Shown here: positions 1 to 64,000 of the stretch, piece by piece
Position numbering within the stretch: the first letter of the stretch is position 1
How the letters are laid out: the number at the start of each line of letters is the position of its first letter
Virus record (IMG/VR): IMGVR_UViG_3300009370_000003
Strand: one strand, 5' to 3'
Origin: a virus
DNA length: 64,000 nucleotides
Position numbers and translations under genes: made by a program
The notes under the pieces: generated by a model
What the model was told of the DNA's origin: nothing
What the model saw: the letters and a program-made list of their open reading frames with translations, nothing else
Database searches by the model: none

Positions 1-965
1 TCCTCTAGCATTGACATGTGTTTTCTATCGTCCTTGATTTCACCTGTCTCTGCATTATACACGAGTTTATTTCTATACTTGTGCATAACATCTGTAAGGT
101 ATTGTTCTGCCTTTGCTTTTGGCAAGTTACCAACATCAATGTAGAAGATTCTCCTCTCAGGAGCCCTTGAAATCCTATAGATAACAAGTGCATCTTCCAT
201 CATTGCTAACTGGTTTGCAGTCTTCAATGCCTTGTGTAGATAACCTATGACTACATTCCTTGTGTAGTCTAGTAATCCACTGGTTGTGTAAGTTACTGCT
301 TCAGGTGCAATCTTAACGGTTGAACCTTCCATTGCAGATGTCTTATCAAAACCTTTGTCGTTAAAGACATAGAACTCTTCGACTTTCTCTACTCGTTCTA
401 TCTTCGTCTTTGGGTCTTTACCCTTTTCGACATTTCTAACCTTCTTAATTTTAAGAGGGTCAATGTTCCTTAAATCTACGATACCTAGTTTTGGGCGTTT
501 AGTATCAACGACTTTATGGAAATAAATCCTGCCGTCAACATACCACTTTCTGAAAATTTCATGAGAGTTCGAATTGAACTTCATTAGGGATAAGATGTGT
601 GCAAACTCGTCTTGCATCTTGTTCTTGATGCTGTCCGAGAGTTTGACATCTCGGAGGTCGAGTGCAACTATTCTATCCGAAGTATCAGAAGTAATACACT
701 CATTAACTATATCTTCTATTGCTGAGTCACATTCGGGAACTAATGATGTCTCTCTGTATCTTCGAATGAGCTCAGCCTCATTCTTGATACCACCTTCCAT
801 ATCAACATAAGCACCATATGCTCCGCCAGATATATATCCAGCTTGTTGTTGAATGACTGGAGTGCCATCATCGTCAATAGGAGGCACAAACGATTTTGCC
901 GTTTGTGTTTCCTTGACTCGTAACTCGTCTTTCTTCCGAGTTATTTCAAACCCAAATAATTCCAT
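1..965 (-). CDS. gp20: Portal vertex protein (partial, runs off window start)
   Basis: Not in the ORF track. Manual translation from ATG at 965 gives MELFGFEITRKKDELRVKETQTAKSFVPPIDDDG...EAELIRRYRETSLVPECDSAIEDIVNE, typical of a T4-like gp20 N-terminus. Directly follows gp19. Confidence 0.93.
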   Translation of the reverse strand, partial: MELFGFEITRKKDELRVKETQTAKSFVPPIDDDGTPVIQQQAGYISGGAYGAYVDMEGGIKNEAELIRRYRETSLVPECDSAIEDIVNECITSDTSDRIVALDLRDVKLSDSIKNKMQDEFAHILSLMKFNSNSHEIFRKWYVDGRIYFHKVVDTKRPKLGIVDLRNIDPLKIKKVRNVEKGKDPKTKIERVEKVEEFYVFNDKGFDKTSAMEGSTVKIAPEAVTYTTSGLLDYTRNVVIGYLHKALKTANQLAMMEDALVIYRISRAPERRIFYIDVGNLPKAKAEQYLTDVMHKYRNKLVYNAETGEIKDDRKHMSMLE

Positions 966-1007
966 AATATTATTTATGCCTCGCTAACCGAGGTTATGTC
1001 ACTGTAA

Positions 1008-1505
1008 TTACTTGACTCTTTCCCAATGAGAATATGTGAAATCAACTGTAAACTCCTCTAATGCATCTACTGTTTCGTAATTTAATTCGATAGCAGCAAT
1101 GTTTTTAGGGAACATGTTGAAGAACTCATATCTCGCGAGAACAGCGTCGTCTTTACCTAATTGTTCGACAAACGCTCTTGAGAGTAGGTAATCATTACTT
1201 GCCATACCTACACCTGAATCAAGTTCTTGAATGTCTTGTTGCCAAGCTTCGAGACCACTTCTAGCACTGAATTCAGAATCATTGATTACGGTAATTGACC
1301 AATCTTCGAATGTCCTGTCTCCAGCTAATTTGAGAATATGTCCTCTAAAGTTTAATGCAATTTCACCTAGGGTCGCAGCTGGTATATTTGCAGCCTTACA
1401 TAGGAACTCAATCCTATTGCCTGCTCTAGGAATGAAGACTCTGAAACGGTTAGGTCTTGGGCCACCACCAATCAGTTGTGCTTTAAATTCATCTATTGTT
1501 GCCAT
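1008..1505 (-). CDS. gp19: Tail tube protein
   Basis: GGPRPNRFRV, LAGDRTFEDWSITVIND and EEFTVDFTYSHW motifs; lies between gp18 and gp20. Confidence 0.95.
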   Translation of the reverse strand: MATIDEFKAQLIGGGPRPNRFRVFIPRAGNRIEFLCKAANIPAATLGEIALNFRGHILKLAGDRTFEDWSITVINDSEFSARSGLEAWQQDIQELDSGVGMASNDYLLSRAFVEQLGKDDAVLARYEFFNMFPKNIAAIELNYETVDALEEFTVDFTYSHWERVK

Positions 1506-1515
1506 TCTTTACTCC

Positions 1516-3489
1516 TTAAACTGCTCCGTAGATTTCTTCAAACTCAACCCCTGACCTTGCAGCCACGAAGTTAAGAGTGATAAAGTTAATACTTCTAGCA
1601 GGTTTAACAAAGATAGAACATACAAATTCGTTTCTATCAATAACACTATCCGTGTTGTTTGTTTCGTCACATAATACTGTGAAATCTACTAGGCCTCTTC
1701 TGTTCTTAACATCTCTTAAGAAAGGTTCTACAGCAGCTCTAAACTGTGCTCTTGTGAATGCATCATTGAATTCAAAGAGTTGTGATTTAGCAGCTGTTGC
1801 TATTGCCTTCTCTAAAACGATGAACAGCCTTCTAACATTTATTCTGTCAAATGCTGAAGGACTTGTTAATGCAGTCTTATCTCCGAAGAGAACTGTTCCT
1901 TGGCCGGGAAATGTGCATATAGGATTGATTCTTGCACTGTATAAATCATCTCTAGATGATTGTGATGGGTTAAATGCAAGTTTAGTTATTCCTAGATACT
2001 GACCTCTAGAGAATCCCGCTGGTGAATACCAAGGGTCTCGTAATAGGTCTGCTCTGGCCATGATACCTGCTGTATGTCCGTTGCCAGGCACCCAAACATA
2101 TCTGTCATTGTATCTGTCATACTGGTATACCCAGCCTGAATCTAGAACTGCATAAGAACTTGAAGTTACACTTGAAAAATCAGTTGTAACATTTGAACTT
2201 TGAGTTGATTCAGAAGTGACATTAACGACTGATGCTTTTCTAGGTGAAGCAATTACCATACAGTCTTTTCGGTTTTCTGCAATCTGAATTAATTGATTGA
2301 CGATAGTGTTGTGGTCTGCTACTATGTCTCCGTTAGAGGTTCTAGTTGAACCTGTTACTAAGAAACTAACATCTACTGTTTCGGAATCTCCGAAATTATC
2401 TACATATCCAGCATATTTTACTGCTGGTGTAGGTAATGTTCCGTCAGCTCCGTTTGCCAATGATGAGGATATTGGTGCTGAAGGTCTGCCGAATGCAGTG
2501 CTTCCTGAAGCTGCGTGAGTTGTCACACTGTTATTTGCAGCGTGAGTTGATGTTGAGTGACCAGTCCACCAAATCCATTTGGATTGATTATTGATTACAG
2601 TTTTGTAGTAGTTTGAAGCACCTTCTGAATTTTTTGCATCAGAAGCACAAGAAACAAATCCGTAAGATTCTAAAATCTCGTTTTGTTTTCCTGAAATTAC
2701 TCCGTCTTCGTCTACTACGACTACATGAATCTCGTCTGCACTACCTGATACTGCTGTTGCAGATGCAGATGTGCCGGGTGCTTTATCAAATTTGTTATAA
2801 AACTCCCAATATCTGTGAACTTGTGTTGCGTTAGCTACTGCGGTAACTAACCCAGTTCCAGCTGGTTGGTTAAGGGCTTCTACGGTTATTGTTCCTGTTG
2901 CTTTTGCTGTCACTCTATATTCTTGAGTGTCAGTCCCAAACCTAACTATATCTCTAATTTGGAAACCTGTTTCAGCAGTTACACTGATAACAGTTTGTCC
3001 TATAGCTTCTGCTTCGTCAGTAGTAGTCACATTGTCATTGTAATATGCATCACTTGATGCACAAACACTAACCTTTAATGAATTACCGATTGCGCCGGGA
3101 TATTTTGCAGTCCATGCCCCAACCGTTCCAGCAGCACCACCGTCTTCATGAGACGATTGATACCCTGAAAGGTTTTTAATACTTGCATCGGTGTCTCCAC
3201 CTATGTTTGCATTGTAAGCTGTTGAACTGGCAACACGAACAACTCTTAATGATGAACCATATCGTAAGAAAGCCTCTGCAGAATAGAAATCCTCTGCACC
3301 AGCGTCTGTGTCTGCTGGTGTAAAGAAGGTATCTACTAAACCTACGCTATCTGAAACTGATACTACTTCATCAACAGGGCCCCATCTAAATGAACCCGCG
3401 AATCCTCCAGTTGTGGAAGATACTGCAGGCACAACATTTGTCAAGTCTACTTCTTTGACCTGAACGCCTGGTGATACTTGAAATGCCAT
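1516..3489 (-). CDS. gp18: Tail sheath protein
   Basis: N-terminal SPGVQVKEVDLT; PWYSPAG; C-terminal FDRINVRRLF and IFVKPARSINFITLNFVA. Confidence 0.97.
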   Translation of the reverse strand: MAFQVSPGVQVKEVDLTNVVPAVSSTTGGFAGSFRWGPVDEVVSVSDSVGLVDTFFTPADTDAGAEDFYSAEAFLRYGSSLRVVRVASSTAYNANIGGDTDASIKNLSGYQSSHEDGGAAGTVGAWTAKYPGAIGNSLKVSVCASSDAYYNDNVTTTDEAEAIGQTVISVTAETGFQIRDIVRFGTDTQEYRVTAKATGTITVEALNQPAGTGLVTAVANATQVHRYWEFYNKFDKAPGTSASATAVSGSADEIHVVVVDEDGVISGKQNEILESYGFVSCASDAKNSEGASNYYKTVINNQSKWIWWTGHSTSTHAANNSVTTHAASGSTAFGRPSAPISSSLANGADGTLPTPAVKYAGYVDNFGDSETVDVSFLVTGSTRTSNGDIVADHNTIVNQLIQIAENRKDCMVIASPRKASVVNVTSESTQSSNVTTDFSSVTSSSYAVLDSGWVYQYDRYNDRYVWVPGNGHTAGIMARADLLRDPWYSPAGFSRGQYLGITKLAFNPSQSSRDDLYSARINPICTFPGQGTVLFGDKTALTSPSAFDRINVRRLFIVLEKAIATAAKSQLFEFNDAFTRAQFRAAVEPFLRDVKNRRGLVDFTVLCDETNNTDSVIDRNEFVCSIFVKPARSINFITLNFVAARSGVEFEEIYGAV

Positions 3490-3527
3490 ACTTTTCTCCT
3501 GTTAATGTAAAAAGTTGTTTACTGTTT

Positions 3528-3535
3528 TATTTATA
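3528..3535 (-). promoter_or_regulatory. T4-type late promoter TATAAATA upstream of gp18
   Basis: Exact TATAAATA on the minus strand about 40 nt before the gp18 start. Confidence 0.8.
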
Positions 3536-3555
3536 ACTTTCTTAACTCTAATGAA

Positions 3556-5160
3556 CTACCAATTTATTTCGTTTTCCATATCTTTGTTAAACCAACGGTC
3601 TCCTTCATCATCAACGAAGGTAGTCTCTTCGGGTCTTTCTTCTCCGAAAACACCAGCTGGTAAGACATCATCTTCTATCAACTTCTGTTGTTCGGCATAC
3701 AATAAGTCTTTGACTTGTGTATCCGTAAGGTGATAAAAGTATTCAGTAGTAATAAACCAACTGAATAATACGAGATTCATAACCATATCATCATGGTATC
3801 CTCTGTCAGCTTCAAAGGAATTTCCTTTTGTGACAAAGGTCATAAGTTCTGTTATAGTAGCACGGTCTACAACTGTTAGTCGGGTTTCTTCTAATAATTC
3901 TTTAAGAGTAGAACAACCGACTCGTTTAATTTTTCTGTTTACTGTGACCCCAATATCTTCTGCTTTTAATAAACCTTGAGTAAAAACATTGGGATATTCT
4001 ATATCATAGTGCAACTGATTTGCTACCATTGCACCTTCTGCGTTGTTTTCTATAATAACTAACGCCTCATTATATGTCCTTACATACTTATTTATAATAT
4101 CAGGAAACAGCATGGGACTTATCATACTATCCCTGTATGTTGCAACCTGTTCAAAAGGTTTCGTAGATACATCAATTACGGTAAAGGTGGAGTGATCCAT
4201 ACCTCTTCCTTTTGCAACATCTACTGTGCAGATGTATTCATGACCTTCCTTTGGTCTTTTATATATGTTGACCCCGTCTCTATGCCATTCAGGTTCCCAT
4301 GCTTTCATACCTAACAAGGTATCTGCATTAATAAGTGTATTTCCTGTTCCTAAGAAACTATTACCATACTCTTGTTCGAACTGAGCCTCCGAGGTATTTG
4401 CAATGGTCATTGCTTTCCATTCTTCATCTCGGTCTGGCACATCAAACCAGTTTATAATAAAATGTCTATATTCTGATTGTTCATGTACTGCAGATTCATA
4501 TATTTTATGAAACATATTACCCACACCATTTGCAGTTGAGGTTATAATCACCTTTGAATCTTTACCTGATGTGATAACGGGATATGTTGCAGTATAGAAT
4601 GTATCTGCATCTTCTACGAAAGCGAACTCATCTAGATACAACATATTGATTGACATACCACGAATTGAACTTGAACTCGTTGCAGCTGCAACTACTTTAG
4701 AATCATTTGAAAATTCTATTGAACCCTTGTTAAGAATCTTAACGCCGGGCTGTAAGAAAAATGGAACAGACTCTAACATGGTCACGATTCTCGCAATCAT
4801 TTCCCTCGCAATAGCACCTTTGTTTGCAAGAACAGCAACAGTTACTTCGGGGTGAAATAAGAGATACCACAATAAGAATGCACAAGAAGTGATTGATTTG
4901 CCTGATTGTCTTGCAGCCAATACTACACTAAATCGATTATCATTATAATGGTCTATTAAGTCTTCTTGATATCCACGAAGTGCAAAAGGAACCATACCTT
5001 CGTCTAGGGATATAATCTGTGTATATGATTCAATGAAATGTTTAGGGTCTTTAGAACACTTCATATATTCTTCCAACTGTTCTTTGGTATACTGCTCTTC
5101 AACACCAGCTCGTTTAATGAGTGTGTTTCCGAGGTATCCTTCGTTAGTTGGTTTAACCAT
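3556..5160 (-). CDS. gp17: Terminase large subunit
   Basis: Walker A ARQSGKS, Walker B LYLDEFAF, nuclease motifs TVDVAKG and HDDMVM. Confidence 0.97.
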   Translation of the reverse strand: MVKPTNEGYLGNTLIKRAGVEEQYTKEQLEEYMKCSKDPKHFIESYTQIISLDEGMVPFALRGYQEDLIDHYNDNRFSVVLAARQSGKSITSCAFLLWYLLFHPEVTVAVLANKGAIAREMIARIVTMLESVPFFLQPGVKILNKGSIEFSNDSKVVAAATSSSSIRGMSINMLYLDEFAFVEDADTFYTATYPVITSGKDSKVIITSTANGVGNMFHKIYESAVHEQSEYRHFIINWFDVPDRDEEWKAMTIANTSEAQFEQEYGNSFLGTGNTLINADTLLGMKAWEPEWHRDGVNIYKRPKEGHEYICTVDVAKGRGMDHSTFTVIDVSTKPFEQVATYRDSMISPMLFPDIINKYVRTYNEALVIIENNAEGAMVANQLHYDIEYPNVFTQGLLKAEDIGVTVNRKIKRVGCSTLKELLEETRLTVVDRATITELMTFVTKGNSFEADRGYHDDMVMNLVLFSWFITTEYFYHLTDTQVKDLLYAEQQKLIEDDVLPAGVFGEERPEETTFVDDEGDRWFNKDMENEINW

Positions 5161-5605
5161 TTATTCGTTCCATTTCTTTAAATGCTCTTTGGTGCTTTTG
5201 ATAGAATTCGCTCATAAAATCGTTACCCTTTATCTGTAATTTATCACCATACAAATATAAATTAGCTTTGGGCAACTCTCCTTGGTTATAATCTCCCCAC
5301 CTTATATCCCAATTAGGATATAAACCTCTAGTATATACTACTGGCCAGAATTCCTTTTCCACTCCTATAATCTTTTTTGCACCATATATGTCTGCAATGT
5401 GTCCTAATAAACCAATCCCACTTCCTAAAATACATACAATTTTATCTTTAAAATCAAACTCTCTTTCAAGTTTTGAAATATTTACGGTCTTGTTCCAGTA
5501 GTTTGTATACTTTCTTGTCATAAATCCAAGAGACATTACCCACAATGGGTGGTCTTCTGTTACTGGTGGTATCTTAGTTTGGTAGTCTTTAGCTATCCTG
5601 AACAT
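5153..5605 (-). CDS. Putative class I SAM-dependent methyltransferase-like protein
   Basis: Motif I-like VCILGSGIGLLG followed by IIGVE. Overlaps both gp16 and gp17. Confidence 0.55.
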   Translation of the reverse strand: MFRIAKDYQTKIPPVTEDHPLWVMSLGFMTRKYTNYWNKTVNISKLEREFDFKDKIVCILGSGIGLLGHIADIYGAKKIIGVEKEFWPVVYTRGLYPNWDIRWGDYNQGELPKANLYLYGDKLQIKGNDFMSEFYQKHQRAFKEMERING

Positions 5606-6002
5606 CTTTTTTAGACTCTTTCTTTAAGAACTTCTGCAACTCATGAGTTGACCCCACATATAAGTGATTGTGCTGTGTTCTTACAGAATCATTCTCCTTT
5701 TCTAAATCCTTTAATTTCTTTTGTATGTCTATTAACTTTTCAGCAGTTTCAGATACAGTTTTAATTAACTGGCCGGCAACCTCATATGCACGAGGGTGTT
5801 CCGTTTCTTTGGAGAGTTCTAGTATGCCGTCTATGGCGTCTTGGCCCCGTTCTACAAGGTCGTAGAGGTTCTCACGGGCATACCTGTAGTCTGTTTCAAT
5901 GTTCTTTTCTCTATCAGGAACCTTGACTAACTTGGTTTCTTGTTTGATATTAGAACTAATATCTAGAAGATCATCTAATTTTTCGTCTATTTCTTTTGCC
6001 AT
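5589..6002 (-). CDS. gp16: Terminase small subunit
   Basis: DYRYARENLY, HPRAYEVAGQLIK and YVGSTHELQK motifs of marine T4-like gp16. Confidence 0.93.
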   Translation of the reverse strand: MAKEIDEKLDDLLDISSNIKQETKLVKVPDREKNIETDYRYARENLYDLVERGQDAIDGILELSKETEHPRAYEVAGQLIKTVSETAEKLIDIQKKLKDLEKENDSVRTQHNHLYVGSTHELQKFLKKESKKDVQDS

Positions 6003-6004
6003 AA

Positions 6005-7048
6005 TTAACTATCACCAGCCGTATCCTCAGCATATGTAGAGGTCGTGCCTTCATCATAAAAAGTCACCGTTTCAGCAACCACAAATGTATCGGTTGGGTC
6101 AACTGAACCAACAAACTTCAATGTAGTGCCTGCATCAATAGTAATTGCACTACTCAATACCATATTAGTTCCATTTTCAGCTCTAGAAACAATGGTTGGG
6201 TTAGTTGCTAAGTTTGTTCCAAACACTTCATCACCTACACTTATCTTACTATTTATTGCCGTAGCAAAGGTCACTGTCGTGGAATTGGATACTGCATTTG
6301 CAGTCTCACCAAAAGCTGGTTCATAATGTTTAACTTCTTTAACCAACCCTGAACCTTGAATTTCACTTGTAGTAAATCCAGTCTGAACTTGGTCATTAAT
6401 ATATGTTCTTTCAATAACATTTTTAATAACTTCTCCAGTATAAACTGGGCCGAAGAAGTATAACTTCATAGTAAACTCTAGGGTATATTCTATAACCCTT
6501 CTTTCTTCGAATGCACCTTCATACATATCTTCCATTGTTACAGAATTTAATATGACTGGAACATCTCTCACTTCGTCCATGCTGTCTACCATTTTCATTG
6601 CAACGGTATACTCGGGTTGGAAATATGGAAGTATTTGTTCTACTACCTGAATTGCATCAATAACATTCTTTGCAAGAACAGAAAGGGAAAAAGATAAATT
6701 ATAAGGTGCTGGTTGATATTGGAAACCTCTCTTTCCACCAGTTTCTAATAGTCTTTTTTCAGCTCTTATTAATTTGTTTTGTTGTCTTGTTGAGTCGTAT
6801 TCTAATCCTGTAAGTTCAAATGCAATCCGAGGTAATGAGATAGAAGTCACACTTCCGTCTCTTGCTTTTGCATCGTCTTGTAGTCTTAATAAAAACTTTT
6901 GCTTTGGGCCATAGGATATCGGGACAATTTGCTGTGTTAATACAGTTCCGTCTGATTGTGTTTTCTTAATGTAGATATTATTAAATAGAGTTCCAAAGAT
7001 TGATATGGCTCTTTTAATAGTCTCGTTGTAAAAATATGTTCCGAACAT
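6005..7048 (-). CDS. gp15: Tail sheath stabiliser / tail completion protein
   Basis: MFGTYFYNETIKR, VPISYGPKQKFL, EQILPYFQP. Has a beta-rich C-terminal extension. Confidence 0.93.
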   Translation of the reverse strand: MFGTYFYNETIKRAISIFGTLFNNIYIKKTQSDGTVLTQQIVPISYGPKQKFLLRLQDDAKARDGSVTSISLPRIAFELTGLEYDSTRQQNKLIRAEKRLLETGGKRGFQYQPAPYNLSFSLSVLAKNVIDAIQVVEQILPYFQPEYTVAMKMVDSMDEVRDVPVILNSVTMEDMYEGAFEERRVIEYTLEFTMKLYFFGPVYTGEVIKNVIERTYINDQVQTGFTTSEIQGSGLVKEVKHYEPAFGETANAVSNSTTVTFATAINSKISVGDEVFGTNLATNPTIVSRAENGTNMVLSSAITIDAGTTLKFVGSVDPTDTFVVAETVTFYDEGTTSTYAEDTAGDS

Positions 7049-7908
7049 TATGGTTCACCAAATGGATTTACTTCACTAAAGTCTAGATATGAACTATCCT
7101 TATCTTCAAATTCTTTATTCTGTGCAGAAGATAAATTGTGGAATGTTTGAGTATCTACTATCGCCCCAATCACTCTTGCAGTTGAAGAGCTCTTACCCGT
7201 GAGTGTATCTCCAACTTGTAGTGTCTTGGTGTTATCCTTAATTGTAAGTTTATTTGATTGTGGTTGCCACAAGACTACCTCACCAACTGTATATGTGACT
7301 GAATCAATAACCGTAGTTAATTCCTCTCCATGTGTAAAGTTTCCAGCACCAGTATTCATAGTCATTTCGATTGTGTAAGCTTGGTCTGCTTCTACCAAGT
7401 CTGCAGAAGTTCCAGTATCGAAATCTTCTCCACTGTATTCGAACAATGAACATCTCAACTTGAATACAAACATTTTTCCTAACTGGAAGAATGGGTCTTG
7501 GTCTTCTACAAATCTAATTTCAAATAATGACCCTGTTAATGGGAAGTATATAAGGTCTCCTTCATTGGGTCTTAATGCAACTGCAAGATTTGAGTCTAGG
7601 GAAATAAATCTTTCCCAAGTTCTTAATGATATTATGAATGTTGCTTCTTCTTGAATTTGAACACCGAATTTCGAGACTAGGTCTCCTTCTCCTTCGAACC
7701 CCTCCGTATTCTCCAAATACATATCAACACTGTATGAGTCTCCAAATCTAGCTTGGACATCTTCGGTAAATATAGTGTCTTCTTCTACTATCGTGCGAGG
7801 GAGATATAGAACATCATGACCATAGAATCGTAATGATTCAACGGTTAAGTCTTCATAGAGATGCTGTTCTGATTTTACAGCATGGTTAAAGTAAACATTC
7901 GTAGGCAT
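7048..7908 (-). CDS. gp14: Neck protein
   Basis: YGHDVLYLPR, RPNEGDLIYFP and C-terminal DFSEVNPFGEP. Confidence 0.93.
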   Translation of the reverse strand: MPTNVYFNHAVKSEQHLYEDLTVESLRFYGHDVLYLPRTIVEEDTIFTEDVQARFGDSYSVDMYLENTEGFEGEGDLVSKFGVQIQEEATFIISLRTWERFISLDSNLAVALRPNEGDLIYFPLTGSLFEIRFVEDQDPFFQLGKMFVFKLRCSLFEYSGEDFDTGTSADLVEADQAYTIEMTMNTGAGNFTHGEELTTVIDSVTYTVGEVVLWQPQSNKLTIKDNTKTLQVGDTLTGKSSSTARVIGAIVDTQTFHNLSSAQNKEFEDKDSSYLDFSEVNPFGEP

Positions 7909-7912
7909 TTAA

Positions 7913-8728
7913 TTACCCCATTAAGTCCATGACAGGAAGTTCGTAGTTAAGTCGCGACTCCTCTTCTAATCTTGTTATCTCCTCTTGTGCCTGTGATTTC
8001 ATTTCTGTCGAATCCATAGTCACTCCGCCTGGCAATGCAACTCCTTGAAACTTCGAGAGATTCTCTGCCCATTGGTATTTGACTAATGCAGTTGAATATC
8101 TTTTCAACCACATATCATCATAGATATCTGTCATGTCTGTAGGGTCAATCTTTCTAAAGCATTCTATAATAAGATACTCGCCTGCTACAAAACTGTCCAT
8201 ATCACCGTCAATGTATAGTCTATTCATATGTTGCTTATATCTAACAGGCATTTGACCTACTAAAATACTATCCATCATACTAATGTGTTGTTGCACTTGT
8301 TCGTAATATAAAATATTGGTTGCAGTTAAGTCATATAAATCATTTAACCTCATTTGATATCTAAGGTCAAACATGTTAAGATTGTGTTTATCGTTGAAAG
8401 GGAATATCTTATTTACACCCAAAACAAATTCGGGAAGAACAATATAGTTCTTTTGTTGTTTAACTACTTGATTAGCATAGTCATGAGTCCCAGCTACATT
8501 CTCTACGAATGACTCGTCTGTCTTCATGGTGGCGAGATTGTCTGCGGTAAGTTGGTGTTTTAGATAACATCTTATTGAACCGTCATAATGATACTCTTGG
8601 AAGTATTGTAATGCTTCGTCCAGTCTATCATCAAACTGCTCATCGTCCACATTAATATCAAGGACGGGCGCACCCAATTTCCTTTTTACATATTCTTTTA
8701 GTGTTGCTTTACTGTTCGGTTTTGCCAT
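7913..8728 (-). CDS. gp13: Neck protein
   Basis: LGAPVLDINVDDEQ, WLKRYSTALVKYQW, LPGGVT. Confidence 0.94.
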   Translation of the reverse strand: MAKPNSKATLKEYVKRKLGAPVLDINVDDEQFDDRLDEALQYFQEYHYDGSIRCYLKHQLTADNLATMKTDESFVENVAGTHDYANQVVKQQKNYIVLPEFVLGVNKIFPFNDKHNLNMFDLRYQMRLNDLYDLTATNILYYEQVQQHISMMDSILVGQMPVRYKQHMNRLYIDGDMDSFVAGEYLIIECFRKIDPTDMTDIYDDMWLKRYSTALVKYQWAENLSKFQGVALPGGVTMDSTEMKSQAQEEITRLEEESRLNYELPVMDLMG

Positions 8729-8755
8729 AATAGTAGTATCCCTTTCGTATACTAC

Positions 8756-8763
8756 TATTTATA
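8756..8763 (-). promoter_or_regulatory. Late promoter TATAAATA upstream of gp13
   Basis: Exact consensus about 28 nt upstream of the ATG. Confidence 0.8.
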
Positions 8764-8769
8764 CCTTTT

Positions 8770-9051
8770 CTACTCTTGGAAAAAAGTTTTATGCTGTAGA
8801 CGGTCAAGTTTCTCGTCAATCTTCTGAATTGAAGATAAAACTCTCTCAAAATCAGCCTCAATTTGTTCTCTTGTTGCGTAGTCTCTTGCTATCTCTTCAC
8901 GAGTTTTATTGACAAGAATGTCTAATCTTTTTTGTTCTGATAATACATTACGAATCAAAAACCCAAGAGGGAGAATGATTATAGTCATTATAAGATTCCA
9001 TAAGATGTATGGTGATATCGTGATTTCCATATGGTTATTTATGGAATTCAC
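8770..9051 (-). CDS. Hypothetical protein with one TM helix and a coiled coil
   Basis: Hydrophobic ILWNLIMTIIILPLGFLI followed by an amphipathic helical tail. Confidence 0.6.
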   Translation of the reverse strand: MNSINNHMEITISPYILWNLIMTIIILPLGFLIRNVLSEQKRLDILVNKTREEIARDYATREQIEADFERVLSSIQKIDEKLDRLQHKTFFQE

Positions 9052-9734
9052 TTCGTCAGTTCGCCGTCTTCTCCTATTTCAAACCTGTCCCAAGCTGTAT
9101 CAATTTCTAAAGGTTCTGACCTTCCTCCAGTCAAATATCGGGTATCTGTATTAAATGCAACACTATATCTATCCTTATTGGTTGGATTAGGTTCTACCAT
9201 ATGCATCATAGCACTAGGGAACATAAGAAGGGTTCCTGATATTGGTCGAACTTCATGTGATTCACGCTGTCTCATGTTATGTGGGAAGTCTGAAACAACT
9301 TTTGGGTCTGTATTAATTGCAACAAAATTTCCTTCGTCACCTTCAGCATGAATATATAATGCACCACTATACCAACAACCGTTATGCAAATGTGGTTTAT
9401 TCCACGCAAGGTGGTCATTAATATTAGCCCAAACATTACCAATAGTTACCTGAACTTTACTTAAATCAATACCATGAAATCGAACAATATCTTGGTTCAA
9501 TTTATCTTTCATGACTCTCAACATTTTATTCCATATTGGTCTCCGCTCAACCCCGTCATTAGATTGCCAGCCCGTATATGCGTTAGATATTCTCCGTCCT
9601 ACGGGGTCTTTGGCTCTCATGCTATCCATATCTGCTTTCAGTTGTTGCAGATATGTCTCCGTCACTAAACCTTCTTCAAGTAAGTTATACTCAAACAAAA
9701 AGGTAGGAAATAATAATCTAACTGCCATAATCAA
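9048..9734 (-). CDS. 2OG-Fe(II) oxygenase (TIGR02466-like)
   Basis: LFPT N-terminus, WANIN...NKPHLH...SGALY, LMFPSAMMHMV...RYSVAFN. Confidence 0.85.
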   Translation of the reverse strand: MIMAVRLLFPTFLFEYNLLEEGLVTETYLQQLKADMDSMRAKDPVGRRISNAYTGWQSNDGVERRPIWNKMLRVMKDKLNQDIVRFHGIDLSKVQVTIGNVWANINDHLAWNKPHLHNGCWYSGALYIHAEGDEGNFVAINTDPKVVSDFPHNMRQRESHEVRPISGTLLMFPSAMMHMVEPNPTNKDRYSVAFNTDTRYLTGGRSEPLEIDTAWDRFEIGEDGELTK

Positions 9735-10669
9735 TCTCTGTCTATATTTTCGTTAGACTCCGCACCGTCCCAGTTTAAATCTGTTTGACTTCTTTGCTTC
9801 TCAACGAAATCCATCTCTAACTGATTTTCGTCCTTTTCATGCATAGGACATTCAGGTGGAGGTGATTCTCCTTCTTTCATATGCTGAAAGAATTTACTTT
9901 TTGGATTCCATATCTTAGCCTGTCTATATCCACCAATATTTAATCGAGAGTTCGGAAGTCCAGTTTCTTCGTCCACTAACTTTAAATCTCTTTGCCATTT
10001 TTGCATCGAATTCTCTGCTATTGCATGTTCATTAAACCAAGTCTCGGACTCCCCATAGAAGTATGTCGATGCCCATTCTTCTCTTTTAAAAGGTACTACC
10101 TGTAGTATAGGAGTTCCAGTTGGAATTATGAACGAGTAATCTACCCTAGGATAGAATATGATTTGTCCGTTATCTACGCCAACATTAAATTTATCGGTAT
10201 CGATAACCCCTTGCCATACTGCAAAGTATTTATTCTGAAATAAAAACGGGTCTATAAACAAAACAGAATAGCCCGGCGGAGTTGTCATATTCCAATGAGA
10301 AGATATTTTAAATGCATCTTTAACTGGTGAATCATCAATATATTGAATAGTATCTGCAAGTTGTGCCGAAGGGTGTGATTGTGATACTTCTGTTATACCT
10401 TCTTCGACTTGCATTTCCTGACTACCGTCTGGCCAATTCCAATCTACTCCGTTTCTTACTGGAATATCCTTAGTGCAAACAATGTAATAACCCATTGTTA
10501 ACCAGTCTTGCATTGCTGGACAAGACCTAATAGTTTGAGTCAATCTACCTCTATGGTCAATTCTGACTTTCATCTTCTTCCACCATTCTGGCTGATAGTC
10601 TCTAGCTGCTATTGGTCTAAAGCTTGCATAAGACTCTTCGTCATAAGTTCTAAATTCAATCGTTGGCAT
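9731..10669 (-). CDS. Conserved phage hypothetical protein (DUF6065-like), commonly found beside 2OG oxygenases
   Basis: PEWWK, TIRSCPAMQD..TMGY, TPPGYSVLF..P, GVIDTD and GTPILQVVPFKREEW motifs. Confidence 0.6.
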   Translation of the reverse strand: MPTIEFRTYDEESYASFRPIAARDYQPEWWKKMKVRIDHRGRLTQTIRSCPAMQDWLTMGYYIVCTKDIPVRNGVDWNWPDGSQEMQVEEGITEVSQSHPSAQLADTIQYIDDSPVKDAFKISSHWNMTTPPGYSVLFIDPFLFQNKYFAVWQGVIDTDKFNVGVDNGQIIFYPRVDYSFIIPTGTPILQVVPFKREEWASTYFYGESETWFNEHAIAENSMQKWQRDLKLVDEETGLPNSRLNIGGYRQAKIWNPKSKFFQHMKEGESPPPECPMHEKDENQLEMDFVEKQRSQTDLNWDGAESNENIDRD

Positions 10670-11381
10670 ATCTTCTTTTCTCGTCTAATACTGCAATCTC
10701 ATCTCCTCGTAATACGATTGACCGTCTGTCTAAGTATTTAGCTTTTTTATGAGGTGCCTCTGCACCGTGTGGTATTCTTCCGTCAAACATTAATAATCTA
10801 TTTGGAACAAAATCAACAGAACCAATTTCAAGGCGATCCATTTCTTTTAAAATCCCCATAGGAATAGTATCTTTATAAAATCTTAATCTTCCACCAAAAT
10901 TTGGGTTCCAAAAACTATTTGAGTAGTATAAAAAAGAAAGGCTCCATTCATCTTCTTGAGAAGCATCTGAATGACATGTTCCATGTTGTCCATGTGTTTG
11001 AGAATTGCCACCCATATATTGAAACCTAACCCAATCAAAACCAAAATCAGTTCGGATTTTTCTATCTAACCACCTCATTAAAGGTTTATTTGGATTGTCT
11101 CCAGCTGGAGTGAAGTCTATCCCAGCAAAATAAGAACAACCCCATAATTGGTGATTTGGTAAACCACCTCTATTAGGAATGTTACCGTTTACTTGATTAT
11201 TTTTAGACCAAGCAGTTCTTCTGTGTAATTCATCATCTACATTTTTCCACAATGAAGTTTCTAGATAATTATCTAGAACATAAACATTGTTCTCTAATGG
11301 AAAACTGTCCTGAATATAGAAAGGCTCGTCTATAAAATGGACATTGATATTATCCAGCGTCATTTGGTTGTAACCCACCAC
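10656..11381 (-). CDS. 2OG-Fe(II) oxygenase (prolyl-hydroxylase-like)
   Basis: HxD (CHSD), W..NFGG.L.F, PNRLLMFDGRIPHGA and the distal R typical of the double-stranded beta-helix fold. Confidence 0.85.
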   Translation of the reverse strand: MVGYNQMTLDNINVHFIDEPFYIQDSFPLENNVYVLDNYLETSLWKNVDDELHRRTAWSKNNQVNGNIPNRGGLPNHQLWGCSYFAGIDFTPAGDNPNKPLMRWLDRKIRTDFGFDWVRFQYMGGNSQTHGQHGTCHSDASQEDEWSLSFLYYSNSFWNPNFGGRLRFYKDTIPMGILKEMDRLEIGSVDFVPNRLLMFDGRIPHGAEAPHKKAKYLDRRSIVLRGDEIAVLDEKRRYAND

Positions 11382-11928
11382 TGCTTCTCAAATGAGAAGG
11401 TGGAGGCAGCTGCATTAAGTATTCCTCTAAAGGTTTAAGAGTATCTTCTCTTGTTATCGATATCTCTCTGAATACTTCTTCAGCAACACAAGCCAATGCG
11501 TCTGTATATTCCAAAACCCTTCGGGCATTTGATCTGTGTGGATGCGCTGACCCTTCACGAGCAGCAATAGAAACTTCTACTATATCATCAAAACCATACT
11601 GTTCGACTTGTTGATAAGTGTTTCTTCTAACCCCTTCTGCAACTCGACCAGCATATTGTTGATTTAAACTAACCCCACTTGGTGGTTCAGAATTTTCAAT
11701 ATAAGCTTCGATTGCGTCCTTTTCATTTTCAGATAAAGGAAGTTTTGCTTGTTCGTCAAGCTCTTTACCGTCTTCCCATTCTTCAACTTTGCATTCAATA
11801 TCATCATATATTATAACTTGATAGTCAAATCCTAAGTCAGGAGCGTCAACACTTTCATGTCTCCACTCTAATCCATTTGGTTTTCTTATAAAAAGATTTC
11901 CGTTTTCGCAGTAAACTAATGCATTCAT
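11350..11928 (-). CDS. Hypothetical protein (possible fibre assembly chaperone)
   Basis: Acidic 192-aa ORF in the operon. The helical C-terminus (YGFDDI..V...LEEYLMQLP) loosely resembles tail-fibre assembly proteins. Confidence 0.45.
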   Translation of the reverse strand: MNALVYCENGNLFIRKPNGLEWRHESVDAPDLGFDYQVIIYDDIECKVEEWEDGKELDEQAKLPLSENEKDAIEAYIENSEPPSGVSLNQQYAGRVAEGVRRNTYQQVEQYGFDDIVEVSIAAREGSAHPHRSNARRVLEYTDALACVAEEVFREISITREDTLKPLEEYLMQLPPPSHLRSSGGLQPNDAG

Positions 11929-11938
11929 ATTAACTCCA

Positions 11939-13567
11939 TTATACCTTTAACATTCTTTTATATGTTTCATATACTTCTAACATATTTATGTGTTCACAAT
12001 CCATGCCTTTTATCCATGGGCCACCTCTTGTATAGTGAACTGCATGGTGACTATTTAACATGGTTTTTTCATATCCTTCGGTTGCAATTTTATCATGTGG
12101 TATCTTACTAATTTGATTAGTCCATTCAAACTGGTGTAAAAACTGACCACTTGCAGTATTAACTACTTCGGGTGTTAATTTCCTACAATCTTCATGACCA
12201 TTATTAAATATCATCATACTAGACCACAATTTTTTAGGATATGAAACATTCTTTTCTCCACCCATTTTTGTCTCGTCATGCTCTTTAAAATCATATTGAA
12301 CACATGCAATAGCATGATCAGGGTCTAAGAAATAAAATAAAGACATAGGTGAATATTTCCATATGTAGTCATCGTCTATAAAGAAACTAAATCCTTCATA
12401 GTTTTCTAAATATGGAATTAAGAATCTACTGTAAGTAAACTCTGTCGATTGATTTGCGTAGTCCCTATTATATTCGGGAATTTGGCTTATGTCAAGTTTC
12501 TTAACTTCTACTTTGTAATCATTAAAAAACTCTTGGCCATCGCCACCGCTTCTACATTTATCTATTGAATCGTGTATAGAATTCTCTGCAATTTTAAATA
12601 TATCACTATGAGAAGAATCATAGCCAAGATAGATATTAACTGGTTTCTTTTTACATAATTTAGTTACTTTTTTATTAAAATCATAAACATAATCTCTAAA
12701 ATTTAACCCACCAACATTACTAGGAGACCATTCAATCTTACCGTCTCTAGTGTATATAGCTGTGAGTGAGTCTCCCTTTACTGTGTCTTTCCAATAATCT
12801 AAGATATCATCTAAAGTCATTGAGTCAATGTTAGGAAATAAATTTGTATAATCTGTAACTAAAATAGGAAGTTCAGGTATGTCTATTGTTTCAAATACCT
12901 TTGAACGAATCGAGCCGGGATGAATGCTTATCTTAGGTATAATATCGTGCTCTTCTCCATCGGCCCCAAGGTATTTACCACCAGCTGCAGTATGTCCTTG
13001 TATGCATTGCCAGAGACCTTCTTTTTGTATATTATTAATCAACCAGTGTGCTTTTGCAGCGTGATAATATTGTGCTTGTAATGCATTTTCTTCGTCTATA
13101 TTTAACTTATTACAATCAGGGTGGTCACTAACAGTTGATAACCATTGATACTCATCATCTGTATTTTTAAAATCCATAGAACCACCTTTTACAGGGTGGT
13201 CGGGTCTAGGTTCTTGAGAATATCCTAAATGAAGGTATCTATGATATTGTAATGAATTATGATGCAACTGTTGATATCCCATCAACTTCCCAGCATCTAT
13301 TAATTTTTTAACTTCTGACCATGGAACCATTCGTATCGGAGGTTGTTGTGAGACAACATACTCCATTATCTTATAAGTTTCTGTCTCTTTATACTTGCCC
13401 GGCAGAACGGGTGCATCGTGGGGATTAATAAAACTTATAGAACCTAAGTTAAATTCCTGAACCTCACCGCGTGACGGAGACCCGTGAGAATTTTTTACCT
13501 CATCGAGGTCTCTACGGAATGTGAATTTGCGGGCTTCCTCAAGTGTTTCTATCTTCACCATAGTCAT
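11939..13567 (-). CDS. Fusion of an unknown N-terminal domain and a GT-A glycosyltransferase
   Basis: C-terminal domain has IYLGYDS, STEFTYSRFLIPYL, FIDDD (DxD), YPKKLWSSMMIFN, FLHQFEW and HYTRGGPW. Confidence 0.85.
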   Translation of the reverse strand: MTMVKIETLEEARKFTFRRDLDEVKNSHGSPSRGEVQEFNLGSISFINPHDAPVLPGKYKETETYKIMEYVVSQQPPIRMVPWSEVKKLIDAGKLMGYQQLHHNSLQYHRYLHLGYSQEPRPDHPVKGGSMDFKNTDDEYQWLSTVSDHPDCNKLNIDEENALQAQYYHAAKAHWLINNIQKEGLWQCIQGHTAAGGKYLGADGEEHDIIPKISIHPGSIRSKVFETIDIPELPILVTDYTNLFPNIDSMTLDDILDYWKDTVKGDSLTAIYTRDGKIEWSPSNVGGLNFRDYVYDFNKKVTKLCKKKPVNIYLGYDSSHSDIFKIAENSIHDSIDKCRSGGDGQEFFNDYKVEVKKLDISQIPEYNRDYANQSTEFTYSRFLIPYLENYEGFSFFIDDDYIWKYSPMSLFYFLDPDHAIACVQYDFKEHDETKMGGEKNVSYPKKLWSSMMIFNNGHEDCRKLTPEVVNTASGQFLHQFEWTNQISKIPHDKIATEGYEKTMLNSHHAVHYTRGGPWIKGMDCEHINMLEVYETYKRMLKV

Positions 13568-13588
13568 AATTATATTTAGTGATTTACT

Positions 13589-14515
13589 TTAAGAGGTAAT
13601 CGGAGTCGCAGGCCACTGTTGTTGTAATACGCCATCCCATCTTGGAACTGGTGTTCGACCAGCCCTTTGATAAGTGAATGGACTTCTATGATCATATGTT
13701 GTAGGAGTTTGACCTTGTCTAGCATAGGTAAACGGAGACCTATAATTATAAGTGAACGGGGTTTGTCCAGTTCTCTGATAAGTAAACGGAGACCTATGTT
13801 GATATGTATCAGGAGTTTGTCCAGTTCTCTGATAAGTAAATGGACTCCTATGGTCATAGGTATAAGGTGACCTATGGTCATATATTACTGGTTGTCTTGA
13901 ATCTCTAATATTAGGTTCTTGAATGTTCCTGATATTAGGTTCTTGTTGGTTCCTGATATTAGGTTCTTGTTGATTTCTAATGTTAGGTTCTTGAGCTGAC
14001 CTAATGTTAGGTTCTTGTGCATTAGAAGGACTTTGAGCATTCTTAATAGTCGGTTGTTGAGCAGACTTAATCGTAGGTTGTTGTGCCGCAACTGGATTCC
14101 TATAGGTAAACGGTGACCTATATTGATAAGTATTCGGCTGTCTTGCCGCATTTTGATAAGTAAACGGCGACCTATGGTTATAGGTAAACGGTGACCTATG
14201 GTTATATGTGCCTGGCGACCTCCAAGTGTAGGTAAACGGCGACCTATGGTTATAGGTAAACGGTGACCTATGTTGATAAATGGTCGGTTGTCTTGCTTGT
14301 GCGATAAATGGTTGTCTCGCAGGTGCTTGATAAGTGGTCGGTTGCCTTGCCTGTGCAATAAAAGGTTGTCTCGCAGGTGCTTGATAAGTGGTCGGTTGCC
14401 TTGCCTGTGCAATAAATGGTTGTCTCGCAGGTGCTTGGTATATTACAGGCTGCCGTGCCTGTGCAATAAACGGCTGTCTTGCGTTTCCGATAAATGGTGA
14501 TTGATAAAAAGGCAT
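13589..14515 (-). CDS. Proline-punctuated repeat protein A (308 aa), mirror partner of protein B
   Basis: 34 units of 6, 8 or 10 aa over aa 7-288, including PFIAQARQ, PTTYQAPARQ, PFTYNHRS, PNIRNQQE and PFTYQRTGQT. Confidence 0.85.
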   Translation of the reverse strand: MPFYQSPFIGNARQPFIAQARQPVIYQAPARQPFIAQARQPTTYQAPARQPFIAQARQPTTYQAPARQPFIAQARQPTIYQHRSPFTYNHRSPFTYTWRSPGTYNHRSPFTYNHRSPFTYQNAARQPNTYQYRSPFTYRNPVAAQQPTIKSAQQPTIKNAQSPSNAQEPNIRSAQEPNIRNQQEPNIRNQQEPNIRNIQEPNIRDSRQPVIYDHRSPYTYDHRSPFTYQRTGQTPDTYQHRSPFTYQRTGQTPFTYNYRSPFTYARQGQTPTTYDHRSPFTYQRAGRTPVPRWDGVLQQQWPATPITS

Positions 14516-15405
14516 TATTCTTTCTCCCCGCCTGGCGGTTGTCCACTATAATATAGTGGAATCCTTGCTTGATAAGTAAACGGGTTCTGTGCATTATGCG
14601 TAAACGGACTTTGTTTACTCGCAGAATAGGTAAACGGGTTCTGTGCATTATGTGTAAACGGATTCTGTCTATTTGCTGGATAGGTAAATGGATTCTGTGC
14701 ATTATGCGTAAACGGATTCTGTCTATTTGCTGGATAAGTAAACGGGTTCTGTGCATTATGTGTAAACGGATTCTGTCTATTTCTACTATTCGGTTCCTGT
14801 CCTGACCTAATGTTAGGTTCCTGTCCTGACCTAATGTTAGGTTCTTGGAAATTCCTAATGACAGGTTGCTGACTTGACCTAATGTTAGGTTCTTGAGCAT
14901 TCGCTGGATAAGTAAACGGAGTCTGACTTGACCTAATGTTAGGTTCCTGTGCATTTACAGGATTTCTATATGTAAATGGAGACCTGTGATTGTAAGTAAA
15001 TGGAGACCTGTGATTGTAAGTAAACGGGTTCCTATATGTGAACGGAGACCTATGGTCATAAGTAAACGGCGACCTGTGATTGTAAGTTAAAGGACTTCTG
15101 TGGTTATAAGTAGTAGGACTTCTGTGGTCGTAAGTATACGGTGACCTATGGTCGTAAGTAAACGGACTTTGTTTACTCCTACTATTCGGTTGTTGAATAT
15201 TTCTTATGTTTGGTTCTTGAGCATTCGCAATATAAGGATAGGGATTTTGTCTATCCCTTATATTAGGTTCCTGTGCAGCTGCAATATAAGGATACGGTTG
15301 TTGTGCATTTCTTATATTAGGTTCTTGACCATTCGCGATATAAGGATAAGCATTTTGCCTATTTCTTATATTAGGTTCTTGAGCTGTTGCAATATATGGA
15401 TAAGG
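13652..15405 (-). repeat. Coding tandem repeats with 18/24/30-bp units and 54-bp higher-order units
   Basis: Visible near-identical DNA units such as gtaaacggtgacctatggttatag, attaggttcttg... and aaacgggttctgtgcattatg. Confidence 0.9.
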
Positions 15406-15570
15406 GTTTTGAACTGCTTCTTGCCCAGACGCATCATTCCATGTCGCCGGGCCGGTTTTTGCATATATTTGATCAACAGCCTTCCAAGTAGACGCACCTG
15501 TCTTTACCCAAGCACCTTGAGTTGCGTTCCAACCTGTAGGGGTCTTAACCTTCTGATTACCTGATGCCAT
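14515..15570 (-). CDS. Proline-punctuated repeat protein B (351 aa)
   Basis: N-terminal (V/A)KTxxxW beta repeats, then 34 units over aa 56-337. TAATG overlap with protein A. Confidence 0.85.
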   Translation of the reverse strand: MASGNQKVKTPTGWNATQGAWVKTGASTWKAVDQIYAKTGPATWNDASGQEAVQNPYPYIATAQEPNIRNRQNAYPYIANGQEPNIRNAQQPYPYIAAAQEPNIRDRQNPYPYIANAQEPNIRNIQQPNSRSKQSPFTYDHRSPYTYDHRSPTTYNHRSPLTYNHRSPFTYDHRSPFTYRNPFTYNHRSPFTYNHRSPFTYRNPVNAQEPNIRSSQTPFTYPANAQEPNIRSSQQPVIRNFQEPNIRSGQEPNIRSGQEPNSRNRQNPFTHNAQNPFTYPANRQNPFTHNAQNPFTYPANRQNPFTHNAQNPFTYSASKQSPFTHNAQNPFTYQARIPLYYSGQPPGGEKE

Positions 15571-15593
15571 TTATCCTCACCTACTCTTAACTA

Positions 15594-17216
15594 TTAAGAG
15601 TATAAAATCCACAAGTCACCAACGGCCCCATCTCCTCCTGTAGGTGCTGAAGTTGACTGATACACATTTCTTGCTGTCCCACCACTATTTGTGGCATTTG
15701 TTATTGTCACCGCACCAACCGACAATGGAGCTACAGAAATAGTTAAACCTCCTGTTGAAGCACCCGTGTCTGTTGTGGTTCCTAATATGAAACTATCTGC
15801 AGATTCGTCCCAACCCATAAATCCGTTATTACCTGTTGACCCTCTTTCAAGAATCAAACCAAGGTCATTAGAGTTAGAACCTGTATTACCTGAACCAAGT
15901 TCGATTAATGCATCTTCAATAGTAGTATTAGTTGCACTATTAGTAACGGTTGCACCATTAACTGTTAAATTTCCTGATACTATGACATCATCAAATGTTA
16001 CATCGTCTGATGTGCCAACTGCCTGTCCGATACTGAACTGGCCACCTGAATAGGTAACACCTGTTCCAGCACTTAAATGTGCTCTTACTTCTGCAGCACT
16101 CGGGCCTGTATATGTGAATACACCTGTTGAATTATTATATGCAAGTGAACCATCTCCACCAGCATCTGTGACTGATACATCTGCTCTTACTAAAGCTTCT
16201 GTGTATTGTGTTATTGTAGTTGCAAGTGTTAAAGTTCCCGCTGCATCATCATATGTTGCTGTTATTCCTGTTCCAGCAGTTACCAAAGCAGCGACTCTAT
16301 CGTCTACTCTTTCTGATGTATGGTAAAGGTTACTTGAACCTTCTGATAATGCATCTGTGTCTGCAAGAACAGTTCCACCTAATGAAGTTGCAGAACCAGC
16401 GATTGTTATACTTGAATTTGAAAGTTTTGAATTTGAGATAGAACCTGCCAACATGGCATCTGTTATACCTAATGCTTTAACTCGAACTGCATCTGAACTT
16501 AATTCTACTGAACTTCCGTCTACACCTACTGCAAGAACACCACTTGACGCTGCAAGTCCGTTTCCTGCTATTGCTGTAACTACATCTGCTATTGCTTCTT
16601 TCTTACTTGAGTTATCTGTTGCATCTACTATTGCAAAACTGTCAGCTGCAACATCTACTGTAGCTGCTGTTAATTCGTTTAAGTCTAGTGCTAATGATAC
16701 TGCACCACTTGTTCCACCACCTGATAAACCGTCACCTGCTGTGACTCCTGTTAAATCTGCAGTTGTGGATAAAACACCATTTGTTGCAGTTATGTTTGTA
16801 CCTGCCATTGCTGTAGCAAGGTCTGCGATTGATTCTTTTCTCGAACCGTTACTGTCGTTTGCATCAATAATTGCAATACTATCGTTTGCAACATCTACTG
16901 AAGCTGCTGTTAATTCACTTAAGTCTAATGCAAGTGTGGCATCACCTGATGTCGCACCACCTGAAAGACCGTCTCCAGCAACAACACTTGATATGTCACC
17001 TGTTTCTGCATCTCTTGTGATTGTTAGGGTTCCGGCTCCATCATTATATGATAATGATATACCCGAACCAGCTGTCATTAAAGTGTTTACTTGGTCATCG
17101 ATTGCTTCTAATGCAGCGGTTCCAAATGCAGCTGCAGTTAAGTCTCCTGAACTGTCAATTACTTCGGTTGCACCTACATTCAGCCCGTTTTTTATTCTAA
17201 AATTCTGCGCTGCCAT
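15594..17216 (-). CDS. Tail fibre / stalk-like structural protein
   Basis: G/T/A/S/D-rich, with a duplicated AGDGLSGG..SG...LALDL.ELTAA.VDVA.DS.AI.DA block and a C-terminal STSAPTGGDGAVGDLWILYS. Confidence 0.75.
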   Translation of the reverse strand: MAAQNFRIKNGLNVGATEVIDSSGDLTAAAFGTAALEAIDDQVNTLMTAGSGISLSYNDGAGTLTITRDAETGDISSVVAGDGLSGGATSGDATLALDLSELTAASVDVANDSIAIIDANDSNGSRKESIADLATAMAGTNITATNGVLSTTADLTGVTAGDGLSGGGTSGAVSLALDLNELTAATVDVAADSFAIVDATDNSSKKEAIADVVTAIAGNGLAASSGVLAVGVDGSSVELSSDAVRVKALGITDAMLAGSISNSKLSNSSITIAGSATSLGGTVLADTDALSEGSSNLYHTSERVDDRVAALVTAGTGITATYDDAAGTLTLATTITQYTEALVRADVSVTDAGGDGSLAYNNSTGVFTYTGPSAAEVRAHLSAGTGVTYSGGQFSIGQAVGTSDDVTFDDVIVSGNLTVNGATVTNSATNTTIEDALIELGSGNTGSNSNDLGLILERGSTGNNGFMGWDESADSFILGTTTDTGASTGGLTISVAPLSVGAVTITNATNSGGTARNVYQSTSAPTGGDGAVGDLWILYS

Positions 17217-17449
17217 TAAAAGGTTCCTCCGTCAATAGTAGCACCCCGAATGGTCTTCGCCTCTGATGCATCCGCTAGATGGGTGTCAACTCTAGTAGTC
17301 GTGAAGTAAAGTTTAGTAGAACCTTCTGATATGTCATCAGTATCCAAGGTAGAGACGGCAGAAGATACTACCTTCCCACTTGCATTGATGACTTCGGTTG
17401 ATCCACTATTATATCCATACTCTGATCTGAAATTTTTTGTGTCTGCCAT
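17216..17449 (-). CDS. Small fibre adaptor-like protein
   Basis: N-terminal KNFR motif, TDDISEGSTKLYFT motif (also seen in the 540-aa neighbour) and C-terminal IDGGTF. Confidence 0.6.
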   Translation of the reverse strand: MADTKNFRSEYGYNSGSTEVINASGKVVSSAVSTLDTDDISEGSTKLYFTTTRVDTHLADASEAKTIRGATIDGGTF

Positions 17450-17495
17450 TTTTAGTGTGTCCCTAAATTATGTTTCATTTAGTTGATTATAAGAT

Positions 17496-17503
17496 TATTT
17501 ATA
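17496..17503 (-). promoter_or_regulatory. Late promoter TATAAATA
   Basis: Exact consensus just downstream of a terminator. Would drive 17449 through the repeat genes. Confidence 0.75.
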
Positions 17504-17521
17504 GGAATGGACTCCCTAAGT

Positions 17522-17550
17522 AAAAAGAAAAAGGGCCCGTAGGCCCTTTT
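17522..17550 (-). terminator. Rho-independent terminator
   Basis: Minus strand reads AAAAGGGCC-TACG-GGCCCTTTTTCTTTTT. Confidence 0.85.
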
Positions 17551-17569
17551 AATTTAGATTATTTTAAAC

Positions 17570-17980
17570 TTATGCATCTATTAGCGTTCTTTCAAACTTA
17601 ATTGTAGTTGAGTTTGCAGAAGCGGGTGTGCATTTGAGTCTAACATCTGAACCACTGATGTCTGCATCAAAGGTCGCAAGTGCTGTATCTAACAGTGTCC
17701 CATATGAAGTCAATGTGACTGTAGTTCCGTCATGAACTAACATAATTTCCGTAGAATGGAAATTAGTTCCTTCTGACATTGCAACGATATACCGTGCAGC
17801 TCTAAAGCTTGCATGTGCAAAAGTGTCAAGATTAAACTGTGATGTAGAAGTTTTGCTTGTAGCAGCCTTCTTACTGTTTTTATCATGCATTTTTTTGCTG
17901 GTTTCGATTACATCGTCTGTAGAATTATAAGTCAAATGACGGACAAGTTCTGCAAGTTTAAATGCGTTTGTTATAGCCAT
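17570..17980 (-). CDS. Virion structural protein (beta domain shared with the C-terminus of 17992..18816)
   Basis: RAARYIV...HSTEIMLVHDG....SYG...FDADISGSDVRL.CTPA aligns with KAIKYVI...HAAEVLLINDG....QYG...SSDISGGNMRLLVTPA. Confidence 0.65.
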   Translation of the reverse strand: MAITNAFKLAELVRHLTYNSTDDVIETSKKMHDKNSKKAATSKTSTSQFNLDTFAHASFRAARYIVAMSEGTNFHSTEIMLVHDGTTVTLTSYGTLLDTALATFDADISGSDVRLKCTPASANSTTIKFERTLIDA

Positions 17981-17991
17981 ATCTTATCCTC

Positions 17992-18816
17992 CTACGAATG
18001 TCTTATTTGGAATGTGTCAATCGTTGTATTAGTGTTTGCTGGAGTCACGAGAAGTCTCATGTTTCCACCACTAATGTCACTACTTAAAGTGAACAACGAT
18101 GCGGTTGAAAATATATCTCCGTATTGAACGAAGTGTGCATTCGAACCGTCATTGATTAAAAGAACTTCTGCAGCGTGTGTGCCCGCAGAAGCATGAGTCG
18201 CGTTAATTACATACTTAATTGCTTTATTAGCAACTGCATTTGCAGATAACACTTGGTCGGCCGTTGTAGCAGCAAAGGAGCCTGCAGTATAATAACCTTG
18301 GACTAAGTCCGCAGCAGTTACACATACAATCTCGACAACATCTCCTGATATTGCGTTAGCAGCTAAAGTAACGGTGGTAGTGTTTGTAGCCGTATAGTCT
18401 GTTCCAGCATCAACAAGTTTTACACCATTTAAGTATACTTGTTCAGACCCTACTGTGTAGGATAAAGAAGCTCCGTCATCATCGTTTCCAGTGATGGCAG
18501 TAGTATTACTTGTAATTGTGTATTTAAATATTGATATGCCTGAACCACCAATGTCTCCAAAAGACAAGGTTCCTGAACCATTCGTCTTCATAACCTGACC
18601 GTTGGTTCCGTCACTCGTAGGAAATGTTATAGCATCATTGATTGTTAGAGAAGCTGGATTAGAACCGATTTCTGAAATTGCAGCTGACCCATCATTTTTT
18701 TCGGTATACATTCTACCATGATAGGTGTTTATTGCAATTTCCCCTAGAGCTAAATCACTCGTTGCTGGGACATCGTTCTGTGTCGAACTCCTTTTAAATT
18801 TGATCTCTGTTGCCAT
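17992..18816 (-). CDS. Tail fibre-like protein with an Mtd_N-like N-terminus
   Basis: IKFKRSS...LALGEIAIN, FPTSDGTNGQVMKTNGSGTLSF and VYLNGVKL. Confidence 0.7.
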   Translation of the reverse strand: MATEIKFKRSSTQNDVPATSDLALGEIAINTYHGRMYTEKNDGSAAISEIGSNPASLTINDAITFPTSDGTNGQVMKTNGSGTLSFGDIGGSGISIFKYTITSNTTAITGNDDDGASLSYTVGSEQVYLNGVKLVDAGTDYTATNTTTVTLAANAISGDVVEIVCVTAADLVQGYYTAGSFAATTADQVLSANAVANKAIKYVINATHASAGTHAAEVLLINDGSNAHFVQYGDIFSTASLFTLSSDISGGNMRLLVTPANTNTTIDTFQIRHS

Positions 18817-18845
18817 TGGTATCTCCTCCTAGATTAGATTATGGA

Positions 18846-20282
18846 TTAAAATGTTCCACCATCTATTCCAGTTATAGTGACAGCACCCGAAGTAACCGTG
18901 AAGTTAGCACTTGCAAATGAGGCTATACCTTTATTTGCAGTTGTTGCGTCTTCTCCAGCGATTGTGATACTTCCGTCTGCATTTGTCACATCGATACCTT
19001 CACCAGCAGTTAGGGTTGCAGCTGCAAAGTCATTATTTGTTCCATGACCTATAAGCAACTGACCTGCTGTTGGAGCAGACCCGTCTACGCTTGTGATTGA
19101 ACCTGAAAGTGCAAGACCACTTGCCTCAACTCCACCGAAGACAGCATTTAATGCTGTTCCTGAGAATGTTGAAGAAGAGTCAGTTGCAAGTCCTAATGCA
19201 ACAAACTTTTGAGTTGAATCATCATATCCGAAGAATCCGACTCTAGCAGAACCGTCATTGTATTTAAATTTAATACCACGGTCTAAGTTATCGTCTGAAC
19301 TATCGGCACCAATTTCGAATACTGGGTCAGCAATAGAAACAGTAGTAGAGTTAACTGTAGTAGTTGTTCCACTAACTGTCAAGTTTCCAGCAATAGTCAC
19401 ATTATCGGGTAAACCGATTGTAACTGTATTACCTGAGGCAGCAGTTGTCACCTCGTTTGCTGTTCCAGCAAATACCATTGTTTCTGAATCTAAGTCGATA
19501 GATAACGCACCACCTGTATCAGCTTGGAAATCCAAGTCTGAACCAGTTAATTGTGTGTCTACATAGTCCTTAACAGCTGCAGAAGTAGGTAAAGTAGTAT
19601 CGTTATCGTTACCCGCAATACCTTCTGATTCTAAAACTAGAACTGCATCAGCGATTTTATCTAGTGTGACAGCATCAGCTGCTATCATACTATTTTCTAC
19701 TGCAGTTGCAGCAATCGTTAATGCACCAGTTGACGCAATAGTTGCATCTCCTGATATGGTTTTGTTATCCCAACTGTTAGACCCATCATAGATTAGCACC
19801 TGTCCTGACGCTGCGCCAGAGATGCTAGTGTCGGTTGCACCCGCCACCGTTGATGTTGTTGATGCGAAACTTAAGTTTCCACTACCGTCAGTCTGTATGA
19901 CTTGGGTATTAGTTCCATCTGAACTTGGTAAAGTCCATGTGATACTTGAACCTAATGCATTTGCAGCCTTAAGACCAACAAAGTTAGAACCGTTATCGGT
20001 ATCTTCCATTAGTTTCAGTGTTCCACCTGTGGAAGCACTATTACCGACTAAGAAGTCGGCAGGAGTTGCACTTGAACCAGCAAGCATATCCGTATAATAC
20101 TTACCACCAATCGCTTGGATTAATGGTGTAGTGTTATTAGAATCTACTGACTCAATGTAAAGTTTTGCCCCAGCACCACTATTCGATCTATCTTGCACAT
20201 ATGCCAATTCACCTTCAGCAAGATCACTTACCGTTGGCGCACTGACTCCTGTGCTTCGTTTGATTTGAATTACTGTTGACAT
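18846..20282 (-). CDS. Tail fibre-like protein
   Basis: IQIKRSTG...[46 protein letters not shown] and C-terminal IDGGTF. Confidence 0.75.
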
Positions 20283-20428
20283 TTTTTATTCCTCCTAGGA
20301 ATATTTTATCGTTATAGTTAAATTTTCGTTTCACTATCCACGAAAGATACATTATAAAACTGTCCACTCACAATGTGGGTCGTGACTCACTGGAATGTCA
20401 CCTTGATTTGATATAAGTATTTAGACAA

Positions 20429-20836
20429 TCAGAATCGTCTATAGGGTATAATTGGAATATAAATTCCTAGTCCAATTCCTTCATTTTGTATAACTGGGTA
20501 TATTGATACCACTTGAAGAGCTCTTAGTGTGAATTGTCTTTCTCTTTGGTTCAGTCTCTTGTCTAGCATGTTGTAGATCATATAATTCATTCCCAATTTT
20601 ATAGCAATTACTTCCCCTTTCTTTGGGTGAGTTCCAACTAATTGATTTGTTTCGTAATAGGGACAGTGTGGATTTCGGTCTTGACATTCGATTAATGCGA
20701 AAGTCTGCATTACATCAATAGTCTGTAAAGTTATAAAAGATTTGTAGAGACGCTGGTCTTGAGTCGACCAATCGTCTAGGGCAGCGTTACATGTACCAGC
20801 AGCGGTTAATAGTAAGAATGTAATTAACCACTTCAT
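20429..20836 (-). CDS. Hypothetical exported or membrane protein
   Basis: Signal peptide-like MKWLITFLLLTAAGTCNA. Confidence 0.6.
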   Translation of the reverse strand: MKWLITFLLLTAAGTCNAALDDWSTQDQRLYKSFITLQTIDVMQTFALIECQDRNPHCPYYETNQLVGTHPKKGEVIAIKLGMNYMIYNMLDKRLNQRERQFTLRALQVVSIYPVIQNEGIGLGIYIPIIPYRRF

Positions 20837-20843
20837 TCATATT

Positions 20844-21062
20844 TTAGAATGTTCCACCGTCAAGTACAGTTTTTGTCACCCACTTATCTGTCGCTTGATC
20901 GTAAGAGAGTAGACCGTTATCTGTTTCTGTAGCATTAACATCTAACAATTCATTGATTGATTTACTACTTAAATCTGTAGTTAAAGTTCCGCTGTTTCCA
21001 ATCGCAACCTGTTTTGCTCTGATTTGATTTCCTTGTAGAACTCTTGCTTTAATACTTGCCAT
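20844..21062 (-). CDS. Small structural adaptor protein
   Basis: INELLDV....NGLLSYD..TDKW and C-terminal LDGGTF. Confidence 0.6.
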   Translation of the reverse strand: MASIKARVLQGNQIRAKQVAIGNSGTLTTDLSSKSINELLDVNATETDNGLLSYDQATDKWVTKTVLDGGTF

Positions 21063-21064
21063 AA

Positions 21065-21397
21065 TTACCTCGTTACGCCTGGCGTTAAGATTGCTTGTCC
21101 TTCAACAACCCTAGTTGTTTCTGAAGCAGCACTTGTTATATTTAGGTCATAGACATACCTACCCGCCTCTAAAGCAGTTGTTTGAGTATCCGTAAGTGAC
21201 ATTTTCACTTTACCCGTCGCAGCTGTTATAACGCATGTAAAGGTTGCAGATATAGAAGTAGACCCATAAGTCTTTCTTATTTGGGCAGCTGCAGTGTATC
21301 CAGTGAGGTCTAAAACTTCTCCTGCGACATCTGTGCAGTCTACTTCAATAGAATAATCTGTTCCTTGGTCGATATAAAGATTTGCTATGATTGCCAT
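21065..21397 (-). CDS. Virion structural protein (BppU-N-like Ig fold)
   Basis: NLYIDQGTDY, LDLTGYTAAAQIRK, GRYVYDL, RVVEG....TPGVT; this pattern is common in marine T4-like phages. Confidence 0.75.
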   Translation of the reverse strand: MAIIANLYIDQGTDYSIEVDCTDVAGEVLDLTGYTAAAQIRKTYGSTSISATFTCVITAATGKVKMSLTDTQTTALEAGRYVYDLNITSAASETTRVVEGQAILTPGVTR

Positions 21398-21414
21398 ACA
21401 ACTATTTATCTATT

Positions 21415-23250
21415 TTATGATTTAGAATACTGTGCAGTAGGAACTTCTTGGTGTATTTTAGCTACAGCCTGTGTGCTGGGGTTGTGAACATAAACCTGTT
21501 TTACCTTAGTTGCCGTTGACTGCCCACTCTCATTAACAAATACACCTTTCACTTTTGCAAGAGGGCCAATTGGTCTTGTAGTTGAATAAGGCGTTTGATA
21601 TGGAAACGGTGACCTATGGTCATAGTTAAGTTGATATTGATGCTGGTAAGTAGTCGGTTGCCTATGTTGTGCCTGAAATGGTTGTTGAGCATTTACTGGG
21701 TGACCATATGTAAACGGAGACCTATATTGATAAGTATTCGGTTGTCTTGCTTGTGCAGTATATGGATAGGTTTGTTGTGTGTCCCTACTATTTTGTGCGT
21801 CTGAAATAAACGGACTTTGATAAGTAAACGGACTTTGAACTTGGTATATAATCGGAGTTTGACCTGTCCTTTGATAAGTAAACGGACTTCTATGGTCGTA
21901 AGTATTCGGTTGTCTTGCTTGTCCTTGGTAAGTGCCCGGCTGTCTCGCATTTGCAATATATGGATACGGTTGTCTTGCAACTCCAATATACGGTGATCTA
22001 TGGTCATAAGTATAAGGACTTCTATGGTCGTAAGTAGTAGGACTTCTGTGGTCGTAAGTATACGGTGACCTATGGTCATATATTACTGGTTGTCTTGAAT
22101 CTCTAATATTAGGTTCTTGAATATTTCTTATGTTTGGCTCTTGACCTTGTGCTATCACCTGATTCGTAAAAGGTTGAAATGCAATATATGGTGTATCACT
22201 TTGTGCTACTGACGGGTTCGCAGCTTGTGTTGGTTGATTTGTAACTTGGAATATATAAGGTGACTGCAATGGTGGCACGCCCGGCTCTCCGTCTGGAATC
22301 GGAGTCCGACCTATTGCTGGCCCACTATATTGGAAGGTGTAAGGAGTTTGAACCTGATACGCATTTTGATATTGTGCTTGATAAAATCCACCTTGTGCAG
22401 TGCTTGGAGCTCGGGATGGTACATTCCTAGTTCTTATGTTAGGTTCTTGATTGGACATAACATAACTCTCTTCCACCAACTCACCTCCACCCCAGCCCGG
22501 CCCAGTCCAACCACCAAAAGGTATATAGGCTGGGTTAGTCTGATAAGTAAATGGACTTCTATATTGATATGGTTGTTGAACAATAGACGGAGTTTGAATA
22601 TTTACTGGACTCGGTTGCTGAGCAGTGTAAGGAAATGGACTTCTATATTGGTAAGTATAAGGACTTCTATGATCGTAAGTAAATGGACTCTGTTTACTTC
22701 TTTGATTAGGTTCTTGAATGTTCCTGATATTAGGTTCTTGTTGGTTCCTGATATTAGGTTGTTGAATATCTCTTATGTTTGGCTCTTGTAAATTACTATT
22801 CGGAATAGCTAATTGACCTGTTCTTTGATAGGTAAATGGAGTCTGACTAATCGCAGGAAATGTAAATGGAGTCTGACTATTTCTTATATTAGGTTCTCGG
22901 CCAGTTGCAATATAAGGATAGGGCTGTTGTTTGTTCTTAGCATTATTTTCTTGTGCGCTTACAGGTTGTCTACTTTGATATTCAGTCGGGTGTTGATATA
23001 TAACTGGTGTTCGACCTGTTCTTTGATAGGTAAATGGAGTCTGACTATTTCTTATATTAGGTTCTCGACCCTGAACTATGTTTTGATATGTAAACGGTGA
23101 TTGTTCTGCATTCGTAAATGGATTTTGCCTATTTGCAATAGTTGGCACAGCTTTCTGTCGAGAGACAGGTTGCTGTCCTTGTGCAATTACTTGTCCTTGG
23201 TAAGGTTGTTGAAACTCCGACCCAGTGTTTATATAGATATCGTCAGCCAT
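21415..23250 (-). CDS. Proline-punctuated repeat protein C (611 aa), internally palindromic
   Basis: Same repeat vocabulary as A and B. Arms at aa 16-204 and 372-559 flank a less regular centre. Confidence 0.85.
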   Translation of the reverse strand: MADDIYINTGSEFQQPYQGQVIAQGQQPVSRQKAVPTIANRQNPFTNAEQSPFTYQNIVQGREPNIRNSQTPFTYQRTGRTPVIYQHPTEYQSRQPVSAQENNAKNKQQPYPYIATGREPNIRNSQTPFTFPAISQTPFTYQRTGQLAIPNSNLQEPNIRDIQQPNIRNQQEPNIRNIQEPNQRSKQSPFTYDHRSPYTYQYRSPFPYTAQQPSPVNIQTPSIVQQPYQYRSPFTYQTNPAYIPFGGWTGPGWGGGELVEESYVMSNQEPNIRTRNVPSRAPSTAQGGFYQAQYQNAYQVQTPYTFQYSGPAIGRTPIPDGEPGVPPLQSPYIFQVTNQPTQAANPSVAQSDTPYIAFQPFTNQVIAQGQEPNIRNIQEPNIRDSRQPVIYDHRSPYTYDHRSPTTYDHRSPYTYDHRSPYIGVARQPYPYIANARQPGTYQGQARQPNTYDHRSPFTYQRTGQTPIIYQVQSPFTYQSPFISDAQNSRDTQQTYPYTAQARQPNTYQYRSPFTYGHPVNAQQPFQAQHRQPTTYQHQYQLNYDHRSPFPYQTPYSTTRPIGPLAKVKGVFVNESGQSTATKVKQVYVHNPSTQAVAKIHQEVPTAQYSKS

Positions 23251-23251
23251 A

Positions 23252-24478
23252 TCATACTACAAACCATAAGTGACCTACAGCTGAAGAACCAACTGAGCCT
23301 GGCGCAGTAGATACTATCTCATAATCAAGTTCAACATTTCCACTATTGATTTCTATCCCCTTTGAAGTGTTTACAACGAAATCTAATTGACCATTCGGGT
23401 CATCATAAGTTACAGTGATACCAGTTTCGGTATTGCCTGAAACCATACCTCCAACGATGTCTTCTATTTCTTCTTGAGTCTTCTGAGCAACTCCAGTAAA
23501 ACTAAAACTATTTGCATTATCATCATATGATATTGAAATATTAGTGTGAGTTCCAGCCGAGAATGCATCATTCAATGCGTCTTGTGCATTTTCATTTGTA
23601 TAAGTTGCAGCTGCATCATCATTTTCCCACTTACTGGTTGTCGAATTATAAACTAAAACTTGACCATTCGCAGGGCTAGAGGTTGTGACATCACTCAAAC
23701 CACCAACCGAATGACCTGATATAGAATTTGTTGTTGATGAAGTTGTTGCATTACCAACAAAGTTTGTTGAAGTTATAGAACTAAATCCTGTTCCTACACC
23801 ACCTGTAATAGTTGCTGTTCCATCAGTAAGTGTTGGTGCAGTTAATGTTTTACCTGAAGCAAGTGTCATATTGTCTTCTACAAAAACATTACCATTTGCT
23901 AACTGGATTGTATAACCCGACTCTAGTAAGACTGTTCTTCCTGTACTAGACCCATTTAAAATAACTCCATCAGTGTTAACATTATAAATTGTATTTGCAG
24001 CTGTTTCTACAAAGTGACCTCCAGCAGCTCCTCCAACACCACCAGCATCTCCTAGGACTGAACCAGTGAATGCATAAACTGTAAGAATATCATTTACTGC
24101 AGCTGCATTTTGTAAAGTTATTTTAGTCCATTTACCAGCAACTGCTGTGGCTGGGTTGTAATCTGTTCCTTCTACTAAATGTTTTGAAGTTCCAGCCGAA
24201 TGGTCATTTAAGAATACCTGATATCTGCCCGGCATAAGTTCTAAGGTATTAAGATTTGAATCTTCACCAGTGAAATCTGTCTGTCCAGCAGTTGCTACAT
24301 ATTCAAATGTTTGGAAGTAAAAAGTCTTAGCTTCTAATTCATTAATTGCATCTACTAGATTATTATCGTTAGATATACTTCCCGCAAGTCCAGCAATAGT
24401 TCCGACATCATTTGCGAGGTCGTTATGAGTGCTTCTAAACTCTTCTATAGTTTGATTTCTGTCTACTGTTCTAGCCAT
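23252..24478 (-). CDS. Fibre / stalk-like structural protein
   Basis: N-terminal TIEEFR..HN, YVATAGQTDF, repeated E..QD.....GT.T.I..SYDD units and C-terminal STAPGSVGSSAVGHLWFVV. Confidence 0.7.
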   Translation of the reverse strand: MARTVDRNQTIEEFRSTHNDLANDVGTIAGLAGSISNDNNLVDAINELEAKTFYFQTFEYVATAGQTDFTGEDSNLNTLELMPGRYQVFLNDHSAGTSKHLVEGTDYNPATAVAGKWTKITLQNAAAVNDILTVYAFTGSVLGDAGGVGGAAGGHFVETAANTIYNVNTDGVILNGSSTGRTVLLESGYTIQLANGNVFVEDNMTLASGKTLTAPTLTDGTATITGGVGTGFSSITSTNFVGNATTSSTTNSISGHSVGGLSDVTTSSPANGQVLVYNSTTSKWENDDAAATYTNENAQDALNDAFSAGTHTNISISYDDNANSFSFTGVAQKTQEEIEDIVGGMVSGNTETGITVTYDDPNGQLDFVVNTSKGIEINSGNVELDYEIVSTAPGSVGSSAVGHLWFVV

Positions 24479-24692
24479 CTTTGTTAATTAGTTCCTTTAA
24501 TAATGTTTTTATCTCACTCATATCATTCTTTAAACTATTTATTTCATCTTTCTGTGTTCTTAGCATTTGCCTTCGTTTCATAGTAAGTCTATATTGTTTA
24601 ACATCAGTATTAATTATAGCATGAGATTCTTCGTCTCTTACTAAGTTTGCATGACCTTCTACTTTAATACCCATTATGCAAGTGCCATACAT
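24471..24692 (-). CDS. Small conserved hypothetical protein
   Basis: KVEGHANLVRD..S.AIINTD plus a coiled coil. The true start is probably the second Met. Confidence 0.65.
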   Translation of the reverse strand: MYGTCIMGIKVEGHANLVRDEESHAIINTDVKQYRLTMKRRQMLRTQKDEINSLKNDMSEIKTLLKELINKDG

Positions 24693-27600
24693 CTAAGTGC
24701 AGATACCGATGGAACAACACATGTGTTATTCCCTTGACCTACAATTTTAACTACAAATGAACTAAATTCGGGTAAGTCCTCTGCAGTATATTCGTATTCT
24801 TTAAAATTCTTTTGGTCTACCTCGATTGCTTTATCGGGAGCTCCAGTTGTATTAAAATATTCAAATCCAATATCATCTAATGGAGTTGATTCATCTGCTT
24901 TAATAATTTTATACATGAACTTAAGTTCAGTATTTGGTGGTCTAAAGTTATCTGCAATAACCTTTAGGGTCGTAGCAGGTGTTTTAAGGTTGACTTTCCT
25001 TGTCACATACACCATTGCATTGTTATCACCTTCGGGTTCCGTAGAGGCCGAATATGTGACTCCTGTGGGTACATCTGCACTACTATCTATAGTGTTTAGT
25101 CTATTTCCTATTGCAAGACACCCTATTGTTCCTACATCGATTACTGGTGAAATTGTATTATTCAATGAATACATTTGCAATAATAATCTGAATGACCTTA
25201 CACTTGACATTTCGTTGTCTTCATTAATTTTTGAAGCAACGATGCCTGGCGAATCTAAGAAAGAGTTGTCATTTAATGTTATAAAATTGTTTTCTGACCT
25301 TCTAGTATATGCAGTATCTCCAGTTGCAATATGTCCCTCGGGAGCTTTCATTGCAGTTGATTCTGTGCTTGCAATAATTTTTGAACTACCTACTTGTGTT
25401 GAAGGTATCATTGTATGCAAACAATCGAAGTAATAGTTTCTAGAAGAAGTGACTTCTTCACCACCACCTGTTGTTGATTCTAATGCAGTATATCCACTTA
25501 CAAACTTATTAGCTGCAATATAACTTGACATATCGACTGCAACATTGAATGAGTCAATACCCATATCTGATACTCCAGTATAAGTTATTGTGCTTGCACC
25601 ACCGATTGCGTCTACTGGAAGACCACCTAGGGTCTCACCAATAGTTTTAACATTAACTGTTAAGTCAACTGAGCCACTTCCGTCTGTTGCATGGTCAAAG
25701 TCTTGGAAGGTAATAGTGTTCCCAACTGCATGACCTTGGCCGGGGTCTTCGATTTCTATACTAGAAATAGCATTACTTGCTATTACAACTTTAAGTTTTA
25801 ATCCTGACCCAGTTCCATTTGTCAAATCTTGAGCCCTTGCAGTATATGTTCCGTTAGTTGCAGTTCCACTTCCTAGAGCTGCACTCTCTACTTCTAATAC
25901 AGAACCTAGTCTATCTCCAACTATACCTTTTACTTGAACATTTGAACCTGTATCATAATGTCCGTGCATATAACTTGAAATTTTTACTGTATTACTACCT
26001 AGAGTTGTTTGTATTGGGTTCTTAGCAAGTTTTGATAATTCTAAGTCACCATTTTCGAAGTATAAACTTGCGACTTTCGAAGTATCAAAGTTTGCTACCT
26101 TCATGGTGAACTTCATATCATCTGTTTGTTCTGCTGTCCAAGTTGAAGCATTCTGTGATAAGAATAAGGAACCAGCATATGGTTGTCCTGAAATTTGTTG
26201 TGAAGATATTATATCTGTTTCTCCCATTCTTGATATCCAACATTCGTATTCGTTTGAGTTGGAGTATACAACTAATGCATATTCTTTCTTCTCTTCAACC
26301 ATTACTGGTGAATCAAAAGTAAATGTTGTTGCAGTCGCCCCGTCTGATGATATATTGACATCTGCTGGGTTCTTAGTTACTGTAGAGAATGGTAATACTG
26401 TTTGAGCAGGATATCCATTAACCATTGTTCTTATTTCAACTGACACTGGCATATGTGTATCTTTTGCTTGGAAGTATACATCAACCGAAGTTAACATCAT
26501 TCCACCTGCTGCTTCCACTAAGAATGATTGTGCAAGTGGGTCTGCCCAACCTCTTTCCAAGAATGAGCCTGGCCCAATCCAAAAATCCTCTATATTTGGT
26601 TCAAAACTCGCGATTGGTGGTATCACAACCACTGGAGGCGGTACTGGGAATGTAATAACTGGAGGGTCAAAGAGTATAGGCGGTGCAGGCGGTACTGCTA
26701 TCACTTCTGGCGGTAAAGGAATTACTACTGGCGTATCGTCAATCACTACAGTGATAGGGTCAGGTTGAGGATCAGCTATTGGTGTTGGTATTGGTATAGG
26801 AGTTGTATCCACTGGAATATCAGGTGCTACTGTATCAGAAGGAGACATATTTATTCTCTCACCCCTTCTTGTTTGTGACCTTTCCCCTTCTGTTAATTGA
26901 GATATAACTCTACCATTTCTTGTAGAAGTAATTTCTGTTTGTGAACTTGCCATTAGACCTTGAGCTTGATATACTGCAGAGCCCATACTTGGTGGATTAC
27001 TTAAGTTATAAAAACTAGAAGTAAGTTTCAGTTCTCTCATTCCTACTGGGAATGCTTGTATATCGGTATTTGGTAATTCAAAATATCCTCTTAATCGACC
27101 ATTACCGTCTGACTTAAGACCATCTGCTACAGTTGTAGTGGTGTTTGTAGAATAAGTTGCACTAAAAGGTCTTACATAATTGTCCACTCTAATTCCGTCA
27201 AAGAAGAAGAAGTGGTTTGTGTTTGGTTTTAAGTTAGTTGCATCAATCTCAATAGTCCTTGCTCTCATAAATGGAATCAATGTGACCGCTACAACTCTAT
27301 CGTTTCTTGTTTCTACAAAGTCTTCTACTACAGAAGTTGTTAGACCTGTTCTTGTTTGAATTTCAGGGGTTTCTGTAATCTCTCTTGTAACTGTTTCTCC
27401 AGCTAACCATGTTCCACCTTGAGTTGGGTCTCCAGCCCATTGACCACTAGAAGTTGATTGAACTTCTGTAGATACTGTAGCGGGTTCTCCAACCCATGAA
27501 GTTTGCCATGAGTTCCATACAGTTCCTAGAGAGTTTCCTACATCAGCCATAACTGCATCATAGTTTCCTTCCCTGTTAACTCTTACATCAGGAAGTCTCT

Positions 27601-30600
27601 CTGTATCGTTCCATACATCTGTGCCCGGCGTTAGTTTAACATTTCCGATAAATGCAAAGACATGATATGGGTTTACATTGATATGTCTTGAAGCTTTGTC
27701 TTGGGTAATAAATGCTGTTTCAGTATAAGGTAATGTAATTAAATCACCAGTCTTTGTATAGTTTGCAGAAGTGCTTGTGTTTAATCCAATATCAAAGAAC
27801 TGTGAATACGATTGAGGTCTTAACATACCCATTGAAGTATCAATAGCACACCTGTAATCAGGGTGATTAACATCACCAATCTTATGTCCTCTAAAATTAT
27901 CTACGAGGAATCCTGATTTGAATCTGTCAAAACCGTCTGCATCTAATATCTGTGCAGATTGCGTGTCTTTCTCTAATAGAGATAGTGAGGTAATCCTTTC
28001 TAAGTTTGTGACTCTGTTATTAATTTTACCAATATCTTTCATAGTATATCGTCTATGGTCAAATGACCTGACTCTAATTCTATCTAAAGACTTGGTATAA
28101 GCTGGTATGTATAACTCAAACATTTCGATTGAGTCGTCAATAGCTTTTGGTTTAGTCGGTGATAGTGAAGGTATACCAGTTGATATCTCAAACATTCCGT
28201 CCTTTTGCAAGAATACTTTATCGATTCTTGAAGTATAGAACTCTATATCTCCAGTTGTAACTACAGTAGGAACTGGTGTATCTAATGCAGACCCACCTGT
28301 TCCAGCAAACTCTTTACTCAAATATTCGAATGGGTCTTTATTAGCTAATAACCCTGTAGATATATTAAAAGGACTTGCTGGGTCAGGAACAGAACTGTGG
28401 ATAGTACCACTAAAAAGCTTTGATACACTTGGCCTATAGTCTACACAATCTGATAATTCGAATTGACCATCGGGTTCTAATCCACCTAGGTCTACTTTGT
28501 TTGGTGAATAAACTGGAATATCTGCATAGTCTATTCCGTCATATGATTTTACATCATAGAATTCACCACCACTTGCTGTGAAGTAATCGAATACTATGAG
28601 TATTGAATTGTTTGGTGAAGGTTCGCCTGGCTTTAATGAAATTTTACCGTGGTCATAATATCCGTCTCTCTGACCATTGTCAAAGAAGTATCTGTCTGTT
28701 ATATTGTCTGAGCCGGGCAGAATTGTTCCTAATGTTGCTATTGCATTTGAAGTCTGACCTACTACACTTTCACCGTCAGTGAAAACATATTTGTTCATGT
28801 AGTAGAAGTATGTTGCAGCTCCACTATTGTATTTGATTATTCTAGCTTTTGCACCACTTGTCTGTCCAATAAGAATTTCCTCTGCTACAGGTGTTCCTGT
28901 AACACTTCCTAATATTGCACTTGGTGGTAATGGTGTTGTCCCACCGATTCCTTCGTAGATACCTCTGACTCCAAAACAGTCTGCAACACCTAATGTAATA
29001 TCTTTATGATTGTATGCAGTTCCATAATCCGTATTAGCTCCATCTGCAGCGTCTACTATTGCACATCTTGATCTCTGTATATGTTTGGTTCTATTTACTG
29101 GTGCATCTAATTTAACTGCATATGATACTATCCATTTACCATTATTACCACCAACAGTGAATGTATATTTTTCACCTGAAACACCGTGTATATCTTTTGT
29201 AGCAGCTGCCCCACCACTGGTTGGGTCTACTTCAGCACCTAGTGTTGAAGACCCGTCTGAATTTGCATCGAAACAAGATATTTGGAAATTGTCTCTAGAT
29301 AATTGTAAGAATGATTCATTATTACCTGTCTCAATCACAATGTCCCCACTTGAAGCAGTAACAACCTTTTGTCGTTTAACTGTTATATCATCAGGGGTAT
29401 GATTTACAATCCAATCTCTCGGCCATGCGAATATAGCTGCAGATTGGTCTTGGTCATAAATCTTAACTCTTCGTCTATATGCATTTGAATTTGATAATAC
29501 ACCAACACCCGAAGTTGCAACTGTTTGAGCTGCAATATTACTTGTGACTGTTGCAATTACTTGTTCTGCATTTGCACCGTCAAGAATTACATCTCCTTCT
29601 TTTAATTCTGCCGTAAATCTACTTCCTAGACCTGAAACATTACCATTAGCTGCAATAGATACTGTTCCTGATAATACTTGATCATCATCTTCAACAACAT
29701 CTGCAGTAAAGTCTGCTTCATTACTTGGCCTTTCTTGACCTATACCTCTTACACGGTCTATATTATATGACCTAACTTGGTTTGCAATACCTCTAAAGTT
29801 TTCACCTACGACTGTGCTAGCAAAGTCTCCGTCACCTGTTGTGGCTAGCACATCACCGTGGACGAATTGACCTACTACATCATGGACATAGAGTGCGTCT
29901 GAACCATTGTCATATGCAACGATACCAGTTGCACCACTTGTTCCACCAGTGACTTTATCACCAGCATCTGCAGTTCCAGTATGAGAACTATATTTAAGCT
30001 TGGTAAACATTTTTACATCAAACAGATATAAGTTTACTCCGTCTTCTGCACTTCCTGAATCGTCATTTGAATCGATATATCTAACTCTTGCAAAACCGAT
30101 ATGGTCTCCTGAACCTAAATTCCCAGCAGTTAATGTAGTTGGGAATAGCTCACATACCTGAAAAGGAGTTATCGTTCCATCTCCTGATTCATTACCAAAA
30201 CTTGGGAAACCAAAGCAGTTTTCTACTTTAATATAGTTTCCTAATCTTGTTGGTGTTTTCGCACCTGAGGCTGATATAGTTGTTCTTGCCTTTTGGATAT
30301 TTAAGTTTGTAGTTCCAATCTTATCAATTTCATAACCTTTAACATATGCCTTGCCTGGCGATACCTGTAGAATAAATTTACTCTCGTCACCACCTTGGGC
30401 TTTAAGATAAAATCCTCTGTTAGTTGTATCGTCTAAATGTTCTCTTAAACTATGAGTGAATTGTTGTGTAACAAAGTCACCGTTTGCATCGAATGTTCTT
30501 CGTGCAAGTGTATTTTCTATTTCTGTGTATATTGGTCTGACTGTTTTTAATTCAATCATACCTTTATTAACTCTGACTAATTCAATAAAGTTTGCATCTT

Positions 30601-31417
30601 CTGTAGAGGTTAATACATATTTTGAAAGAGTTAATGAAAATTTAAATCTATCTGCACCCGAAGCGTTCTCATTTGAGCTACCTGTTGCATTATCGTATAA
30701 ACTTTTATCCTCAGCAGTTGATATCAATTCTTCTTTAATTGTTAAACCAACTCTATATGAAGGTTTTGCGTTATATTTTTCTAAGATTAATAATTGTTTG
30801 TCAACCTTACAAAAATACCCTCTAATGTATACAACACCTTCTGAAATATTTGCAATAGAACAACGACCTAAAGGCGTTTCTGTTTCCGCTTCAACCGTGA
30901 AGTCATTATTACTTGTGGTATCTTCTGTTACTACACCACTTGCATCAAATCCACACTTAACAAGAGTTTCTCCTGCTGAGAATCCAAATGAATTGTTTGC
31001 GTCTGTTCCTTGTCTTTCTAGTCTTACGAAAAGAGTAAGTTTATCTGTAGTTGTTTCAGCAGTTGAGTGTATAACCTTTGCAACAACACCTGTTGTTTGA
31101 CCTACGAGATACTCTCCATGATAAAGAGCCCGATAAGATTCAGCAGCTGGGTCACCCAATTCATTCGGGTTAGCTGTTTTAACTTTAACATAATAGAGGT
31201 CAAAGTCTACATCGGATTGAGCCCCTGTGACGATTGACCCTTCTTCAAAGAAGTGATTACTAAATCTCTCTATCTGATTTTGTAAGATAGATTGTGTTTG
31301 AGTTAGTTCTCTTGCCTGTAATGGTCTTCCAGCTCTATATAGAACCTTATGAAAGTTTTTATCCTGACTGTAGTCGTCATAATAGGGTGATATATTTAAA
31401 TCAGTCTTCTCTGCCAT
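24674..31417 (-). CDS. Large virion structural protein (DUF4815 / VrlC-like)
   Basis: LNISPYYDDY...QARELTQ.Q, RRYTMKDIG, RFKSGFLVDNF, DPLAQSF, SQNASTWT. Confidence 0.88.
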   Translation of the reverse strand: MAEKTDLNISPYYDDYSQDKNFHKVLYRAGRPLQARELTQTQSILQNQIERFSNHFFEEGSIVTGAQSDVDFDLYYVKVKTANPNELGDPAAESYRALYHGEYLVGQTTGVVAKVIHSTAETTTDKLTLFVRLERQGTDANNSFGFSAGETLVKCGFDASGVVTEDTTSNNDFTVEAETETPLGRCSIANISEGVVYIRGYFCKVDKQLLILEKYNAKPSYRVGLTIKEELISTAEDKSLYDNATGSSNENASGADRFKFSLTLSKYVLTSTEDANFIELVRVNKGMIELKTVRPIYTEIENTLARRTFDANGDFVTQQFTHSLREHLDDTTNRGFYLKAQGGDESKFILQVSPGKAYVKGYEIDKIGTTNLNIQKARTTISASGAKTPTRLGNYIKVENCFGFPSFGNESGDGTITPFQVCELFPTTLTAGNLGSGDHIGFARVRYIDSNDDSGSAEDGVNLYLFDVKMFTKLKYSSHTGTADAGDKVTGGTSGATGIVAYDNGSDALYVHDVVGQFVHGDVLATTGDGDFASTVVGENFRGIANQVRSYNIDRVRGIGQERPSNEADFTADVVEDDDQVLSGTVSIAANGNVSGLGSRFTAELKEGDVILDGANAEQVIATVTSNIAAQTVATSGVGVLSNSNAYRRRVKIYDQDQSAAIFAWPRDWIVNHTPDDITVKRQKVVTASSGDIVIETGNNESFLQLSRDNFQISCFDANSDGSSTLGAEVDPTSGGAAATKDIHGVSGEKYTFTVGGNNGKWIVSYAVKLDAPVNRTKHIQRSRCAIVDAADGANTDYGTAYNHKDITLGVADCFGVRGIYEGIGGTTPLPPSAILGSVTGTPVAEEILIGQTSGAKARIIKYNSGAATYFYYMNKYVFTDGESVVGQTSNAIATLGTILPGSDNITDRYFFDNGQRDGYYDHGKISLKPGEPSPNNSILIVFDYFTASGGEFYDVKSYDGIDYADIPVYSPNKVDLGGLEPDGQFELSDCVDYRPSVSKLFSGTIHSSVPDPASPFNISTGLLANKDPFEYLSKEFAGTGGSALDTPVPTVVTTGDIEFYTSRIDKVFLQKDGMFEISTGIPSLSPTKPKAIDDSIEMFELYIPAYTKSLDRIRVRSFDHRRYTMKDIGKINNRVTNLERITSLSLLEKDTQSAQILDADGFDRFKSGFLVDNFRGHKIGDVNHPDYRCAIDTSMGMLRPQSYSQFFDIGLNTSTSANYTKTGDLITLPYTETAFITQDKASRHINVNPYHVFAFIGNVKLTPGTDVWNDTERLPDVRVNREGNYDAVMADVGNSLGTVWNSWQTSWVGEPATVSTEVQSTSSGQWAGDPTQGGTWLAGETVTREITETPEIQTRTGLTTSVVEDFVETRNDRVVAVTLIPFMRARTIEIDATNLKPNTNHFFFFDGIRVDNYVRPFSATYSTNTTTTVADGLKSDGNGRLRGYFELPNTDIQAFPVGMRELKLTSSFYNLSNPPSMGSAVYQAQGLMASSQTEITSTRNGRVISQLTEGERSQTRRGERINMSPSDTVAPDIPVDTTPIPIPTPIADPQPDPITVVIDDTPVVIPLPPEVIAVPPAPPILFDPPVITFPVPPPVVVIPPIASFEPNIEDFWIGPGSFLERGWADPLAQSFLVEAAGGMMLTSVDVYFQAKDTHMPVSVEIRTMVNGYPAQTVLPFSTVTKNPADVNISSDGATATTFTFDSPVMVEEKKEYALVVYSNSNEYECWISRMGETDIISSQQISGQPYAGSLFLSQNASTWTAEQTDDMKFTMKVANFDTSKVASLYFENGDLELSKLAKNPIQTTLGSNTVKISSYMHGHYDTGSNVQVKGIVGDRLGSVLEVESAALGSGTATNGTYTARAQDLTNGTGSGLKLKVVIASNAISSIEIEDPGQGHAVGNTITFQDFDHATDGSGSVDLTVNVKTIGETLGGLPVDAIGGASTITYTGVSDMGIDSFNVAVDMSSYIAANKFVSGYTALESTTGGGEEVTSSRNYYFDCLHTMIPSTQVGSSKIIASTESTAMKAPEGHIATGDTAYTRRSENNFITLNDNSFLDSPGIVASKINEDNEMSSVRSFRLLLQMYSLNNTISPVIDVGTIGCLAIGNRLNTIDSSADVPTGVTYSASTEPEGDNNAMVYVTRKVNLKTPATTLKVIADNFRPPNTELKFMYKIIKADESTPLDDIGFEYFNTTGAPDKAIEVDQKNFKEYEYTAEDLPEFSSFVVKIVGQGNNTCVVPSVSALRCMALA

Positions 31418-31478
31418 AGTTTACTCTTTTAATCTGTTTATGTCCATTGGGACAAATTTTAAACGGATGTAAACTTAA

Positions 31479-32915
31479 TTACATCTGTATGATCAGTTTG
31501 ATATCTTCAATCTGATCGGCTGCTCTCGTTACGGCACCCCTATTCTCAACATACATGATGTTACCTGAATATTTAACTATTTCGGGGAATGCTGCATCAA
31601 CACTTGATACTGTTCCTTGGCTACCAGATGGTAGATAAACATTATCGTTGGTTGCAAAATTAACATATCCACCAGCACTATTTGCTTGTGGTATATGTGA
31701 AACAACATTTCCTGTTATAGAAACGACTCTTGACACTGCAACACCAGCACCATCGGTGCTAGCATCTTTAATTATATCATCAACTTTTATACTTCCAAGT
31801 GCTGACAGTGTCATTTGATGATAACATGCATAATTACTAGCAGTCGCAACTGTCGTTCCACTTGAGAATGGGTCTTGAATCAAACCAATTCTTCGGAAGT
31901 CGTTATCAGTTGGGAAGTCACCAGCACCTTCTGCAAACTCTAATCTAGAGTTTACCAATACATAGTTTCCACCTAATTCTTCAACTGGGTTAGCACCATG
32001 TCCATATAATGGAGATATAATTGGAACCACTACTGCTTCTGTTGATGGTGTTCCAGCACCTAGTCCTGAACCGACATCAATAGTAGCTCTTTTGTATCCC
32101 GTTCCATTATCTGTTACGGTCACATGAGATATAGCCCCTGAAGCATTCACATGAACTGTAACCTCTCCATCTGCACCGTCACCAAGAATAACTTTACTGG
32201 TATAATTACCTGTGGTGTATCCAGCTCCTCCACTAACTACTTTAACATGAAGAATTCCGCCATCTATAGCATTGGATTCTACATCCCATTGTGCAGTGGT
32301 GTCGTCAGCGACTCCACCTAATTCGGTCTTTGCACCAATGGTTTTAACGGGAATAAAATCGCTAGTAACAAACTTAATTGTATCGGCAGCTGATACAGTA
32401 GTTATGTACTTCCAAAGATATCCTCGTCCAGTTCCAGCACCAGTATCACTGGTTGAAACTAAAGCAGTTGCACTGGTTCCAGTAGGTTTAACAGTTGATG
32501 CAACGGTTGACCCGTTATCGGCTCTTCCTGTTCTAATGCATTTGTAAATATTATATTCGTCTGTAATCACATAAAAATTTGAATCATACAAGTTAGAAGC
32601 TGCTGCTGATCCTGATGAAACAGAACTCGCACTGATTTGGTGGTCATACTCATCATAAATTGTTCCTGTAGTCCAGTTCTTTCTTGAAACTGCATGTGTA
32701 ACATCAGCAGTAGCAACTTTCTTCATTGCTATCATGTCTGAATATGCATCGTATTCCTCACCAGTTGAATTTGCTGGTGTAGGTGGTGAGGTATCGTCTG
32801 TCCAAGGGAAAGACCTACCTATAAACATAAAAGTTGAAGAAGCGGATTCTCCAAAGTCCTCTATGAATTGTTTAGCACTATGTGTCCTAAACTTTTCGGT
32901 TATAATTGCTGCCAT
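31479..32915 (-). CDS. gp8: Baseplate wedge subunit
   Basis: MAAIITEKFR, YKCI, GYLWKY, NDFRRIGLI.DP, YVENR...TRA.DQ.EDIKLI. Confidence 0.9.
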   Translation of the reverse strand: MAAIITEKFRTHSAKQFIEDFGESASSTFMFIGRSFPWTDDTSPPTPANSTGEEYDAYSDMIAMKKVATADVTHAVSRKNWTTGTIYDEYDHQISASSVSSGSAAASNLYDSNFYVITDEYNIYKCIRTGRADNGSTVASTVKPTGTSATALVSTSDTGAGTGRGYLWKYITTVSAADTIKFVTSDFIPVKTIGAKTELGGVADDTTAQWDVESNAIDGGILHVKVVSGGAGYTTGNYTSKVILGDGADGEVTVHVNASGAISHVTVTDNGTGYKRATIDVGSGLGAGTPSTEAVVVPIISPLYGHGANPVEELGGNYVLVNSRLEFAEGAGDFPTDNDFRRIGLIQDPFSSGTTVATASNYACYHQMTLSALGSIKVDDIIKDASTDGAGVAVSRVVSITGNVVSHIPQANSAGGYVNFATNDNVYLPSGSQGTVSSVDAAFPEIVKYSGNIMYVENRGAVTRAADQIEDIKLIIQM

Positions 32916-32940
32916 TTTAAATCTCCGTTAATCTATAGAT

Positions 32941-32959
32941 TATTTATATACTATTTATA
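32941..32959 (-). promoter_or_regulatory. Tandem late promoters (TATAAATA x2) upstream of gp8
   Basis: Plus-strand tatttata at 32941-32948 and 32952-32959. Confidence 0.7.
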
Positions 32960-35900
32960 AAGAACTCAAAGTTGAATTCGTAATATTTGAGGAAATTACA
33001 TAGGAACCCCATGTAATGTCTGTCCTCCTGTTCTCTTTAAGGTCAAAATTCTTCATTCGGTAGTTCGGTAAGAACGAATCCATGTCTGAAATTGTTAACC
33101 CACTATGTTTAGATGTTTCCATTAGAACTGCACTTAAACCGCCATCGATATAATTCGGAGACGATCCTCCAACATCATCAGGGTGAGGGACACCACTTTC
33201 CAAGATGATTCTATCTTCTTCGGTGTTTGTGGTATCCTTTGCATCTGTCGTGTGTAAAACACCATCGTTATTCAACAAGTAATATGATATATCATAAGTT
33301 TGTTGTTCACTTATTTTATTTATGTCACCAATGGTAGAACCAAAGGGAACATATGAAGTAATTGTTGAGCCTTCTGTTCTCTCGTCAAGTAAAGCTCCAC
33401 CATCTTCCAATTCAATGGAATTAAGTGTAAAGTTAGAAGAGTTTGTAACTCTTTCAGTTGCAAGATATTCAATAGCACCACTATGAGTAATAGTTGCGTC
33501 CTCTAATGCCATTGTAAATCCGTCTTCTGTAATAAAAGTCCCACCATATATTGAACCACTTTCGCCTTCTTCTCTTAAATGATTATAATCATCTGCATCG
33601 TCTATAATAAATTTACTGTATCCGTCTTCTAATACTATCCATTCTTCTTCCAAAGTTTGGTGCATACCAGCTGGTAATACAATTCCTGACTCTGCCATTC
33701 TGAATCTCCCTTCGAGTCTTTCGTATGGACTATGAGAAGGATTGTTTACATTATCAATACTTAATGATGTGTGTGTATTTCCTGTGTAATTTGTTATCGT
33801 ACCACCCATACCACTATGATTTGTGCAAAAATAGTATAATGTAGTAGGTGTTGAAGAAGAAGTTGTAATTTGTGTATGAGTAGTGCCGTAGCTAACTCCT
33901 GTCGTATATGTTCCACCACTATTATGTGAACCATCAGGCGTTACTGAAAATCTAAATGGGTGAGTTGACGATGAAGTAAAGTAATATGTTTTATCTCTTT
34001 CCAATTCTAAATGCTTATTTCTTACACCATTAACTTTAAAGACATTTTGAGAACCATTGTTCTCTACTTCTACAGATACACTTACACCTTGTGGATTTGT
34101 ATCTATTCTCATTGGGGTGCTAACTATAGCATTTGCAATAGACTCAAGTATTCGAATATTAAATCTTCTTTGTCCATAACTATCATCTAATGAAGAGGGG
34201 CCGAATCTCGGCTCGCCTTCGGGAGCAACTACAACTGTTGTTCCATCTACACCATTTCCTACAAATGGGTGTGTATTTCCTATTAACGATTCATCAAAAC
34301 CGATTAGGGTAGCTAATTCCTCGTTTGCAAGTCTATCTTGTAATAGGAAGTGACCACCTAGGTCTTGGCCAGAAGTAGCTTCATTTACAATTACTTCTCC
34401 AGCCTCTGTAATAAATGTAGAAGTTTCCGTAGAATATATCTCCCACTCGTTTAAGTATTCGGTTATTGCATTTATATCAGGAGCGTCTTCCAATATCATA
34501 TGATTCTTATCTGCCCAATATAGGAAAGCACCAGTTTCAGGGTGATAAACTTCCGTTGAAGTTTCTAAAATGATATTAGACTCGTCATCTCTCCTATCTC
34601 CTACATAACCACTTGCAGGCGAGTCAACATTAAAGCCTGTGCCTGTTCCGTATTCTTCAATATCAATATGATAAGTTGGGAACCCGTGTATTATAATTGT
34701 TGGTAAGAAGTTAAATCTTTTAGTTCTTTCAAATCCTACTACATTTGTTAATTCATCAAAAGGATTTACAAATTCTTTAACTGCAACTTCACCAAAGAAG
34801 ATATGCCCAGCTGGGTGAACTAAATCTTTAACAACATGTCTCCACTTGTTAATAGACTCACCAACCCTGACAACATATGAATGAGTTTGATATAACCAGC
34901 CGTCATGTAAATTAGAAGCAGATTCATCTAATGTGGATTCACTGGTTACTAACTGTCTTTGAATTGTTCCTTCACCACCAACTTTTCCTCTTGCTTGGAA
35001 TGGGTTAAATTTTAAACAAGTAAATTTGTCTATATTATTATAGTCACATACTTCGTTATCAAGGAAATGACCGTCTAGTGTATCAAATGTTAATACATGT
35101 GTGTTTGGATCATATTTTTTAACTCTACCTGTCGACCCTGTTATCGCTCCTGTAAAAGTTAAATTGGTAGTTAAAGTAGCTGTTGGTGTAGACACCAACA
35201 TTTTAAACATAGAAGTTGAGTGTAATGATTGGTTATTTTTATAGTTATAACCTTGGGCTTGAATATTAAGTGAACCAACACCACCAATTTCATCTGAATA
35301 TGCAACAAGTTTTGCACCTGTTCCACTTGAGACTGCACATTGAACTGCTGTATTTGCAACCTCACTTGTTCCACCAGTGATAACCTCTCCAGCAAGTGTA
35401 AATTGATTTACATCTGTATGTGTTCTTTTAACTATTATTCTTTTATTCTCTAAATCTATTCTTACAATAGTTGCAGTTGCACTTGAAGTTGCACCAGTGA
35501 CAACCTCTCCTTCAAGATATCCTTGTCGTCTGTTTAATGTGTCATACCATACTATATCGGTTGCTTTGTCAAAATAAATATACCCGCCGGGAAAACATTG
35601 AGGTAGTTCTGAATACCCTGTGCCTGGCGAAGTGATTACAACATTTCTGATATATGATTCTGTTGTATTAAGTTGTATTCTTTGTCCGTCTTCGTATAAT
35701 ACATTATTAAAGGCTGTATAGATTTCTATAATATGTCCAGCTGTTCGCCCGTTGACGAATGTAACTCTATCGTTTTTGAATGTGTAATCTGTGTATGGGA
35801 CTTGTAAAACTCCGTTGTCAAATACCTTAACCGAGTTATCATTAAATAAAATTCTTTTTCCGTTATCGTCTTTACCCTTGAAAAGAGTTTGGTTTGCTGT

Positions 35901-37535
35901 TGCAGTTATTTGAAACTGTCCCCATTCAGTTCTATTCTCAAGGTGAGCAACATCTTCTATTGCACCGATAACCCCTTCTGCAGCGTTTCCGTCTGCATTC
36001 GAATTATCAAATACAACTAAGTCCCCGCCATTGTATCCTGTTCCACCGTCTTCAACATAGACTTTATCTACTCCACCCCTTCTTAGTCCGTTGACAACAC
36101 CAAAGGATAATACTGTATCTCTTCCACTCTTACCACTCGTAAACTCTAATCTATCATTTAAGGAATACATAGAACCAAAACTTTGGTGTTCGTTTAGTAA
36201 ACCTCCTGATATAGTGTCATTAAAGTAATCTACATTCTCAGCCGTAGCTGAACCGTTTGCAGTTAATGTTGCATTAGTATCATCTTCGATACTTGCTATT
36301 ACATTTGTATATTTTGTATTGCCTACTTTATATGCAACGGTATCTCCAACCTTAAAGTCTGATAAGAATCTAGCACCAGCTGCACCTATTAATTTTTTAT
36401 CAGTGGTTGAAGTTGTTATATTTCCTTTACCCTGTATACTTTCTAACAGTATACTGTCTCCGTCTTCCTGTGCTACATAAATTGACGATTCTGTTTCGTC
36501 ATAATCAGATAGAATACCTTTAACTCTTCCAGTGACCTTGGTCACTCCGTCTCTATCTACAAATGTGCAAGGCCACTCATGGATAAATGTTCCAAAGTGG
36601 TTTTTTGTAATCTCTAATGAGTATTCTGCTCTTTGTGCGCTCGTTGTTGAAATATCGTAAACATTCTCTACGATTGATTCGGCTATAATTGTGACCCCGT
36701 CTAATTCATATTGAACCACCTTATCAGTTGAACTTGGACGAGTTTTAACATCGTCCATGACAACTGCAATTCTTCTTTGGTCATTATATCCTGACTCTGA
36801 TACTTGGATTGTTTCGTCTATAGGATATCTAATCTCTGCGTCCATGCCATACAGGAATCGCAGTAATAATTCTAATGATTGTTTTGTTCCTTTAGATTGA
36901 TAAAGGCCACTAATGTTTTTAATCGTTAGTCTTGCGTCTTTAGTGTCGTCTATGTCTAACGAAGGTATGAAATCTTTTTGGAAGTAATCTAAAAATTCTT
37001 CCGTTGTCTGATCAACATCTGAATAATTCAGTAGTTGATTGTTTGCAAGGATAGTATTATGTTTATATGTTTTAACTACACCAGTTTGTTTACCTTGCCT
37101 ACTGGTAACCGTTTCACCTGCGTCAAATCCATTTCCTTGGATTGTTTCTAGATATAAAGTATTACCATTAATTAATAGTATCTTTGCAACTGTTTCAGTT
37201 CCTACCCACTCACCTAGAATCCACTTCCCGCCGACAATATAGTCTCCGACTTGAAAAGGATTCTTGTCTGGCATTTCATATAATAATTTAGAAGTTGCAC
37301 TATCAGGTGATGGGTGAACGGTTGCTGGTTCTACGAGAAGATAACCTAAGTCATCTTCAAGTAGAATTTCGTCCAGCTCCCCTTGAGATTCGAGAACTAA
37401 TATCTCTGCTTCAAGGAATTCGAAGTATGCCTTTAGGAACTGCTCAAATATTGGTGCGTCTTCCTGAATAAAATCAGGGACTAGAGTGGATATCCTATCA
37501 GATAACCTATCAATATTGAACGCGTCCTTAGCCAT
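32955..37535 (-). CDS. gp7: Baseplate wedge initiator (gp7-like)
   Basis: VPDFIQED...FLKAYFEFLE, LYQSKGT, YQTHSYVV, LVHPAG..FFGE; lies between gp6 and gp8. Confidence 0.8.
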   Translation of the reverse strand: MAKDAFNIDRLSDRISTLVPDFIQEDAPIFEQFLKAYFEFLEAEILVLESQGELDEILLEDDLGYLLVEPATVHPSPDSATSKLLYEMPDKNPFQVGDYIVGGKWILGEWVGTETVAKILLINGNTLYLETIQGNGFDAGETVTSRQGKQTGVVKTYKHNTILANNQLLNYSDVDQTTEEFLDYFQKDFIPSLDIDDTKDARLTIKNISGLYQSKGTKQSLELLLRFLYGMDAEIRYPIDETIQVSESGYNDQRRIAVVMDDVKTRPSSTDKVVQYELDGVTIIAESIVENVYDISTTSAQRAEYSLEITKNHFGTFIHEWPCTFVDRDGVTKVTGRVKGILSDYDETESSIYVAQEDGDSILLESIQGKGNITTSTTDKKLIGAAGARFLSDFKVGDTVAYKVGNTKYTNVIASIEDDTNATLTANGSATAENVDYFNDTISGGLLNEHQSFGSMYSLNDRLEFTSGKSGRDTVLSFGVVNGLRRGGVDKVYVEDGGTGYNGGDLVVFDNSNADGNAAEGVIGAIEDVAHLENRTEWGQFQITATANQTLFKGKDDNGKRILFNDNSVKVFDNGVLQVPYTDYTFKNDRVTFVNGRTAGHIIEIYTAFNNVLYEDGQRIQLNTTESYIRNVVITSPGTGYSELPQCFPGGYIYFDKATDIVWYDTLNRRQGYLEGEVVTGATSSATATIVRIDLENKRIIVKRTHTDVNQFTLAGEVITGGTSEVANTAVQCAVSSGTGAKLVAYSDEIGGVGSLNIQAQGYNYKNNQSLHSTSMFKMLVSTPTATLTTNLTFTGAITGSTGRVKKYDPNTHVLTFDTLDGHFLDNEVCDYNNIDKFTCLKFNPFQARGKVGGEGTIQRQLVTSESTLDESASNLHDGWLYQTHSYVVRVGESINKWRHVVKDLVHPAGHIFFGEVAVKEFVNPFDELTNVVGFERTKRFNFLPTIIIHGFPTYHIDIEEYGTGTGFNVDSPASGYVGDRRDDESNIILETSTEVYHPETGAFLYWADKNHMILEDAPDINAITEYLNEWEIYSTETSTFITEAGEVIVNEATSGQDLGGHFLLQDRLANEELATLIGFDESLIGNTHPFVGNGVDGTTVVVAPEGEPRFGPSSLDDSYGQRRFNIRILESIANAIVSTPMRIDTNPQGVSVSVEVENNGSQNVFKVNGVRNKHLELERDKTYYFTSSSTHPFRFSVTPDGSHNSGGTYTTGVSYGTTHTQITTSSSTPTTLYYFCTNHSGMGGTITNYTGNTHTSLSIDNVNNPSHSPYERLEGRFRMAESGIVLPAGMHQTLEEEWIVLEDGYSKFIIDDADDYNHLREEGESGSIYGGTFITEDGFTMALEDATITHSGAIEYLATERVTNSSNFTLNSIELEDGGALLDERTEGSTITSYVPFGSTIGDINKISEQQTYDISYYLLNNDGVLHTTDAKDTTNTEEDRIILESGVPHPDDVGGSSPNYIDGGLSAVLMETSKHSGLTISDMDSFLPNYRMKNFDLKENRRTDITWGSYVISSNITNSTLSSL

Positions 37536-37543
37536 AATTCTTA

Positions 37544-38011
37544 TTAAGCGATTGTGCCACCTATGTTAGTCAATAAGTTCCAGCCACCTAATGAAGAACC
37601 CAACCACACTAAGACACAAGCATCGCCCTTGTCTGTAAATGTGATAGTTGTTCCATTATTAAATGTGCCAGGCGTTAATACTACATCATGAGTTGAAGCT
37701 GGGTCAGTCGCAATCACTACGATTTTAATTTCTCCAGCATCACTTGAATCAGATAGACTCAATGCCAAGTTAGCTGAGATACTATCAGCATCTACAGCAA
37801 TAATACCACCATCATTAATATTTCCTGACGCATTCACCGTAGTGATGTCATTAATTGCTAAATGAGTTGGTATATTTTCAAAAAGACTTGAAATTGCAAG
37901 TCTCTTGTTTACAGGTGTTCCTGACGGGTCATCAACAACATGAAGAATATCAGTTGCTGAAACCTCGGAACCTGCCATTACGGTCAAAGCCGTTATTTTT
38001 TTATCTGCCAT
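37544..38011 (-). CDS. Hypothetical structural protein
   Basis: [11 protein letters not shown]-terminus, beta-rich composition, strong RBS. Confidence 0.6.
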
Positions 38012-38083
38012 TTTATTTTCCTCCTAAAATCCAAATAAATGGGAAACTACTCGGGGGACTCCCGACCACTTTATACATTTTTA

Positions 38084-39958
38084 TTAATATGAACTGGTAG
38101 AGGTAGTATTAAAACCTACACCAGCACTCGATTCACCACTTGCGATGGTGTCCACTTCAGCAGTCACTTTAATATCGTCACTAGAGATATCAATTAAGTT
38201 ACCTCGCTCTGCAACGATATCATTACCCGAAGGTATGACTGTGAAATCTATCGATGTATCAGTATTAACCGTTGAGGTTAAAATAATAGCATTGATAGTT
38301 ACTAACCCAGTGGAATAGTCAACTACTCCAGCTGCGTTGTCTTTATAAATCCGAGTTGACCCTGATAAGTAATACCTTCTTAAATTACCTTTTCCGTCAT
38401 CGTCAAAGTAATGAGTATTTACAGAATCCCCTCCGACTTTAAAACCACTTGTTACTGTAATCCCACCGGCCATTGCATTGTGACCTGAATGTGGGTTGTA
38501 TAATGCATTACCCAACGATAATGTGTATCCTAATGGATTTGCAGAAAGCGTTGGTTTTAATTTCTTCCTCAACCTTATGTTTGTTGTATTAGATAAGATT
38601 GAAGAATCGGCTGCATCGATTACCTTTGTTAAATTCGAATGTCTAAAGATTGCATCAAATCCATTTAGAAAATCTGTATCGAATTGATTAATTGTGTTCT
38701 TAGTCAATGTTGCAAGTTCTCCCGCAGTTAAGGTTGTTAGAGTTGGATTGTATTTAATTGTTGTAGATATAAGAATCTTAACAATATCAGCATCTATAAT
38801 CTCGGGCCTAACTGTCAACATGTTTAACTTCTTTAAGTTGTTCTTCACCATTGTCTTTTCTGTATCAGAAAGATAGTCAGCATTGTTTGGTTTTAATGCA
38901 ATGAATACTTTACCATATTGTGGTGGGTCATTATCTTCTCCACCCCAAACAGCAACTGCGTCTGCATTCGGATAATATTCTTGAACTTTTGCTTTGTAGT
39001 CATTAAGTGTGACTAATCTATTTTGTGAAGTATAGAATTTGGTTGCTTTAAATTTAATTGACTCGATTGATTCTTTCTCTGCACCACCTGTTGCTGCAGT
39101 TGTGGTGGCAATAGAAGAATCTGTAAATCCATTAACTGCAGATATTTGAGTAAACTTATTAGCTCCGTCAGCATGAAGATCATCAACAATAATATATTCT
39201 ACTGTAATTATATCTCCGTCTAGTAACCCAACACCTAATGTTCCGTCACCAAAATAAAGTTCTGTAAACCCTACTTCGTTTTCTTGAGTGTAATAAACTT
39301 TAGAAGTTGTGTCGATTGTTGATATATCAGTTGACAATGAGTAGGTAGAAGTTATCCCACCTGAATTAACATTAACTGTCATTCTTGTTTTGTCCACTCT
39401 TGCATTTGATAATACAAACTTAGAATTTGGAATTTGTTTATCAAATACGAATTGGTCTTGTGCAAAAGTTCCTTGAACTAAATCTATACCAGCATATGTA
39501 AAGGTTGTTCCGTCTACTGTTGGTGTATAAGTAGCTGCAGTTGCAAACTCATAGTTGGAACCTTCATAAGTTGTTCTAAATGTTGTTCCTCTTGGCATTA
39601 TCATTTCAGTTAGAGTCGGTATAGTTCCGTCTGCACTTCTACAATTCTTTAAAGTCATTGTTGCTATTGCTGTTGAAGCTTTTTCTGATGAAGGAGTAAA
39701 TCCTAAATCCTTTGCACGAGATACTACATTCTTTCTTATCTGTGCTGAATCTAAAAACAGTTCTGAAGCTGCTATGTTTGTGTTAATTGCACCTATGTGT
39801 GATGCATATGCAAGAAGGTCTACTAAAACTGCTAGTGATGACCCCTCGAAGTTATAGTCCCTGAATACCTCTTGACCTTTCAGATAGTTTTTAAGATTAT
39901 CTGTAATGTTATCAAAATCTAAATCAGTGACATTTATTTGTGAACTATTTACTGCCAT
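38084..39958 (-). CDS. gp6: Baseplate wedge subunit
   Basis: LDFDNI..NLK.YL, DYNFEGS, FLDSAQIR, QNRLVT..DY, WGGEDNDPPQYGKVFI. Confidence 0.95.
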   Translation of the reverse strand: MAVNSSQINVTDLDFDNITDNLKNYLKGQEVFRDYNFEGSSLAVLVDLLAYASHIGAINTNIAASELFLDSAQIRKNVVSRAKDLGFTPSSEKASTAIATMTLKNCRSADGTIPTLTEMIMPRGTTFRTTYEGSNYEFATAATYTPTVDGTTFTYAGIDLVQGTFAQDQFVFDKQIPNSKFVLSNARVDKTRMTVNVNSGGITSTYSLSTDISTIDTTSKVYYTQENEVGFTELYFGDGTLGVGLLDGDIITVEYIIVDDLHADGANKFTQISAVNGFTDSSIATTTAATGGAEKESIESIKFKATKFYTSQNRLVTLNDYKAKVQEYYPNADAVAVWGGEDNDPPQYGKVFIALKPNNADYLSDTEKTMVKNNLKKLNMLTVRPEIIDADIVKILISTTIKYNPTLTTLTAGELATLTKNTINQFDTDFLNGFDAIFRHSNLTKVIDAADSSILSNTTNIRLRKKLKPTLSANPLGYTLSLGNALYNPHSGHNAMAGGITVTSGFKVGGDSVNTHYFDDDGKGNLRRYYLSGSTRIYKDNAAGVVDYSTGLVTINAIILTSTVNTDTSIDFTVIPSGNDIVAERGNLIDISSDDIKVTAEVDTIASGESSAGVGFNTTSTSSY

Positions 39959-40374
39959 TATCGTACCCTATTTACTGTGAATTGAATCTCTTGATTGTTT
40001 AGACCATTTTTAATACTATAGTAGACGGTAACATCTAAAGAATTGTCTTCAACTCGAAATGTGCATCTCACATCTTCAACTCTAGGCTCAAATATCATAA
40101 TTGCTTTTGCCATTTGTTTTCTAGCCCGTCTAACTTGTCTATCGGTGTCCAATTCAAATAATAGACCCCTGACATTTCCACCTAAACTTGGTTTAAATGG
40201 TCTCTCATAGTAGTTTGTTAATACAATATTCCTAACTGCTCTACGAACTGCGTCTGAATCAGACTTAGTTGCAACATCTCCAGTTATTGGGTGTGCGGTA
40301 AAAAACAAATCAAGGTCTTTATATGCTTCCTTGACTGCAACATTTTTACCTTTGTTTACTACATAGTCGACCAT
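39958..40374 (-). CDS. gp25: Baseplate wedge subunit
   Basis: YKDLDL.F..HP.T.D, NIVLTNYYERPF.P, FEPRV. Confidence 0.92.
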   Translation of the reverse strand: MVDYVVNKGKNVAVKEAYKDLDLFFTAHPITGDVATKSDSDAVRRAVRNIVLTNYYERPFKPSLGGNVRGLLFELDTDRQVRRARKQMAKAIMIFEPRVEDVRCTFRVEDNSLDVTVYYSIKNGLNNQEIQFTVNRVR

Positions 40375-40379
40375 AATAC

Positions 40380-40387
40380 TATTTATA
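40380..40387 (-). promoter_or_regulatory. Late promoter TATAAATA upstream of gp25
   Basis: Exact consensus. Confidence 0.7.
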
Positions 40388-40404
40388 CTCCGTTAACATC
40401 TTTT

Positions 40405-41832
40405 CTATGAAGGTTTCTTAGTTTCTGCTGGAGCTCCTGAACCAGCACCACCCGCTCCACTAAAGTAATTGTGTGTATGAGTTGCAAGTGTTGGAGCATT
40501 TCCTGCCTTAGTATCAATATCACCTTGGGCAGTAATTGTTGAATCGTTAGTTTGTTTACCAGTTATATGAACTGTTCCATCAACTGTTAAGTTTGTAGTC
40601 ATTAATGTTTCAGGTGAAGTGAAGGTAGTGTTACCCACTACATCTGCATTTAATGTTCCGCCTATCTGTGCGTCAACATTACCTAGTGTCACATCTAACC
40701 ATACATTTCCTTCTGATACTGTTGTTTTCATATCACCTTTTGTAACCTCTGTATTAACATCACCTTGCAATACCTTCATATCAACATCACCTGTATTGAC
40801 ATTAATAGTGACATGACCTTTCTCTACAGTTATGTCAGCGTTCCCAGCAATAAATAGTTTGTCGTCCTTTGCAATTACTTCCCATTTATCATTTACTATT
40901 CGTGTTGACTCTGTTCCATCAGGGTGAATCTCATGGAATGTTCCTGACCTATGGTATAAGTTAATCCTCTCTGCACCTTTTGTATCGTCTACCTCGAATA
41001 CATGTCCACTCTCTGTTTCTGTAACTTTATTATATGGGTATACTGGTTTTGCTACAGTGTCTATCCATAACTTCTCATCACTACGAGGGTATTGTCCACC
41101 CTTTGGTTTTACTGCACTGGTATCAATATCATTCCATGCTGTCGCAGCGTCTTCGTCCTTCGAAGTTGCAGATAAAAGTTTAGTTGATAATATTAATTCG
41201 TTTAAAGAAGACTTCTTCTTTAGTTCTCCTTCTGTAAAGACTCCTCTTGTATAAGGTGAGTAATCTGAGCTGTCTGTATATAATGGATACCAAGGTAAGT
41301 CTTCCTTTGTTAATTCTCTTTCCTCTATTGTTGACCCAGTTCCGTCATAGTTGACTTCAATTTTTGCTGGATTAACTGGTGCGGTATCCATTGCAGTTGT
41401 AAGACCCCAACCTCTTCTTGAATCCTGAACTGGGTTTGGCATTTCAGAAGTATCTTTATAATCGTCAACGGTTAATTGTCTAGGGTCATTAAATCCTTTC
41501 TCTACATCTCTTGTTATTAATTCGTCTGTGATAGATTCTTTATACCCAACTTGTGGTATACCAGCTGCAGTTCCAAGAATTATTGGGTCTTGTTTTGCAG
41601 CGTCTCTAAAGTATCCAAATACCGTAGACCCCTCTACAAGTCCATGGCCTGTTCCTATTCCTGATAGACCAGCAGAAGTTGTTGGAAGGATAACCTGACA
41701 CCATGGTAAGTCTGCAGTTGCAATTAAAGTCTTTTCGTCTGTATGTATCCCGTGTATGCGCACGCGCACGCGACCCACTTGTAATGGGTCTTGTCTGTCT
41801 TCAACTATTCCGTAAAAGTAATCCATTACCAC
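40405..41832 (-). CDS. gp5: Baseplate central spike (gp5-like, no lysozyme domain)
   Basis: GIVEDRQDP...GRVRVRI.G.H OB fold, YPYNKVTETESGH.FE.DDT, a beta-helix and C-terminal LATHTH. Confidence 0.9.
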   Translation of the reverse strand: MVMDYFYGIVEDRQDPLQVGRVRVRIHGIHTDEKTLIATADLPWCQVILPTTSAGLSGIGTGHGLVEGSTVFGYFRDAAKQDPIILGTAAGIPQVGYKESITDELITRDVEKGFNDPRQLTVDDYKDTSEMPNPVQDSRRGWGLTTAMDTAPVNPAKIEVNYDGTGSTIEERELTKEDLPWYPLYTDSSDYSPYTRGVFTEGELKKKSSLNELILSTKLLSATSKDEDAATAWNDIDTSAVKPKGGQYPRSDEKLWIDTVAKPVYPYNKVTETESGHVFEVDDTKGAERINLYHRSGTFHEIHPDGTESTRIVNDKWEVIAKDDKLFIAGNADITVEKGHVTINVNTGDVDMKVLQGDVNTEVTKGDMKTTVSEGNVWLDVTLGNVDAQIGGTLNADVVGNTTFTSPETLMTTNLTVDGTVHITGKQTNDSTITAQGDIDTKAGNAPTLATHTHNYFSGAGGAGSGAPAETKKPS

Positions 41833-43286
41833 ACTGCCTCTTCGGGTTCTATTTCTGGCCCTGTTCCTTCGTCAAGTGGTTTAGCATCTTCTACTTTCTT
41901 TGCATAACTCTCTTTAACACATTCTATATGAAGCATACCCGCCTTTTCTACTGGTGAAGCTGACAGTTTAATATCAGTAATTAGATATCTATCGTCATTT
42001 ACTTTATCATACTTATCACCCTCACCCATAATTTCAGGTGTAGGTATTAGTAATTTGATTATCATACCAACAGATAAATCTGTTCTTAATGGTATGGTGA
42101 GTATCATTCTATGTTGTTGTAATATTTCTAACAGAGCTCTTCTTTCTAGTATTCCACTATCGTTTAATTTCCTTGCTTCAAATACTTCGGGGTCTGATAG
42201 TTTGTCTACATTATCAAATGAATGTTGATTGTGATAATCATTAATAATTAATGAATCATATTCTTGAGTTGGTTGAAGGTCTATATCAATTTCATCTATT
42301 GAAGGAGACATTTCTCTATCAACTATCTCTCCAGCTGTTAATACTCTTTCCATATCATCGGTCATTAACATAATGTGTCCCGATACATGATTTCCCTTTT
42401 TCATTGCAGTCTCTAGACTAAAGATATTTTCTTCTTCTAATTTTCGTATGGGGTCATATACCTTTAAAGTAGATGCATATGCACCACCAACCGTTGCTTG
42501 AAGTGTATCAAACAACTGTGGTTTCTTATACACATCAATCATTGTATTAAGACCATCAGGCGCATTTATATTTTCTGTTTCTGTTTCCGTTGTATTTCTA
42601 GGAAACTGGGAAAATGGAATTGGGAATTCCATGGAACACATAGTGTCCATACTTTGAAATCTAAACCCACCGTTCATGGTTTGAAAAAAGAACATACCAT
42701 TTTTATATGCATGTGATTCGCTTGTTTGTGAATTGTTAACAATGTAATCTGTTATTTGTGCAACAGACCAGTTAGGGGAAATAAATTGTTTGTTTTCAGG
42801 AATGGTTTGTTCCCATGCGTCAAATTCGTCAACTCTAAACTTTCCAACATCTACTAAAACATTTTGAAGTATTTGATCATACCTTCCACGAAGGGTTTGG
42901 CTTAGTCTCTTTCTTCTTGCATAAAACATTCTAGGGTCACATATTCTCATTACATAAGTTTGTGTTAACTCATCGACTCTGTTAAGATTATCTATTTTGT
43001 ATACTCTAAAAGTTTTGTCTATTGAGAATTGGTCTTCTGACTTTTCGTCTAATCCTTCTTTCTGCCTAATTGCAATTCGGATATACTCTTGTCCTGTTAA
43101 TCTAAAGTTTTTTGGTAGATTAAGACCGTCTATTATATGCACTTCCCCAGTAAGAAATTTATTGTATATAGATTCATAGATAGTAAAGTTAGAACATAAT
43201 TGACTTATGTCTAACGATTCTTGATATTGATTTATTAAGGTGAAGGAATCTATAAAGAACTCACCTGCTACATAATTCCCACTCAT
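41826..43286 (-). CDS. Baseplate hub protein (gp27-like)
   Basis: IYESI....LTG...I.D, FFFQT..GFRFQS, RYLIT; lies between gp53 and gp5. Confidence 0.65.
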   Translation of the reverse strand: MSGNYVAGEFFIDSFTLINQYQESLDISQLCSNFTIYESIYNKFLTGEVHIIDGLNLPKNFRLTGQEYIRIAIRQKEGLDEKSEDQFSIDKTFRVYKIDNLNRVDELTQTYVMRICDPRMFYARRKRLSQTLRGRYDQILQNVLVDVGKFRVDEFDAWEQTIPENKQFISPNWSVAQITDYIVNNSQTSESHAYKNGMFFFQTMNGGFRFQSMDTMCSMEFPIPFSQFPRNTTETETENINAPDGLNTMIDVYKKPQLFDTLQATVGGAYASTLKVYDPIRKLEEENIFSLETAMKKGNHVSGHIMLMTDDMERVLTAGEIVDREMSPSIDEIDIDLQPTQEYDSLIINDYHNQHSFDNVDKLSDPEVFEARKLNDSGILERRALLEILQQHRMILTIPLRTDLSVGMIIKLLIPTPEIMGEGDKYDKVNDDRYLITDIKLSASPVEKAGMLHIECVKESYAKKVEDAKPLDEGTGPEIEPEEAVW

Positions 43287-44065
43287 GACTTCATTACTTG
43301 CTCAAACTGGGTAACAACTTTGTCAATCATAGCTGGTCTGATGATTTTAATTTTTCTCTTCTCTTCATTTGCTTCAAACTCAGCTTCCCAATGAGTTTTT
43401 GGTAAGTATCCTGATTTAAAATTATTTCTCTTAAGATTACCAAGATAGTAATGGTCAATTCCATCTACCATGTCTATAACAGAAGTTGGTGTAAAGGAAT
43501 GTCGGTATAACTCAGCTTGGCCATACCTTGTCAAGCTTGATGTACCTGTAATTGTCTTTGAAGAAAAATCTCCTACCACATCACCTATTGCTAGTCTATT
43601 ATGGGTAGGGTCTAGTTTAATGACTATCCCTGTTGCATCTGTTGCTGTTACTGTTTCTCCTATTAGAAATTTACTTACTATAGGAGGTTCTCCTGTCCGT
43701 GATATTAAGTCTGTGCTTGCACTGGCAACAGCATACTTCCCTCTATATTTATGGGACATATATTTTTGAAATGTAGCTTGGTCTTTCCACCAGTCGTAAT
43801 AATTTGCCCAATCATTTACTAAAAAGAATACCCAGTGTAAGTCACCATTACCGTAAAGTTTAGTTGCAACCACATCAGGTCTATCACCTTCTTCCAACTC
43901 ATAGTATGTGTAATCGACAATGGCTTCTTTGGCCCCAGTTGAGATTGCAGATTTACGAAAGAAATCTTTAATAGTAATAATCTTGCCGTCAGACAATTTG
44001 TATTGCATTTCAGGAAAGTTTTTAAAAAATTGTTTAGCCATTATCCGCCTCCGTCTTGACCCCAA
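43283..44065 (-). CDS. gp53: Baseplate wedge subunit
   Basis: FF..FP...Y, GDRPDVVA.KLYG...LHWV, E...NEEKRKIKIIRP. True start probably MAKQ. Confidence 0.88.
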   Translation of the reverse strand: MGSRRRRIMAKQFFKNFPEMQYKLSDGKIITIKDFFRKSAISTGAKEAIVDYTYYELEEGDRPDVVATKLYGNGDLHWVFFLVNDWANYYDWWKDQATFQKYMSHKYRGKYAVASASTDLISRTGEPPIVSKFLIGETVTATDATGIVIKLDPTHNRLAIGDVVGDFSSKTITGTSSLTRYGQAELYRHSFTPTSVIDMVDGIDHYYLGNLKRNNFKSGYLPKTHWEAEFEANEEKRKIKIIRPAMIDKVVTQFEQVMKS

Positions 44066-45189
44066 AGTTTACCGTCATCTGTTCCCGCGGTGTCGTTTAA
44101 TAAACTTGGGGAACCAGTTGAGTCTACCATTCCGCCCGGCCCTCTTACTGAATTGGCTTTTGCCTTCATTGATTTCGGCCCAACCTTCTCGTTATAAACT
44201 TCTTGAGACATAATCTTGATTTCAGAAAACGATAATTCTATTTTAGTTGCTAAAGGCCAGACCTTTTCACCGTCTGAAATCAATCCTTCTGAATTTCCAT
44301 TAAAGGTATTTACAGTCATATCTTTTAAAACCATAGGTAAGAATCCTTCTATTTGATCTTGGACTCCTCCTTCTGGGCCTTCAATATGAACATCAAAAAC
44401 ATTTGGATAGTTAAAGAAGTTTTCGTTTGCAGATTCTTTATCCGCTGCAAAGGTATCAGGTAACATTGCAAGTCTAAATATGTTTACAATCTTTTGAACC
44501 ATTATTGCCTCTTTTGAATTCCTTGGCATAAATTCCCACTCAAAAGAATGGTCTCTAAAAGTTATACCTTCTAGGAACTGTTCTTCCATAGGATTAGAAG
44601 CCATACCTGCTTTAAGGTTTCTAATACCACCTGTCATACTATCACCTAGTTTATTAATAAAGCCTTTAATCACATTACCAGCTTCGTCTAACATGCCGTC
44701 TACTTTCTCACCTTCCTTCTTATTCAAAGCACTATCAACTCCTCTTGCTATTGCTCCAACACCCTCAGCTTTATAAGTAGTTGTCGATTGTTGAACTATG
44801 TCCTCGGGGAGATACAGTGCAATAGAGAATGTTTCTTTCGAAAGAAAGTTTCCACCAGCCCTTTTCTTTCTTGGTCGAGTTTCAAAGACCACATAATAAT
44901 CATACCCACCTTGCATAGGATATTGTAATTCAGTCATTGATAGTTCAGGTGGTTTTTTAGCAACTGTGTTTGCTTTGTTTACACTGGATAGTTGTTTTTC
45001 TAAACTACCTCTTCGTTCTTCTAATTTTCTTCTATTCTCTTCTGCTTGTTCTTGGAGTTTATCTACCTCTTCGGTATTAACTCCACCCTTGTACCCAGCT
45101 TGCTGAATCTTTGCTTTGATTCCTTTTGCCGACTTTAGTGCTTGGGAGGCTTGGTTTACTTTGTTTAATAATTTATTAATGTTTGGCAT
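44041..45189 (-). CDS. gp48: Baseplate tail tube cap
   Basis: IALYLP, NPMEEQFLEGITFR.HSF.W.F.PRN..EA, LSFSEI. Confidence 0.85.
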   Translation of the reverse strand: MPNINKLLNKVNQASQALKSAKGIKAKIQQAGYKGGVNTEEVDKLQEQAEENRRKLEERRGSLEKQLSSVNKANTVAKKPPELSMTELQYPMQGGYDYYVVFETRPRKKRAGGNFLSKETFSIALYLPEDIVQQSTTTYKAEGVGAIARGVDSALNKKEGEKVDGMLDEAGNVIKGFINKLGDSMTGGIRNLKAGMASNPMEEQFLEGITFRDHSFEWEFMPRNSKEAIMVQKIVNIFRLAMLPDTFAADKESANENFFNYPNVFDVHIEGPEGGVQDQIEGFLPMVLKDMTVNTFNGNSEGLISDGEKVWPLATKIELSFSEIKIMSQEVYNEKVGPKSMKAKANSVRGPGGMVDSTGSPSLLNDTAGTDDGKLWGQDGGG

Positions 45190-45196
45190 ATAAATA
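45189..45196 (+). promoter_or_regulatory. Late promoter TATAAATA for the divergent gp4 operon
   Basis: Exact consensus about 40 nt upstream of gp4. Confidence 0.7.
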
Positions 45197-45234
45197 TCTC
45201 TATAGAAGTCTTTATTTGGTGTTATAATCTATTT

Positions 45235-45687
45235 ATGTCATACAGTGGTAAGTTTAAACCAAAGAACTATAAAAAATATAAGGGAGACCCTACAAAAATC
45301 TTTTACAGGTCTTTATGGGAACGCAGATTCATGGTTTACTGCGATAATAATCCCAATATTATAGAATGGGGAAGTGAAGAAATCATAATTCCTTATCGTT
45401 CTCCTGTAGATAAAAAAGTCCATAGATACTTTCCTGATTTCTATATTAAATATCAAAATAGTAAAGGTGAAGTCCTTAGAGAAATCGTTGAGGTTAAACC
45501 AAAGGCTCAATGTCTACCACCTAAAGAACCTAAAAGGAAAACAAGAAAATATAGGAATAAAGTCATCACCTATATAATCAACCAAGCAAAATTTAAAGCA
45601 GCTGGTGACTATTGTAGAGATAGAAAAATGGGATTCAGAATTCTAACCGAAGACCACCTAGTCCCCAAGAGTAAAAGAAAAAAATGA
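45235..45687 (+). CDS. gp4: Head completion nuclease
   Basis: YSGKFKPKN..KY.GDP, YRSLWE, HRYFPDF, EVKP. Confidence 0.93.
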   Translation: MSYSGKFKPKNYKKYKGDPTKIFYRSLWERRFMVYCDNNPNIIEWGSEEIIIPYRSPVDKKVHRYFPDFYIKYQNSKGEVLREIVEVKPKAQCLPPKEPKRKTRKYRNKVITYIINQAKFKAAGDYCRDRKMGFRILTEDHLVPKSKRKK

Positions 45688-46274
45688 GTAAATTATTTGT
45701 ATTTGATTTGGACGGAGTTCTTATTAACTCCCTACTTAACATGAAGAATGCATGGGACGCCGTAAGGGTGAAACATGAGATTGAAATCCCATTCCGATAT
45801 TATAAAGCACAAATAGGTAAACCCTTCCCTGACATTATGAGTGAACTAGGATTGTTTGATAAACACCTAGAGATATATGACACCTATAAAACATATTCTC
45901 AAATGAACATTCACACTATTCCTATGTATGAGGGTGTTAATGAAACTCTAAACGAATTAAAAGACCAAGGTCATAAGATTGCACTATGCACTTCTAAAAC
46001 AAAAGAAACCACTAACATACTCTTAAGTAAATTCCCTAAATTTGATTATGTCTGTTGTCCACAAAAAGGCCTTCGTGGTAAACCAGCACCTGACCAATTA
46101 CTATACACTATTGCCATGTGTAATGTTGACCCTAAAGACACAATTTATATTGGAGACATGATGCCTGACCTACAATGTGCTGTTAGAGCTGGTGTCCATT
46201 TCGAATATGCAGAATGGGGATTTGGAGAATTAAAATGCGAGCACTCGCTGAAGTCGATTACAAATCTGATTTAG
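45684..46274 (+). CDS. HAD-family phosphatase
   Basis: FDLDGVL, CTSK, KPAP and YIGD...D motifs. Confidence 0.9.
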   Translation: MSKLFVFDLDGVLINSLLNMKNAWDAVRVKHEIEIPFRYYKAQIGKPFPDIMSELGLFDKHLEIYDTYKTYSQMNIHTIPMYEGVNETLNELKDQGHKIALCTSKTKETTNILLSKFPKFDYVCCPQKGLRGKPAPDQLLYTIAMCNVDPKDTIYIGDMMPDLQCAVRAGVHFEYAEWGFGELKCEHSLKSITNLI

Positions 46275-46963
46275 TTATTGGGTTAATTCCCGCGAGGTGG
46301 AAATCAACTCGGTTCGAAGGGAAACCACTTGTAGATATAGCGGGTGTGCCTATGATACGAAGGGTATATGACCGTGCAAGTATTGCTAATCACTTAGACC
46401 AAGTCATTGTCCTTACAGACGACATGAGAATTAATGACTATTGTCAACTGAATCAAATGACATGTATTGTAATAGAAGAAGATTGCCGAACTGGAACAGA
46501 CCGTTGCGCTCACGCTCTGAAATTATTGGAGGGTAGTCTCTTTGTAAACATTCAAGGAGACGAACCCTTGATTAATCCTTCTGCAATAGACAATCTTATA
46601 GAAAATTTCGATAATAATATAGGTGTTGCAAATGCATATACTAAAATTGACCAAGATTATAAACTAAATGACAGAAATGTTGTAAAAGTTGTGTTTGATA
46701 AGGCAAAAAATGCGCTTTATTACAGTAGATTACCTATATCAGACTACCAACAGCTGGGATTATATGCCTTTAACCGCGGTATGCTGGACGCCTTTCCTAA
46801 ATTTACCCTAGGAGAACTGGAAATTGACGAATCTATCGAAATGTTGAGGTATCTTGAGAACGGATTTGATGTTAAAATGGTTGAAGTCGAAGATGAGGGC
46901 CTTTCCGTAGATACTCCTAACGATTTAAAGCTGGTTGAACTAAAAATTAAGGGATATCACTAA
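46214..46963 (+). CDS. kdsB: CMP-Kdo synthetase (3-deoxy-manno-octulosonate cytidylyltransferase)
   Basis: IPARWKSTRFEGKPL, TGTDR, NIQGDEP, EMLRYLENG, VDTP.DL. Confidence 0.88.
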   Translation: MGIWRIKMRALAEVDYKSDLVIGLIPARWKSTRFEGKPLVDIAGVPMIRRVYDRASIANHLDQVIVLTDDMRINDYCQLNQMTCIVIEEDCRTGTDRCAHALKLLEGSLFVNIQGDEPLINPSAIDNLIENFDNNIGVANAYTKIDQDYKLNDRNVVKVVFDKAKNALYYSRLPISDYQQLGLYAFNRGMLDAFPKFTLGELEIDESIEMLRYLENGFDVKMVEVEDEGLSVDTPNDLKLVELKIKGYH

Positions 46964-47847
46964 TGGAACACATACATTTAAACGCACATAAGGTAAAATA
47001 CTATGAAAATGGTGAGCAACCTTCTAGTTATCACCAACGAGACCCCGTAGCAGTAGAAGAAGTCAAACAAAAGTTCGAAGAAGTGTCAAAAGTCGGCCAT
47101 CCTAAGATAATAACACTGCATGAAGCCCAAAAAGAAGGCATAGTTCAGACTAAAGGGTATTATAACGACAAACCAATGACCCCTTTAGAGGCATATGGTT
47201 ATGTATGGCTTGATAATGCCTATAAAACAGAATATCCTGACCCAAAAACAGCTAAAGGCCAAGAGTGGAGTGACTTTTTAATGAAACCAATCGAAAATCA
47301 AGTGTTTCATTGCATTAAGATACAATGGTTAGTCAATATCATACAAACAGAGGGCCTTTATTCTTGTCCTCAAGCGGTATTAAGAAAATCTCAATGGTTT
47401 GTCCATCCCGGCCAGTTCAGAGTTCATGCTATTACCTATACTGACTGTAATGAAGAGTTCATTGTTTGGGATACTAAGAATATTTTACCTCAACCCGAAA
47501 TAGATTATGAAGAATGGTGGTCTAGATACAGTCACCATACAGATAAAGGTTTATTTGCAGCAGTCTTTGAAGATATTGTAGAAATGCATGTCGGAGAATA
47601 TCGCCAAGACCTATATGATAAGGTTGCTGGTGGGATAGATTGCTTCCAAGGTGTTAAACCAATACTCGAAGGAACATGTGACGAGAGCATAGCACATTTA
47701 TTCACCCATGGAACATACGAGGGCCACGGGATAGGGATTGTAGGACACTTTACCTTTGAAGATTTACAACATGTATGTGACTTCCACCCAACAAAGCAAT
47801 ATATTGGCAAAGAAAACTTTACTTTGTATAACAATTATCATAAATAA
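46963..47847 (+). CDS. Hypothetical protein, paralogue of the glycosyltransferase N-terminal domain
   Basis: FHCIKIQWLVNIIQTEGL...VHPGQFR resembles YHAAKAHWLINNIQKEGL...IHPGSIR in 11939..13567. Confidence 0.65.
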   Translation: MEHIHLNAHKVKYYENGEQPSSYHQRDPVAVEEVKQKFEEVSKVGHPKIITLHEAQKEGIVQTKGYYNDKPMTPLEAYGYVWLDNAYKTEYPDPKTAKGQEWSDFLMKPIENQVFHCIKIQWLVNIIQTEGLYSCPQAVLRKSQWFVHPGQFRVHAITYTDCNEEFIVWDTKNILPQPEIDYEEWWSRYSHHTDKGLFAAVFEDIVEMHVGEYRQDLYDKVAGGIDCFQGVKPILEGTCDESIAHLFTHGTYEGHGIGIVGHFTFEDLQHVCDFHPTKQYIGKENFTLYNNYHK

Positions 47848-47852
47848 TAGAT

Positions 47853-48440
47853 ATGGCAAGTCTATTTTCAGATATAATTGGTCAAAAGCCAGAAGAGATT
47901 GAAGCTCAAACCTTCAACTCGTTAGAATGGTTCCAAAAGAATGTAAGGGATATCCGTAGGAGTCCCGATAAGCTGTTAAAAGAAAATCAAAACTTTGTCA
48001 CTCGATTTGAGTTAGGTAAAATGTATATGTTTATGTATGATGCTAAACGGCAAGATACATTGAAGTATTACGATTACTTTCCTCTCTCAATTTGTTTGAG
48101 AAGATATCCAACTGGTTTTCTAGGTGCAAATTTACATTACATTGCACCGAAATACAGAGCATTACTAATGGACGCATTGTATCAGTATATCGAGATAGAC
48201 GAGACAACCGAGGAAGCTTATTTTAGGGTTAGATACCCTATGATTAAAAGCATTAGTAGGTTGAGGTGGGCAAAACCCTGTTTAAAACAATACCAATATG
48301 GTTATATAAACAGTAGGATTGTTGAAGTTCAACCTGAAGCAATGGACATGGTAGTTATGCTACCAAGTCATAAATTTAAATCAAAGGGAACTAACTTTAA
48401 TGCAAATATAGTTCACCGAGAAAGTTTAGGAAAGACATGA
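47853..48440 (+). CDS. gp2: DNA end protector protein
   Basis: GKMYMFMYDAK....LKYYDYFPL, GFLGANLHY, KPCLKQY. Confidence 0.9.
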   Translation: MASLFSDIIGQKPEEIEAQTFNSLEWFQKNVRDIRRSPDKLLKENQNFVTRFELGKMYMFMYDAKRQDTLKYYDYFPLSICLRRYPTGFLGANLHYIAPKYRALLMDALYQYIEIDETTEEAYFRVRYPMIKSISRLRWAKPCLKQYQYGYINSRIVEVQPEAMDMVVMLPSHKFKSKGTNFNANIVHRESLGKT

Positions 48441-48652
48441 TAGAAAAAATAGTAGCACAAACACTTGGTTGCAGCCAAGATTCAATAAAAGACGAATCAA
48501 ACTTTGTAAATGACTTAGGTGCCGACTCTCTTAACATAGTTGAGATAGTTATGGCAATAGAGGAAGAGTTCGATGTTTCGATTCCTGATGAAGATGCTGA
48601 GACACTTCATACAGTCGGCGCAGTAAAACAATATATTGAGGACAACTCCTAA
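48437..48652 (+). CDS. acpP: Acyl carrier protein
   Basis: DLGADSL phosphopantetheine site, VMAIEEEF, IPDEDAE...TVG. Confidence 0.92.
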   Translation: MIEKIVAQTLGCSQDSIKDESNFVNDLGADSLNIVEIVMAIEEEFDVSIPDEDAETLHTVGAVKQYIEDNS

Positions 48653-49542
48653 TGCCAAAAGGAAGTAAGGCCACAGGTGGAGCAGCACCAAAATCTAGTG
48701 GAAAGTTTAACGATAAGAGAGGCATAGATGCTCTTAAGGGATATGTCGGCCAACCTCTACAACCAAATAGATTTATTTTTCAATTCTTAACACTACCAAA
48801 AGATTTTGAATTACCTGACGGAGATACTTTAAGTATACTCTGTCAATCAGCAACATTGCCGGGCAAGTCAATAGAAACAGCAGAACATATTAGACATAGA
48901 TACATGCCTACAGGTGATGTTGATTACGGTCAAAGCATATCCCTTACTTATATTTGTGACACCTCATTTATGGATAGATATATTATAGAAGAGTGGTTAA
49001 GATATGTCCATTCAGCAGATGTTGATACATGGACTGATATAAGTTATGGTAAAAGTTCTGACGGCGAGAAACAAATTTTCAGATTCTATGATGAGTATGC
49101 AGCTCCATGTAAAGCACAATGTCATGTATTAAGAAGAGATGGTAGTGCAGCTATGACATATACATTTCATGATGTATATCCACAAGGTATAGATGATATT
49201 TCATTAGAAATGAGTTCAAATGATGAAGTTATGCAGTTTTCATTTGATTTAGGATACAAGTGGTGGACAGTTGAATACTTACCAATAGAAACAGAAGTAA
49301 AAATGAACCAACCTATGGACGGAAACTTTGAGATAAGTGGACTAAATAAAGGGAGGAAAATCTTTGATGCAGTTCTTGAAGGACTCAAGGTTGCTGGAAG
49401 GTTTAATAAGAAAGCGGGTGCAATGGGAAGGAGACTAGGTCAACTTGACACTGCAATAACCCGTGGTAGTAACATAAGCAGAGATATAGGTGGAAGCTTT
49501 AACTCTAATTATGTGACTAATAAAAGGCGTGGTGGAGGTTAA
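48652..49542 (+). CDS. Tail-tube-like baseplate protein (gp54-like)
   Basis: PNRF, LCQSATLPGKS.., DVYP, Y.WW give a gp19-like fold; lies before gp26. Confidence 0.65.
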   Translation: MPKGSKATGGAAPKSSGKFNDKRGIDALKGYVGQPLQPNRFIFQFLTLPKDFELPDGDTLSILCQSATLPGKSIETAEHIRHRYMPTGDVDYGQSISLTYICDTSFMDRYIIEEWLRYVHSADVDTWTDISYGKSSDGEKQIFRFYDEYAAPCKAQCHVLRRDGSAAMTYTFHDVYPQGIDDISLEMSSNDEVMQFSFDLGYKWWTVEYLPIETEVKMNQPMDGNFEISGLNKGRKIFDAVLEGLKVAGRFNKKAGAMGRRLGQLDTAITRGSNISRDIGGSFNSNYVTNKRRGGG

Positions 49543-49569
49543 TTCTAACACCACATAAAGAGGTATATT

Positions 49570-50274
49570 ATGGCTTTACCAAAGCAGACCGCACCGAAGT
49601 ATAAATGCATACTTCCAAGTGACGGTTCAGAAGTGGAGTTTCGACCATTTCTAGTTAAAGAGCAAAAAGTATTAATGCTTGCTCAGGAACAAGAAAAGGA
49701 TGAAGCAATGTTTGTTGCAGTGCAAGACCTTATCGAAGCAGTAACTTTCGGAAAGGTTAAATCCAAACAGTTACCTGTTATCGACATGGAATATTTGTTC
49801 CTTAAAGTTCGATCAGTATCGGTAGGAGAAACAGCAACAGTAACCTTGTCTTGCCACGACCCCAAATGTGAAGGAGGGAATGGAGAGGCAGTTGTTAATT
49901 TAGATGATGTGGAAGTAGTAGGAGACGAACCTGAACACAAAATTATGATTAGTGATGAATTAGGAATTGAGTTAAGATACCCAAGGATAAGTGATGTAGA
50001 AGCAACACAACACCTTGAGGGAGGAGCTCAAACTATTGAAATGCTGAAGCAGTGTATGGTGACAATATTTGATGAGGAAGAGGTCTACACAGTTCGAGAT
50101 AGTTCTACAAATGAACTAAACGAATTTGTTGAGACACTAACAATGACTCAATTAGAATTGTTAACTGCATTTTTTCAAGGCATACCAGTATTGAAGAAGG
50201 AAGTCGAAACAGAATGTAAAGTGTGTGGAAAGGAAATTAGAACTGAATTAGTAGGTTTACAAAGTTTTTTCTAG
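49570..50274 (+). CDS. gp26: Baseplate hub assembly protein
   Basis: MALPK...P.Y...LPS, FRPFLVKEQK.L, DMEYLFLKVRSVSVGE, CxxC, and the end GLQSFF. Confidence 0.92.
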   Translation: MALPKQTAPKYKCILPSDGSEVEFRPFLVKEQKVLMLAQEQEKDEAMFVAVQDLIEAVTFGKVKSKQLPVIDMEYLFLKVRSVSVGETATVTLSCHDPKCEGGNGEAVVNLDDVEVVGDEPEHKIMISDELGIELRYPRISDVEATQHLEGGAQTIEMLKQCMVTIFDEEEVYTVRDSSTNELNEFVETLTMTQLELLTAFFQGIPVLKKEVETECKVCGKEIRTELVGLQSFF

Positions 50275-50471
50275 TAGCCCTTTCTCATGATAGTCTAATA
50301 AACTATTTAAACACAAACTTTCAAATGATGCAACATCATGGCTACTCTCTTAGAGAGTTAGATGACATGATGCCATGGGAAAGGGAAATTTACATTAAAT
50401 TATTACTTCAACATTTAGAAGAAGAACGGGAACGAGAAAAAGCTCGTGCCCAAAAAGCAAGAAGCAGATAG
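50265..50471 (+). CDS. gp51: Baseplate hub assembly catalyst, in the -1 frame of gp26
   Basis: Not in the track. Manual translation gives FFLVALSHDSLINYLNTNFQMMQHHGYSLRELDDMMPWEREIYIKLLLQHLEEE.... First ATG is at 50325. Confidence 0.85.
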   Translation, partial: FFLVALSHDSLINYLNTNFQMMQHHGYSLRELDDMMPWEREIYIKLLLQHLEEEREREKARAQKARSR

Positions 50472-50502
50472 CTCTTGCATTTTAAATGAGGAGAAATAAG
50501 TT

Positions 50503-50886
50503 ATGGCAGATTCACGAGAACAGTTTAGTGGAGACATGTCGAGAAATGAAGTTGAAATAGATTTATCTAAATTTATGGAGATGATTCAAGAGAACGCTGC
50601 ATTAAAACAGCAGATTTTTGAATTAGAACATGACGGTAAGGTCAACCCCTATCAGAAGTGGATTCATTTATCAGCAATGATTGATAGTTGGAGAATATGG
50701 CCAAGAGCATTTTTAAGTGTTTACATATTCTTAATTTACTATGTTGTAATGTGGTTTTTGGATTTAGCTGAACCAACAATGGAACAAAGTGGACTACTTT
50801 CAATATTGGTTGGTGCTGGAGCAGCTTGGTTTGGACTATATGTCAATTCCGCTGCAAAAGAACATGCTACCAATAAGAGTGATTAA
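50503..50886 (+). CDS. Hypothetical two-TM membrane protein (possible holin)
   Basis: DSWRIWPRAF followed by two hydrophobic helices. Confidence 0.55.
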   Translation: MADSREQFSGDMSRNEVEIDLSKFMEMIQENAALKQQIFELEHDGKVNPYQKWIHLSAMIDSWRIWPRAFLSVYIFLIYYVVMWFLDLAEPTMEQSGLLSILVGAGAAWFGLYVNSAAKEHATNKSD

Positions 50887-50911
50887 TTTTTAATTAGTAG
50901 AGGAAAACAAA

Positions 50912-51133
50912 ATGGCAGAAGAAGAAACAATAAATGAATCACATGATGATTCAAATCATCTTGAAAGTCTAAAGGATAACGCACCAGTAGAACCTAACAA
51001 GGACGAACTGGACGAACTACAATATGAGTCTGCAAAGGCTTCATATGATAGAGCTTTAGAACTATGGCAAGAACAAGTTGATAAAACTGAAGCTTCACTT
51101 TTAGTAGAAGAAGAATTAAAAGAAGAAGAATAA
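50912..51133 (+). CDS. Acidic hypothetical protein
   Basis: ORF with a GAGGA RBS, in the operon. Confidence 0.55.
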   Translation: MAEEETINESHDDSNHLESLKDNAPVEPNKDELDELQYESAKASYDRALELWQEQVDKTEASLLVEEELKEEE

Positions 51134-51144
51134 GGCTTTAACCA

Positions 51145-53487
51145 ATGGCAAAAAAAGACGAAGACGGTCGCTCGAGTAAGCAAGCCGATGCATTTCTAAA
51201 AAAGGATCAACAACGATCCGAGAAATTGCAACAAGATAGGACAGACGCCCTTGAAAGGTGGACGAAGGCTAACGCTAATACTTATAAAAAATCTGCTGAG
51301 AAACTAAATGCTGCAGCTGAATCTGGCATCAAGGCCATGCAGGCAAAGGAAAAGGCAGACGCATTAGAAGTTGCAAATAGAGAAAGAATGGCAGCTTCAA
51401 GAGGTGTCTCTCTAGCCCAATTCGAAAAGACCATGGACGCAACCATGAAAGAAGGTTGGAGTGCAACAGAAGGAGTCTTCGAACCCTTAGACGAACTCGG
51501 AAAGTCTATGGGTAAAATCCAAGTTGACGGAACTATGGGTAAATCCCTTGGTTCTGCAAGTGGTGCCATTAAAGAATTAACTGGTGGTCTATTAGACCTT
51601 GGTGAAATGACTGGTGATGCAATGGATAAAGTGAAAGCAGTTGGAACACTCATTGCAACTCCGTTCAAAGTTGCAAACAATGCTATCGCAGGTGCAACAA
51701 AATTCTTTGGTAAGGAATTCAATCCCGGCCAGAAGATGGCAGACTGGTGGGGTGGAACTGAAACTCTTATAGAGGACGGTGATAAAAAAGCTACGAAAGG
51801 ATTTAGAGATTTAAAATTCAGTGAAAAAATGGGTAGGATATTTAGGCCATTTAGTCAGGGAGCTGAAGACGCAAAAGATAAATCAGAAGAAGGTGGTTCA
51901 AAAGTTTCTCAAGCTGGTGGTATACTATCTGCAGCTGGAGGTGATATAGAAGATGGTTCAGCTGAAGTTCCTAAAGCTGGTTCTAGACTATCTAAAGCTG
52001 GTTCTAAATTAGCTGATGGTTTTAATTCTTCCATGGAGAAGTTATCCGACTTAGGTGGAAGAATGAAAGAGAGTGCAAAGGCAATGGGAGCAGCGACTAT
52101 TGCATGGATAAAAAACTTCCCAGCAATGATGAAAGGATTGTGGGGAACCATAAAACAAATGGGGAAATCTGCAGCAGCATTCTTAATGGCTCTCCCAGCA
52201 CTTATAATATCTAGTATTGCATTTGTCGCAGGATTAATTGCCTCTGCAGTTAGTATGATGATTGCAGCTGCACCAATAATTGGTATTGCATTATTAATAG
52301 GGTTAGCAGTAGCAGCTCTTGTAATGGGTATTATGTTCTTAGTCCAAAACTTCGAATCTATTAAAACAACTATATCAGAAAAGATTACTGCAATGATAGA
52401 TAAAGTCAAAGCGGTTGTGGGTAATATCGCAGACTTCTTTTCTAATATCTGGCAAGATATATCTGACTTCATTCGAGAAAAGGTATTAAAGATTAAATCA
52501 ATCTTAGGTCTTACTTCTGATGCTGAAGAAGAAGAGTTAAAAGGTATTGAAGAAAGAAAGGCCAAGAAACAAGCAATGACCGATGAGGCAAACAAACAAG
52601 CCGCAGCAGAAATTGATGAAATGAGAGCTAACGGTGAACTCGAAGGTATGAGTCGTAGAGAAATCAGGAACCTTACTAAAGAGAAAGAAGCAGAAGCCCT
52701 CGCCCGCGTGCAAGAGGAAGCTGAGTTCCAAGCAACATCAGATGAAGACCTCTTGGCCATGAAACACAAACATGAGAAGTCACTCGCAGAAGAATTAGAA
52801 AACAAGAAAAATAGGGACTTTAATAAGTCCAAAGATGAAAGTCAGTGGGAACAAACGAAAGGTAACGAATTTAAGATGCATCGTTTGAATCTTGACGAAT
52901 CAGCTGAGGACGGTGGAAAAGCAGAATTCATGGAAATGCGAGAAGACGATCGCAACCAACGGTATGGAACAGAAGAAAATATAGAAAATAGAATATTATA
53001 CGATCAATTCAATGCAGATAGAGCAACAGACGAACTTAAAACAAGAGACGATTATATTGCATCTAAAGAATTAACCGAAGAAGATAAAGACGCTATCCAT
53101 GCAAAAGAACTTGGTTGGACACTGGGAGAATATCAGGCAGTAAAAGAGGCAGAAATTGCAGCAGGAAAGGAACACGAAGATTATTACGAAGGCAAGGGAT
53201 TCGGTGAGACTGACGATGGGTATGACTATGCACTACTTAATGCAAGAGCAAATTCAGAAGCTATTGATAGGGCAGACGGGGATAGACTTAAAGATGCTCG
53301 GGACGAAGCAGAACAACAAAAATACCTAAGTGACTTAAACACCTATGGTGCTGGTGGAAGCTACATACCACCAATGAATGCAGTTGCAGTTCAAAATAAT
53401 AGTGCTTCTAATATGGTTAGAATGCAAGACCCGTCAACAACAAATCCAGAGCCTACTGGCACTCGTCTTTCTGTAGTTCCAGCTTAG
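51145..53487 (+). CDS. Tape measure-like protein
   Basis: Long helical A/K/E-rich protein with central TM segments, downstream of gp26/gp51. Confidence 0.7.
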   Translation: MAKKDEDGRSSKQADAFLKKDQQRSEKLQQDRTDALERWTKANANTYKKSAEKLNAAAESGIKAMQAKEKADALEVANRERMAASRGVSLAQFEKTMDATMKEGWSATEGVFEPLDELGKSMGKIQVDGTMGKSLGSASGAIKELTGGLLDLGEMTGDAMDKVKAVGTLIATPFKVANNAIAGATKFFGKEFNPGQKMADWWGGTETLIEDGDKKATKGFRDLKFSEKMGRIFRPFSQGAEDAKDKSEEGGSKVSQAGGILSAAGGDIEDGSAEVPKAGSRLSKAGSKLADGFNSSMEKLSDLGGRMKESAKAMGAATIAWIKNFPAMMKGLWGTIKQMGKSAAAFLMALPALIISSIAFVAGLIASAVSMMIAAAPIIGIALLIGLAVAALVMGIMFLVQNFESIKTTISEKITAMIDKVKAVVGNIADFFSNIWQDISDFIREKVLKIKSILGLTSDAEEEELKGIEERKAKKQAMTDEANKQAAAEIDEMRANGELEGMSRREIRNLTKEKEAEALARVQEEAEFQATSDEDLLAMKHKHEKSLAEELENKKNRDFNKSKDESQWEQTKGNEFKMHRLNLDESAEDGGKAEFMEMREDDRNQRYGTEENIENRILYDQFNADRATDELKTRDDYIASKELTEEDKDAIHAKELGWTLGEYQAVKEAEIAAGKEHEDYYEGKGFGETDDGYDYALLNARANSEAIDRADGDRLKDARDEAEQQKYLSDLNTYGAGGSYIPPMNAVAVQNNSASNMVRMQDPSTTNPEPTGTRLSVVPA

Positions 53488-53614
53488 AACCTTTCCTATT
53501 ATATTTGGTTTTGTCTTTTACGACTTTATGTTTAAAGGGACTATCTTTATCAAATAGTATTTTAGCATACCGAGATTTCGGTTTCTGAATTGTTCTTTTA
53601 CTTCCTTTTGACAT
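53453..53614 (-). CDS. Small basic protein, ArfA-like
   Basis: Not in the track (53 aa): [53 protein letters not shown]. Its ATG overlaps the bS21 TGA. Confidence 0.55.
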   Translation of the reverse strand: MSKGSKRTIQKPKSRYAKILFDKDSPFKHKVVKDKTKYNRKGSKLELQKDECQ

Positions 53615-53856
53615 CACCACATCCAACTTCTTCGAGATTCTGCTAGTGCAGCTTTCTTTGCGTCAATCTTTTTCTTCCGTGTAATATCTTGATTCTTCTT
53701 ATGTCTCTTCTGATTAGGTTTGACATAATACTCTCTATCTCTACACTCTTGAATGATGCCTGCTCGTTCTACCTGTTTCTTAAACCTACGAAGCATTCTG
53801 TCGAATGGTTCGACATTTTTATTCTTCGGATTTATTCTAGGCGTAACTTGTGGCAT
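53614..53856 (-). CDS. rpsU: Ribosomal protein bS21
   Basis: [32 protein letters not shown]. Confidence 0.92.
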
Positions 53857-53879
53857 ATCTGTGTGTTATATAGTTTAAA

Positions 53880-54056
53880 AAAAAGTGTTAAGTCACCCCA
53901 CGCCTTACAGCAGTCCCGTTCTTAACCGATTAACCCGCATGATTTTGCTGTTAACCTTGCCCTTACTTGGTGCCCCCATTTCATTCCACGGCCCAAGTGA
54001 GTTATCGTCTGTATCACCTGACGGTCATTATGTAGCACGATAACCCCTATTCGAAA
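53880..54056 (-). ncRNA. Candidate structured RNA between gp32 and bS21
   Basis: GC-elevated intergenic tract with several stems (GTTATCGT/ACGATAAC, ACTTGG/CCAAGT) and a terminal U-run. Confidence 0.4.
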
Positions 54057-54956
54057 TTAGCTGTCGGAAGCTAATTTCTTAAAGTAATCCATTGCTTCAC
54101 CACCGTCTTTACCGACTGTAGCTTCTGCAGTTGAAATTACTGGTTCTTCTGCAACTGTCTCTTTATTGACATCTGCCCAAGGCACTTCGTCTTGGTCTTC
54201 TGCAATAGATTCAGCTGTAGAATTACTAACACCACCCGTCAGTCCTAAAATCCTTTCGAGTTTAGTTTTCAACTCGTCATAAGATTTAAATTCTTCGGGT
54301 GAGATAATATCTGACAACGAATGAACAGAAGTATATATATCATTCAACTGATTTTCGTCATCAAACAATGGACTTGCAGAATCAAATTCTGATTTATCGT
54401 AGTTCCAATAACCATCGACTTTTCTGATTTTGATTTTGAAGTTAGCACCTTCTCCTCTCAAATCGAAAGGATTAACTGCTTTCTCATCTTCGAATGCTGG
54501 GGAAATTGCTTCCTTCAACTGTTCAAAGATTTTCTTACCGTATCTGTAAAGGAATACTTTACCTTCATTGTCGGGATTCTTAGGGTCTGAAACAACATAG
54601 ATGTTTGACACATAGTGAAGTCTTCGCTTCTGTCTTCGTGCAATCTCTTTGTTTGCTTCTATCCCAGTATTCCACAATGTAGTATTGTATTCGGACACAG
54701 GGTCTTGTTTATTAAGAGTCGTTAAAGACTTCTCAATATACCAACCGCCTGGCCCTTGAAAGCCGTGATCCCAATAAGAGACCCATGGCATTTCTTCACC
54801 TTCGGGGGTAGGTAGGAAACGGATTATTGCAAACCCATTACCACTCTTGTCGAGTTCGGGTTTCCAAAATCTGTCATCGGAATAGGACTTTTTTTCTCCT
54901 TGAGTAGGAGAGGCAGTTTCCATTGCTGCCCGTAACTTATCTAATGATGTAGACAT
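54057..54956 (-). CDS. gp32: Single-stranded DNA-binding protein
   Basis: DDRFWKPELDKSGNG.A.IRFLP, HGFQGPGGWYIE, YGKKIF, NYDKSEF, YFKKLA. Confidence 0.96.
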   Translation of the reverse strand: MSTSLDKLRAAMETASPTQGEKKSYSDDRFWKPELDKSGNGFAIIRFLPTPEGEEMPWVSYWDHGFQGPGGWYIEKSLTTLNKQDPVSEYNTTLWNTGIEANKEIARRQKRRLHYVSNIYVVSDPKNPDNEGKVFLYRYGKKIFEQLKEAISPAFEDEKAVNPFDLRGEGANFKIKIRKVDGYWNYDKSEFDSASPLFDDENQLNDIYTSVHSLSDIISPEEFKSYDELKTKLERILGLTGGVSNSTAESIAEDQDEVPWADVNKETVAEEPVISTAEATVGKDGGEAMDYFKKLASDS

Positions 54957-55000
54957 AGTATTTTCCTCGTATATGCATTATATCGCATTTTATTAACATT

Positions 55001-55750
55001 TTATCTAAAGGTAAAAAGAGAACTCTCTCCTAATACCCACCTTTCCTTACTATTTTCATAATAAGTAAGTTCATTATACACGACTTTCTTGTCTTCGTCA
55101 ATAGGGTTTTTAAAGTAAACCGCTATATCTTTAAACAAGTCGTCTTTCAATAAAGAAACAAACTGGTATTTCTGTATAGTAAATACTGCATGTTCCTCTG
55201 TATATTTATGCGCATAAGAACTTATATCTAAGCCTTTTAACGCATTATCGTAATCTTGTATATCAGGGTCTAATGCATCAAACCCTACTAAAGTAATTTC
55301 TTTGTATCCGTTATAAGCTGCATATCCTAATGCACTGATACCACAAAAAGTGTTCTTGAGCTTCTCATTATTATACATAATAATGTTCTCATTTGGGGGG
55401 ACTATATTATAGCAAGTAAGATACACTTCGTCTTCCCCTTCACCTTGTGCAATAAAATGAGTATCGGACTCGGAACGGTTCGTTATTATCTTCGCTCCCA
55501 TAATCGTATACACTTCTTCTATCTCTTCATAGTGAGATATATCCATCGCACCATACCAGTCACCCATGGCAATCGGGCAGTGTTCTAGTATGCCTTTTTC
55601 TATTGCATCATGTTGGACGGGAATATCTAAACAGAAAAGTATATTAGGATAAATCCCTTCTCTATAGATTGCATTACAACCCCACCACTCTTCGAAAGAG
55701 TTTAAGTCATACTGCTTTCTGCTTGGGCCATTTCCTACTATGTGGAGCAT
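55001..55750 (-). CDS. Maf/DUF115-like (sialyltransferase-fold) putative glycosyltransferase
   Basis: IVGNGPSR, WGCNAIYR and G..A...A...GYKEITLVGFD motifs. Confidence 0.55.
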   Translation of the reverse strand: MLHIVGNGPSRKQYDLNSFEEWWGCNAIYREGIYPNILFCLDIPVQHDAIEKGILEHCPIAMGDWYGAMDISHYEEIEEVYTIMGAKIITNRSESDTHFIAQGEGEDEVYLTCYNIVPPNENIIMYNNEKLKNTFCGISALGYAAYNGYKEITLVGFDALDPDIQDYDNALKGLDISSYAHKYTEEHAVFTIQKYQFVSLLKDDLFKDIAVYFKNPIDEDKKVVYNELTYYENSKERWVLGESSLFTFR

Positions 55751-56334
55751 AACTCTATTAATCTCTTCTTGTATACTGCATGGTCATATGTAACGAATGC
55801 TTTATACTTGTTTAACTTGGTATGGACTTCGGGATATACGACCTTCTCTTGTATTAGTCTATTCCAGTCTTTACTGAATCCAATTATCTCGTCCATAATA
55901 CACATTGTTTCGGGTGATACTTCTTTTGCAAGATATCGTTTTAAAAGTTTTGGGTGTTGCCCTGCTTTAACCTCTATCAGCTTTTCGATATTTCTTGCCG
56001 CGGACAGCGAGTCGTTTACTTCTGTCTCGAACATATAAGTTAACTTCTGATTTCTTTTCTTCCATTCCTTATATACTTTGTCTGATTCATTATCTAATAA
56101 GTCGCCGACCCATTGGTCTTTAACCAGTAGGTTGGCAATATAAAAATCTTGTAGTTCTTGTTTGTAGGTTTTATAGAGTTTGCCGAAATGGTATTTGTCC
56201 TTTCTCTTTATGAACGAATTAATATCTGCTTTGACTTTACCATTGTATTTAATAAAGTCGTAATCGTTAGAATAGAAATGCAGTTTTATACCAAGGTATA
56301 AAGTGTATGCATCGTATCCTTCACGACTCGTCAT
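55738..56334 (-). CDS. gp59: Helicase loader
   Basis: YLGIKLHF...YDFIKYNGK, KRKDKY.F.KL, HP.LLK.YL...VSPET. Confidence 0.9.
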   Translation of the reverse strand: MTSREGYDAYTLYLGIKLHFYSNDYDFIKYNGKVKADINSFIKRKDKYHFGKLYKTYKQELQDFYIANLLVKDQWVGDLLDNESDKVYKEWKKRNQKLTYMFETEVNDSLSAARNIEKLIEVKAGQHPKLLKRYLAKEVSPETMCIMDEIIGFSKDWNRLIQEKVVYPEVHTKLNKYKAFVTYDHAVYKKRLIELCST

Positions 56335-56609
56335 TACTTCACCAGCGTAAGACTGGTGGTTGCTTCTCTATGTGCTTTAATTACTCCGTCATTTGTCGGG
56401 GTAACAAATACTGCATTATAAAATGTGGTGGCTTCAGGATTCTCTACTCCAGTGACAGCAATACCATGTGCAAATCCCATACCACCCTCGGGTGTTTGGA
56501 CTATCATGCGTGGGTCTTTAAGTTCCACATTACCATCTTCTAAGGATTCAAGTATACCAACATACTCTCCACTCACTGTTACTACTGTAACAATATCACC
56601 TTTATCCAT
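56334..56609 (-). CDS. Hypothetical protein (Sm-like beta fold possible)
   Basis: GDIVTVVTVSGEYVG...LKDPRMI. Confidence 0.55.
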   Translation of the reverse strand: MDKGDIVTVVTVSGEYVGILESLEDGNVELKDPRMIVQTPEGGMGFAHGIAVTGVENPEATTFYNAVFVTPTNDGVIKAHREATTSLTLVK

Positions 56610-56703
56610 TATTTTTTCTCCTTATTTCTCACGGCCATGTAACGACCAATATAGTATGAAACTATACTTACTATTATAAAGTTCATTATCGTATAATATT
56701 CCA

Positions 56704-56967
56704 TTACTTCTTCTCCGTAAAGAAGCCACTCAAGGTAGACTGACTTCGTGTGTGTCTGTTAATCATGTTTAACTGTTCAGCTTCTGCTTGTAGTTTTTCC
56801 TTAAGAGGTGTAGAGATTAATCTCTTTGCACTCTCGGGTTCTACTTTATTCACTTCACATATTTTAATTATTGCTGACATTACATCTGCATTTCCCTTTC
56901 CCTTTGCAAGTATCCTTTCAACTTGCTCGCTGAATTCCTTTTTTGATATCATCTTATCAGATTCCAT
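56704..56967 (-). CDS. gp33: Late transcription coactivator
   Basis: FS..VE, AI..ICE...VEPE...RLIS.PLKEKLQAEA..LN. Confidence 0.85.
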   Translation of the reverse strand: MESDKMISKKEFSEQVERILAKGKGNADVMSAIIKICEVNKVEPESAKRLISTPLKEKLQAEAEQLNMINRHTRSQSTLSGFFTEKK

Positions 56968-57634
56968 ATAAGTTTTTATATTGTTTTCTCAAAAGAGCTA
57001 GGGGTTCGATATAGTCTCGGTAGTCAGAACGAAACATTTGAAATGAGTTTGATCCTTCCACCGCTACCAGAGCCAGACATTCTTCTATCTCATGACCTGT
57101 TAGTTCTTCTACCATTAATGCATATGCAGCCATTTGAAGATACCAAGGTTTAGCCATGTATTCTTCTTTTGGTTTTGCACTGCTTTTAAAATCTATAATA
57201 CTCAACCGACCTTCGAACATTCCAATACAATCTACTCGTCCAGCCATTTTAAGGGTGTTCGAATACATTGGAGCTTCTATAGCAAGTGGGATTATTTCAT
57301 CTAAAACTGGTCTGACAGCACGGAACATTCCTTCTTGTAGAATGTTCTCAAACTCTATAAACGGCTTTTCCTTCTTAAGGTAGTCTTCCACATGTTGGTG
57401 AAATAGAGTTCCTCTCTTTGCAGCCATGGTAGAAACCTTGTTGGCTTCTTCTTCTCCAACTCTTTCTCTCCACAACTGTATTTGCTTTCTTGATTCTAAG
57501 CCGACAACGGTTGTTACACTCGGGAATGCTTCTCCGTTTTCGTCTATGTAATATCTCTTACCTTCCCTTGTTTCAGTCTTAAGGTCTAGGTTTTCTAAAT
57601 CGGTTATTTCTAATAAGGTTGTTCGCACTTGCAT
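56957..57634 (-). CDS. PD-(D/E)xK exonuclease
   Basis: PSVTTV, W...VG.EEA, RGT.FH, AGRVDC, IIDFKS, Q..AYA. Confidence 0.88.
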   Translation of the reverse strand: MQVRTTLLEITDLENLDLKTETREGKRYYIDENGEAFPSVTTVVGLESRKQIQLWRERVGEEEANKVSTMAAKRGTLFHQHVEDYLKKEKPFIEFENILQEGMFRAVRPVLDEIIPLAIEAPMYSNTLKMAGRVDCIGMFEGRLSIIDFKSSAKPKEEYMAKPWYLQMAAYALMVEELTGHEIEECLALVAVEGSNSFQMFRSDYRDYIEPLALLRKQYKNLYGI

Positions 57635-57646
57635 AATAATATTATA

Positions 57647-57952
57647 TCACTTCGTCTGCTGTTTGTCCATATGCTTTTTAATAGTCTGAATAGACTTCTC
57701 TCTTTTAATATCTTTACTCCCATGTCTCTCATGGACATTCGAGCCGGGATGCGCGTCACCTATTTTGTTAAGGACATCTTTAAATCCACCGTCTATCTTA
57801 ACACGGTCACCGTGACCACCTATAATATTAGGTGCTGTGATTCTTTGTTCAATATGTGGGTGTGATTCTAAAAATTTTTCTTTTTTAGAAATAGACATAA
57901 GTTCTTCCCACTCTACACCAGTGTCAGGATTAAAAAATACATAAGTTGGCAT
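57647..57952 (-). CDS. FmdB-like small regulatory protein
   Basis: MPTY.F....TG..WE and GFKDVL.KI...HPGS, a pattern conserved in T4-like phages. Confidence 0.6.
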   Translation of the reverse strand: MPTYVFFNPDTGVEWEELMSISKKEKFLESHPHIEQRITAPNIIGGHGDRVKIDGGFKDVLNKIGDAHPGSNVHERHGSKDIKREKSIQTIKKHMDKQQTK

Positions 57953-57969
57953 AATATATTATTTATGGT

Positions 57970-58191
57970 TTAGTAAATATCCCATTCTAAAGGCACATGC
58001 CATAAGAATGCAAAGAATAGATATAGGGTTCCACCTACAAGTAAAGGATATCTAAACTCTTTGTTTCTCCATAAGTAAAACCCAACCAATAAAAAAAGAA
58101 ATCCGAAAAACATATCGAATATAAACATTTTTGGTTGAGTTGTTAGACTAGAAAGAATTGTCGACTTTACGGGTTCCACTTCCATAGTCAA
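57970..58191 (-). CDS. Small membrane protein
   Basis: Two hydrophobic segments; start uncertain. Confidence 0.45.
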   Translation of the reverse strand: MTMEVEPVKSTILSSLTTQPKMFIFDMFFGFLFLLVGFYLWRNKEFRYPLLVGGTLYLFFAFLWHVPLEWDIY

Positions 58192-58450
58192 ATCCTATTT
58201 GTAATTTGTATGGGTCTTGACTACGGCCAACATATTCGACACCCGCTCTTGCAGTTGACGGTGCAACATAATCCAAATACTTATCTACCCAGTATCCTTT
58301 TCCCTTGCAATAGTCTTCTATTTCTTCGTAGGTTCCCATTGCATACATTACATGATTCCCAGTTTTATCAAGAACCTTAGCGAATTCCATATCGGATATA
58401 TGACCAGTCCTTGGTAAATCTTGTACTAAATTTAATTCTTGTTGTTTCAT
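58148..58450 (-). CDS. Hypothetical protein
   Basis: ORF overlap-coupled to the upstream hydrolase. Confidence 0.55.
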   Translation of the reverse strand: MKQQELNLVQDLPRTGHISDMEFAKVLDKTGNHVMYAMGTYEEIEDYCKGKGYWVDKYLDYVAPSTARAGVEYVGRSQDPYKLQIGFDYGSGTRKVDNSF

Positions 58451-58986
58451 TACTTATAAAATATATGTTCGTTAATATGCACTGTCTCATTCAAGTGTTG
58501 AGCCCAATAAGGATAAATGTAATCTCCATGATACCACATAGCACCTTCTGTTAAATCGAAAGGTTGTGTTAGTAAAAATTGATTGGCAAGTTGTTGACTT
58601 GCAACCCAAGTCTTACTGTCTTTTGGTTCGTCTGACTTACCGTCACAATACCAACTGAACTGACACATTCCTCTCTTAGGAATTAGCTCACCAGTTTTCC
58701 ATGAGGCTCTATATTCTTTTGTTTGATAGACTACTTCACAAAATGTATTGGGGAATTGTTCTGATTTAACTCGGTTCAAGGTTACGAGAGCGACTCCAAT
58801 TTTTCCAGCGAGTGGTTGGTTTCCTGCTTCAAAATAAATGTTTTGTGCAAGACAAAATGCTTCATCATTATTTACATCTTGTTTCACCGCGTGCGCGGGT
58901 GTAGCCCACATAAAAATACTTATCACTAATAATGCCATAGCCATGTATAAGTAAACTGGCATTTGAGATTTTATTTTTTTCCACAT
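58450..58986 (-). CDS. Cell wall hydrolase (SleB / Hydrolase_2)
   Basis: N-terminal signal or TM segment, CLAQNIYFEA, V..VTLNRV....FP, CQFSWYCDGK, HIFYK. Confidence 0.9.
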   Translation of the reverse strand: MWKKIKSQMPVYLYMAMALLVISIFMWATPAHAVKQDVNNDEAFCLAQNIYFEAGNQPLAGKIGVALVTLNRVKSEQFPNTFCEVVYQTKEYRASWKTGELIPKRGMCQFSWYCDGKSDEPKDSKTWVASQQLANQFLLTQPFDLTEGAMWYHGDYIYPYWAQHLNETVHINEHIFYK

Positions 58987-59171
58987 AGTCTAACTCCCTT
59001 GAAGTAATCCTTGTTGAAGTCTTGGTTGTACTTCTTGCTTACTCTTGCTAAACAAGCACGAACACCAAACACTTTAAATACCAAGTAGTCTACGAAAGAC
59101 ACTTGAACTTGAAATTCTTTTTTATATAAGTCGGCTCTTTCAGGCCCACCTAGGAAATCTGCTACTATCAT
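58971..59171 (-). CDS. Hypothetical protein
   Basis: Overlap-coupled ORF in a gene run. Confidence 0.45.
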   Translation of the reverse strand: MIVADFLGGPERADLYKKEFQVQVSFVDYLVFKVFGVRACLARVSKKYNQDFNKDYFKGVRLCGKK

Positions 59172-59539
59172 ATTAAATAACTCGGCCCATAAATTGTTTG
59201 TGGTTTAACTGGATATCCTTTTAAAAGATTTCCTCTTGGTGCATTCAATGTAGGAGTTCTCCACCCAGCTGCCATTAGAACATCACCTTCTTTAAATTCT
59301 ATAAACTCTCCACCACTTTTCTTTTTGTTCTTAACTTTGAAATCGTGTTTTGCAATGAATCCCCAAACACTTCGTTTAGGGTAAACATTTGGTGAACCTT
59401 CGTTATAACATATACGAATGTATTTCTTACCTTCCGTATAATCATGGAAAGAACCGTCTAGTGCTAACCTCGGCCATTTCTTTTCGTATTCTTTAGTCAA
59501 ATCTTTGCAGAGTGTATCTACTGCTTCTTTTAATTCCAT
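59168..59539 (-). CDS. Conserved phage hypothetical protein
   Basis: GKKYIRI...SVWGFI...GDVLMAAGW.TP....RGN. Confidence 0.65.
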   Translation of the reverse strand: MELKEAVDTLCKDLTKEYEKKWPRLALDGSFHDYTEGKKYIRICYNEGSPNVYPKRSVWGFIAKHDFKVKNKKKSGGEFIEFKEGDVLMAAGWRTPTLNAPRGNLLKGYPVKPQTIYGPSYLI

Positions 59540-59961
59540 TATGCTACCTTTTCTTTCTTACCGTAGAAACCAGTGGGTAGCCTACTATTAAATTTTGCAC
59601 GAGCATTCTTAAGCCACTCTTTGTATTCGGGAGTGTCAACGACATAATCGTTTTCTTCCTTATCCCAGTGGTGGTCAATTTTACTCCACACATCGCTAGT
59701 AACCCAGCCGTGTCCTTTAATATGTTTTAAGTCTTCGACTGTAACTTTGTACCTAGAACCAAACGCATCTTCAACAAAGATTGTTTTAGTCATTGGGCCA
59801 GTTGCATAGTTGGACTCACTGTAATTAACTTTACCTACTTTTTTTATTATCGGTTCTAATGGTTTGTTCCAGTAGTTGCTTTCGAATTGAGGTTCCTCAA
59901 TACATTTTTCGAGACCTTGTTTGATCTCCATTCCGATATAATCTGTATATTTTGCTGTCAT
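59539..59961 (-). CDS. Hypothetical protein
   Basis: ORF with an RBS and TAATG coupling to the next gene. Confidence 0.6.
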   Translation of the reverse strand: MTAKYTDYIGMEIKQGLEKCIEEPQFESNYWNKPLEPIIKKVGKVNYSESNYATGPMTKTIFVEDAFGSRYKVTVEDLKHIKGHGWVTSDVWSKIDHHWDKEENDYVVDTPEYKEWLKNARAKFNSRLPTGFYGKKEKVA

Positions 59962-60039
59962 AATTTTCCCCTAATAATAGCAGGGGCTGGAATAGTCTCT
60001 TTCAAGGTTCCGGCTAGTCCTGCTACATTCATAATTCTC

Positions 60040-60258
60040 TTAATACCCGCTTGTTGTATGGGCATATGCATCGGGACAATCTTTTACCCCGCAGACACAA
60101 CCGTCATTGTTGTCATTAGTATCTGCATTGTCATAGTATGCATCAACTGCTGCCTTCTGTGAATCAGTAAGGTCTTTGTAATCTACATCATTAAATGGAT
60201 TTATCATAATTTTACTCCTAAAAAACTGGTGAAGTTCAGGACTGAGTAGATTGGCCAC
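60040..60258 (-). CDS. Small hypothetical protein with a CxC...C....H motif
   Basis: GCVCGVKDCPDAYAH. The likely start is MINPF after a GGAG RBS. Confidence 0.5.
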   Translation of the reverse strand: MANLLSPELHQFFRSKIMINPFNDVDYKDLTDSQKAAVDAYYDNADTNDNNDGCVCGVKDCPDAYAHTTSGY

Positions 60259-60407
60259 ATCAAAGGCGTCGTAACCAGTCCTGTTATCAAACCAACTTTG
60301 CCTACCGCACCCATCACTAATGAGTTTTTGGTTCCATTTTTCAGGAAAGATAGTGAATCTCCGACTTTGTTGATTAACTTCATGATATTTTTTGTTACTT
60401 TTCTCAT
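60204..60407 (-). CDS. Small hypothetical protein
   Basis: Begins just downstream of a sigma70-like promoter. Confidence 0.5.
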   Translation of the reverse strand: MRKVTKNIMKLINKVGDSLSFLKNGTKNSLVMGAVGKVGLITGLVTTPLMWPIYSVLNFTSFLGVKL

Positions 60408-60417
60408 TTCTATATAC

Positions 60418-60447
60418 AGTATATCAAAAAGCGGAAGGCATTGTCAA
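60418..60447 (-). promoter_or_regulatory. Sigma70-like early promoter
   Basis: TTGACA-N18-TATACT on the minus strand. Confidence 0.7.
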
Positions 60448-60590
60448 GGCTGATTCCAAAAGTCTTTCTCCCAAATCAATGGAATTCTCTTGTTTTGTTT
60501 CCTCTCTTCTAGCATTACTGTCTGCACATAGACAAAGATTAGCCCACCTAATGTGAGTATAAATCCTATTAAAAATTGTAGTCCAGTCAT
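60444..60590 (-). CDS. Small membrane protein (48 aa)
   Basis: Manual translation MTGLQFLIGFILTLGGLIFVYVQTVMLEERKQNKRIPLIWEKDFWNQP, with a GGGAG RBS. Confidence 0.5.
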   Translation of the reverse strand: MTGLQFLIGFILTLGGLIFVYVQTVMLEERKQNKRIPLIWEKDFWNQP

Positions 60591-60725
60591 TTAATTCTCC
60601 CAGTTAATTGGAGGGGTGGGTTCAAGTTTTCACGCATGTCGTGATAATAATTGTGGACTTGGTGATGATTTAGAACCCTTGTCCCTTACCCGAGTCTTTC
60701 GACCCCTATTAAAACTATACCTCTA

Positions 60726-61001
60726 TTATACCATGGACACAGCCCTATGGTCAAGGCCGTATTTGGTTAAATAATATATTACTGCTTTCTTCTCATTCGA
60801 GGTCAAATCGTCTATACTTGTAAACCTAGAATAGGTTAAACCTACAGTAACTAATTTATTACCAGCAGTCACAGCTGCATTCCACATTAAATCATTTTTC
60901 GGGTATAACTGATTCTTCTCACATAGTGTGATAAGGTTCCTACCCATTCGAACAAACTTCTCTTCTTCTCCTTTAAAGTTTTCGTATAAGCTCATTTGCA
61001 T
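60726..61001 (-). CDS. Hypothetical protein
   Basis: GGAG RBS; downstream of a promoter. Confidence 0.6.
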   Translation of the reverse strand: MQMSLYENFKGEEEKFVRMGRNLITLCEKNQLYPKNDLMWNAAVTAGNKLVTVGLTYSRFTSIDDLTSNEKKAVIYYLTKYGLDHRAVSMV

Positions 61002-61027
61002 TACTCCATTATTTAAATATAGAGTAT

Positions 61028-61057
61028 ATTATATAAAAAAGCCTAGGGCAGTGTAAA
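61028..61057 (-). promoter_or_regulatory. Sigma70-like early promoter
   Basis: TTTACA-N18-TATAAT, with a spacer similar to the 60418 promoter. Confidence 0.65.
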
Positions 61058-61071
61058 GTGGGTTTTTGTAA

Positions 61072-61323
61072 TTATAATCCGGCTTGGATTTTATCGAGTT
61101 CAAGGATTTTCTTGTTTATAACATCTACACGGTTAGGCCAATAGATATAGTCCTTATCTGAATCCTTTGCTAGGTTCTCTAACAATGGTCGAATAAAGTT
61201 ATCAAGTTTATCAATGACAGCGTTTGCTTCGTTTGTGCTACTGGAGATGGATTTATCTACTACCTTAAGCTCGTCTGCGTCTAAGGCTGCAAATCCAAAA
61301 TCGTTGTATTCTATTTCTGACAT
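61072..61323 (-). CDS. Conserved T4-like hypothetical protein
   Basis: DFGF.A.D.DEL...PLLENL......DYIYWPNR. Confidence 0.65.
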   Translation of the reverse strand: MSEIEYNDFGFAALDADELKVVDKSISSSTNEANAVIDKLDNFIRPLLENLAKDSDKDYIYWPNRVDVINKKILELDKIQAGL

Positions 61324-61331
61324 ATTAGTAT

Positions 61332-61934
61332 TTATGTATCCTTATCGCCGAATTCCTCTTCAACCTCTAACATATGGTTATAATATTCTTCTAGTTCCTT
61401 TAACTCTTGTTTCTCATGTTGTACTTCTCGATAGTTTGCTCGGTGTTCTAATGTCATTTCTGTTGGAACAATTCTATTGGTATACCAATTAAAAATGAGC
61501 TCTCTAATAGCATCAGTTATCTCATCATAATATAATGAAGGCAATTCGTCATGTTCTATTAACCCAAGGTTCAATGTTATTATACCACATTTTCTGTCAC
61601 TGTTATAATTGAGGTTGTCAGCTAAATGGTTAAGTCCAGCTTTCTGAGCGGCATACAAATAGCCTTTAGAGATATTTGGTTTCCCAGCTCGACTGGATAT
61701 GTTAATGATAAGCTTATGGGTGTCGTCTTTCCATTGACAATATGCCTCATGTAATAGTTCCGCTTGTTTGAATCCTACATGTGCATTGTTAATAAAGATA
61801 TCAAAATGGTTCCATGGTATGTCTGACTCAACTCTACATGTTTCAACATCTAATTTTGAATAAACTATCTCCCCATTCAAGTTCTTTATAACTGCACCTG
61901 CTAGTTTACTACTTCCTGTTATTAGGACTTTCAT
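61332..61934 (-). CDS. Short-chain dehydrogenase/reductase-like protein
   Basis: VLITGS, DIFINNA, IINISS and YxxxK (YAAQK). Confidence 0.8.
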   Translation of the reverse strand: MKVLITGSSKLAGAVIKNLNGEIVYSKLDVETCRVESDIPWNHFDIFINNAHVGFKQAELLHEAYCQWKDDTHKLIINISSRAGKPNISKGYLYAAQKAGLNHLADNLNYNSDRKCGIITLNLGLIEHDELPSLYYDEITDAIRELIFNWYTNRIVPTEMTLEHRANYREVQHEKQELKELEEYYNHMLEVEEEFGDKDT

Positions 61935-62826
61935 AATACTCCTTAATCAAATCAAAGGACGGCTTTCCAAATAGACTACCGTCAACGCTACATTTATTAC
62001 AAGGGGACATACTCCTATCACCCTTCATTAATTTCCTTCTAATCTTATTCATGGGTTTACTAAACCATACATCGTGTAGACTCTGTTGCAATAGATTCCC
62101 GACAACATGTTCTCGTCCCCAATCGTTTGAGCAGAATAGAACATCACCATTCCAATCTACAAACATTTTATAGAACGGATAGTGACATGGTTTCCCTTGT
62201 AGGGATTCCACATCACTCTCCTCAATTCCAATCCAGTCAATGGTTCCACTTCTATTGTTTAATATTAATCCGTGATTCTCAAAATCACCCCAGTGCATTC
62301 TATACTTATACTTGTCTTTATAGTCTACTAGAATCCTATCAAAGTGTTCTATCTGTTCTACACCGTCATACAAATTTATATAGAGCAAATCTAATCCACT
62401 GTCAAATAACTTCTTTGCATATTTTAATGTGAGCTTATCTCCATTAGTATTACACTCTAGGGTTGCGTCTGGCAACCACATTCTAAATCGAAATACTATC
62501 TGTGGGAACTTAGGGTTAAGAAGGTTCTCTCCAAATCCGCTAAAAGATATCTTCCCATTATAATTATGTTTTCCTAATTCCTTTGCAATAGTCTCTGCAC
62601 CTTTCGGTGTCATGTGTAAGTTTCTATTTGGAAAGACATGAGAGTAATACCTTGGACAAAACACGCATGCCCTATTACATAGTTCAGTTGTATTAACCTC
62701 AACCGTAAGTATGGAATTAAGTTCATTTGCTTTATCTTGTTTAGACCAGTGTTTCTTTTCTTGTTCTCTTCTGTGTTCTAAGAAATCGTGTTGGTCAACA
62801 GCTTGTATTGGAATGTTCTCACCCAC
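61909..62826 (-). CDS. Radical SAM protein with a SPASM/twitch domain
   Basis: CNRACVFC, SGFGE, NTNG, and C..PF....V...G.V..C..D...C..C. Confidence 0.9.
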   Translation of the reverse strand: MGENIPIQAVDQHDFLEHRREQEKKHWSKQDKANELNSILTVEVNTTELCNRACVFCPRYYSHVFPNRNLHMTPKGAETIAKELGKHNYNGKISFSGFGENLLNPKFPQIVFRFRMWLPDATLECNTNGDKLTLKYAKKLFDSGLDLLYINLYDGVEQIEHFDRILVDYKDKYKYRMHWGDFENHGLILNNRSGTIDWIGIEESDVESLQGKPCHYPFYKMFVDWNGDVLFCSNDWGREHVVGNLLQQSLHDVWFSKPMNKIRRKLMKGDRSMSPCNKCSVDGSLFGKPSFDLIKEYYESPNNRK

Positions 62827-63280
62827 GCCTTACCTCTAGATATCGTTCTTCTTTACCATCGTCAGGAACATAGGTATATGTTACTGTGTCACCATGGCTC
62901 CATTGTGGGATAAAATCTATAGACAATAAAGTATAGACATTATCTGAACCATTAAATATGTGTGAGGAAGTAGGGTCACCACCCTTTTTAGAAAACATTG
63001 TTTTGCAATGGTATTCCCATAACTGCTCATTGTCTGATGAGAATACAAGTTTATCGGATAATGGAAGAACAGAAAAACGAAGTAAGTTATCGTCACGAAT
63101 TACTTTGAAACTTTCTACCCAACGGAATCCTACCTTGTTTGCCATGTCCCAAGGTATATCAAAACGAAGTAAGTCTTCTCTATCGTAGGGAAGCTCTTCG
63201 TTATAAATTTTAGATTGTTGTTCTACTCGGTGTTGACGGACAATATCTTTAGTTGAAGTATCCACCGTCTCGGACATCAT
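62819..63280 (-). CDS. Hypothetical protein
   Basis: The track ORF starts at 63361. A start near 63280 (after GGAG) limits overlap with the upstream gene. Confidence 0.55.
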   Translation of the reverse strand: MMSETVDTSTKDIVRQHRVEQQSKIYNEELPYDREDLLRFDIPWDMANKVGFRWVESFKVIRDDNLLRFSVLPLSDKLVFSSDNEQLWEYHCKTMFSKKGGDPTSSHIFNGSDNVYTLLSIDFIPQWSHGDTVTYTYVPDDGKEERYLEVRRG

Positions 63281-64000
63281 CTCCACTCTCGGTTTCATTT
63301 GCTTCCCCTTCACTATCTGTTTCACTTGCACTAACAAACTCACCACTGTCCTGTAGGTCACTAATGAAATTGTCTGTTGCCAATGTAAACTGTGTAATCA
63401 TTTCTGCTTTAGAATCTTTTGTAGATACAGTATCAAATCCTAACTTTAAAGCTTCTGCTCTAATCTTAGACTTAGTCATACCTTTAAGTTCTGACGCTGT
63501 AGGAACTACAACTTCTTCGAACTCTTCGTCTTCTACTTTCTTAGCAGCTTCTAAATCATCTGATTCGTCATGTTCAATTTGAGACGCAGCAGCTCTTGCT
63601 TCGAAATCTGCAATCTCTTTCTCGGGAACTATTCTAACATTAAGTGGTTTGGCTTTAGCTACCTCTGCCTGAATTACAGCAGGATTGTTGCTGTCACTAA
63701 TAATAGGTTTACTTCCAACAGTAAATGTTTCGGTTGTTTCTGACTGTGGAACAGCAAAGTTTGTTTCCGTTGTTGGACTTCCATTTGCATCGTATCCAAC
63801 TGTGATAGGTTGACCCTCTAAATCTTTAGGTGGTTCTTCTGTTACATCTTCTTCGGATAAATCCTCAACTTCCTTTAAGAACTCGTCTGTTCCTTTTGCG
63901 TCTTCGGGAACATCTAAGGTTATGGTTTCTTTCCCTGATTCACCTAATGTTGTAGTTGTTATAGTTTCAGGATTACTGTAGGTATCAGCATAGGTATCTA
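63249..64000 (-). CDS. Acidic low-complexity protein (partial, probably extends beyond the window)
   Basis: The frame is open upstream of the Met at 63479 (…KVEDEEFEEVVVPTASELKGMTKSKIRAEA…). C-terminal helix-extension-helix-like motif. Confidence 0.55.
   Translation of the reverse strand, partial: DTYADTYSNPETITTTTLGESGKETITLDVPEDAKGTDEFLKEVEDLSEEDVTEEPPKDLEGQPITVGYDANGSPTTETNFAVPQSETTETFTVGSKPIISDSNNPAVIQAEVAKAKPLNVRIVPEKEIADFEARAAASQIEHDESDDLEAAKKVEDEEFEEVVVPTASELKGMTKSKIRAEALKLGFDTVSTKDSKAEMITQFTLATDNFISDLQDSGEFVSASETDSEGEANETESGDDVRDGGYFN

What the first reader, a model, noticed from the sequence alone, without database searches (positions are those of the whole stretch)
13589..15570. 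Two adjacent genes encode exact mirror-image repeat strands: a candidate antiparallel protein zipper
Seen: I split both proteins at the periodic prolines. Protein B (aa 56-337, N->C) gives unit lengths 10,8,10,8,10,8,10,8x7,6,8,8,6,6,8,10,8x6,10,8,10,8,10,8,8. Protein A (aa 7-288) read C->N gives exactly the same series: 34 units and 282 residues each, including the irregular 6,8,8,6,6,8,10 centre. The facing units differ in sequence, so this is complementarity rather than duplication. Inference: A and B zip antiparallel into a long two-stranded beta-ribbon or needle (about 90-95 nm if fully extended) whose register is set by sequence, like a nucleic-acid duplex. I know of no described phage system like this.
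Basis: partly seen in the sequence, partly recalled or inferred. Interest (0 to 1): 0.97.

Follow-up and report, generated by a model that had tools for sequence, protein, structure and literature searches.

The report
Mirror-coded two-protein phage fibre zipper
Two neighbouring genes of an uncultured marine T4-like phage encode repeat proteins that match unit for unit when one is read backwards, and over a hundred related gene pairs keep the match as their lengths change, which points to a long two-chain fibre held in register by a protein pairing code that I could not find described.

Summary
Confirmed. Read antiparallel, B (14515-15570) and A (13589-14515) share 36 proline positions at one register; 20,000 shuffles reach at most 27. 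One of the 35 unit boundaries is Ala, not Pro. No DNA inversion explains it.

In relatives, 113 of 121 distinct split pairs (A 190-559 aa, 85 unit patterns) align antiparallel without a gap. Diverged relatives carry same-size indels at mirrored places in both genes. Nine natural single-chain fusions, eight reversed gene orders and a 611-aa single-chain paralogue in this window obey the same rule. All 5,846 array prolines keep one parity per chain. The strongest coupling lies two residues off the Pro-Pro register (Pro-Gln/Arg; aromatic opposite Ala/Gly/Arg).

Best reading: a Pro-capped antiparallel beta-ribbon about 90 nm long, docked on a phage fibre tip. The pairing rule is shown; the structure is not. 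About half of the B homologues end in a Hint-like domain. The scan noted this system before on other genomes; I found no paper describing it.

The parts
14515..15570 (-). Gene B, 351 aa: outward strand
   Evidence: homologues
15412..15570 (-). B aa 1-53: conserved anchor with three VKT..W-type beta-hairpins (base of the ribbon)
   Evidence: invariant columns; the only part of the homologue model with pLDDT about 70-78
14557..15411 (-). B aa 54-338: repeat array (units of 6, 8 or 10 residues), pairs gaplessly with A aa 289-5
14513..14529 (-). B stop / A start overlap (TAATG) with an upstream GGGGAG ribosome-site-like motif; corresponds to the tip of the hairpin
   Evidence: translational coupling is inference
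13589..14515 (-). Gene A, 308 aa: return strand
   Evidence: homologues
13649..14503 (-). A aa 5-289: complementary repeat array
13589..13648 (-). A C-terminal anchor (RWD...WP), at a fixed distance from B's first Trp in the mirror register
   Evidence: offset 36-38 in 111 of 121 pairs
15594..17216 (-). Fibre-like structural gene (540 aa) ending in GDLWILYS; likely carrier of the A/B ribbon
   Evidence: phrog_697 structural protein; tail-fibre/structural hits; terminal motif in 112 of 130 loci, the other 18 had no upstream gene scored, mostly contig ends
8770..13567 (-). Conserved downstream cassette: 542-aa GT8-like glycosyltransferase fusion, 192 aa, 2OG-Fe(II) oxygenase, 312 aa, TIGR02466 oxygenase, 93 aa
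   Evidence: GT8 in 20 of 34 homologues; same order, as far as each locus reaches, in 84 of 87 loci
21415..23250 (-). Paralogue C, 611 aa: natural single-chain version; arm 18-208 pairs with arm 556-367 with one 1-residue bulge; middle 209-366 is a tip region
23252..24478 (-). Second fibre-like gene (408 aa) ending in GHLWFVV, directly before paralogue C

Best explanation
A and B are the two strands of a long antiparallel beta-ribbon that extends a virion fibre of a marine T4-like myovirus. Shown from sequence: each residue of B faces a defined residue of A (i+j=343) along about 285 residues, under a pairing code shared by the whole family. On one parity, Pro faces Gln/Arg and Asn faces Thr/Ile. 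On the other, Phe/Tyr face Ala/Gly/Arg and never another aromatic in this window; Glu faces Ser and His faces Asn. Inferred: (1) all units have even length and all prolines keep one parity, so the chains are beta-strands; the prolines sit at the non-hydrogen-bonded positions and block the two free edges. (2) B's N-terminal hairpins and A's C-terminal RWD..WP segment form a base that docks on the C-terminal GDLW strand of the upstream fibre. (3) B's C-terminus and A's N-terminus meet at the far tip, where relatives carry a turn (fusions), a short Gly-rich tail (here), a Hint-like domain or a globular head. (4) Unique unit order sets the register and length (about 85-95 nm here if extended), so an indel in one gene makes a bulge until the partner compensates. 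Function, inferred from position in the host-recognition region: a thin reach-extending or adhesion filament, possibly three per trimeric fibre, possibly hydroxylated and glycosylated by the adjacent cassette.
For: Mirror far beyond shuffles. 113/121 split pairs gapless over at least 90% of A's array, plus 8/8 pairs of the paralogous class. 85 different spacing patterns, register tied to the terminal Trp anchors in 111/121. Own versus swapped partners 0.86 versus 0.47. Matched same-size indels in about 17 comparisons of relatives at 86-99% identity, and four matched indels (+14, +2, -10, -2) between the window and its closest relative. Nine natural fusions and eight A-before-B loci. Proline parity 5,846/5,846 and strict two-face composition. 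Partner residues predict A's residues at 75-82% accuracy in held-out sequence clusters, with the largest gain at offset -2, then 0, on the aromatic parity. Side-chain volumes anticorrelate at offset -2 (-0.37, -0.38). B-A scores 434 without gaps, against 214 for A-A, 183 for B-B and 114/89 for self-hairpins (that table included this pair). Location between a VrlC-like gene and neck gp13/gp14, the host recognition cluster of PMC7029224.
Against: No structural model supports the ribbon: two AlphaFold2 runs on natural fusions left the arrays unfolded (mean pLDDT 34.5 and 39.5), which with 7 and 38 poorly aligned repeat sequences is uninformative rather than contrary. A second coupling at offset 0 fits a diagonal contact but also a second neighbour in a barrel. 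Eight of 121 pairs carry a one-sided bulge of 1-88 residues. Both arrays are net positive (A +24, B +15, His not counted). Presence in the virion, stoichiometry and host are not shown.
Confidence: 0.6

Rival explanations
1. Same antiparallel pairing, but three A/B pairs close into a six-stranded antiparallel barrel or needle, as in the T4 gp37 tip. The aromatic/small parity would face inward, with two registers: offset -2 on one side and offset 0, Pro opposite Pro, on the other.
For: Phage fibres are usually trimers (PMC12143355). There are two coupling peaks on the aromatic parity (0.229 and 0.147 bits). Pro opposite Pro would confine lost hydrogen bonds to few pairs. 31% aromatic residues on one parity suggests burial.
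Against: 28% of the residues on the parity needed for the second interface are Pro and lack NH. The supposed core parity holds many Arg-Tyr, Glu-Ser and His-Asn pairs. There is no His-x-His metal ladder in the units. Trimer state of the carrier fibre was not tested (no PDB match).
Confidence: 0.22
2. The chains pair antiparallel but not as a lasting virion beta-ribbon. Either one chain is a transient ruler or chaperone for the other, or they form an extended, heavily modified (hydroxyproline/glycan-coated) duplex held by side chains.
For: A GT8-like enzyme and 2OG oxygenases follow A in nearly all loci. Glycan-coated, dihydroxyproline-bearing linear repeat fibrils exist in water samples (PMC11725842, abstract). 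AlphaFold2 gave no beta structure in the arrays.
Against: Natural fusions keep both arms in one chain with both anchors, which argues against a disposable partner. The strict two-residue alternation fits beta, not the three-residue period of polyproline II. The enzymes' substrates are untested.
Confidence: 0.12
3. Each protein folds on itself or as a homodimer (own hairpin or solenoid), and the mirror is a by-product of shared repeat blocks.
For: Both chains use the same unit types and share direct DNA words; partial self-complementary stretches exist.
Against: Self and homo registers score far lower and mostly need gaps. It cannot explain partner-specific matched indels or self-mirror only in the fusions.
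Confidence: 0.03
4. A DNA-level process (inverted duplication, conversion) or an assembly artefact creates the mirror without any protein contact.
For: The genes are slippage-prone and exchange identical blocks with paralogue C (47-59 bp).
Against: No reverse-complement, reverse or complement similarity. The mirror holds in both gene orders and across intervening genes. It recurs in many independent assemblies with different patterns. The one-sided cases mostly have a near-identical sibling in register, so errors break the mirror rather than make it.
Confidence: 0.03

Closest known systems
T4 gp37 long-tail-fibre needle (receptor-binding tip)
   Same: Out-and-back antiparallel beta topology on a phage fibre, with a head at the turn: a six-stranded antiparallel needle from three chains (PMC9659904).
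   Different: gp37 is one chain per hairpin, a homotrimer held by seven His-coordinated irons (PMC6957217), and the whole tip is about 215 residues. Here the arms are usually two genes, about 280 residues each (A 190-559 aa in relatives), Pro-punctuated and modular, with a transferable pairing code and no sequence match to solved structures.
Streptococcal antigen I/II (SpaP, SspB, AspA) A-P stalk
   Same: Two different repeat regions pair along their length to project a head (PMC3178794).
   Different: Alpha-helix plus polyproline helix in one cell-wall protein. The two repeat types are segregated by arm, whereas here both arms carry both unit types in an irregular, partner-specific order.
Pelagimyophage/cyanomyophage host recognition cluster
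   Same: Variable island between VrlC and the neck genes with fibres and GT8 enzymes (PMC7029224); the window has the same layout.
   Different: No cultured phage record matched B or its N-terminal anchor by tblastn (the repeat filter weakens the first search). The best terminase match is 55%. The passages I searched in that paper mention no mirrored pair.
Hint/BIL and Hedgehog-type autoprocessing domains (in B homologues, not in this window)
   Same: 54 of 111 in-register B proteins end in GGG-CF...HN by motif, with sub-threshold Hint/intein Pfam hits in three of three tested.
   Different: The residue after HN is never Cys, Ser or Thr and the tail is short (commonly 4-12 residues), so canonical splicing is unlikely. 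Cys1 lies 4-15 residues beyond the position facing A's first residue in 53 of 54.

Membership tests
T4 gp37-type needle | Sequence homology to gp37 or another solved fibre tip | tested here: not met
   No Pfam or PHROG hit for A or B; no PDB match for the B profile
T4 gp37-type needle | Antiparallel out-and-back chain path | tested here: met
   By sequence covariation and natural fusions only
T4 gp37-type needle | His-x-His iron-binding ladder | tested here: not met
   Units carry single His; His faces Asn or Ala in register
T4 gp37-type needle | Homotrimer forming a six-stranded barrel | not testable with these tools
   Complex prediction unavailable; AlphaFold2 models unconfident
Antigen I/II stalk | Ala-rich alpha-helix entwined with a polyproline II helix | tested here: not met
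   Even unit lengths and strict two-residue parity in both arms; Pro every 6-10 residues in both arms excludes a long helix
Beta-solenoid / triple beta-helix repeat fibres | One chain's repeats stack on themselves, independent of a partner's repeat order | tested here: not met
   Repeat order is partner-dependent
Sense-antisense or inverted-duplication gene pairs | One gene is the reverse complement of the other | tested here: not met
   0 shared reverse-complement 12-mers
T4-like marine myovirus host recognition cluster | Lies between VrlC and the neck genes, with fibres and glycosyltransferases | tested here: met
Canonical intein (B homologues) | Cys/Ser/Thr after the terminal His-Asn | tested here: not met
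   0 of 54

The most novel reading that the evidence does not exclude
A natural, programmable protein duplex: a small alphabet of 6-, 8- and 10-residue units with fixed complements lets any unit order in one gene specify a unique partner in another, giving beta-ribbon filaments of about 55-180 nm whose length and register are read from sequence and kept by paired indels. In half of the family a Hint-like domain at the tip may cleave there, or even join B to A's N-terminus to close the hairpin; that last step is speculative.
Probability: 0.7. Interest if true: 0.95.

Novelty: categorically new. Interest (0 to 1): 0.88.

Why it matters
If right, this is protein complementarity of a kind normally seen only in nucleic acids: about 280 residues of two separately encoded chains in one sequence-set register, with a code learnable from one set of genomes and predictive in others. 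It would add a new class of phage fibre in marine T4-like viruses, give a clean system for studying compensatory indels between two genes, and supply a natural parts list for designing orthogonal beta-strand pairs and rulers of set length. The code makes direct tests easy: cognate versus swapped partners, and short complementary peptides.

Tried and rejected
AlphaFold2 on fusion L143 with 7 sequences and on fusion L325 with 38 rows, including in-frame pairs read through their stop codons, gave unconfident arrays; the fold search on the second model found nothing at Z>=2, which says nothing about novelty. Pfam and PHROG for A and B, NCBIfam and PDB sequence searches for B: no hits. ESM Atlas: B's neighbours are unnamed viral clusters, A has no hit at 0.9; 'Cementoin', DUF1388 and Gp5_trimer_C hits are sub-threshold repeat noise. 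Cultured phage tblastn: no match for B. No RNA holder listed. No whole genome held. Four prokaryote MAG contigs carry homologues; they come from unrelated taxa and are probably mis-binned phage contigs, so I draw no host from them. Nine literature searches found no description of such a pair; the library lacks most subscription journals. A paper on beta-strand register preferences could not be fetched, so the assignment of aromatic-small pairs to hydrogen-bonded sites rests on proline geometry and my own knowledge. Junction frame is not clearly biased to in-frame (40 of 103), so read-through fusion is not claimed.

Full report
Observation. The two ORFs lie on the minus strand in the order B (14515-15570, 351 aa) then A (13589-14515, 308 aa), joined by a TAATG overlap. 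Counting Pro-Pro coincidences for every antiparallel register gives 36 at i+j=345, against 27 for the next register and 27 for the best parallel one. Shuffling the Pro gaps 20,000 times never exceeds 27. Facing units are of complementary type: PFTYxHRS faces PNIRxxQE, and PFTHNAQN faces PFIAQARQ. The genes share 76 direct 12-mers and none in reverse-complement, reverse or complement orientation, so the mirror is not a DNA inversion.

Context. The window is the morphogenesis region of a T4-like myovirus: baseplate wedge genes, a VrlC-like gene, fibre genes, neck gp13/gp14, terminase and sheath. The best cultured terminase match is 55%, and the runs that hold the stretch are nearly all marine or seawater metagenomes. 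A and B sit in the island between VrlC and the neck genes that PMC7029224 calls the host recognition cluster. Upstream is a fibre-like gene ending in GDLWILYS; this motif precedes the pair in 112 of 130 loci, and the other 18 had no upstream gene scored, mostly contig ends. Downstream is a GT8-like glycosyltransferase fusion with 2OG-Fe(II) oxygenases, in the same order in 84 of 87 loci with room.

Comparative test. I fetched 376 loci. They hold 121 distinct split pairs (113 B-then-A, 8 A-then-B, some with a small gene between) and 9 single-chain fusions. A ranges from 190 to 559 aa, with 85 different spacing patterns, yet the best register lies 36-38 residues from the sum of two terminal Trp anchors in 111 of 121 pairs. 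Own partners match 0.86 of A's prolines on average, swapped partners 0.47 (51 non-redundant pairs). With a learned pair table, 113 of 121 pairs align antiparallel with no gap over at least 90% of A's array, as do all 8 pairs of a paralogous class with different ends. Among relatives at 86-99% identity, indels in B are matched by same-size indels at the mirrored place in A in about 17 comparisons. The window and its closest relative differ by +14, +2, -10 and -2 residues in B and by the same four in reverse order in A. The eight one-sided bulges mostly have a 99-100% identical sibling in register and somewhat longer exact DNA repeats; they may be assembly collapses or short-lived intermediates, and I cannot tell which.

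Fusions. Nine proteins begin like B and end like A and are internal mirrors. The window's own 611-aa paralogue (21415-23250) pairs arm 18-208 with arm 556-367 with one 1-residue bulge, under the same table, and follows a second fibre gene with the related terminal motif. Four more apparent fusions of that class turned up among the cluster representatives. Fusion, fission and gene reordering all keep the mirror, which is what physical pairing predicts and a DNA mechanism does not.

The code. All 3,071 array prolines in B chains and 2,775 in A chains keep one parity per chain. That parity is P, Q, R, T, N, I; the other is Y, A, F, S, N, Q. Mutual information and drop-one regression peak two residues off the Pro-Pro register. 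With whole sequence clusters held out and A's own neighbours as covariates, the partner residue at offset -2 adds 0.229 bits on the aromatic parity and offset 0 adds 0.147; odd offsets add under 0.05. On the Pro parity no offset stands out in that test. In the window at i+j=343, 73 of 79 prolines face Gln or Arg, 78 of 142 pairs on the other parity hold exactly one aromatic and none hold two. A table trained without the window and its closest kin gives 426 for that register, -12 for the next, and at most 324 for 20,000 length-preserving unit shuffles.

Mechanism. Shown: a partner-specific, antiparallel, residue-level correspondence under selection. Inferred from general beta-sheet geometry: two-residue alternation means beta-strands; Pro can only occupy non-hydrogen-bonded positions of a two-stranded ribbon, where it blocks the free edge; aromatic residues lie across small partners on the other positions. 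B's three N-terminal hairpins (the only confident part of the model) and A's C-terminal Trp segment form the base, probably docking on the fibre's last strand. The tip is variable: a short Gly-rich tail in 47, a Hint-like domain in 54 and another globular domain in 10 of 111 in-register B proteins. At about 3.3 A per residue the window's ribbon would be about 90 nm, less if coiled. A closed six-stranded needle of three pairs is the main geometric rival.

Comparison and verdict. It works like the T4 gp37 needle and the antigen I/II stalk in sending a chain out and back, but it fails membership tests for both. I took those two comparators from earlier notes of this scan, which reported the same system on other genomes; those notes are not independent support. 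I found no publication on it. Interest 0.88.

Noticed in passing
window 21415-23250 and 23252-24478: A second fibre-plus-zipper module: single-chain mirror protein C with a 158-aa middle region that did not pair further in my alignment.
   Followed up: yes
window 13866-13924 = 22064-22122; 13910-13965 = 22705-22760; 15107-15153 = 22031-22077: Identical 47-59 bp blocks shared between A or B and paralogue C, none of 30 bp or more between A and B; suggests recent exchange of units between modules.
   Followed up: yes
L004:6001-7413, L042:6001-7512, L025:6001-7962 and about 50 more: B homologues end in a Hint-like domain after a Gly run, with no nucleophile after HN; it sits at the ribbon tip beside A's N-terminus.
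   Followed up: partly
L048, L065, L071, L074, L075, L077-L080: B carries a 140-150 aa C-terminal globular domain with no informative Pfam hit (four tested), and an 85-95 aa gene lies between B and A; possibly a receptor-binding head with a partner or chaperone.
   Followed up: no
L162, L168, L173, L188, L189, L193, L210, L374: Gene order reversed (A before B) with the mirror register unchanged.
   Followed up: yes
window 14159-14232: One unitig in run X3 skips 72 nt (three 8-residue units) of gene A across a 41-nt exact repeat; either a one-sided variant or a graph artefact.
   Followed up: no
L002, L007, L022, L041, L233, L338, L358, L366: Pairs with a one-sided bulge of 1-88 residues; candidates for evolutionary intermediates or assembly collapse.
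   Followed up: partly
window 8770-13567: GT8-like plus oxygenase cassette tightly linked to the zipper; PHROG labels the 235-aa oxygenase 'DNA endonuclease V' while Pfam and NCBIfam point to a 2OG-Fe(II) oxygenase.
   Followed up: partly
window 20429-20836: 135-aa ORF with a signal-peptide-like N-terminus inside the fibre region; no PHROG hit.
   Followed up: no
window 45235-53487: Block of plus-strand genes with reversed GC skew, including a 780-aa protein with weak tape-measure hits.
   Followed up: no

Follow-up and report, generated by a model that had tools for sequence, protein, structure and literature searches.

Paired Repeat Proteins of an Uncultured Marine T4-like Phage Share a Residue-Level Antiparallel Code Consistent with a Two-Stranded β-Ribbon Fibre Extension

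Organisation of the Fibre Loci

The window, a stretch of 64,000 nucleotides (IMG/VR record IMGVR_UViG_3300009370_000003), belongs to an uncultured marine T4-like myophage, whose sheath protein is closest to that of the Pelagibacter phage Mosig (51%). It carries two loci of repeat proteins on the minus strand, and the fibre loci sit between the DUF4815/gp8 baseplate region and the T4 neck protein gene. This location agrees with the host recognition cluster of pelagimyophages, a variable island from a VrlC-like gene to the neck gene gp14 with fibres and glycosyltransferases (PMC7029224).

In the first locus, gene B (351 aa; 14515..15570) possesses a three-fold Trp-containing head (aa 1-54), followed by a ribbon strand (aa 55-338; 14557..15408) and a short tip. 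Gene A (308 aa; 13589..14515) has the complementary strand (aa 5-288; 13652..14503), antiparallel to that of B at i+j=343, and a conserved Trp-containing C-terminal tail that would return to the head of B. Upstream of B there is a fibre-like stalk gene (15594..17216, PHROG 697 structural protein) with a conserved terminal ST..P..GDLW motif, which is found in 73/73 loci, and its product is likely the docking partner of B. Behind A, a five-gene cassette (9048..13567) encodes a glycosyltransferase fusion, a possible fibre chaperone and 2OG-Fe(II) oxygenases; it is present in 72/72 loci and may be tied to the ribbons.

The second locus has a single gene, C (611 aa; 21415..23250), read as a single-chain hairpin with an outgoing arm (aa 16-204; 22639..23205), a centre corresponding to the tip region (aa 205-371; 22138..22638) and a returning arm (aa 372-559; 21574..22137). 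It is also preceded by a fibre-like stalk gene (23252..24478), whose terminal GHLW motif is related to the B-side motif. Regarding composition, the ribbon strands contain 12-14% proline and much Gln/Asn, being alike in both strands.

Searches of Pfam, PHROG, NCBIfam and PDB sequences retrieved no family for the ribbon proteins, including gene B. Cultured phages showed no ribbon genes, the only match being a low-complexity one in an Enterococcus phage, and nothing was found in them for the start of C. The Atlas neighbours of the ribbon proteins are viral clusters without a name; the Cementoin label carried by 28% of the Atlas members was rejected as a low-complexity match. In the literature, neither a description of such paired fibre strands nor a solved structure was found.

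Mirror Register and Pairing Rules in the Window

A and B form a gapless antiparallel mirror of 283 residues, in which 36 of the 42 prolines of A follow the relation A residue i + B residue j = 345. The proline-only score of this alignment is 99.6, whereas shuffling the units gives 33 +/- 3.5. C mirrors itself, its arms pairing at i+j=576/577 with one 1-residue bulge. When units were assigned to classes, 30/34 matched in B/A (null 13.4, maximum 25 in 20000 same-length shuffles) and 9/11 in C (null 5.4 in same-length shuffles, p=0.004), with classes set post hoc after inspection of the data, and separate held-out tests were also run. A residue matrix trained without the window gave 396 for B:A, compared to 109 for the next register, 80 for B:B, 119 for A:A and 15 for the parallel orientation. 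A nested hairpin obeying the learned code was not found in the centre of C (aa 205-371), where the best score was 12 (shuffles, 12.7 +/- 2.2).

The original prediction had described this pairing as fixed rules between facing words, and the pairings it listed are all present between residue 288 of A and residue 16 of C (13652-23205). In the arms, each of the 18 PNIRxxQx units lies opposite a TY-x-[HYW]-RS unit, while one PNIR unit in the centre of C is partnerless. The same agreement is seen for PFTY[RQ]x opposite P[VS]xAQ[EQ] (4/4), PFTHNAQN opposite PFIAQARQ (4/4) and PFTYPANRQN opposite PTTYQAPARQ (2/2), as well as for the polarity switch, with NIR-type units on B, then on A, then on B again. 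The rule for the PYPY 10-mers needs a small extension, as all five face PFTYQR[TA]G[QR]x, with alanine replacing threonine in one. Three specific pairs (PN[SQ]RSKQS with PVIYDHRS, PFTYDHRS with PNIRDSRQ and PNIR[SN]SQT with PNTYQYRS) had been proposed as common to A/B and C. They do occur in the window, although one of the three PNIR[SN]SQT units faces PNTYDHRS instead, but they are weak evidence for a shared code, because two of them lie on exact 47-59 bp DNA blocks shared by C with A or B. These two are held in the block 22031..22122 of C, which contains 59 bp identical to A (22064..22122) and 47 bp identical to B (22031..22077), all on the minus strand; a further 56 bp of C are identical to A (22705..22760, minus strand). 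Those two pairs are missing from the other 39 systems, and the third has an exact match in 0/6 homologous cases.

Conservation and Rearrangement among Relatives

The pairing code is kept in over 100 relatives. The viral scan gave 236 matching stretches and the metagenome scan 434. Three matches in bacterial genomes resemble phage contigs in metagenome bins; one RNA sequencing run accounted for 5% of the words and gives no evidence on expression. Among 92 distinct B/A pairs, 75 are gapless mirrors, with 41 different lengths between 223 and 533 aa, whereas six or seven pairs have mismatches of 1-88 residues that may be assembly errors. Alignment by prolines only had placed six C loci and some ten B/A pairs in the wrong register, and the residue matrix brought those on which it was run into single long registers. 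In general, the strands comprise 190-530 residues each, often as two separate genes, and their length and order are freely rearranged in mirror. Of the 26 distinct loci homologous to C, 16 have it split into two genes. Some natural proteins fuse B and A in a single chain built of other words, and elsewhere A precedes B in the gene order; the code is kept in both of these. By their register, C and the B-A fusions are hairpins, the chain going out and back with both ends at the base.

Partner identity in these homologues is far from random, which leaves the original prediction standing on the point where it could have failed: the contingency table of facing unit types gives 978/1158 cognate pairs against 501 +/- 14. 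Moreover, each strand ranked its own partner first in 24/24 cases and in both directions, foreign partners reaching about half of the score. Comparing 33 disjoint genome pairs, changes coincided at the partner residue with a stratified odds ratio of 5.4 and at the +2 diagonal with 4.9, against 0.8-2.9 elsewhere.

A complementary code common to the B/A and C loci holds across relatives. The log-odds of residue pairs learned separately from both types of loci correlate with r = 0.89 (r = 0.81 without proline pairs), with the same register, the pairs being Pro-Gln/Arg, Thr-Asn, Phe-Ala/Gly, Tyr-Arg/Ala and Ser-Glu/Gln. The proposed alphabet of peptide words, however, is a by-product of rules at the residue level, and a subfamily with different words follows the same residue rules. 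NIR-type 8-mers face the TY-x-HR type in 354/357 cases and never their own type, while the literal NIR rule applies to 182/242; the literal PYPY rule applies to 8/143 and, at the class level, 154/158 agree. Several of the literal words are lineage-specific, and the code is degenerate, with about seven cognate classes, which leaves the programmability suggested in the original prediction a conjecture. Isolated substitutions are mostly uncompensated (26/164 compensated, 19 expected).

Proposed Structure and Alternative Explanations

Proline spacing is even in 6706/6710 cases, giving a strict period of two with prolines on one face. In the coupling analysis, whose basis is co-variation among related repeats and not independent samples, one lateral diagonal (a+b=-2) is strong on both faces, accompanied by a +2 diagonal on the non-proline face and a -2 diagonal on the proline face, and no second interface appears within 6-8 residues. 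The C loci alone give the same pattern. A diagonal of the 2-9 type (-2) is a mark of the non-hydrogen-bonded face. The lateral line, both face-specific diagonals and the even proline spacing would fit a twisted two-stranded antiparallel β-ribbon, as the right-handed twist of β-sheets gives rise to diagonal contacts (PMC9268152). AlphaFold2 gave low-confidence models, with a pLDDT of 35 for C alone and 41 when B-A tip hairpins, made by artificial read-through in homologues that are in frame, were supplied as an 18-row alignment.

The best explanation as a whole, to which we give a probability of roughly 75%, is a twisted antiparallel β-ribbon forming a stalk-docked, thin tail-fibre extension; the physical pairing, the β geometry, the docking and the host-recognition role are its inferred parts, whereas the mirrored order, the residue code with its use at both loci, the co-variation and the gene context are demonstrated. 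The isolated substitutions that mostly go uncompensated and the six or seven mismatched B/A pairs count against it. The pair of B and A, and likewise the outgoing and returning arms of C, would zip into a long ribbon each, the register being held by cross-strand side-chain complementarity and made unique by the non-periodic order of words. All prolines would lie on one face, at positions with outward-pointing NH, so that both edges would be capped against further sheet growth. On this face, each proline would be opposite Gln or Arg, and Thr/Ile opposite Asn/Ser/Asp/Gln, while the other face would be matched by size and cation-π contacts (Phe-Ala/Gly, Tyr-Arg/Ala/Val, His-Asn and Ser-Glu/Gln), the 6-, 8- and 10-residue words being combinations that satisfy these rules. 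A small head made of both chain ends would dock on the end of the stalk protein whose gene lies immediately upstream, and the far end would bear a swappable tip, either a short peptide, a Hint domain or another domain. The result would be a very thin extension of the tail fibre that serves the search for a host, with a fully extended length of up to about 95 nm for B/A and 60 nm for C.

The same code could instead serve a higher-order assembly: three hairpins or A/B pairs could be interlaced into a needle of six strands like the tip of T4 gp37, or the aromatic faces could hold three ribbons together in a bundle. In favour of this, the stalk is probably a trimer, aromatic residues abound on the coded face, and in the T4 needle three interwoven chains extend outwards and double back (PMC9603124). 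Against it, the coupling analysis has just one lateral diagonal, the second hydrogen-bonded edge required by a closed barrel would be broken by prolines that recur at one parity every 6-10 residues, and the three Trp repeats lie in one head chain, as expected for a monomer on a trimer (cf. gp38, PMC6851490), making this arrangement unlikely. Still less probable is an antiparallel pairing of another geometry, for instance a polyproline II helix against an extended chain; two different repeat tracts are known to form the antiparallel fibre of the antigen I/II stalk (PMC3178794) and the proline, Gln and Asn content would suit such a geometry, whereas the period is strictly two and not three, the residue register is one-to-one and the diagonals are opposite on the two faces.

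It is also quite improbable that the strands pair as proposed outside the virion fibre, for example as a scaffold that serves the adjacent modifying enzymes or as a host-surface protein. The glycosyltransferase/oxygenase cassette, which always follows, speaks for such a role; against this, the ribbons are coupled to stalk genes in the late structural region, and their tip domains vary as receptor-binding parts do. The least credible option is that nothing pairs physically, the pattern being inherited or left by a DNA mechanism (inverted duplication or gene conversion) or by assembly. C does share exact DNA blocks with A or B, and repeats are prone to misassembly, but A and B have no exact common block of 26 bp or more, independent assemblies recover the same sequence, and lineages differ in unit order and length yet always keep the mirror. 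Inverted DNA repeats were rejected as an origin, as none exist between the arms, and the ranking of own partners together with the coincident changes between genomes largely refutes this option.

Implications of the Proposed Ribbon Code

The code shared by both loci points to a natural protein "duplex" in the form of a long two-stranded β-ribbon. A more far-reaching reading, which we hold tentatively and at somewhat less than even odds, is a genetically encoded duplex, where two separate chains would find one another through an antiparallel code extending along hundreds of residues, orthogonal enough to write new pairs of chosen length and order, and where the phage would tune its fibre length and swap tips by rearranging both genes in concert. 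If true, this would be a protein assembly analogous to the nucleic-acid duplex, with complementarity readable from the sequence. The complementarity between the two genes survives insertions, deletions, fusions, splits and a swap of gene order, posing the co-evolutionary puzzle of how the lengths of two repeat arrays stay matched as they change. It also suggests that an abundant group of uncultured marine phages has a new fibre architecture. The natural cross-strand pairs it offers number in the thousands, so that the question of what determines register and partner in antiparallel β-sheets can be put to a direct test with short peptides, and perhaps these pairs provide a design set for β-zippers that resist aggregation.

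Comparison with Known Systems

The T4 gp37 needle (D10-D11) is a thin distal fibre with both termini at the base and the receptor-binding part at the tip (PMC9603124). The ribbons would likewise be a thin distal part of a T4-like fibre, with the chain going out and back and its ends at the base; however, the needle is a homotrimer of 20 nm and fixed length, while the ribbons are often encoded by two genes, punctuated by proline and of mirror-rearranged length. No match to the gp37 C-terminal domains was obtained in Pfam, PHROG, NCBIfam or PDB sequences. In T-even phages such as S16, a single chain of the adhesin gp38 caps the trimeric fibre through three Trp (PMC6851490; PDB 6F45). The head of B, with its three Trp-containing repeats next to a stalk gene, resembles it, and together with the conserved upstream stalk motif these repeats are suggestive of a gp38-style monomer docking. 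This is a lead for the docking step only, as gp38 is a helical bundle with a polyglycine sandwich and without a ribbon, there was no match to the GP38 family and the Atlas model gave a TM of 0.19.

In the streptococcal antigen I/II, A and P repeats pair into a long stalk with a projecting variable head (PMC3178794), similar to the pairing of repeat tracts suggested here. Nevertheless, its α-helix and polyproline helix have one tract type per arm in one chain, whereas here one alphabet serves both strands and polarity switches along the strand with period two; an Ala-rich helix with a polyproline tract was ruled out by this period and the like composition of the strands. The articulins and alveolins (epiplastins) have proline-punctuated, low-complexity tracts predicted as very long β-strands, and no mirror code is reported for them (PMC6212826). 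Unlike the ribbons, they are rich in Val/Glu/Lys with a VPV motif and belong to the eukaryotic membrane skeleton, and neither VPV modules nor Val/Ile-rich acid-base tracts, a Pfam match or similarity were found in the ribbon proteins. Finally, designed β-hairpin peptides of the YKL type hold lateral and diagonal cross-strand pairs, including cation-π (PMC9268152). Those are twelve-residue models, while here natural selection has maintained pairs of this kind along hundreds of residues and across two genes.

Mirror Between B and A and Within C

The fibre-locus genes B (14515-15570, minus strand) and A (13589-14515, minus strand, its start lying inside the stop codon of B) encode a predicted strand pair, while C (21415-23250, minus strand) is a predicted single-chain hairpin. 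Aligned by prolines only, A and B are antiparallel and gapless over 283 residues, with 36 of 42 prolines matched and a score of 99.6, unit shuffles scoring 33 ± 3.5. C aligns with itself, its two arms comprising 189 and 188 residues. The original prediction held that proline-started repeat words face each other by fixed rules and that their polarity switches from B to A and back to B; checked unit by unit in the window, all rules hold with small deviations only, and the switch was confirmed. As neither an inverted DNA repeat between the arms nor an exact shared stretch of 26 bp between A and B was found, the mirror exists at the protein level only.

Homologue scans matched 236 and 75 stretches of viral contigs and 434 of metagenomes. 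The distinct B/A pairs obtained number 92; C was obtained at 26 loci, at 16 of which it consists of two genes. Counting a partial match and a pair whose B is frameshifted, 75 of the B/A pairs have a gapless mirror, and 41 lengths between 223 and 533 residues occur among them. About ten of the remaining 17 were misregistered by the proline-only method and resolved with a residue matrix, and six or seven retain a mismatch, mostly of whole repeats. One strand is longer by 1-88 residues in L002, L007, L022, L041, L169, L175 and L230; mismatched pairs may represent bulged evolutionary intermediates, or else assembly errors or collapsed repeats. Among 24 non-redundant pairs, every B and every A fits its own partner best, foreign partners reaching about half the score. 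B also fails to fit C strands from the same genome.

Since unit order varies widely among lineages, one inherited ancestral order is inadequate as an explanation. Seven natural single-chain B-A fusions (L136:2746-4305, L138, L141 and L144-L147), having another word set with the same residue rules, are read by the residue matrix in a single long register, and L234:4995-6790, on a phage-like contig from a Sphingobacteriales MAG bin, has the gene order reversed (A first) yet still mirrors; thus, two separate chains suffice and read-through is unnecessary. More distant members (P0015 and L105:1477-2334) use yet other words, of the PAPY type.

Word Rules and a Common Code

In the table of facing unit types proposed with the original prediction, built over 41 non-redundant systems, 978 of 1158 are cognate versus 501 ± 14 expected from shuffling same-length units inside each system. 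Opposite NIR-type 8-mers stand TY-x-HR-type units (354/357) and never their own type; for PYPY 10-mers, the class partner is opposite in 154 of 158 cases. These unit classes were defined post hoc, after data inspection, so greater weight is placed on held-out tests. When the window and its closest relative are set aside, the literal NIR rule of the original prediction holds in 182 of 242 cases (81 expected), its 6-mer rule in 67 of 173 (27 expected) and its literal PYPY rule in only 8 of 143; the remaining words are specific to the window's own lineage.

A code common to B/A and C had been argued from three specific word pairs occurring in both; the commonality stands on family-wide evidence, but not on that argument. 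Two of the three pairs lie on DNA blocks of 59, 56 and 47 bp that C shares exactly with A or B; the C of the closest relative lacks these blocks, indicating recent copies rather than convergence. At 22031-22760, both C arms are remodelled with A-like and B-like DNA compared to that relative (L001), with complementarity kept, which reads, from the sequences compared, as a concerted module exchange between loci.

In 19 of 26 C loci, the residue-pair matrix from B/A pairs finds the right register and outscores each of 300 same-length shuffles. Of the other seven, one is a borderline case and six had been misaligned in the proline-only step; four of those six were rescanned, and each gave one clear long register. 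Matrices learned from B/A and from C correlate at r = 0.89 (proline face) and 0.81 (other face), proline pairs excluded. A matrix learned without the window and its closest relative scores B:A at 396 (next register, 109), compared to 80 for B:B, 119 for A:A and 15 for the parallel control, and the C hairpin at 100 + 93. A code is established at the sequence level, and a physical duplex of the strands is likely.

Geometry and Compensation

When windows around facing prolines were subjected to coupling analysis, a lateral line emerged that is displaced by two residues from the Pro-Pro line; there, the pre-Pro residues are opposite each other. No second line is seen. Proline is opposite glutamine or arginine in 1833 of 1917 cases and glutamate opposite serine in 208 of 210; Thr is opposite Asn/Ser/Asp, Phe opposite Ala/Gly, Tyr opposite Arg/Ala/Val and His opposite Asn. 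Beside the lateral line, diagonals occur at +2 on the non-proline face and -2 on the proline face; C loci alone give the same picture, and proline spacing is even in 6706 of 6710 cases. In hairpin peptides, the -2 diagonal marks the non-hydrogen-bonded face, where proline is tolerated. By geometry, diagonal contacts would have to take opposite offsets on the two faces. The right-handed twist of β-sheets produces diagonal contacts (PMC9268152). The pattern, taken from related repeats, is consistent with an antiparallel ribbon of two strands, twisted and capped at its edges.

Among related genomes compared as 33 disjoint pairs, changes in B coincide with changes in A with stratified odds ratios of 5.4 at the partner and 4.9 at the +2 diagonal, versus 0.8-2.9 at other offsets. 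Isolated single substitutions are mostly tolerated, the partner being changed in 26 of 164 (19 expected) and the diagonal in 32; the code is thus degenerate, and compensation is chiefly a matter of blocks and length. The likeliest route to matched insertions would be slippage or copying, then a tolerated bulge and selection for the matching change, together with recombination at mirrored sites.

Genomic Setting and Predicted Role

The window is a late structural region of a T4-like myophage, with genes for sheath, terminase, neck, baseplate gp8 and a DUF4815 protein; the nearest sheath matches are from Pelagibacter phage Mosig (51%) and HTVC008M, and near-identical DNA occurs in marine metagenomes. 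A, B and C sit between the DUF4815 and neck genes, the position of a variable host recognition cluster in pelagimyophages (PMC7029224). B lies directly downstream of a fibre-like stalk gene with a conserved terminal ST..P..GDLW motif in 73 of 73 loci; a related motif is found upstream of C. Within the fibre cluster, a small gene at 20429-20836 has a signal-peptide-like start and seems to be missing from some related contigs (weak joints).

The far end of B is a short tail in 49 pairs, a Hint-like domain in 32 and another domain in 11. Those 32 of 92 homologues (L016:8121-9812, L004:10001-11413 and others) end in a glycine run leading to a Hint/intein-like domain that closes with His-Asn, and one C1 protein (L082/L061, L235) ends similarly. 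Located at the ribbon tip next to the N-terminus of A, this domain might cleave itself, or be ligated either to A or to a small molecule. The ribbons would serve as thin extensions keeping variable tips far from the baseplate, with lengths of up to about 95 and 60 nm estimated at 3.3 Å per residue, which coiling would shorten.

Downstream of A, genes for a glycosyltransferase fusion, a hypothetical protein and oxygenases (9048-13567) are present in 72 of 72 loci; the ribbons may carry hydroxylated prolines or glycans. Within the fusion, the N-terminal 300 aa have no cultured-phage match. For the hypothetical protein (11350-11928), the nearest named Atlas clusters are, as leads only, Caudo_TAP_N (0.86) and DUF4376 (0.82), both tail-fibre assembly families, and it is possibly a fibre chaperone.

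Comparison with Known Systems

A, B and C have no match in Pfam, PHROGs, NCBIfam or the PDB and were not found in any cultured phage, and a literature search covering a minority of subscription journals found no description of the system. The natural B-A fusions are good targets for expression and structure work. The T4 needle, gp38, the antigen I/II stalk and articulins are the nearest systems but, on the features compared, do not qualify as the same one. The B head has three Trp-containing repeats, and similar triple repeats close other proteins; those ending the unrelated P0025 and P0031 (207-208 aa) suggest a putative wider family of small fibre-docking modules. By analogy only, the B head recalls gp38, a monomer capping a trimeric fibre via three tryptophans (PMC6851490).

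What the first reader, a model, noticed from the sequence alone, without database searches (positions are those of the whole stretch)
21415..23250. 611-aa protein is a single-chain protein palindrome (stem-loop) of the same design
Seen: the N-arm (aa 16-204) has units 12,8,8,8,12,8,10,6,8,6,8,10,8,10,10,9,8x6. The C-arm (aa 372-559) read backwards gives 12,(8+8),8,12,8,10,6,8,6,8,10,8,10,10,8,8x6. The arms are 189 and 188 residues, differing by a single one-residue bulge, if a few Pro->N/A/S/T/Q substitutions are allowed at unit boundaries. The spacing string differs from the A/B one, so this is an independent second instance of the mirror rule. Inference: a roughly 60-nm intramolecular hairpin with a 167-aa tip.
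Basis: partly seen in the sequence, partly recalled or inferred. Interest (0 to 1): 0.93.

Follow-up and report, generated by a model that had tools for sequence, protein, structure and literature searches.

The report
Self-zipping phage fibre with complementary arms
A 611-residue protein in the host-recognition region of an uncultured marine T4-like phage has two ~190-residue arms whose repeat units and residues complement each other when one is read backwards. Dozens of relatives change both arms together or encode them as two genes, so the chain most likely zips into a long, thin two-stranded fibre of a design I could not find described.

Summary
Observation confirmed. The gene is on the minus strand (21415-23250). 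Prolines of aa 16-205 mirror those of aa 372-560: 18 of 23 boundaries have Pro on both sides (unit-shuffle null 11.1±1.5, p≈3e-4). It is not a literal palindrome and has no DNA inverted repeat; the arms are complementary (aromatics face small residues, Pro faces Gln/Arg). Among 64 distinct orthologous systems the mirror keeps a register fixed by the termini while unit strings differ. With a pairing code learned only from paralogous A/B pairs, the true partner ranks first of 64 in 35 cases, this protein included. Twenty-one orthologues are split into two genes that mirror each other. Covariation peaks at even offsets (i+j=574), and an alignment-based AlphaFold model gives strands 17-77 and 497-557, at low overall confidence. 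Best reading: a fold-back antiparallel beta-ribbon fibre of about 60 nm on a tail-fibre stalk, with variable tip loops. It is not independent of A/B: the inner stem shares DNA with a paired A/B segment. No family, PDB or literature match. This scan already noted the family in at least 8 other genomes. Structure and function are untested experimentally.

The parts
21415..23250 (-). Gene for the 611-aa fold-back repeat protein C
   Evidence: ORF and translation; 421 homologues; mostly re-assembled at 100% identity in Logan contigs of a run that may be the source sample, with breaks at repeats
23206..23250 (-). aa 1-15, conserved N-terminal anchor (IYIN motif)
   Evidence: Invariant columns in alignments A1 and A2; fixes the register together with the C-terminal domain
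22627..23205 (-). aa 16-208, outgoing arm: outer stem 16-148, one-residue bulge near 149-153, inner stem 153-208
   Evidence: AlphaFold strand 17-77
22147..22626 (-). aa 209-368, tip: Pro/Gln-rich, with two length-variable loops (Trp/Gly/Glu-rich loop near aa 245-267, and aa ~312-330)
   Evidence: No significant internal mirror in this protein (26.3 vs shuffle maximum 29.0); loop lengths differ among five orthologues
21571..22146 (-). aa 369-560, returning arm, complementary to the outgoing arm
   Evidence: AlphaFold strand 497-557
21415..21570 (-). aa 561-611, small conserved beta-rich base domain (KVKG motif) plus stop codon
   Evidence: Invariant residues; best-scoring part of the model, pLDDT 71-76 over aa 571-600
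23252..24478 (-). 408-aa probable stalk / tail-fibre protein directly upstream, ending in a G-x-L-W motif; inferred attachment site
   Evidence: The motif ends the upstream gene in 116 of 117 C loci; weak PHROG hits only; the same gene position is annotated 'tail fiber protein' in phage C48C1, no sequence match
14515..15570 (-). Paralogue A (351 aa), outgoing strand of the two-gene version
   Evidence: 36 Pro-Pro matches with B against a null of 15.0±2.2
13589..14515 (-). Paralogue B (308 aa), returning strand of the two-gene version
   Evidence: shares 56- and 59-bp identical blocks with gene C
15594..17216 (-). 540-aa second stalk gene upstream of A, ending in the same G-x-L-W motif
   Evidence: PHROG 697 structural protein, E 1e-17
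21065..21397 (-). 110-aa gene downstream of C, similar to L-shaped tail fibre assembly proteins
   Evidence: phrog_3304, E 5e-23

Best explanation
Protein C is a virion fibre of a marine T4-like myovirus. The chain leaves a small base domain, runs out ~190 residues as one beta-strand, turns through a ~160-residue tip and returns as the antiparallel partner strand, giving a thin twisted two-stranded ribbon about 60 nm long with both termini at the base. Register is written in the sequence: units of 6, 8, 10 or 12 residues face units of equal length and opposite type. Phe/Tyr face Ala/Gly/Val/Asn on one face, Pro faces Gln/Arg on the other, Thr faces Asn. Shown: mirror, compensated length changes, pairing code, even-offset covariation, split and fused forms, genomic position. 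Inferred: beta conformation and exact register; prolines sitting at outward-facing positions so that the edges cannot grow into wider sheets; docking of the base on the C-terminus of the upstream stalk protein; host binding by the variable tip loops. Whether several ribbons bundle on a trimeric stalk is open.
For: Mirror beyond chance. Homologues with different unit strings keep it in a register set only by the termini. Pro match fraction in arm residues 60-130: true partner 0.57 vs swapped 0.28 over 64 systems; 0.91 vs 0.33 over 32 A/B systems. A code trained on other phages' A/B pairs ranks 25-147:429-551 and 153-208:369-424 as the two best segments of this protein; true partner first of 64 in 35 cases, top three in 53, this protein first. 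Predicted and found: orthologues with only the outgoing arm have the mirror arm in the next gene, same register (33 vs null 14.6; 29 vs 13.1). 892 distinct paired units covary at even offsets only, best at -2. In the outer stem at that offset 24 of 37 Phe/Tyr face a small residue and none faces another. AlphaFold with 58 sequences gives strands 17-77 and 497-557, sum 574. The gene lies between VrlC and the neck genes, the host recognition cluster of PMC7029224.
Against: The AlphaFold model is poor overall (mean pLDDT 40.7, pTM 0.20; 500 residues under 50); only the outer 61 pairs form, it uses the same homologues as the covariation, and I read the pairing from strand limits, not from a contact map. 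The inner stem could instead form two local hairpins (scores 50+82 against 148), and the small-versus-aromatic rule is weak there (2 of 13). Three homologues break the rule: P0017 (36-aa unmatched loss), L011 (no tip, 2-residue mismatch) and P0002 (C/B chimera). All lie on 1.9-2.5 kb contigs with junctions at repeats, so they are probably assembly errors, but this is unchecked. No cultured phage, virion proteomics or host is available.
Confidence: 0.72

Rival explanations
1. Same pairing code, but arms pair between chains or bundle: the outgoing arm of one copy pairs with the returning arm of a neighbour, or three hairpins wind into a six-stranded needle with the aromatic faces inside, as in the T4 gp37 needle.
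For: The same code works between separate chains in 21 split orthologues and 28 distinct two-gene A/B pairs. One face is strongly aromatic. Phage stalk fibres are usually trimers (own knowledge). Sequence statistics cannot tell intra- from intermolecular pairs.
Against: No HxH metal motif and no Cys. Both termini and the covalent tip favour the local partner (inference). AlphaFold forms the pair within one chain, though only one chain was offered.
Confidence: 0.15
2. The arms pair antiparallel in the outer stem only; the inner ~56 residues of each arm fold as local hairpins (a cruciform), giving a ~42-nm stalk with a branched head.
For: Both inner segments carry N-type units followed by Y-type units and score as local hairpins (50.4 and 81.8). 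Many fused orthologues have arms of only 117-155 residues.
Against: The long-range pairing scores 148, above the sum of the two local ones. The closest orthologue has a diverged inner block (44-47% identity) yet the same 189/188 lengths and bulge position. The inner block matches a paired A/B segment in exact register.
Confidence: 0.07
3. The arms pair antiparallel, but not as a beta-ribbon (for example polyproline II strands, or a double-stranded beta-helical tube).
For: 12% Pro and 15% Gln; single-sequence AlphaFold and the ESM model are unstructured.
Against: Unit lengths 6/8/10/12, strict even parity of prolines and even-offset covariation fit two-residue alternation, not the three-residue period of polyproline II. 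A tightly coiled beta form is not excluded.
Confidence: 0.04
4. The symmetry is a by-product of duplication or of the 8-residue period, with no structural pairing.
For: The 8-periodicity alone gives many Pro-Pro matches on other antidiagonals. Genes share DNA blocks.
Against: No inverted DNA repeat; facing units are unlike each other; shuffle and partner-swap controls; ungapped mirrors up to 516 residues between separate genes.
Confidence: 0.02

Closest known systems
Needle (domain D11) of the T4 long tail fibre protein gp37 (PMC6957217)
   Same: A phage fibre in which the chain runs out and back (stem 882-931 and 960-1009) with a receptor-binding tip inserted between the two stem halves and both ends at a base domain.
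   Different: gp37 has 50 residues per half, is a homotrimer held by seven iron ions bound by histidines, and has no modular repeat code. Here: ~190 residues per arm, no HxH, Pro-punctuated units, a complementary residue code, and natural split two-gene forms. No sequence or fold match.
Streptococcal antigen I/II stalk (SpaP, SspB, AspA; PMC3178794 citing Larson et al. 2010)
   Same: A single chain whose N- and C-proximal repeat regions pair antiparallel into a long stalk that projects a variable head.
   Different: That stalk is an Ala-rich alpha-helix paired with a polyproline II helix in a cell-wall-anchored bacterial adhesin. Here both arms use one vocabulary with two-residue alternation, and no helix is predicted.
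Paralogous A/B pair in this window and two-gene orthologues of C (L003, L005 and others); undescribed
   Same: Same units, code and stalk-gene context; homologous inner block.
   Different: Two chains instead of one; other terminal domains in A/B; split C orthologues end the outgoing chain in a globular or Hint domain instead of a loop tip.
Alveolin / articulin Pro-periodic repeats (own knowledge, lead only)
   Same: Proline-punctuated repeats proposed to form extended beta structure.
   Different: Eukaryotic membrane-skeleton proteins, Val/Ile- and charge-rich; no mirror code known to me; no Pfam hit here.

Membership tests
T4 gp37-type needle | Out-and-back chain path with the tip inserted into the stem | tested here: met
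   Mirror, covariation and partial model; inferred from sequence, not from a solved structure
T4 gp37-type needle | HxH motifs binding central iron ions | tested here: not met
   No HxH in the protein
T4 gp37-type needle | Sequence homology to gp37 / gp12 collar domains | tested here: not met
   No Pfam, PHROG or PDB sequence hit, single sequence or 58-sequence profile
T4 gp37-type needle | Fold similarity | tested here: inconclusive
   Low-confidence model; best Z 2.4
T4 gp37-type needle | Homotrimer with six-stranded cross-section | not testable with these tools
   The complex predictor was not available
Antigen I/II stalk | Ala-rich alpha-helical arm paired with a polyproline II arm | tested here: not met
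   Ala 5.9%, both arms Pro-punctuated with even spacing, no helix in the model
Antigen I/II stalk | Fold-back stalk carrying a variable distal head | tested here: met
   Architecture only
Collagen-like phage fibres | Gly-X-Y triplet repeats | tested here: not met
   No G-x-x-G-x-x-G in the protein
T4-like marine myovirus host recognition cluster protein | Position between VrlC and the neck genes (PMC7029224) | tested here: met
   VrlC-like gene at 24674-31417; head-tail adaptor at 7913-8728
T4-like marine myovirus host recognition cluster protein | Present in the virion and binds the host surface | not testable with these tools
   No cultured representative

The most novel reading that the evidence does not exclude
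A natural, free-standing two-stranded antiparallel beta-ribbon hundreds of residues long, whose register is set by a simple residue-level complement code. It can be built as one fold-back chain or as two chains, and lengthened or re-tipped by matched module exchange: a protein analogue of a nucleic-acid stem-loop.
Probability: 0.62. Interest if true: 0.9.

Novelty: categorically new. Interest (0 to 1): 0.82.

Why it matters
Isolated two-stranded beta-ribbons are normally short and prone to aggregate (own knowledge). A family that keeps 120-500 residues in exact register through a readable pairing code would be a new fibrous-protein architecture beside coiled coils, collagen and trimeric beta-fibres. 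It offers a programmable rule for nanometre-length protein rods and orthogonal heterodimers, and a clean natural case of compensatory insertions and deletions within and between genes. It also names a candidate host-sensing appendage for a group of uncultured marine myoviruses. The single-chain form is the easiest member to express and test.

Tried and rejected
Single-sequence AlphaFold (pLDDT 35) and the ESM Atlas model (pTM 0.19): uninformative. Fold searches with the alignment-based model found nothing significant in BFVD, PDB or the wide VIA search; the model is too weak for this absence to count. The complex predictor, the atlas fold library and a whole genome were not available. No Pfam, PHROG or PDB sequence hit. 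No tblastn hit in cultured phages for the protein, either terminal domain or the stalk (low-complexity filter on). The nearest phage by terminase, C48C1 (55%), has no such repeats in the seven genes I checked there. DNA inverted repeat as the cause: none. Nested hairpins in the tip: not above shuffles for this protein or for P0003 and P0004, marginal for P0002, above for P0005 only; left open. My first A/B anchor was off by one and gave zeros, corrected. The strict anchored alignment failed on about ten divergent orthologues; a bulge-tolerant one recovered the mirror in those tested. Nine literature searches found no description of this design. The host was not assigned.

Full report
Observation. 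The finding is a 611-aa ORF on the minus strand, 21415-23250, rich in Gln (14.6%), Pro (12.4%), Thr and Tyr. It is built of units that start with a Q/R-x-P motif and are 6, 8, 10 or 12 residues long. On i+j=576 (aa 16-148) and 577 (aa 157-205), 18 of 23 boundaries have Pro on both sides and five on one side. Shuffling the C-arm units gives 11.1±1.5 (1 of 3000 reaches 18), and the parallel orientation gives 11. There is no inverted DNA repeat, and facing residues are unlike, so this is complementarity, not a palindrome. Logan contigs of one run, possibly the source sample, reproduce most of the gene without a difference and break only at repeats.

Context. The window is the tail and neck region of a T4-like marine myovirus: sheath, terminase, head-tail adaptor, baseplate wedges and a VrlC-like protein 37% identical to those of phages Melnitz and Mosig. 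The gene lies between VrlC and the neck genes, the interval that PMC7029224 calls the host recognition cluster. Upstream is a 408-aa protein ending in a G-x-L-W motif; such a motif ends the upstream gene in 116 of 117 C loci and 64 of 71 A/B loci (most misses look like wrong-frame picks by my script). Downstream is a gene similar to L-shaped fibre assembly proteins. The host is unknown.

Homologues. Searches gave 421 proteins, 189 clusters at 50% identity and about 150 loci, none named or cultured. Anchoring only on the conserved termini, with no free parameter, homologues with quite different unit strings keep the mirror. Against the closest one (P0003, 61% identical) a 2-residue gain and a 2-residue loss in the outgoing arm are each matched in the returning arm (read directly). 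Some hits had only the outgoing arm plus a globular end. I predicted a partner gene next door and found it: L003 has 33 matches over 332 residues (null 14.6±2.1) and L005 has 29 over 258 (null 13.1±1.8), in the same terminal register. Of 64 distinct C systems, 21 are split. A tree of the terminal regions needs at least two, by parsimony four, switches between fused and split; it is unrooted, so no direction is claimed. The A/B locus likewise occurs as A-B, B-A or one chain, and its two-gene pairs mirror without a gap over most of their length, up to 516 residues.

Controls. Pro match fraction, true versus swapped partner: 0.57 vs 0.28 (C, arm residues 60-130) and 0.91 vs 0.33 (A/B). A residue-pair matrix trained only on A/B pairs of other phages picks 25-147:429-551 and 153-208:369-424 as the two best antidiagonal segments of this protein. 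With it the true partner ranks first of 64 in 35 systems and in the top three in 53; this protein's own arm ranks first. Of 43 systems scoring at least 100, 41 have arms equal within one residue and 28 need no bulge; the score threshold favours such cases. Divergent members keep the mirror with bulges, including blocks of 7-residue units facing 7-residue units. Related sequences are not independent, so these counts overstate the number of events.

Code and geometry. Among 892 distinct paired units, x-T-Y units face N-I-R, x-I-A, Y-P-Y or V-N-A units; like faces like rarely and never among 8-mers. Corrected mutual information peaks at offset -2 from the Pro-on-Pro line for 6-, 8- and 10-mers, is second at 0, and is near zero at odd offsets. 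Favoured pairs at -2 are Phe or Tyr with Ala, Gly or Val; Thr with Asn; Pro with Arg or Gln; Glu with Ser. In the outer stem 24 of 37 Phe/Tyr face a small residue and none faces another. All 34 outer-stem prolines share one parity. By established beta-sheet geometry, Pro lacks an NH and must sit where that group points outward, which requires even spacing; this fits a two-stranded ribbon with Pro on one face and aromatics on the other. AlphaFold with 58 sequences gives two 61-residue strands, 17-77 and 497-557 (sum 574), and a small beta domain at 570-601. Overall confidence is low (pLDDT 40.7), the rest is unfolded, and the input overlaps with the covariation data, so this is modest support. 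Whether -2 is the direct pair or the diagonal neighbour is not settled by covariation alone.

Independence from A/B. The outer stem has its own spacing, but aa 171-202 is 28/32 identical to A 118-149 and aa 370-401 is 32/32 identical to B 191-222. These A and B segments face each other in the same register, and DNA blocks of 47, 56 and 59 bp are identical. I infer that a matched pair of segments moved, or was homogenised, between the loci. P0003 has a different inner block of the same length with the bulge at the same place.

Tip. Residues 209-368 use the same vocabulary, lose strict parity, and show no significant internal mirror here. Five orthologues differ in length in two loops, one rich in Trp, Gly and Glu. 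Split orthologues carry unrelated globular or Hint domains at this position. A changeable distal end in the host recognition cluster suggests receptor binding; this is inference.

Exceptions. P0017 lacks 36 residues of the returning arm, L011 lacks the tip and mismatches by two, and P0002 joins C to the end of B at a shared block. All are on contigs under 2.5 kb with junctions at repeats. Assembly error is likely but untested.

Comparison. It works like the gp37 needle (PMC6957217) and the antigen I/II stalk (PMC3178794) in path: out, tip, back. It fails membership of both: no HxH, no homology, no helix/polyproline II split. I found no description of such a code in nine literature searches of a library that lacks most subscription papers. 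Earlier notes of this scan report the same family in other genomes, including a 491-aa fold-back form. They agree, but are not independent evidence; they pointed me to gp37 and antigen I/II.

Verdict. The feature is real and under selection. Antiparallel in-register pairing is very likely (about 0.95), beta conformation likely (about 0.85), a single-chain hairpin fibre of about 60 nm for host contact about 0.72. No known family contains it. Interest 0.82.

Noticed in passing
window 13589-15570: The A/B pair mirrors over 282 residues with 36 Pro-Pro matches. In other phages the order is reversed (L031, L082, L088, L098, L141) or the two are fused (L133, L138, L140, L149).
   Followed up: yes
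L116 9890-13964: A/B pair of 719 and 543 aa with an ungapped mirror of 516 residues (70 Pro-Pro matches), roughly 160-170 nm if extended.
   Followed up: partly
L002 993-2753; L006 17726-19069; L008 692-2326 and 10001-11548: Outgoing-strand proteins ending in a Hint domain or Hint-like sequence (Pfam Hom_end_hint above cut-off in L002), suggesting autoprocessing or ligation at the fibre tip.
   Followed up: partly
window 9048-13567: A 542-aa protein that looks like a glycosyltransferase fusion (phrog_28018) and at least one 2OG-Fe(II) oxygenase follow gene B; similar genes follow A/B in L008. They might hydroxylate or glycosylate the Pro-rich fibres.
   Followed up: no
window 23252-24478 and 15594-17216: Both stalk genes end in the same S-T-x-P...G-x-L-W motif, conserved upstream of almost every repeat locus; likely a strand completed by the base domain of the repeat protein.
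   Followed up: partly
P0067, L075 (526-540 aa group): Divergent orthologues contain blocks of 7-residue units in both arms, matched in number, so regular bulges are tolerated when symmetric.
   Followed up: partly
window 22031-22122 and 22705-22760 vs 13866-13965 and 15107-15153: Identical 47-59 bp blocks shared by genes C, B and A; assemblies break or jump here (probable origin of chimera P0002).
   Followed up: partly
P0136, P0220, P0240, P0244, P0247, P0249: Longer proteins (636-3276 aa) carry similar repeat stretches or the base domain in other architectures.
   Followed up: no
window 20429-20836: 135-aa gene with a signal-peptide-like N-terminus inside the fibre cluster; no family hit.
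   Followed up: no
L008 11568-12464: The gene caller shortened the B-type partner to 108 aa; the full ORF is 298 aa and mirrors its A partner. Such repeat genes are easily mis-called.
   Followed up: yes
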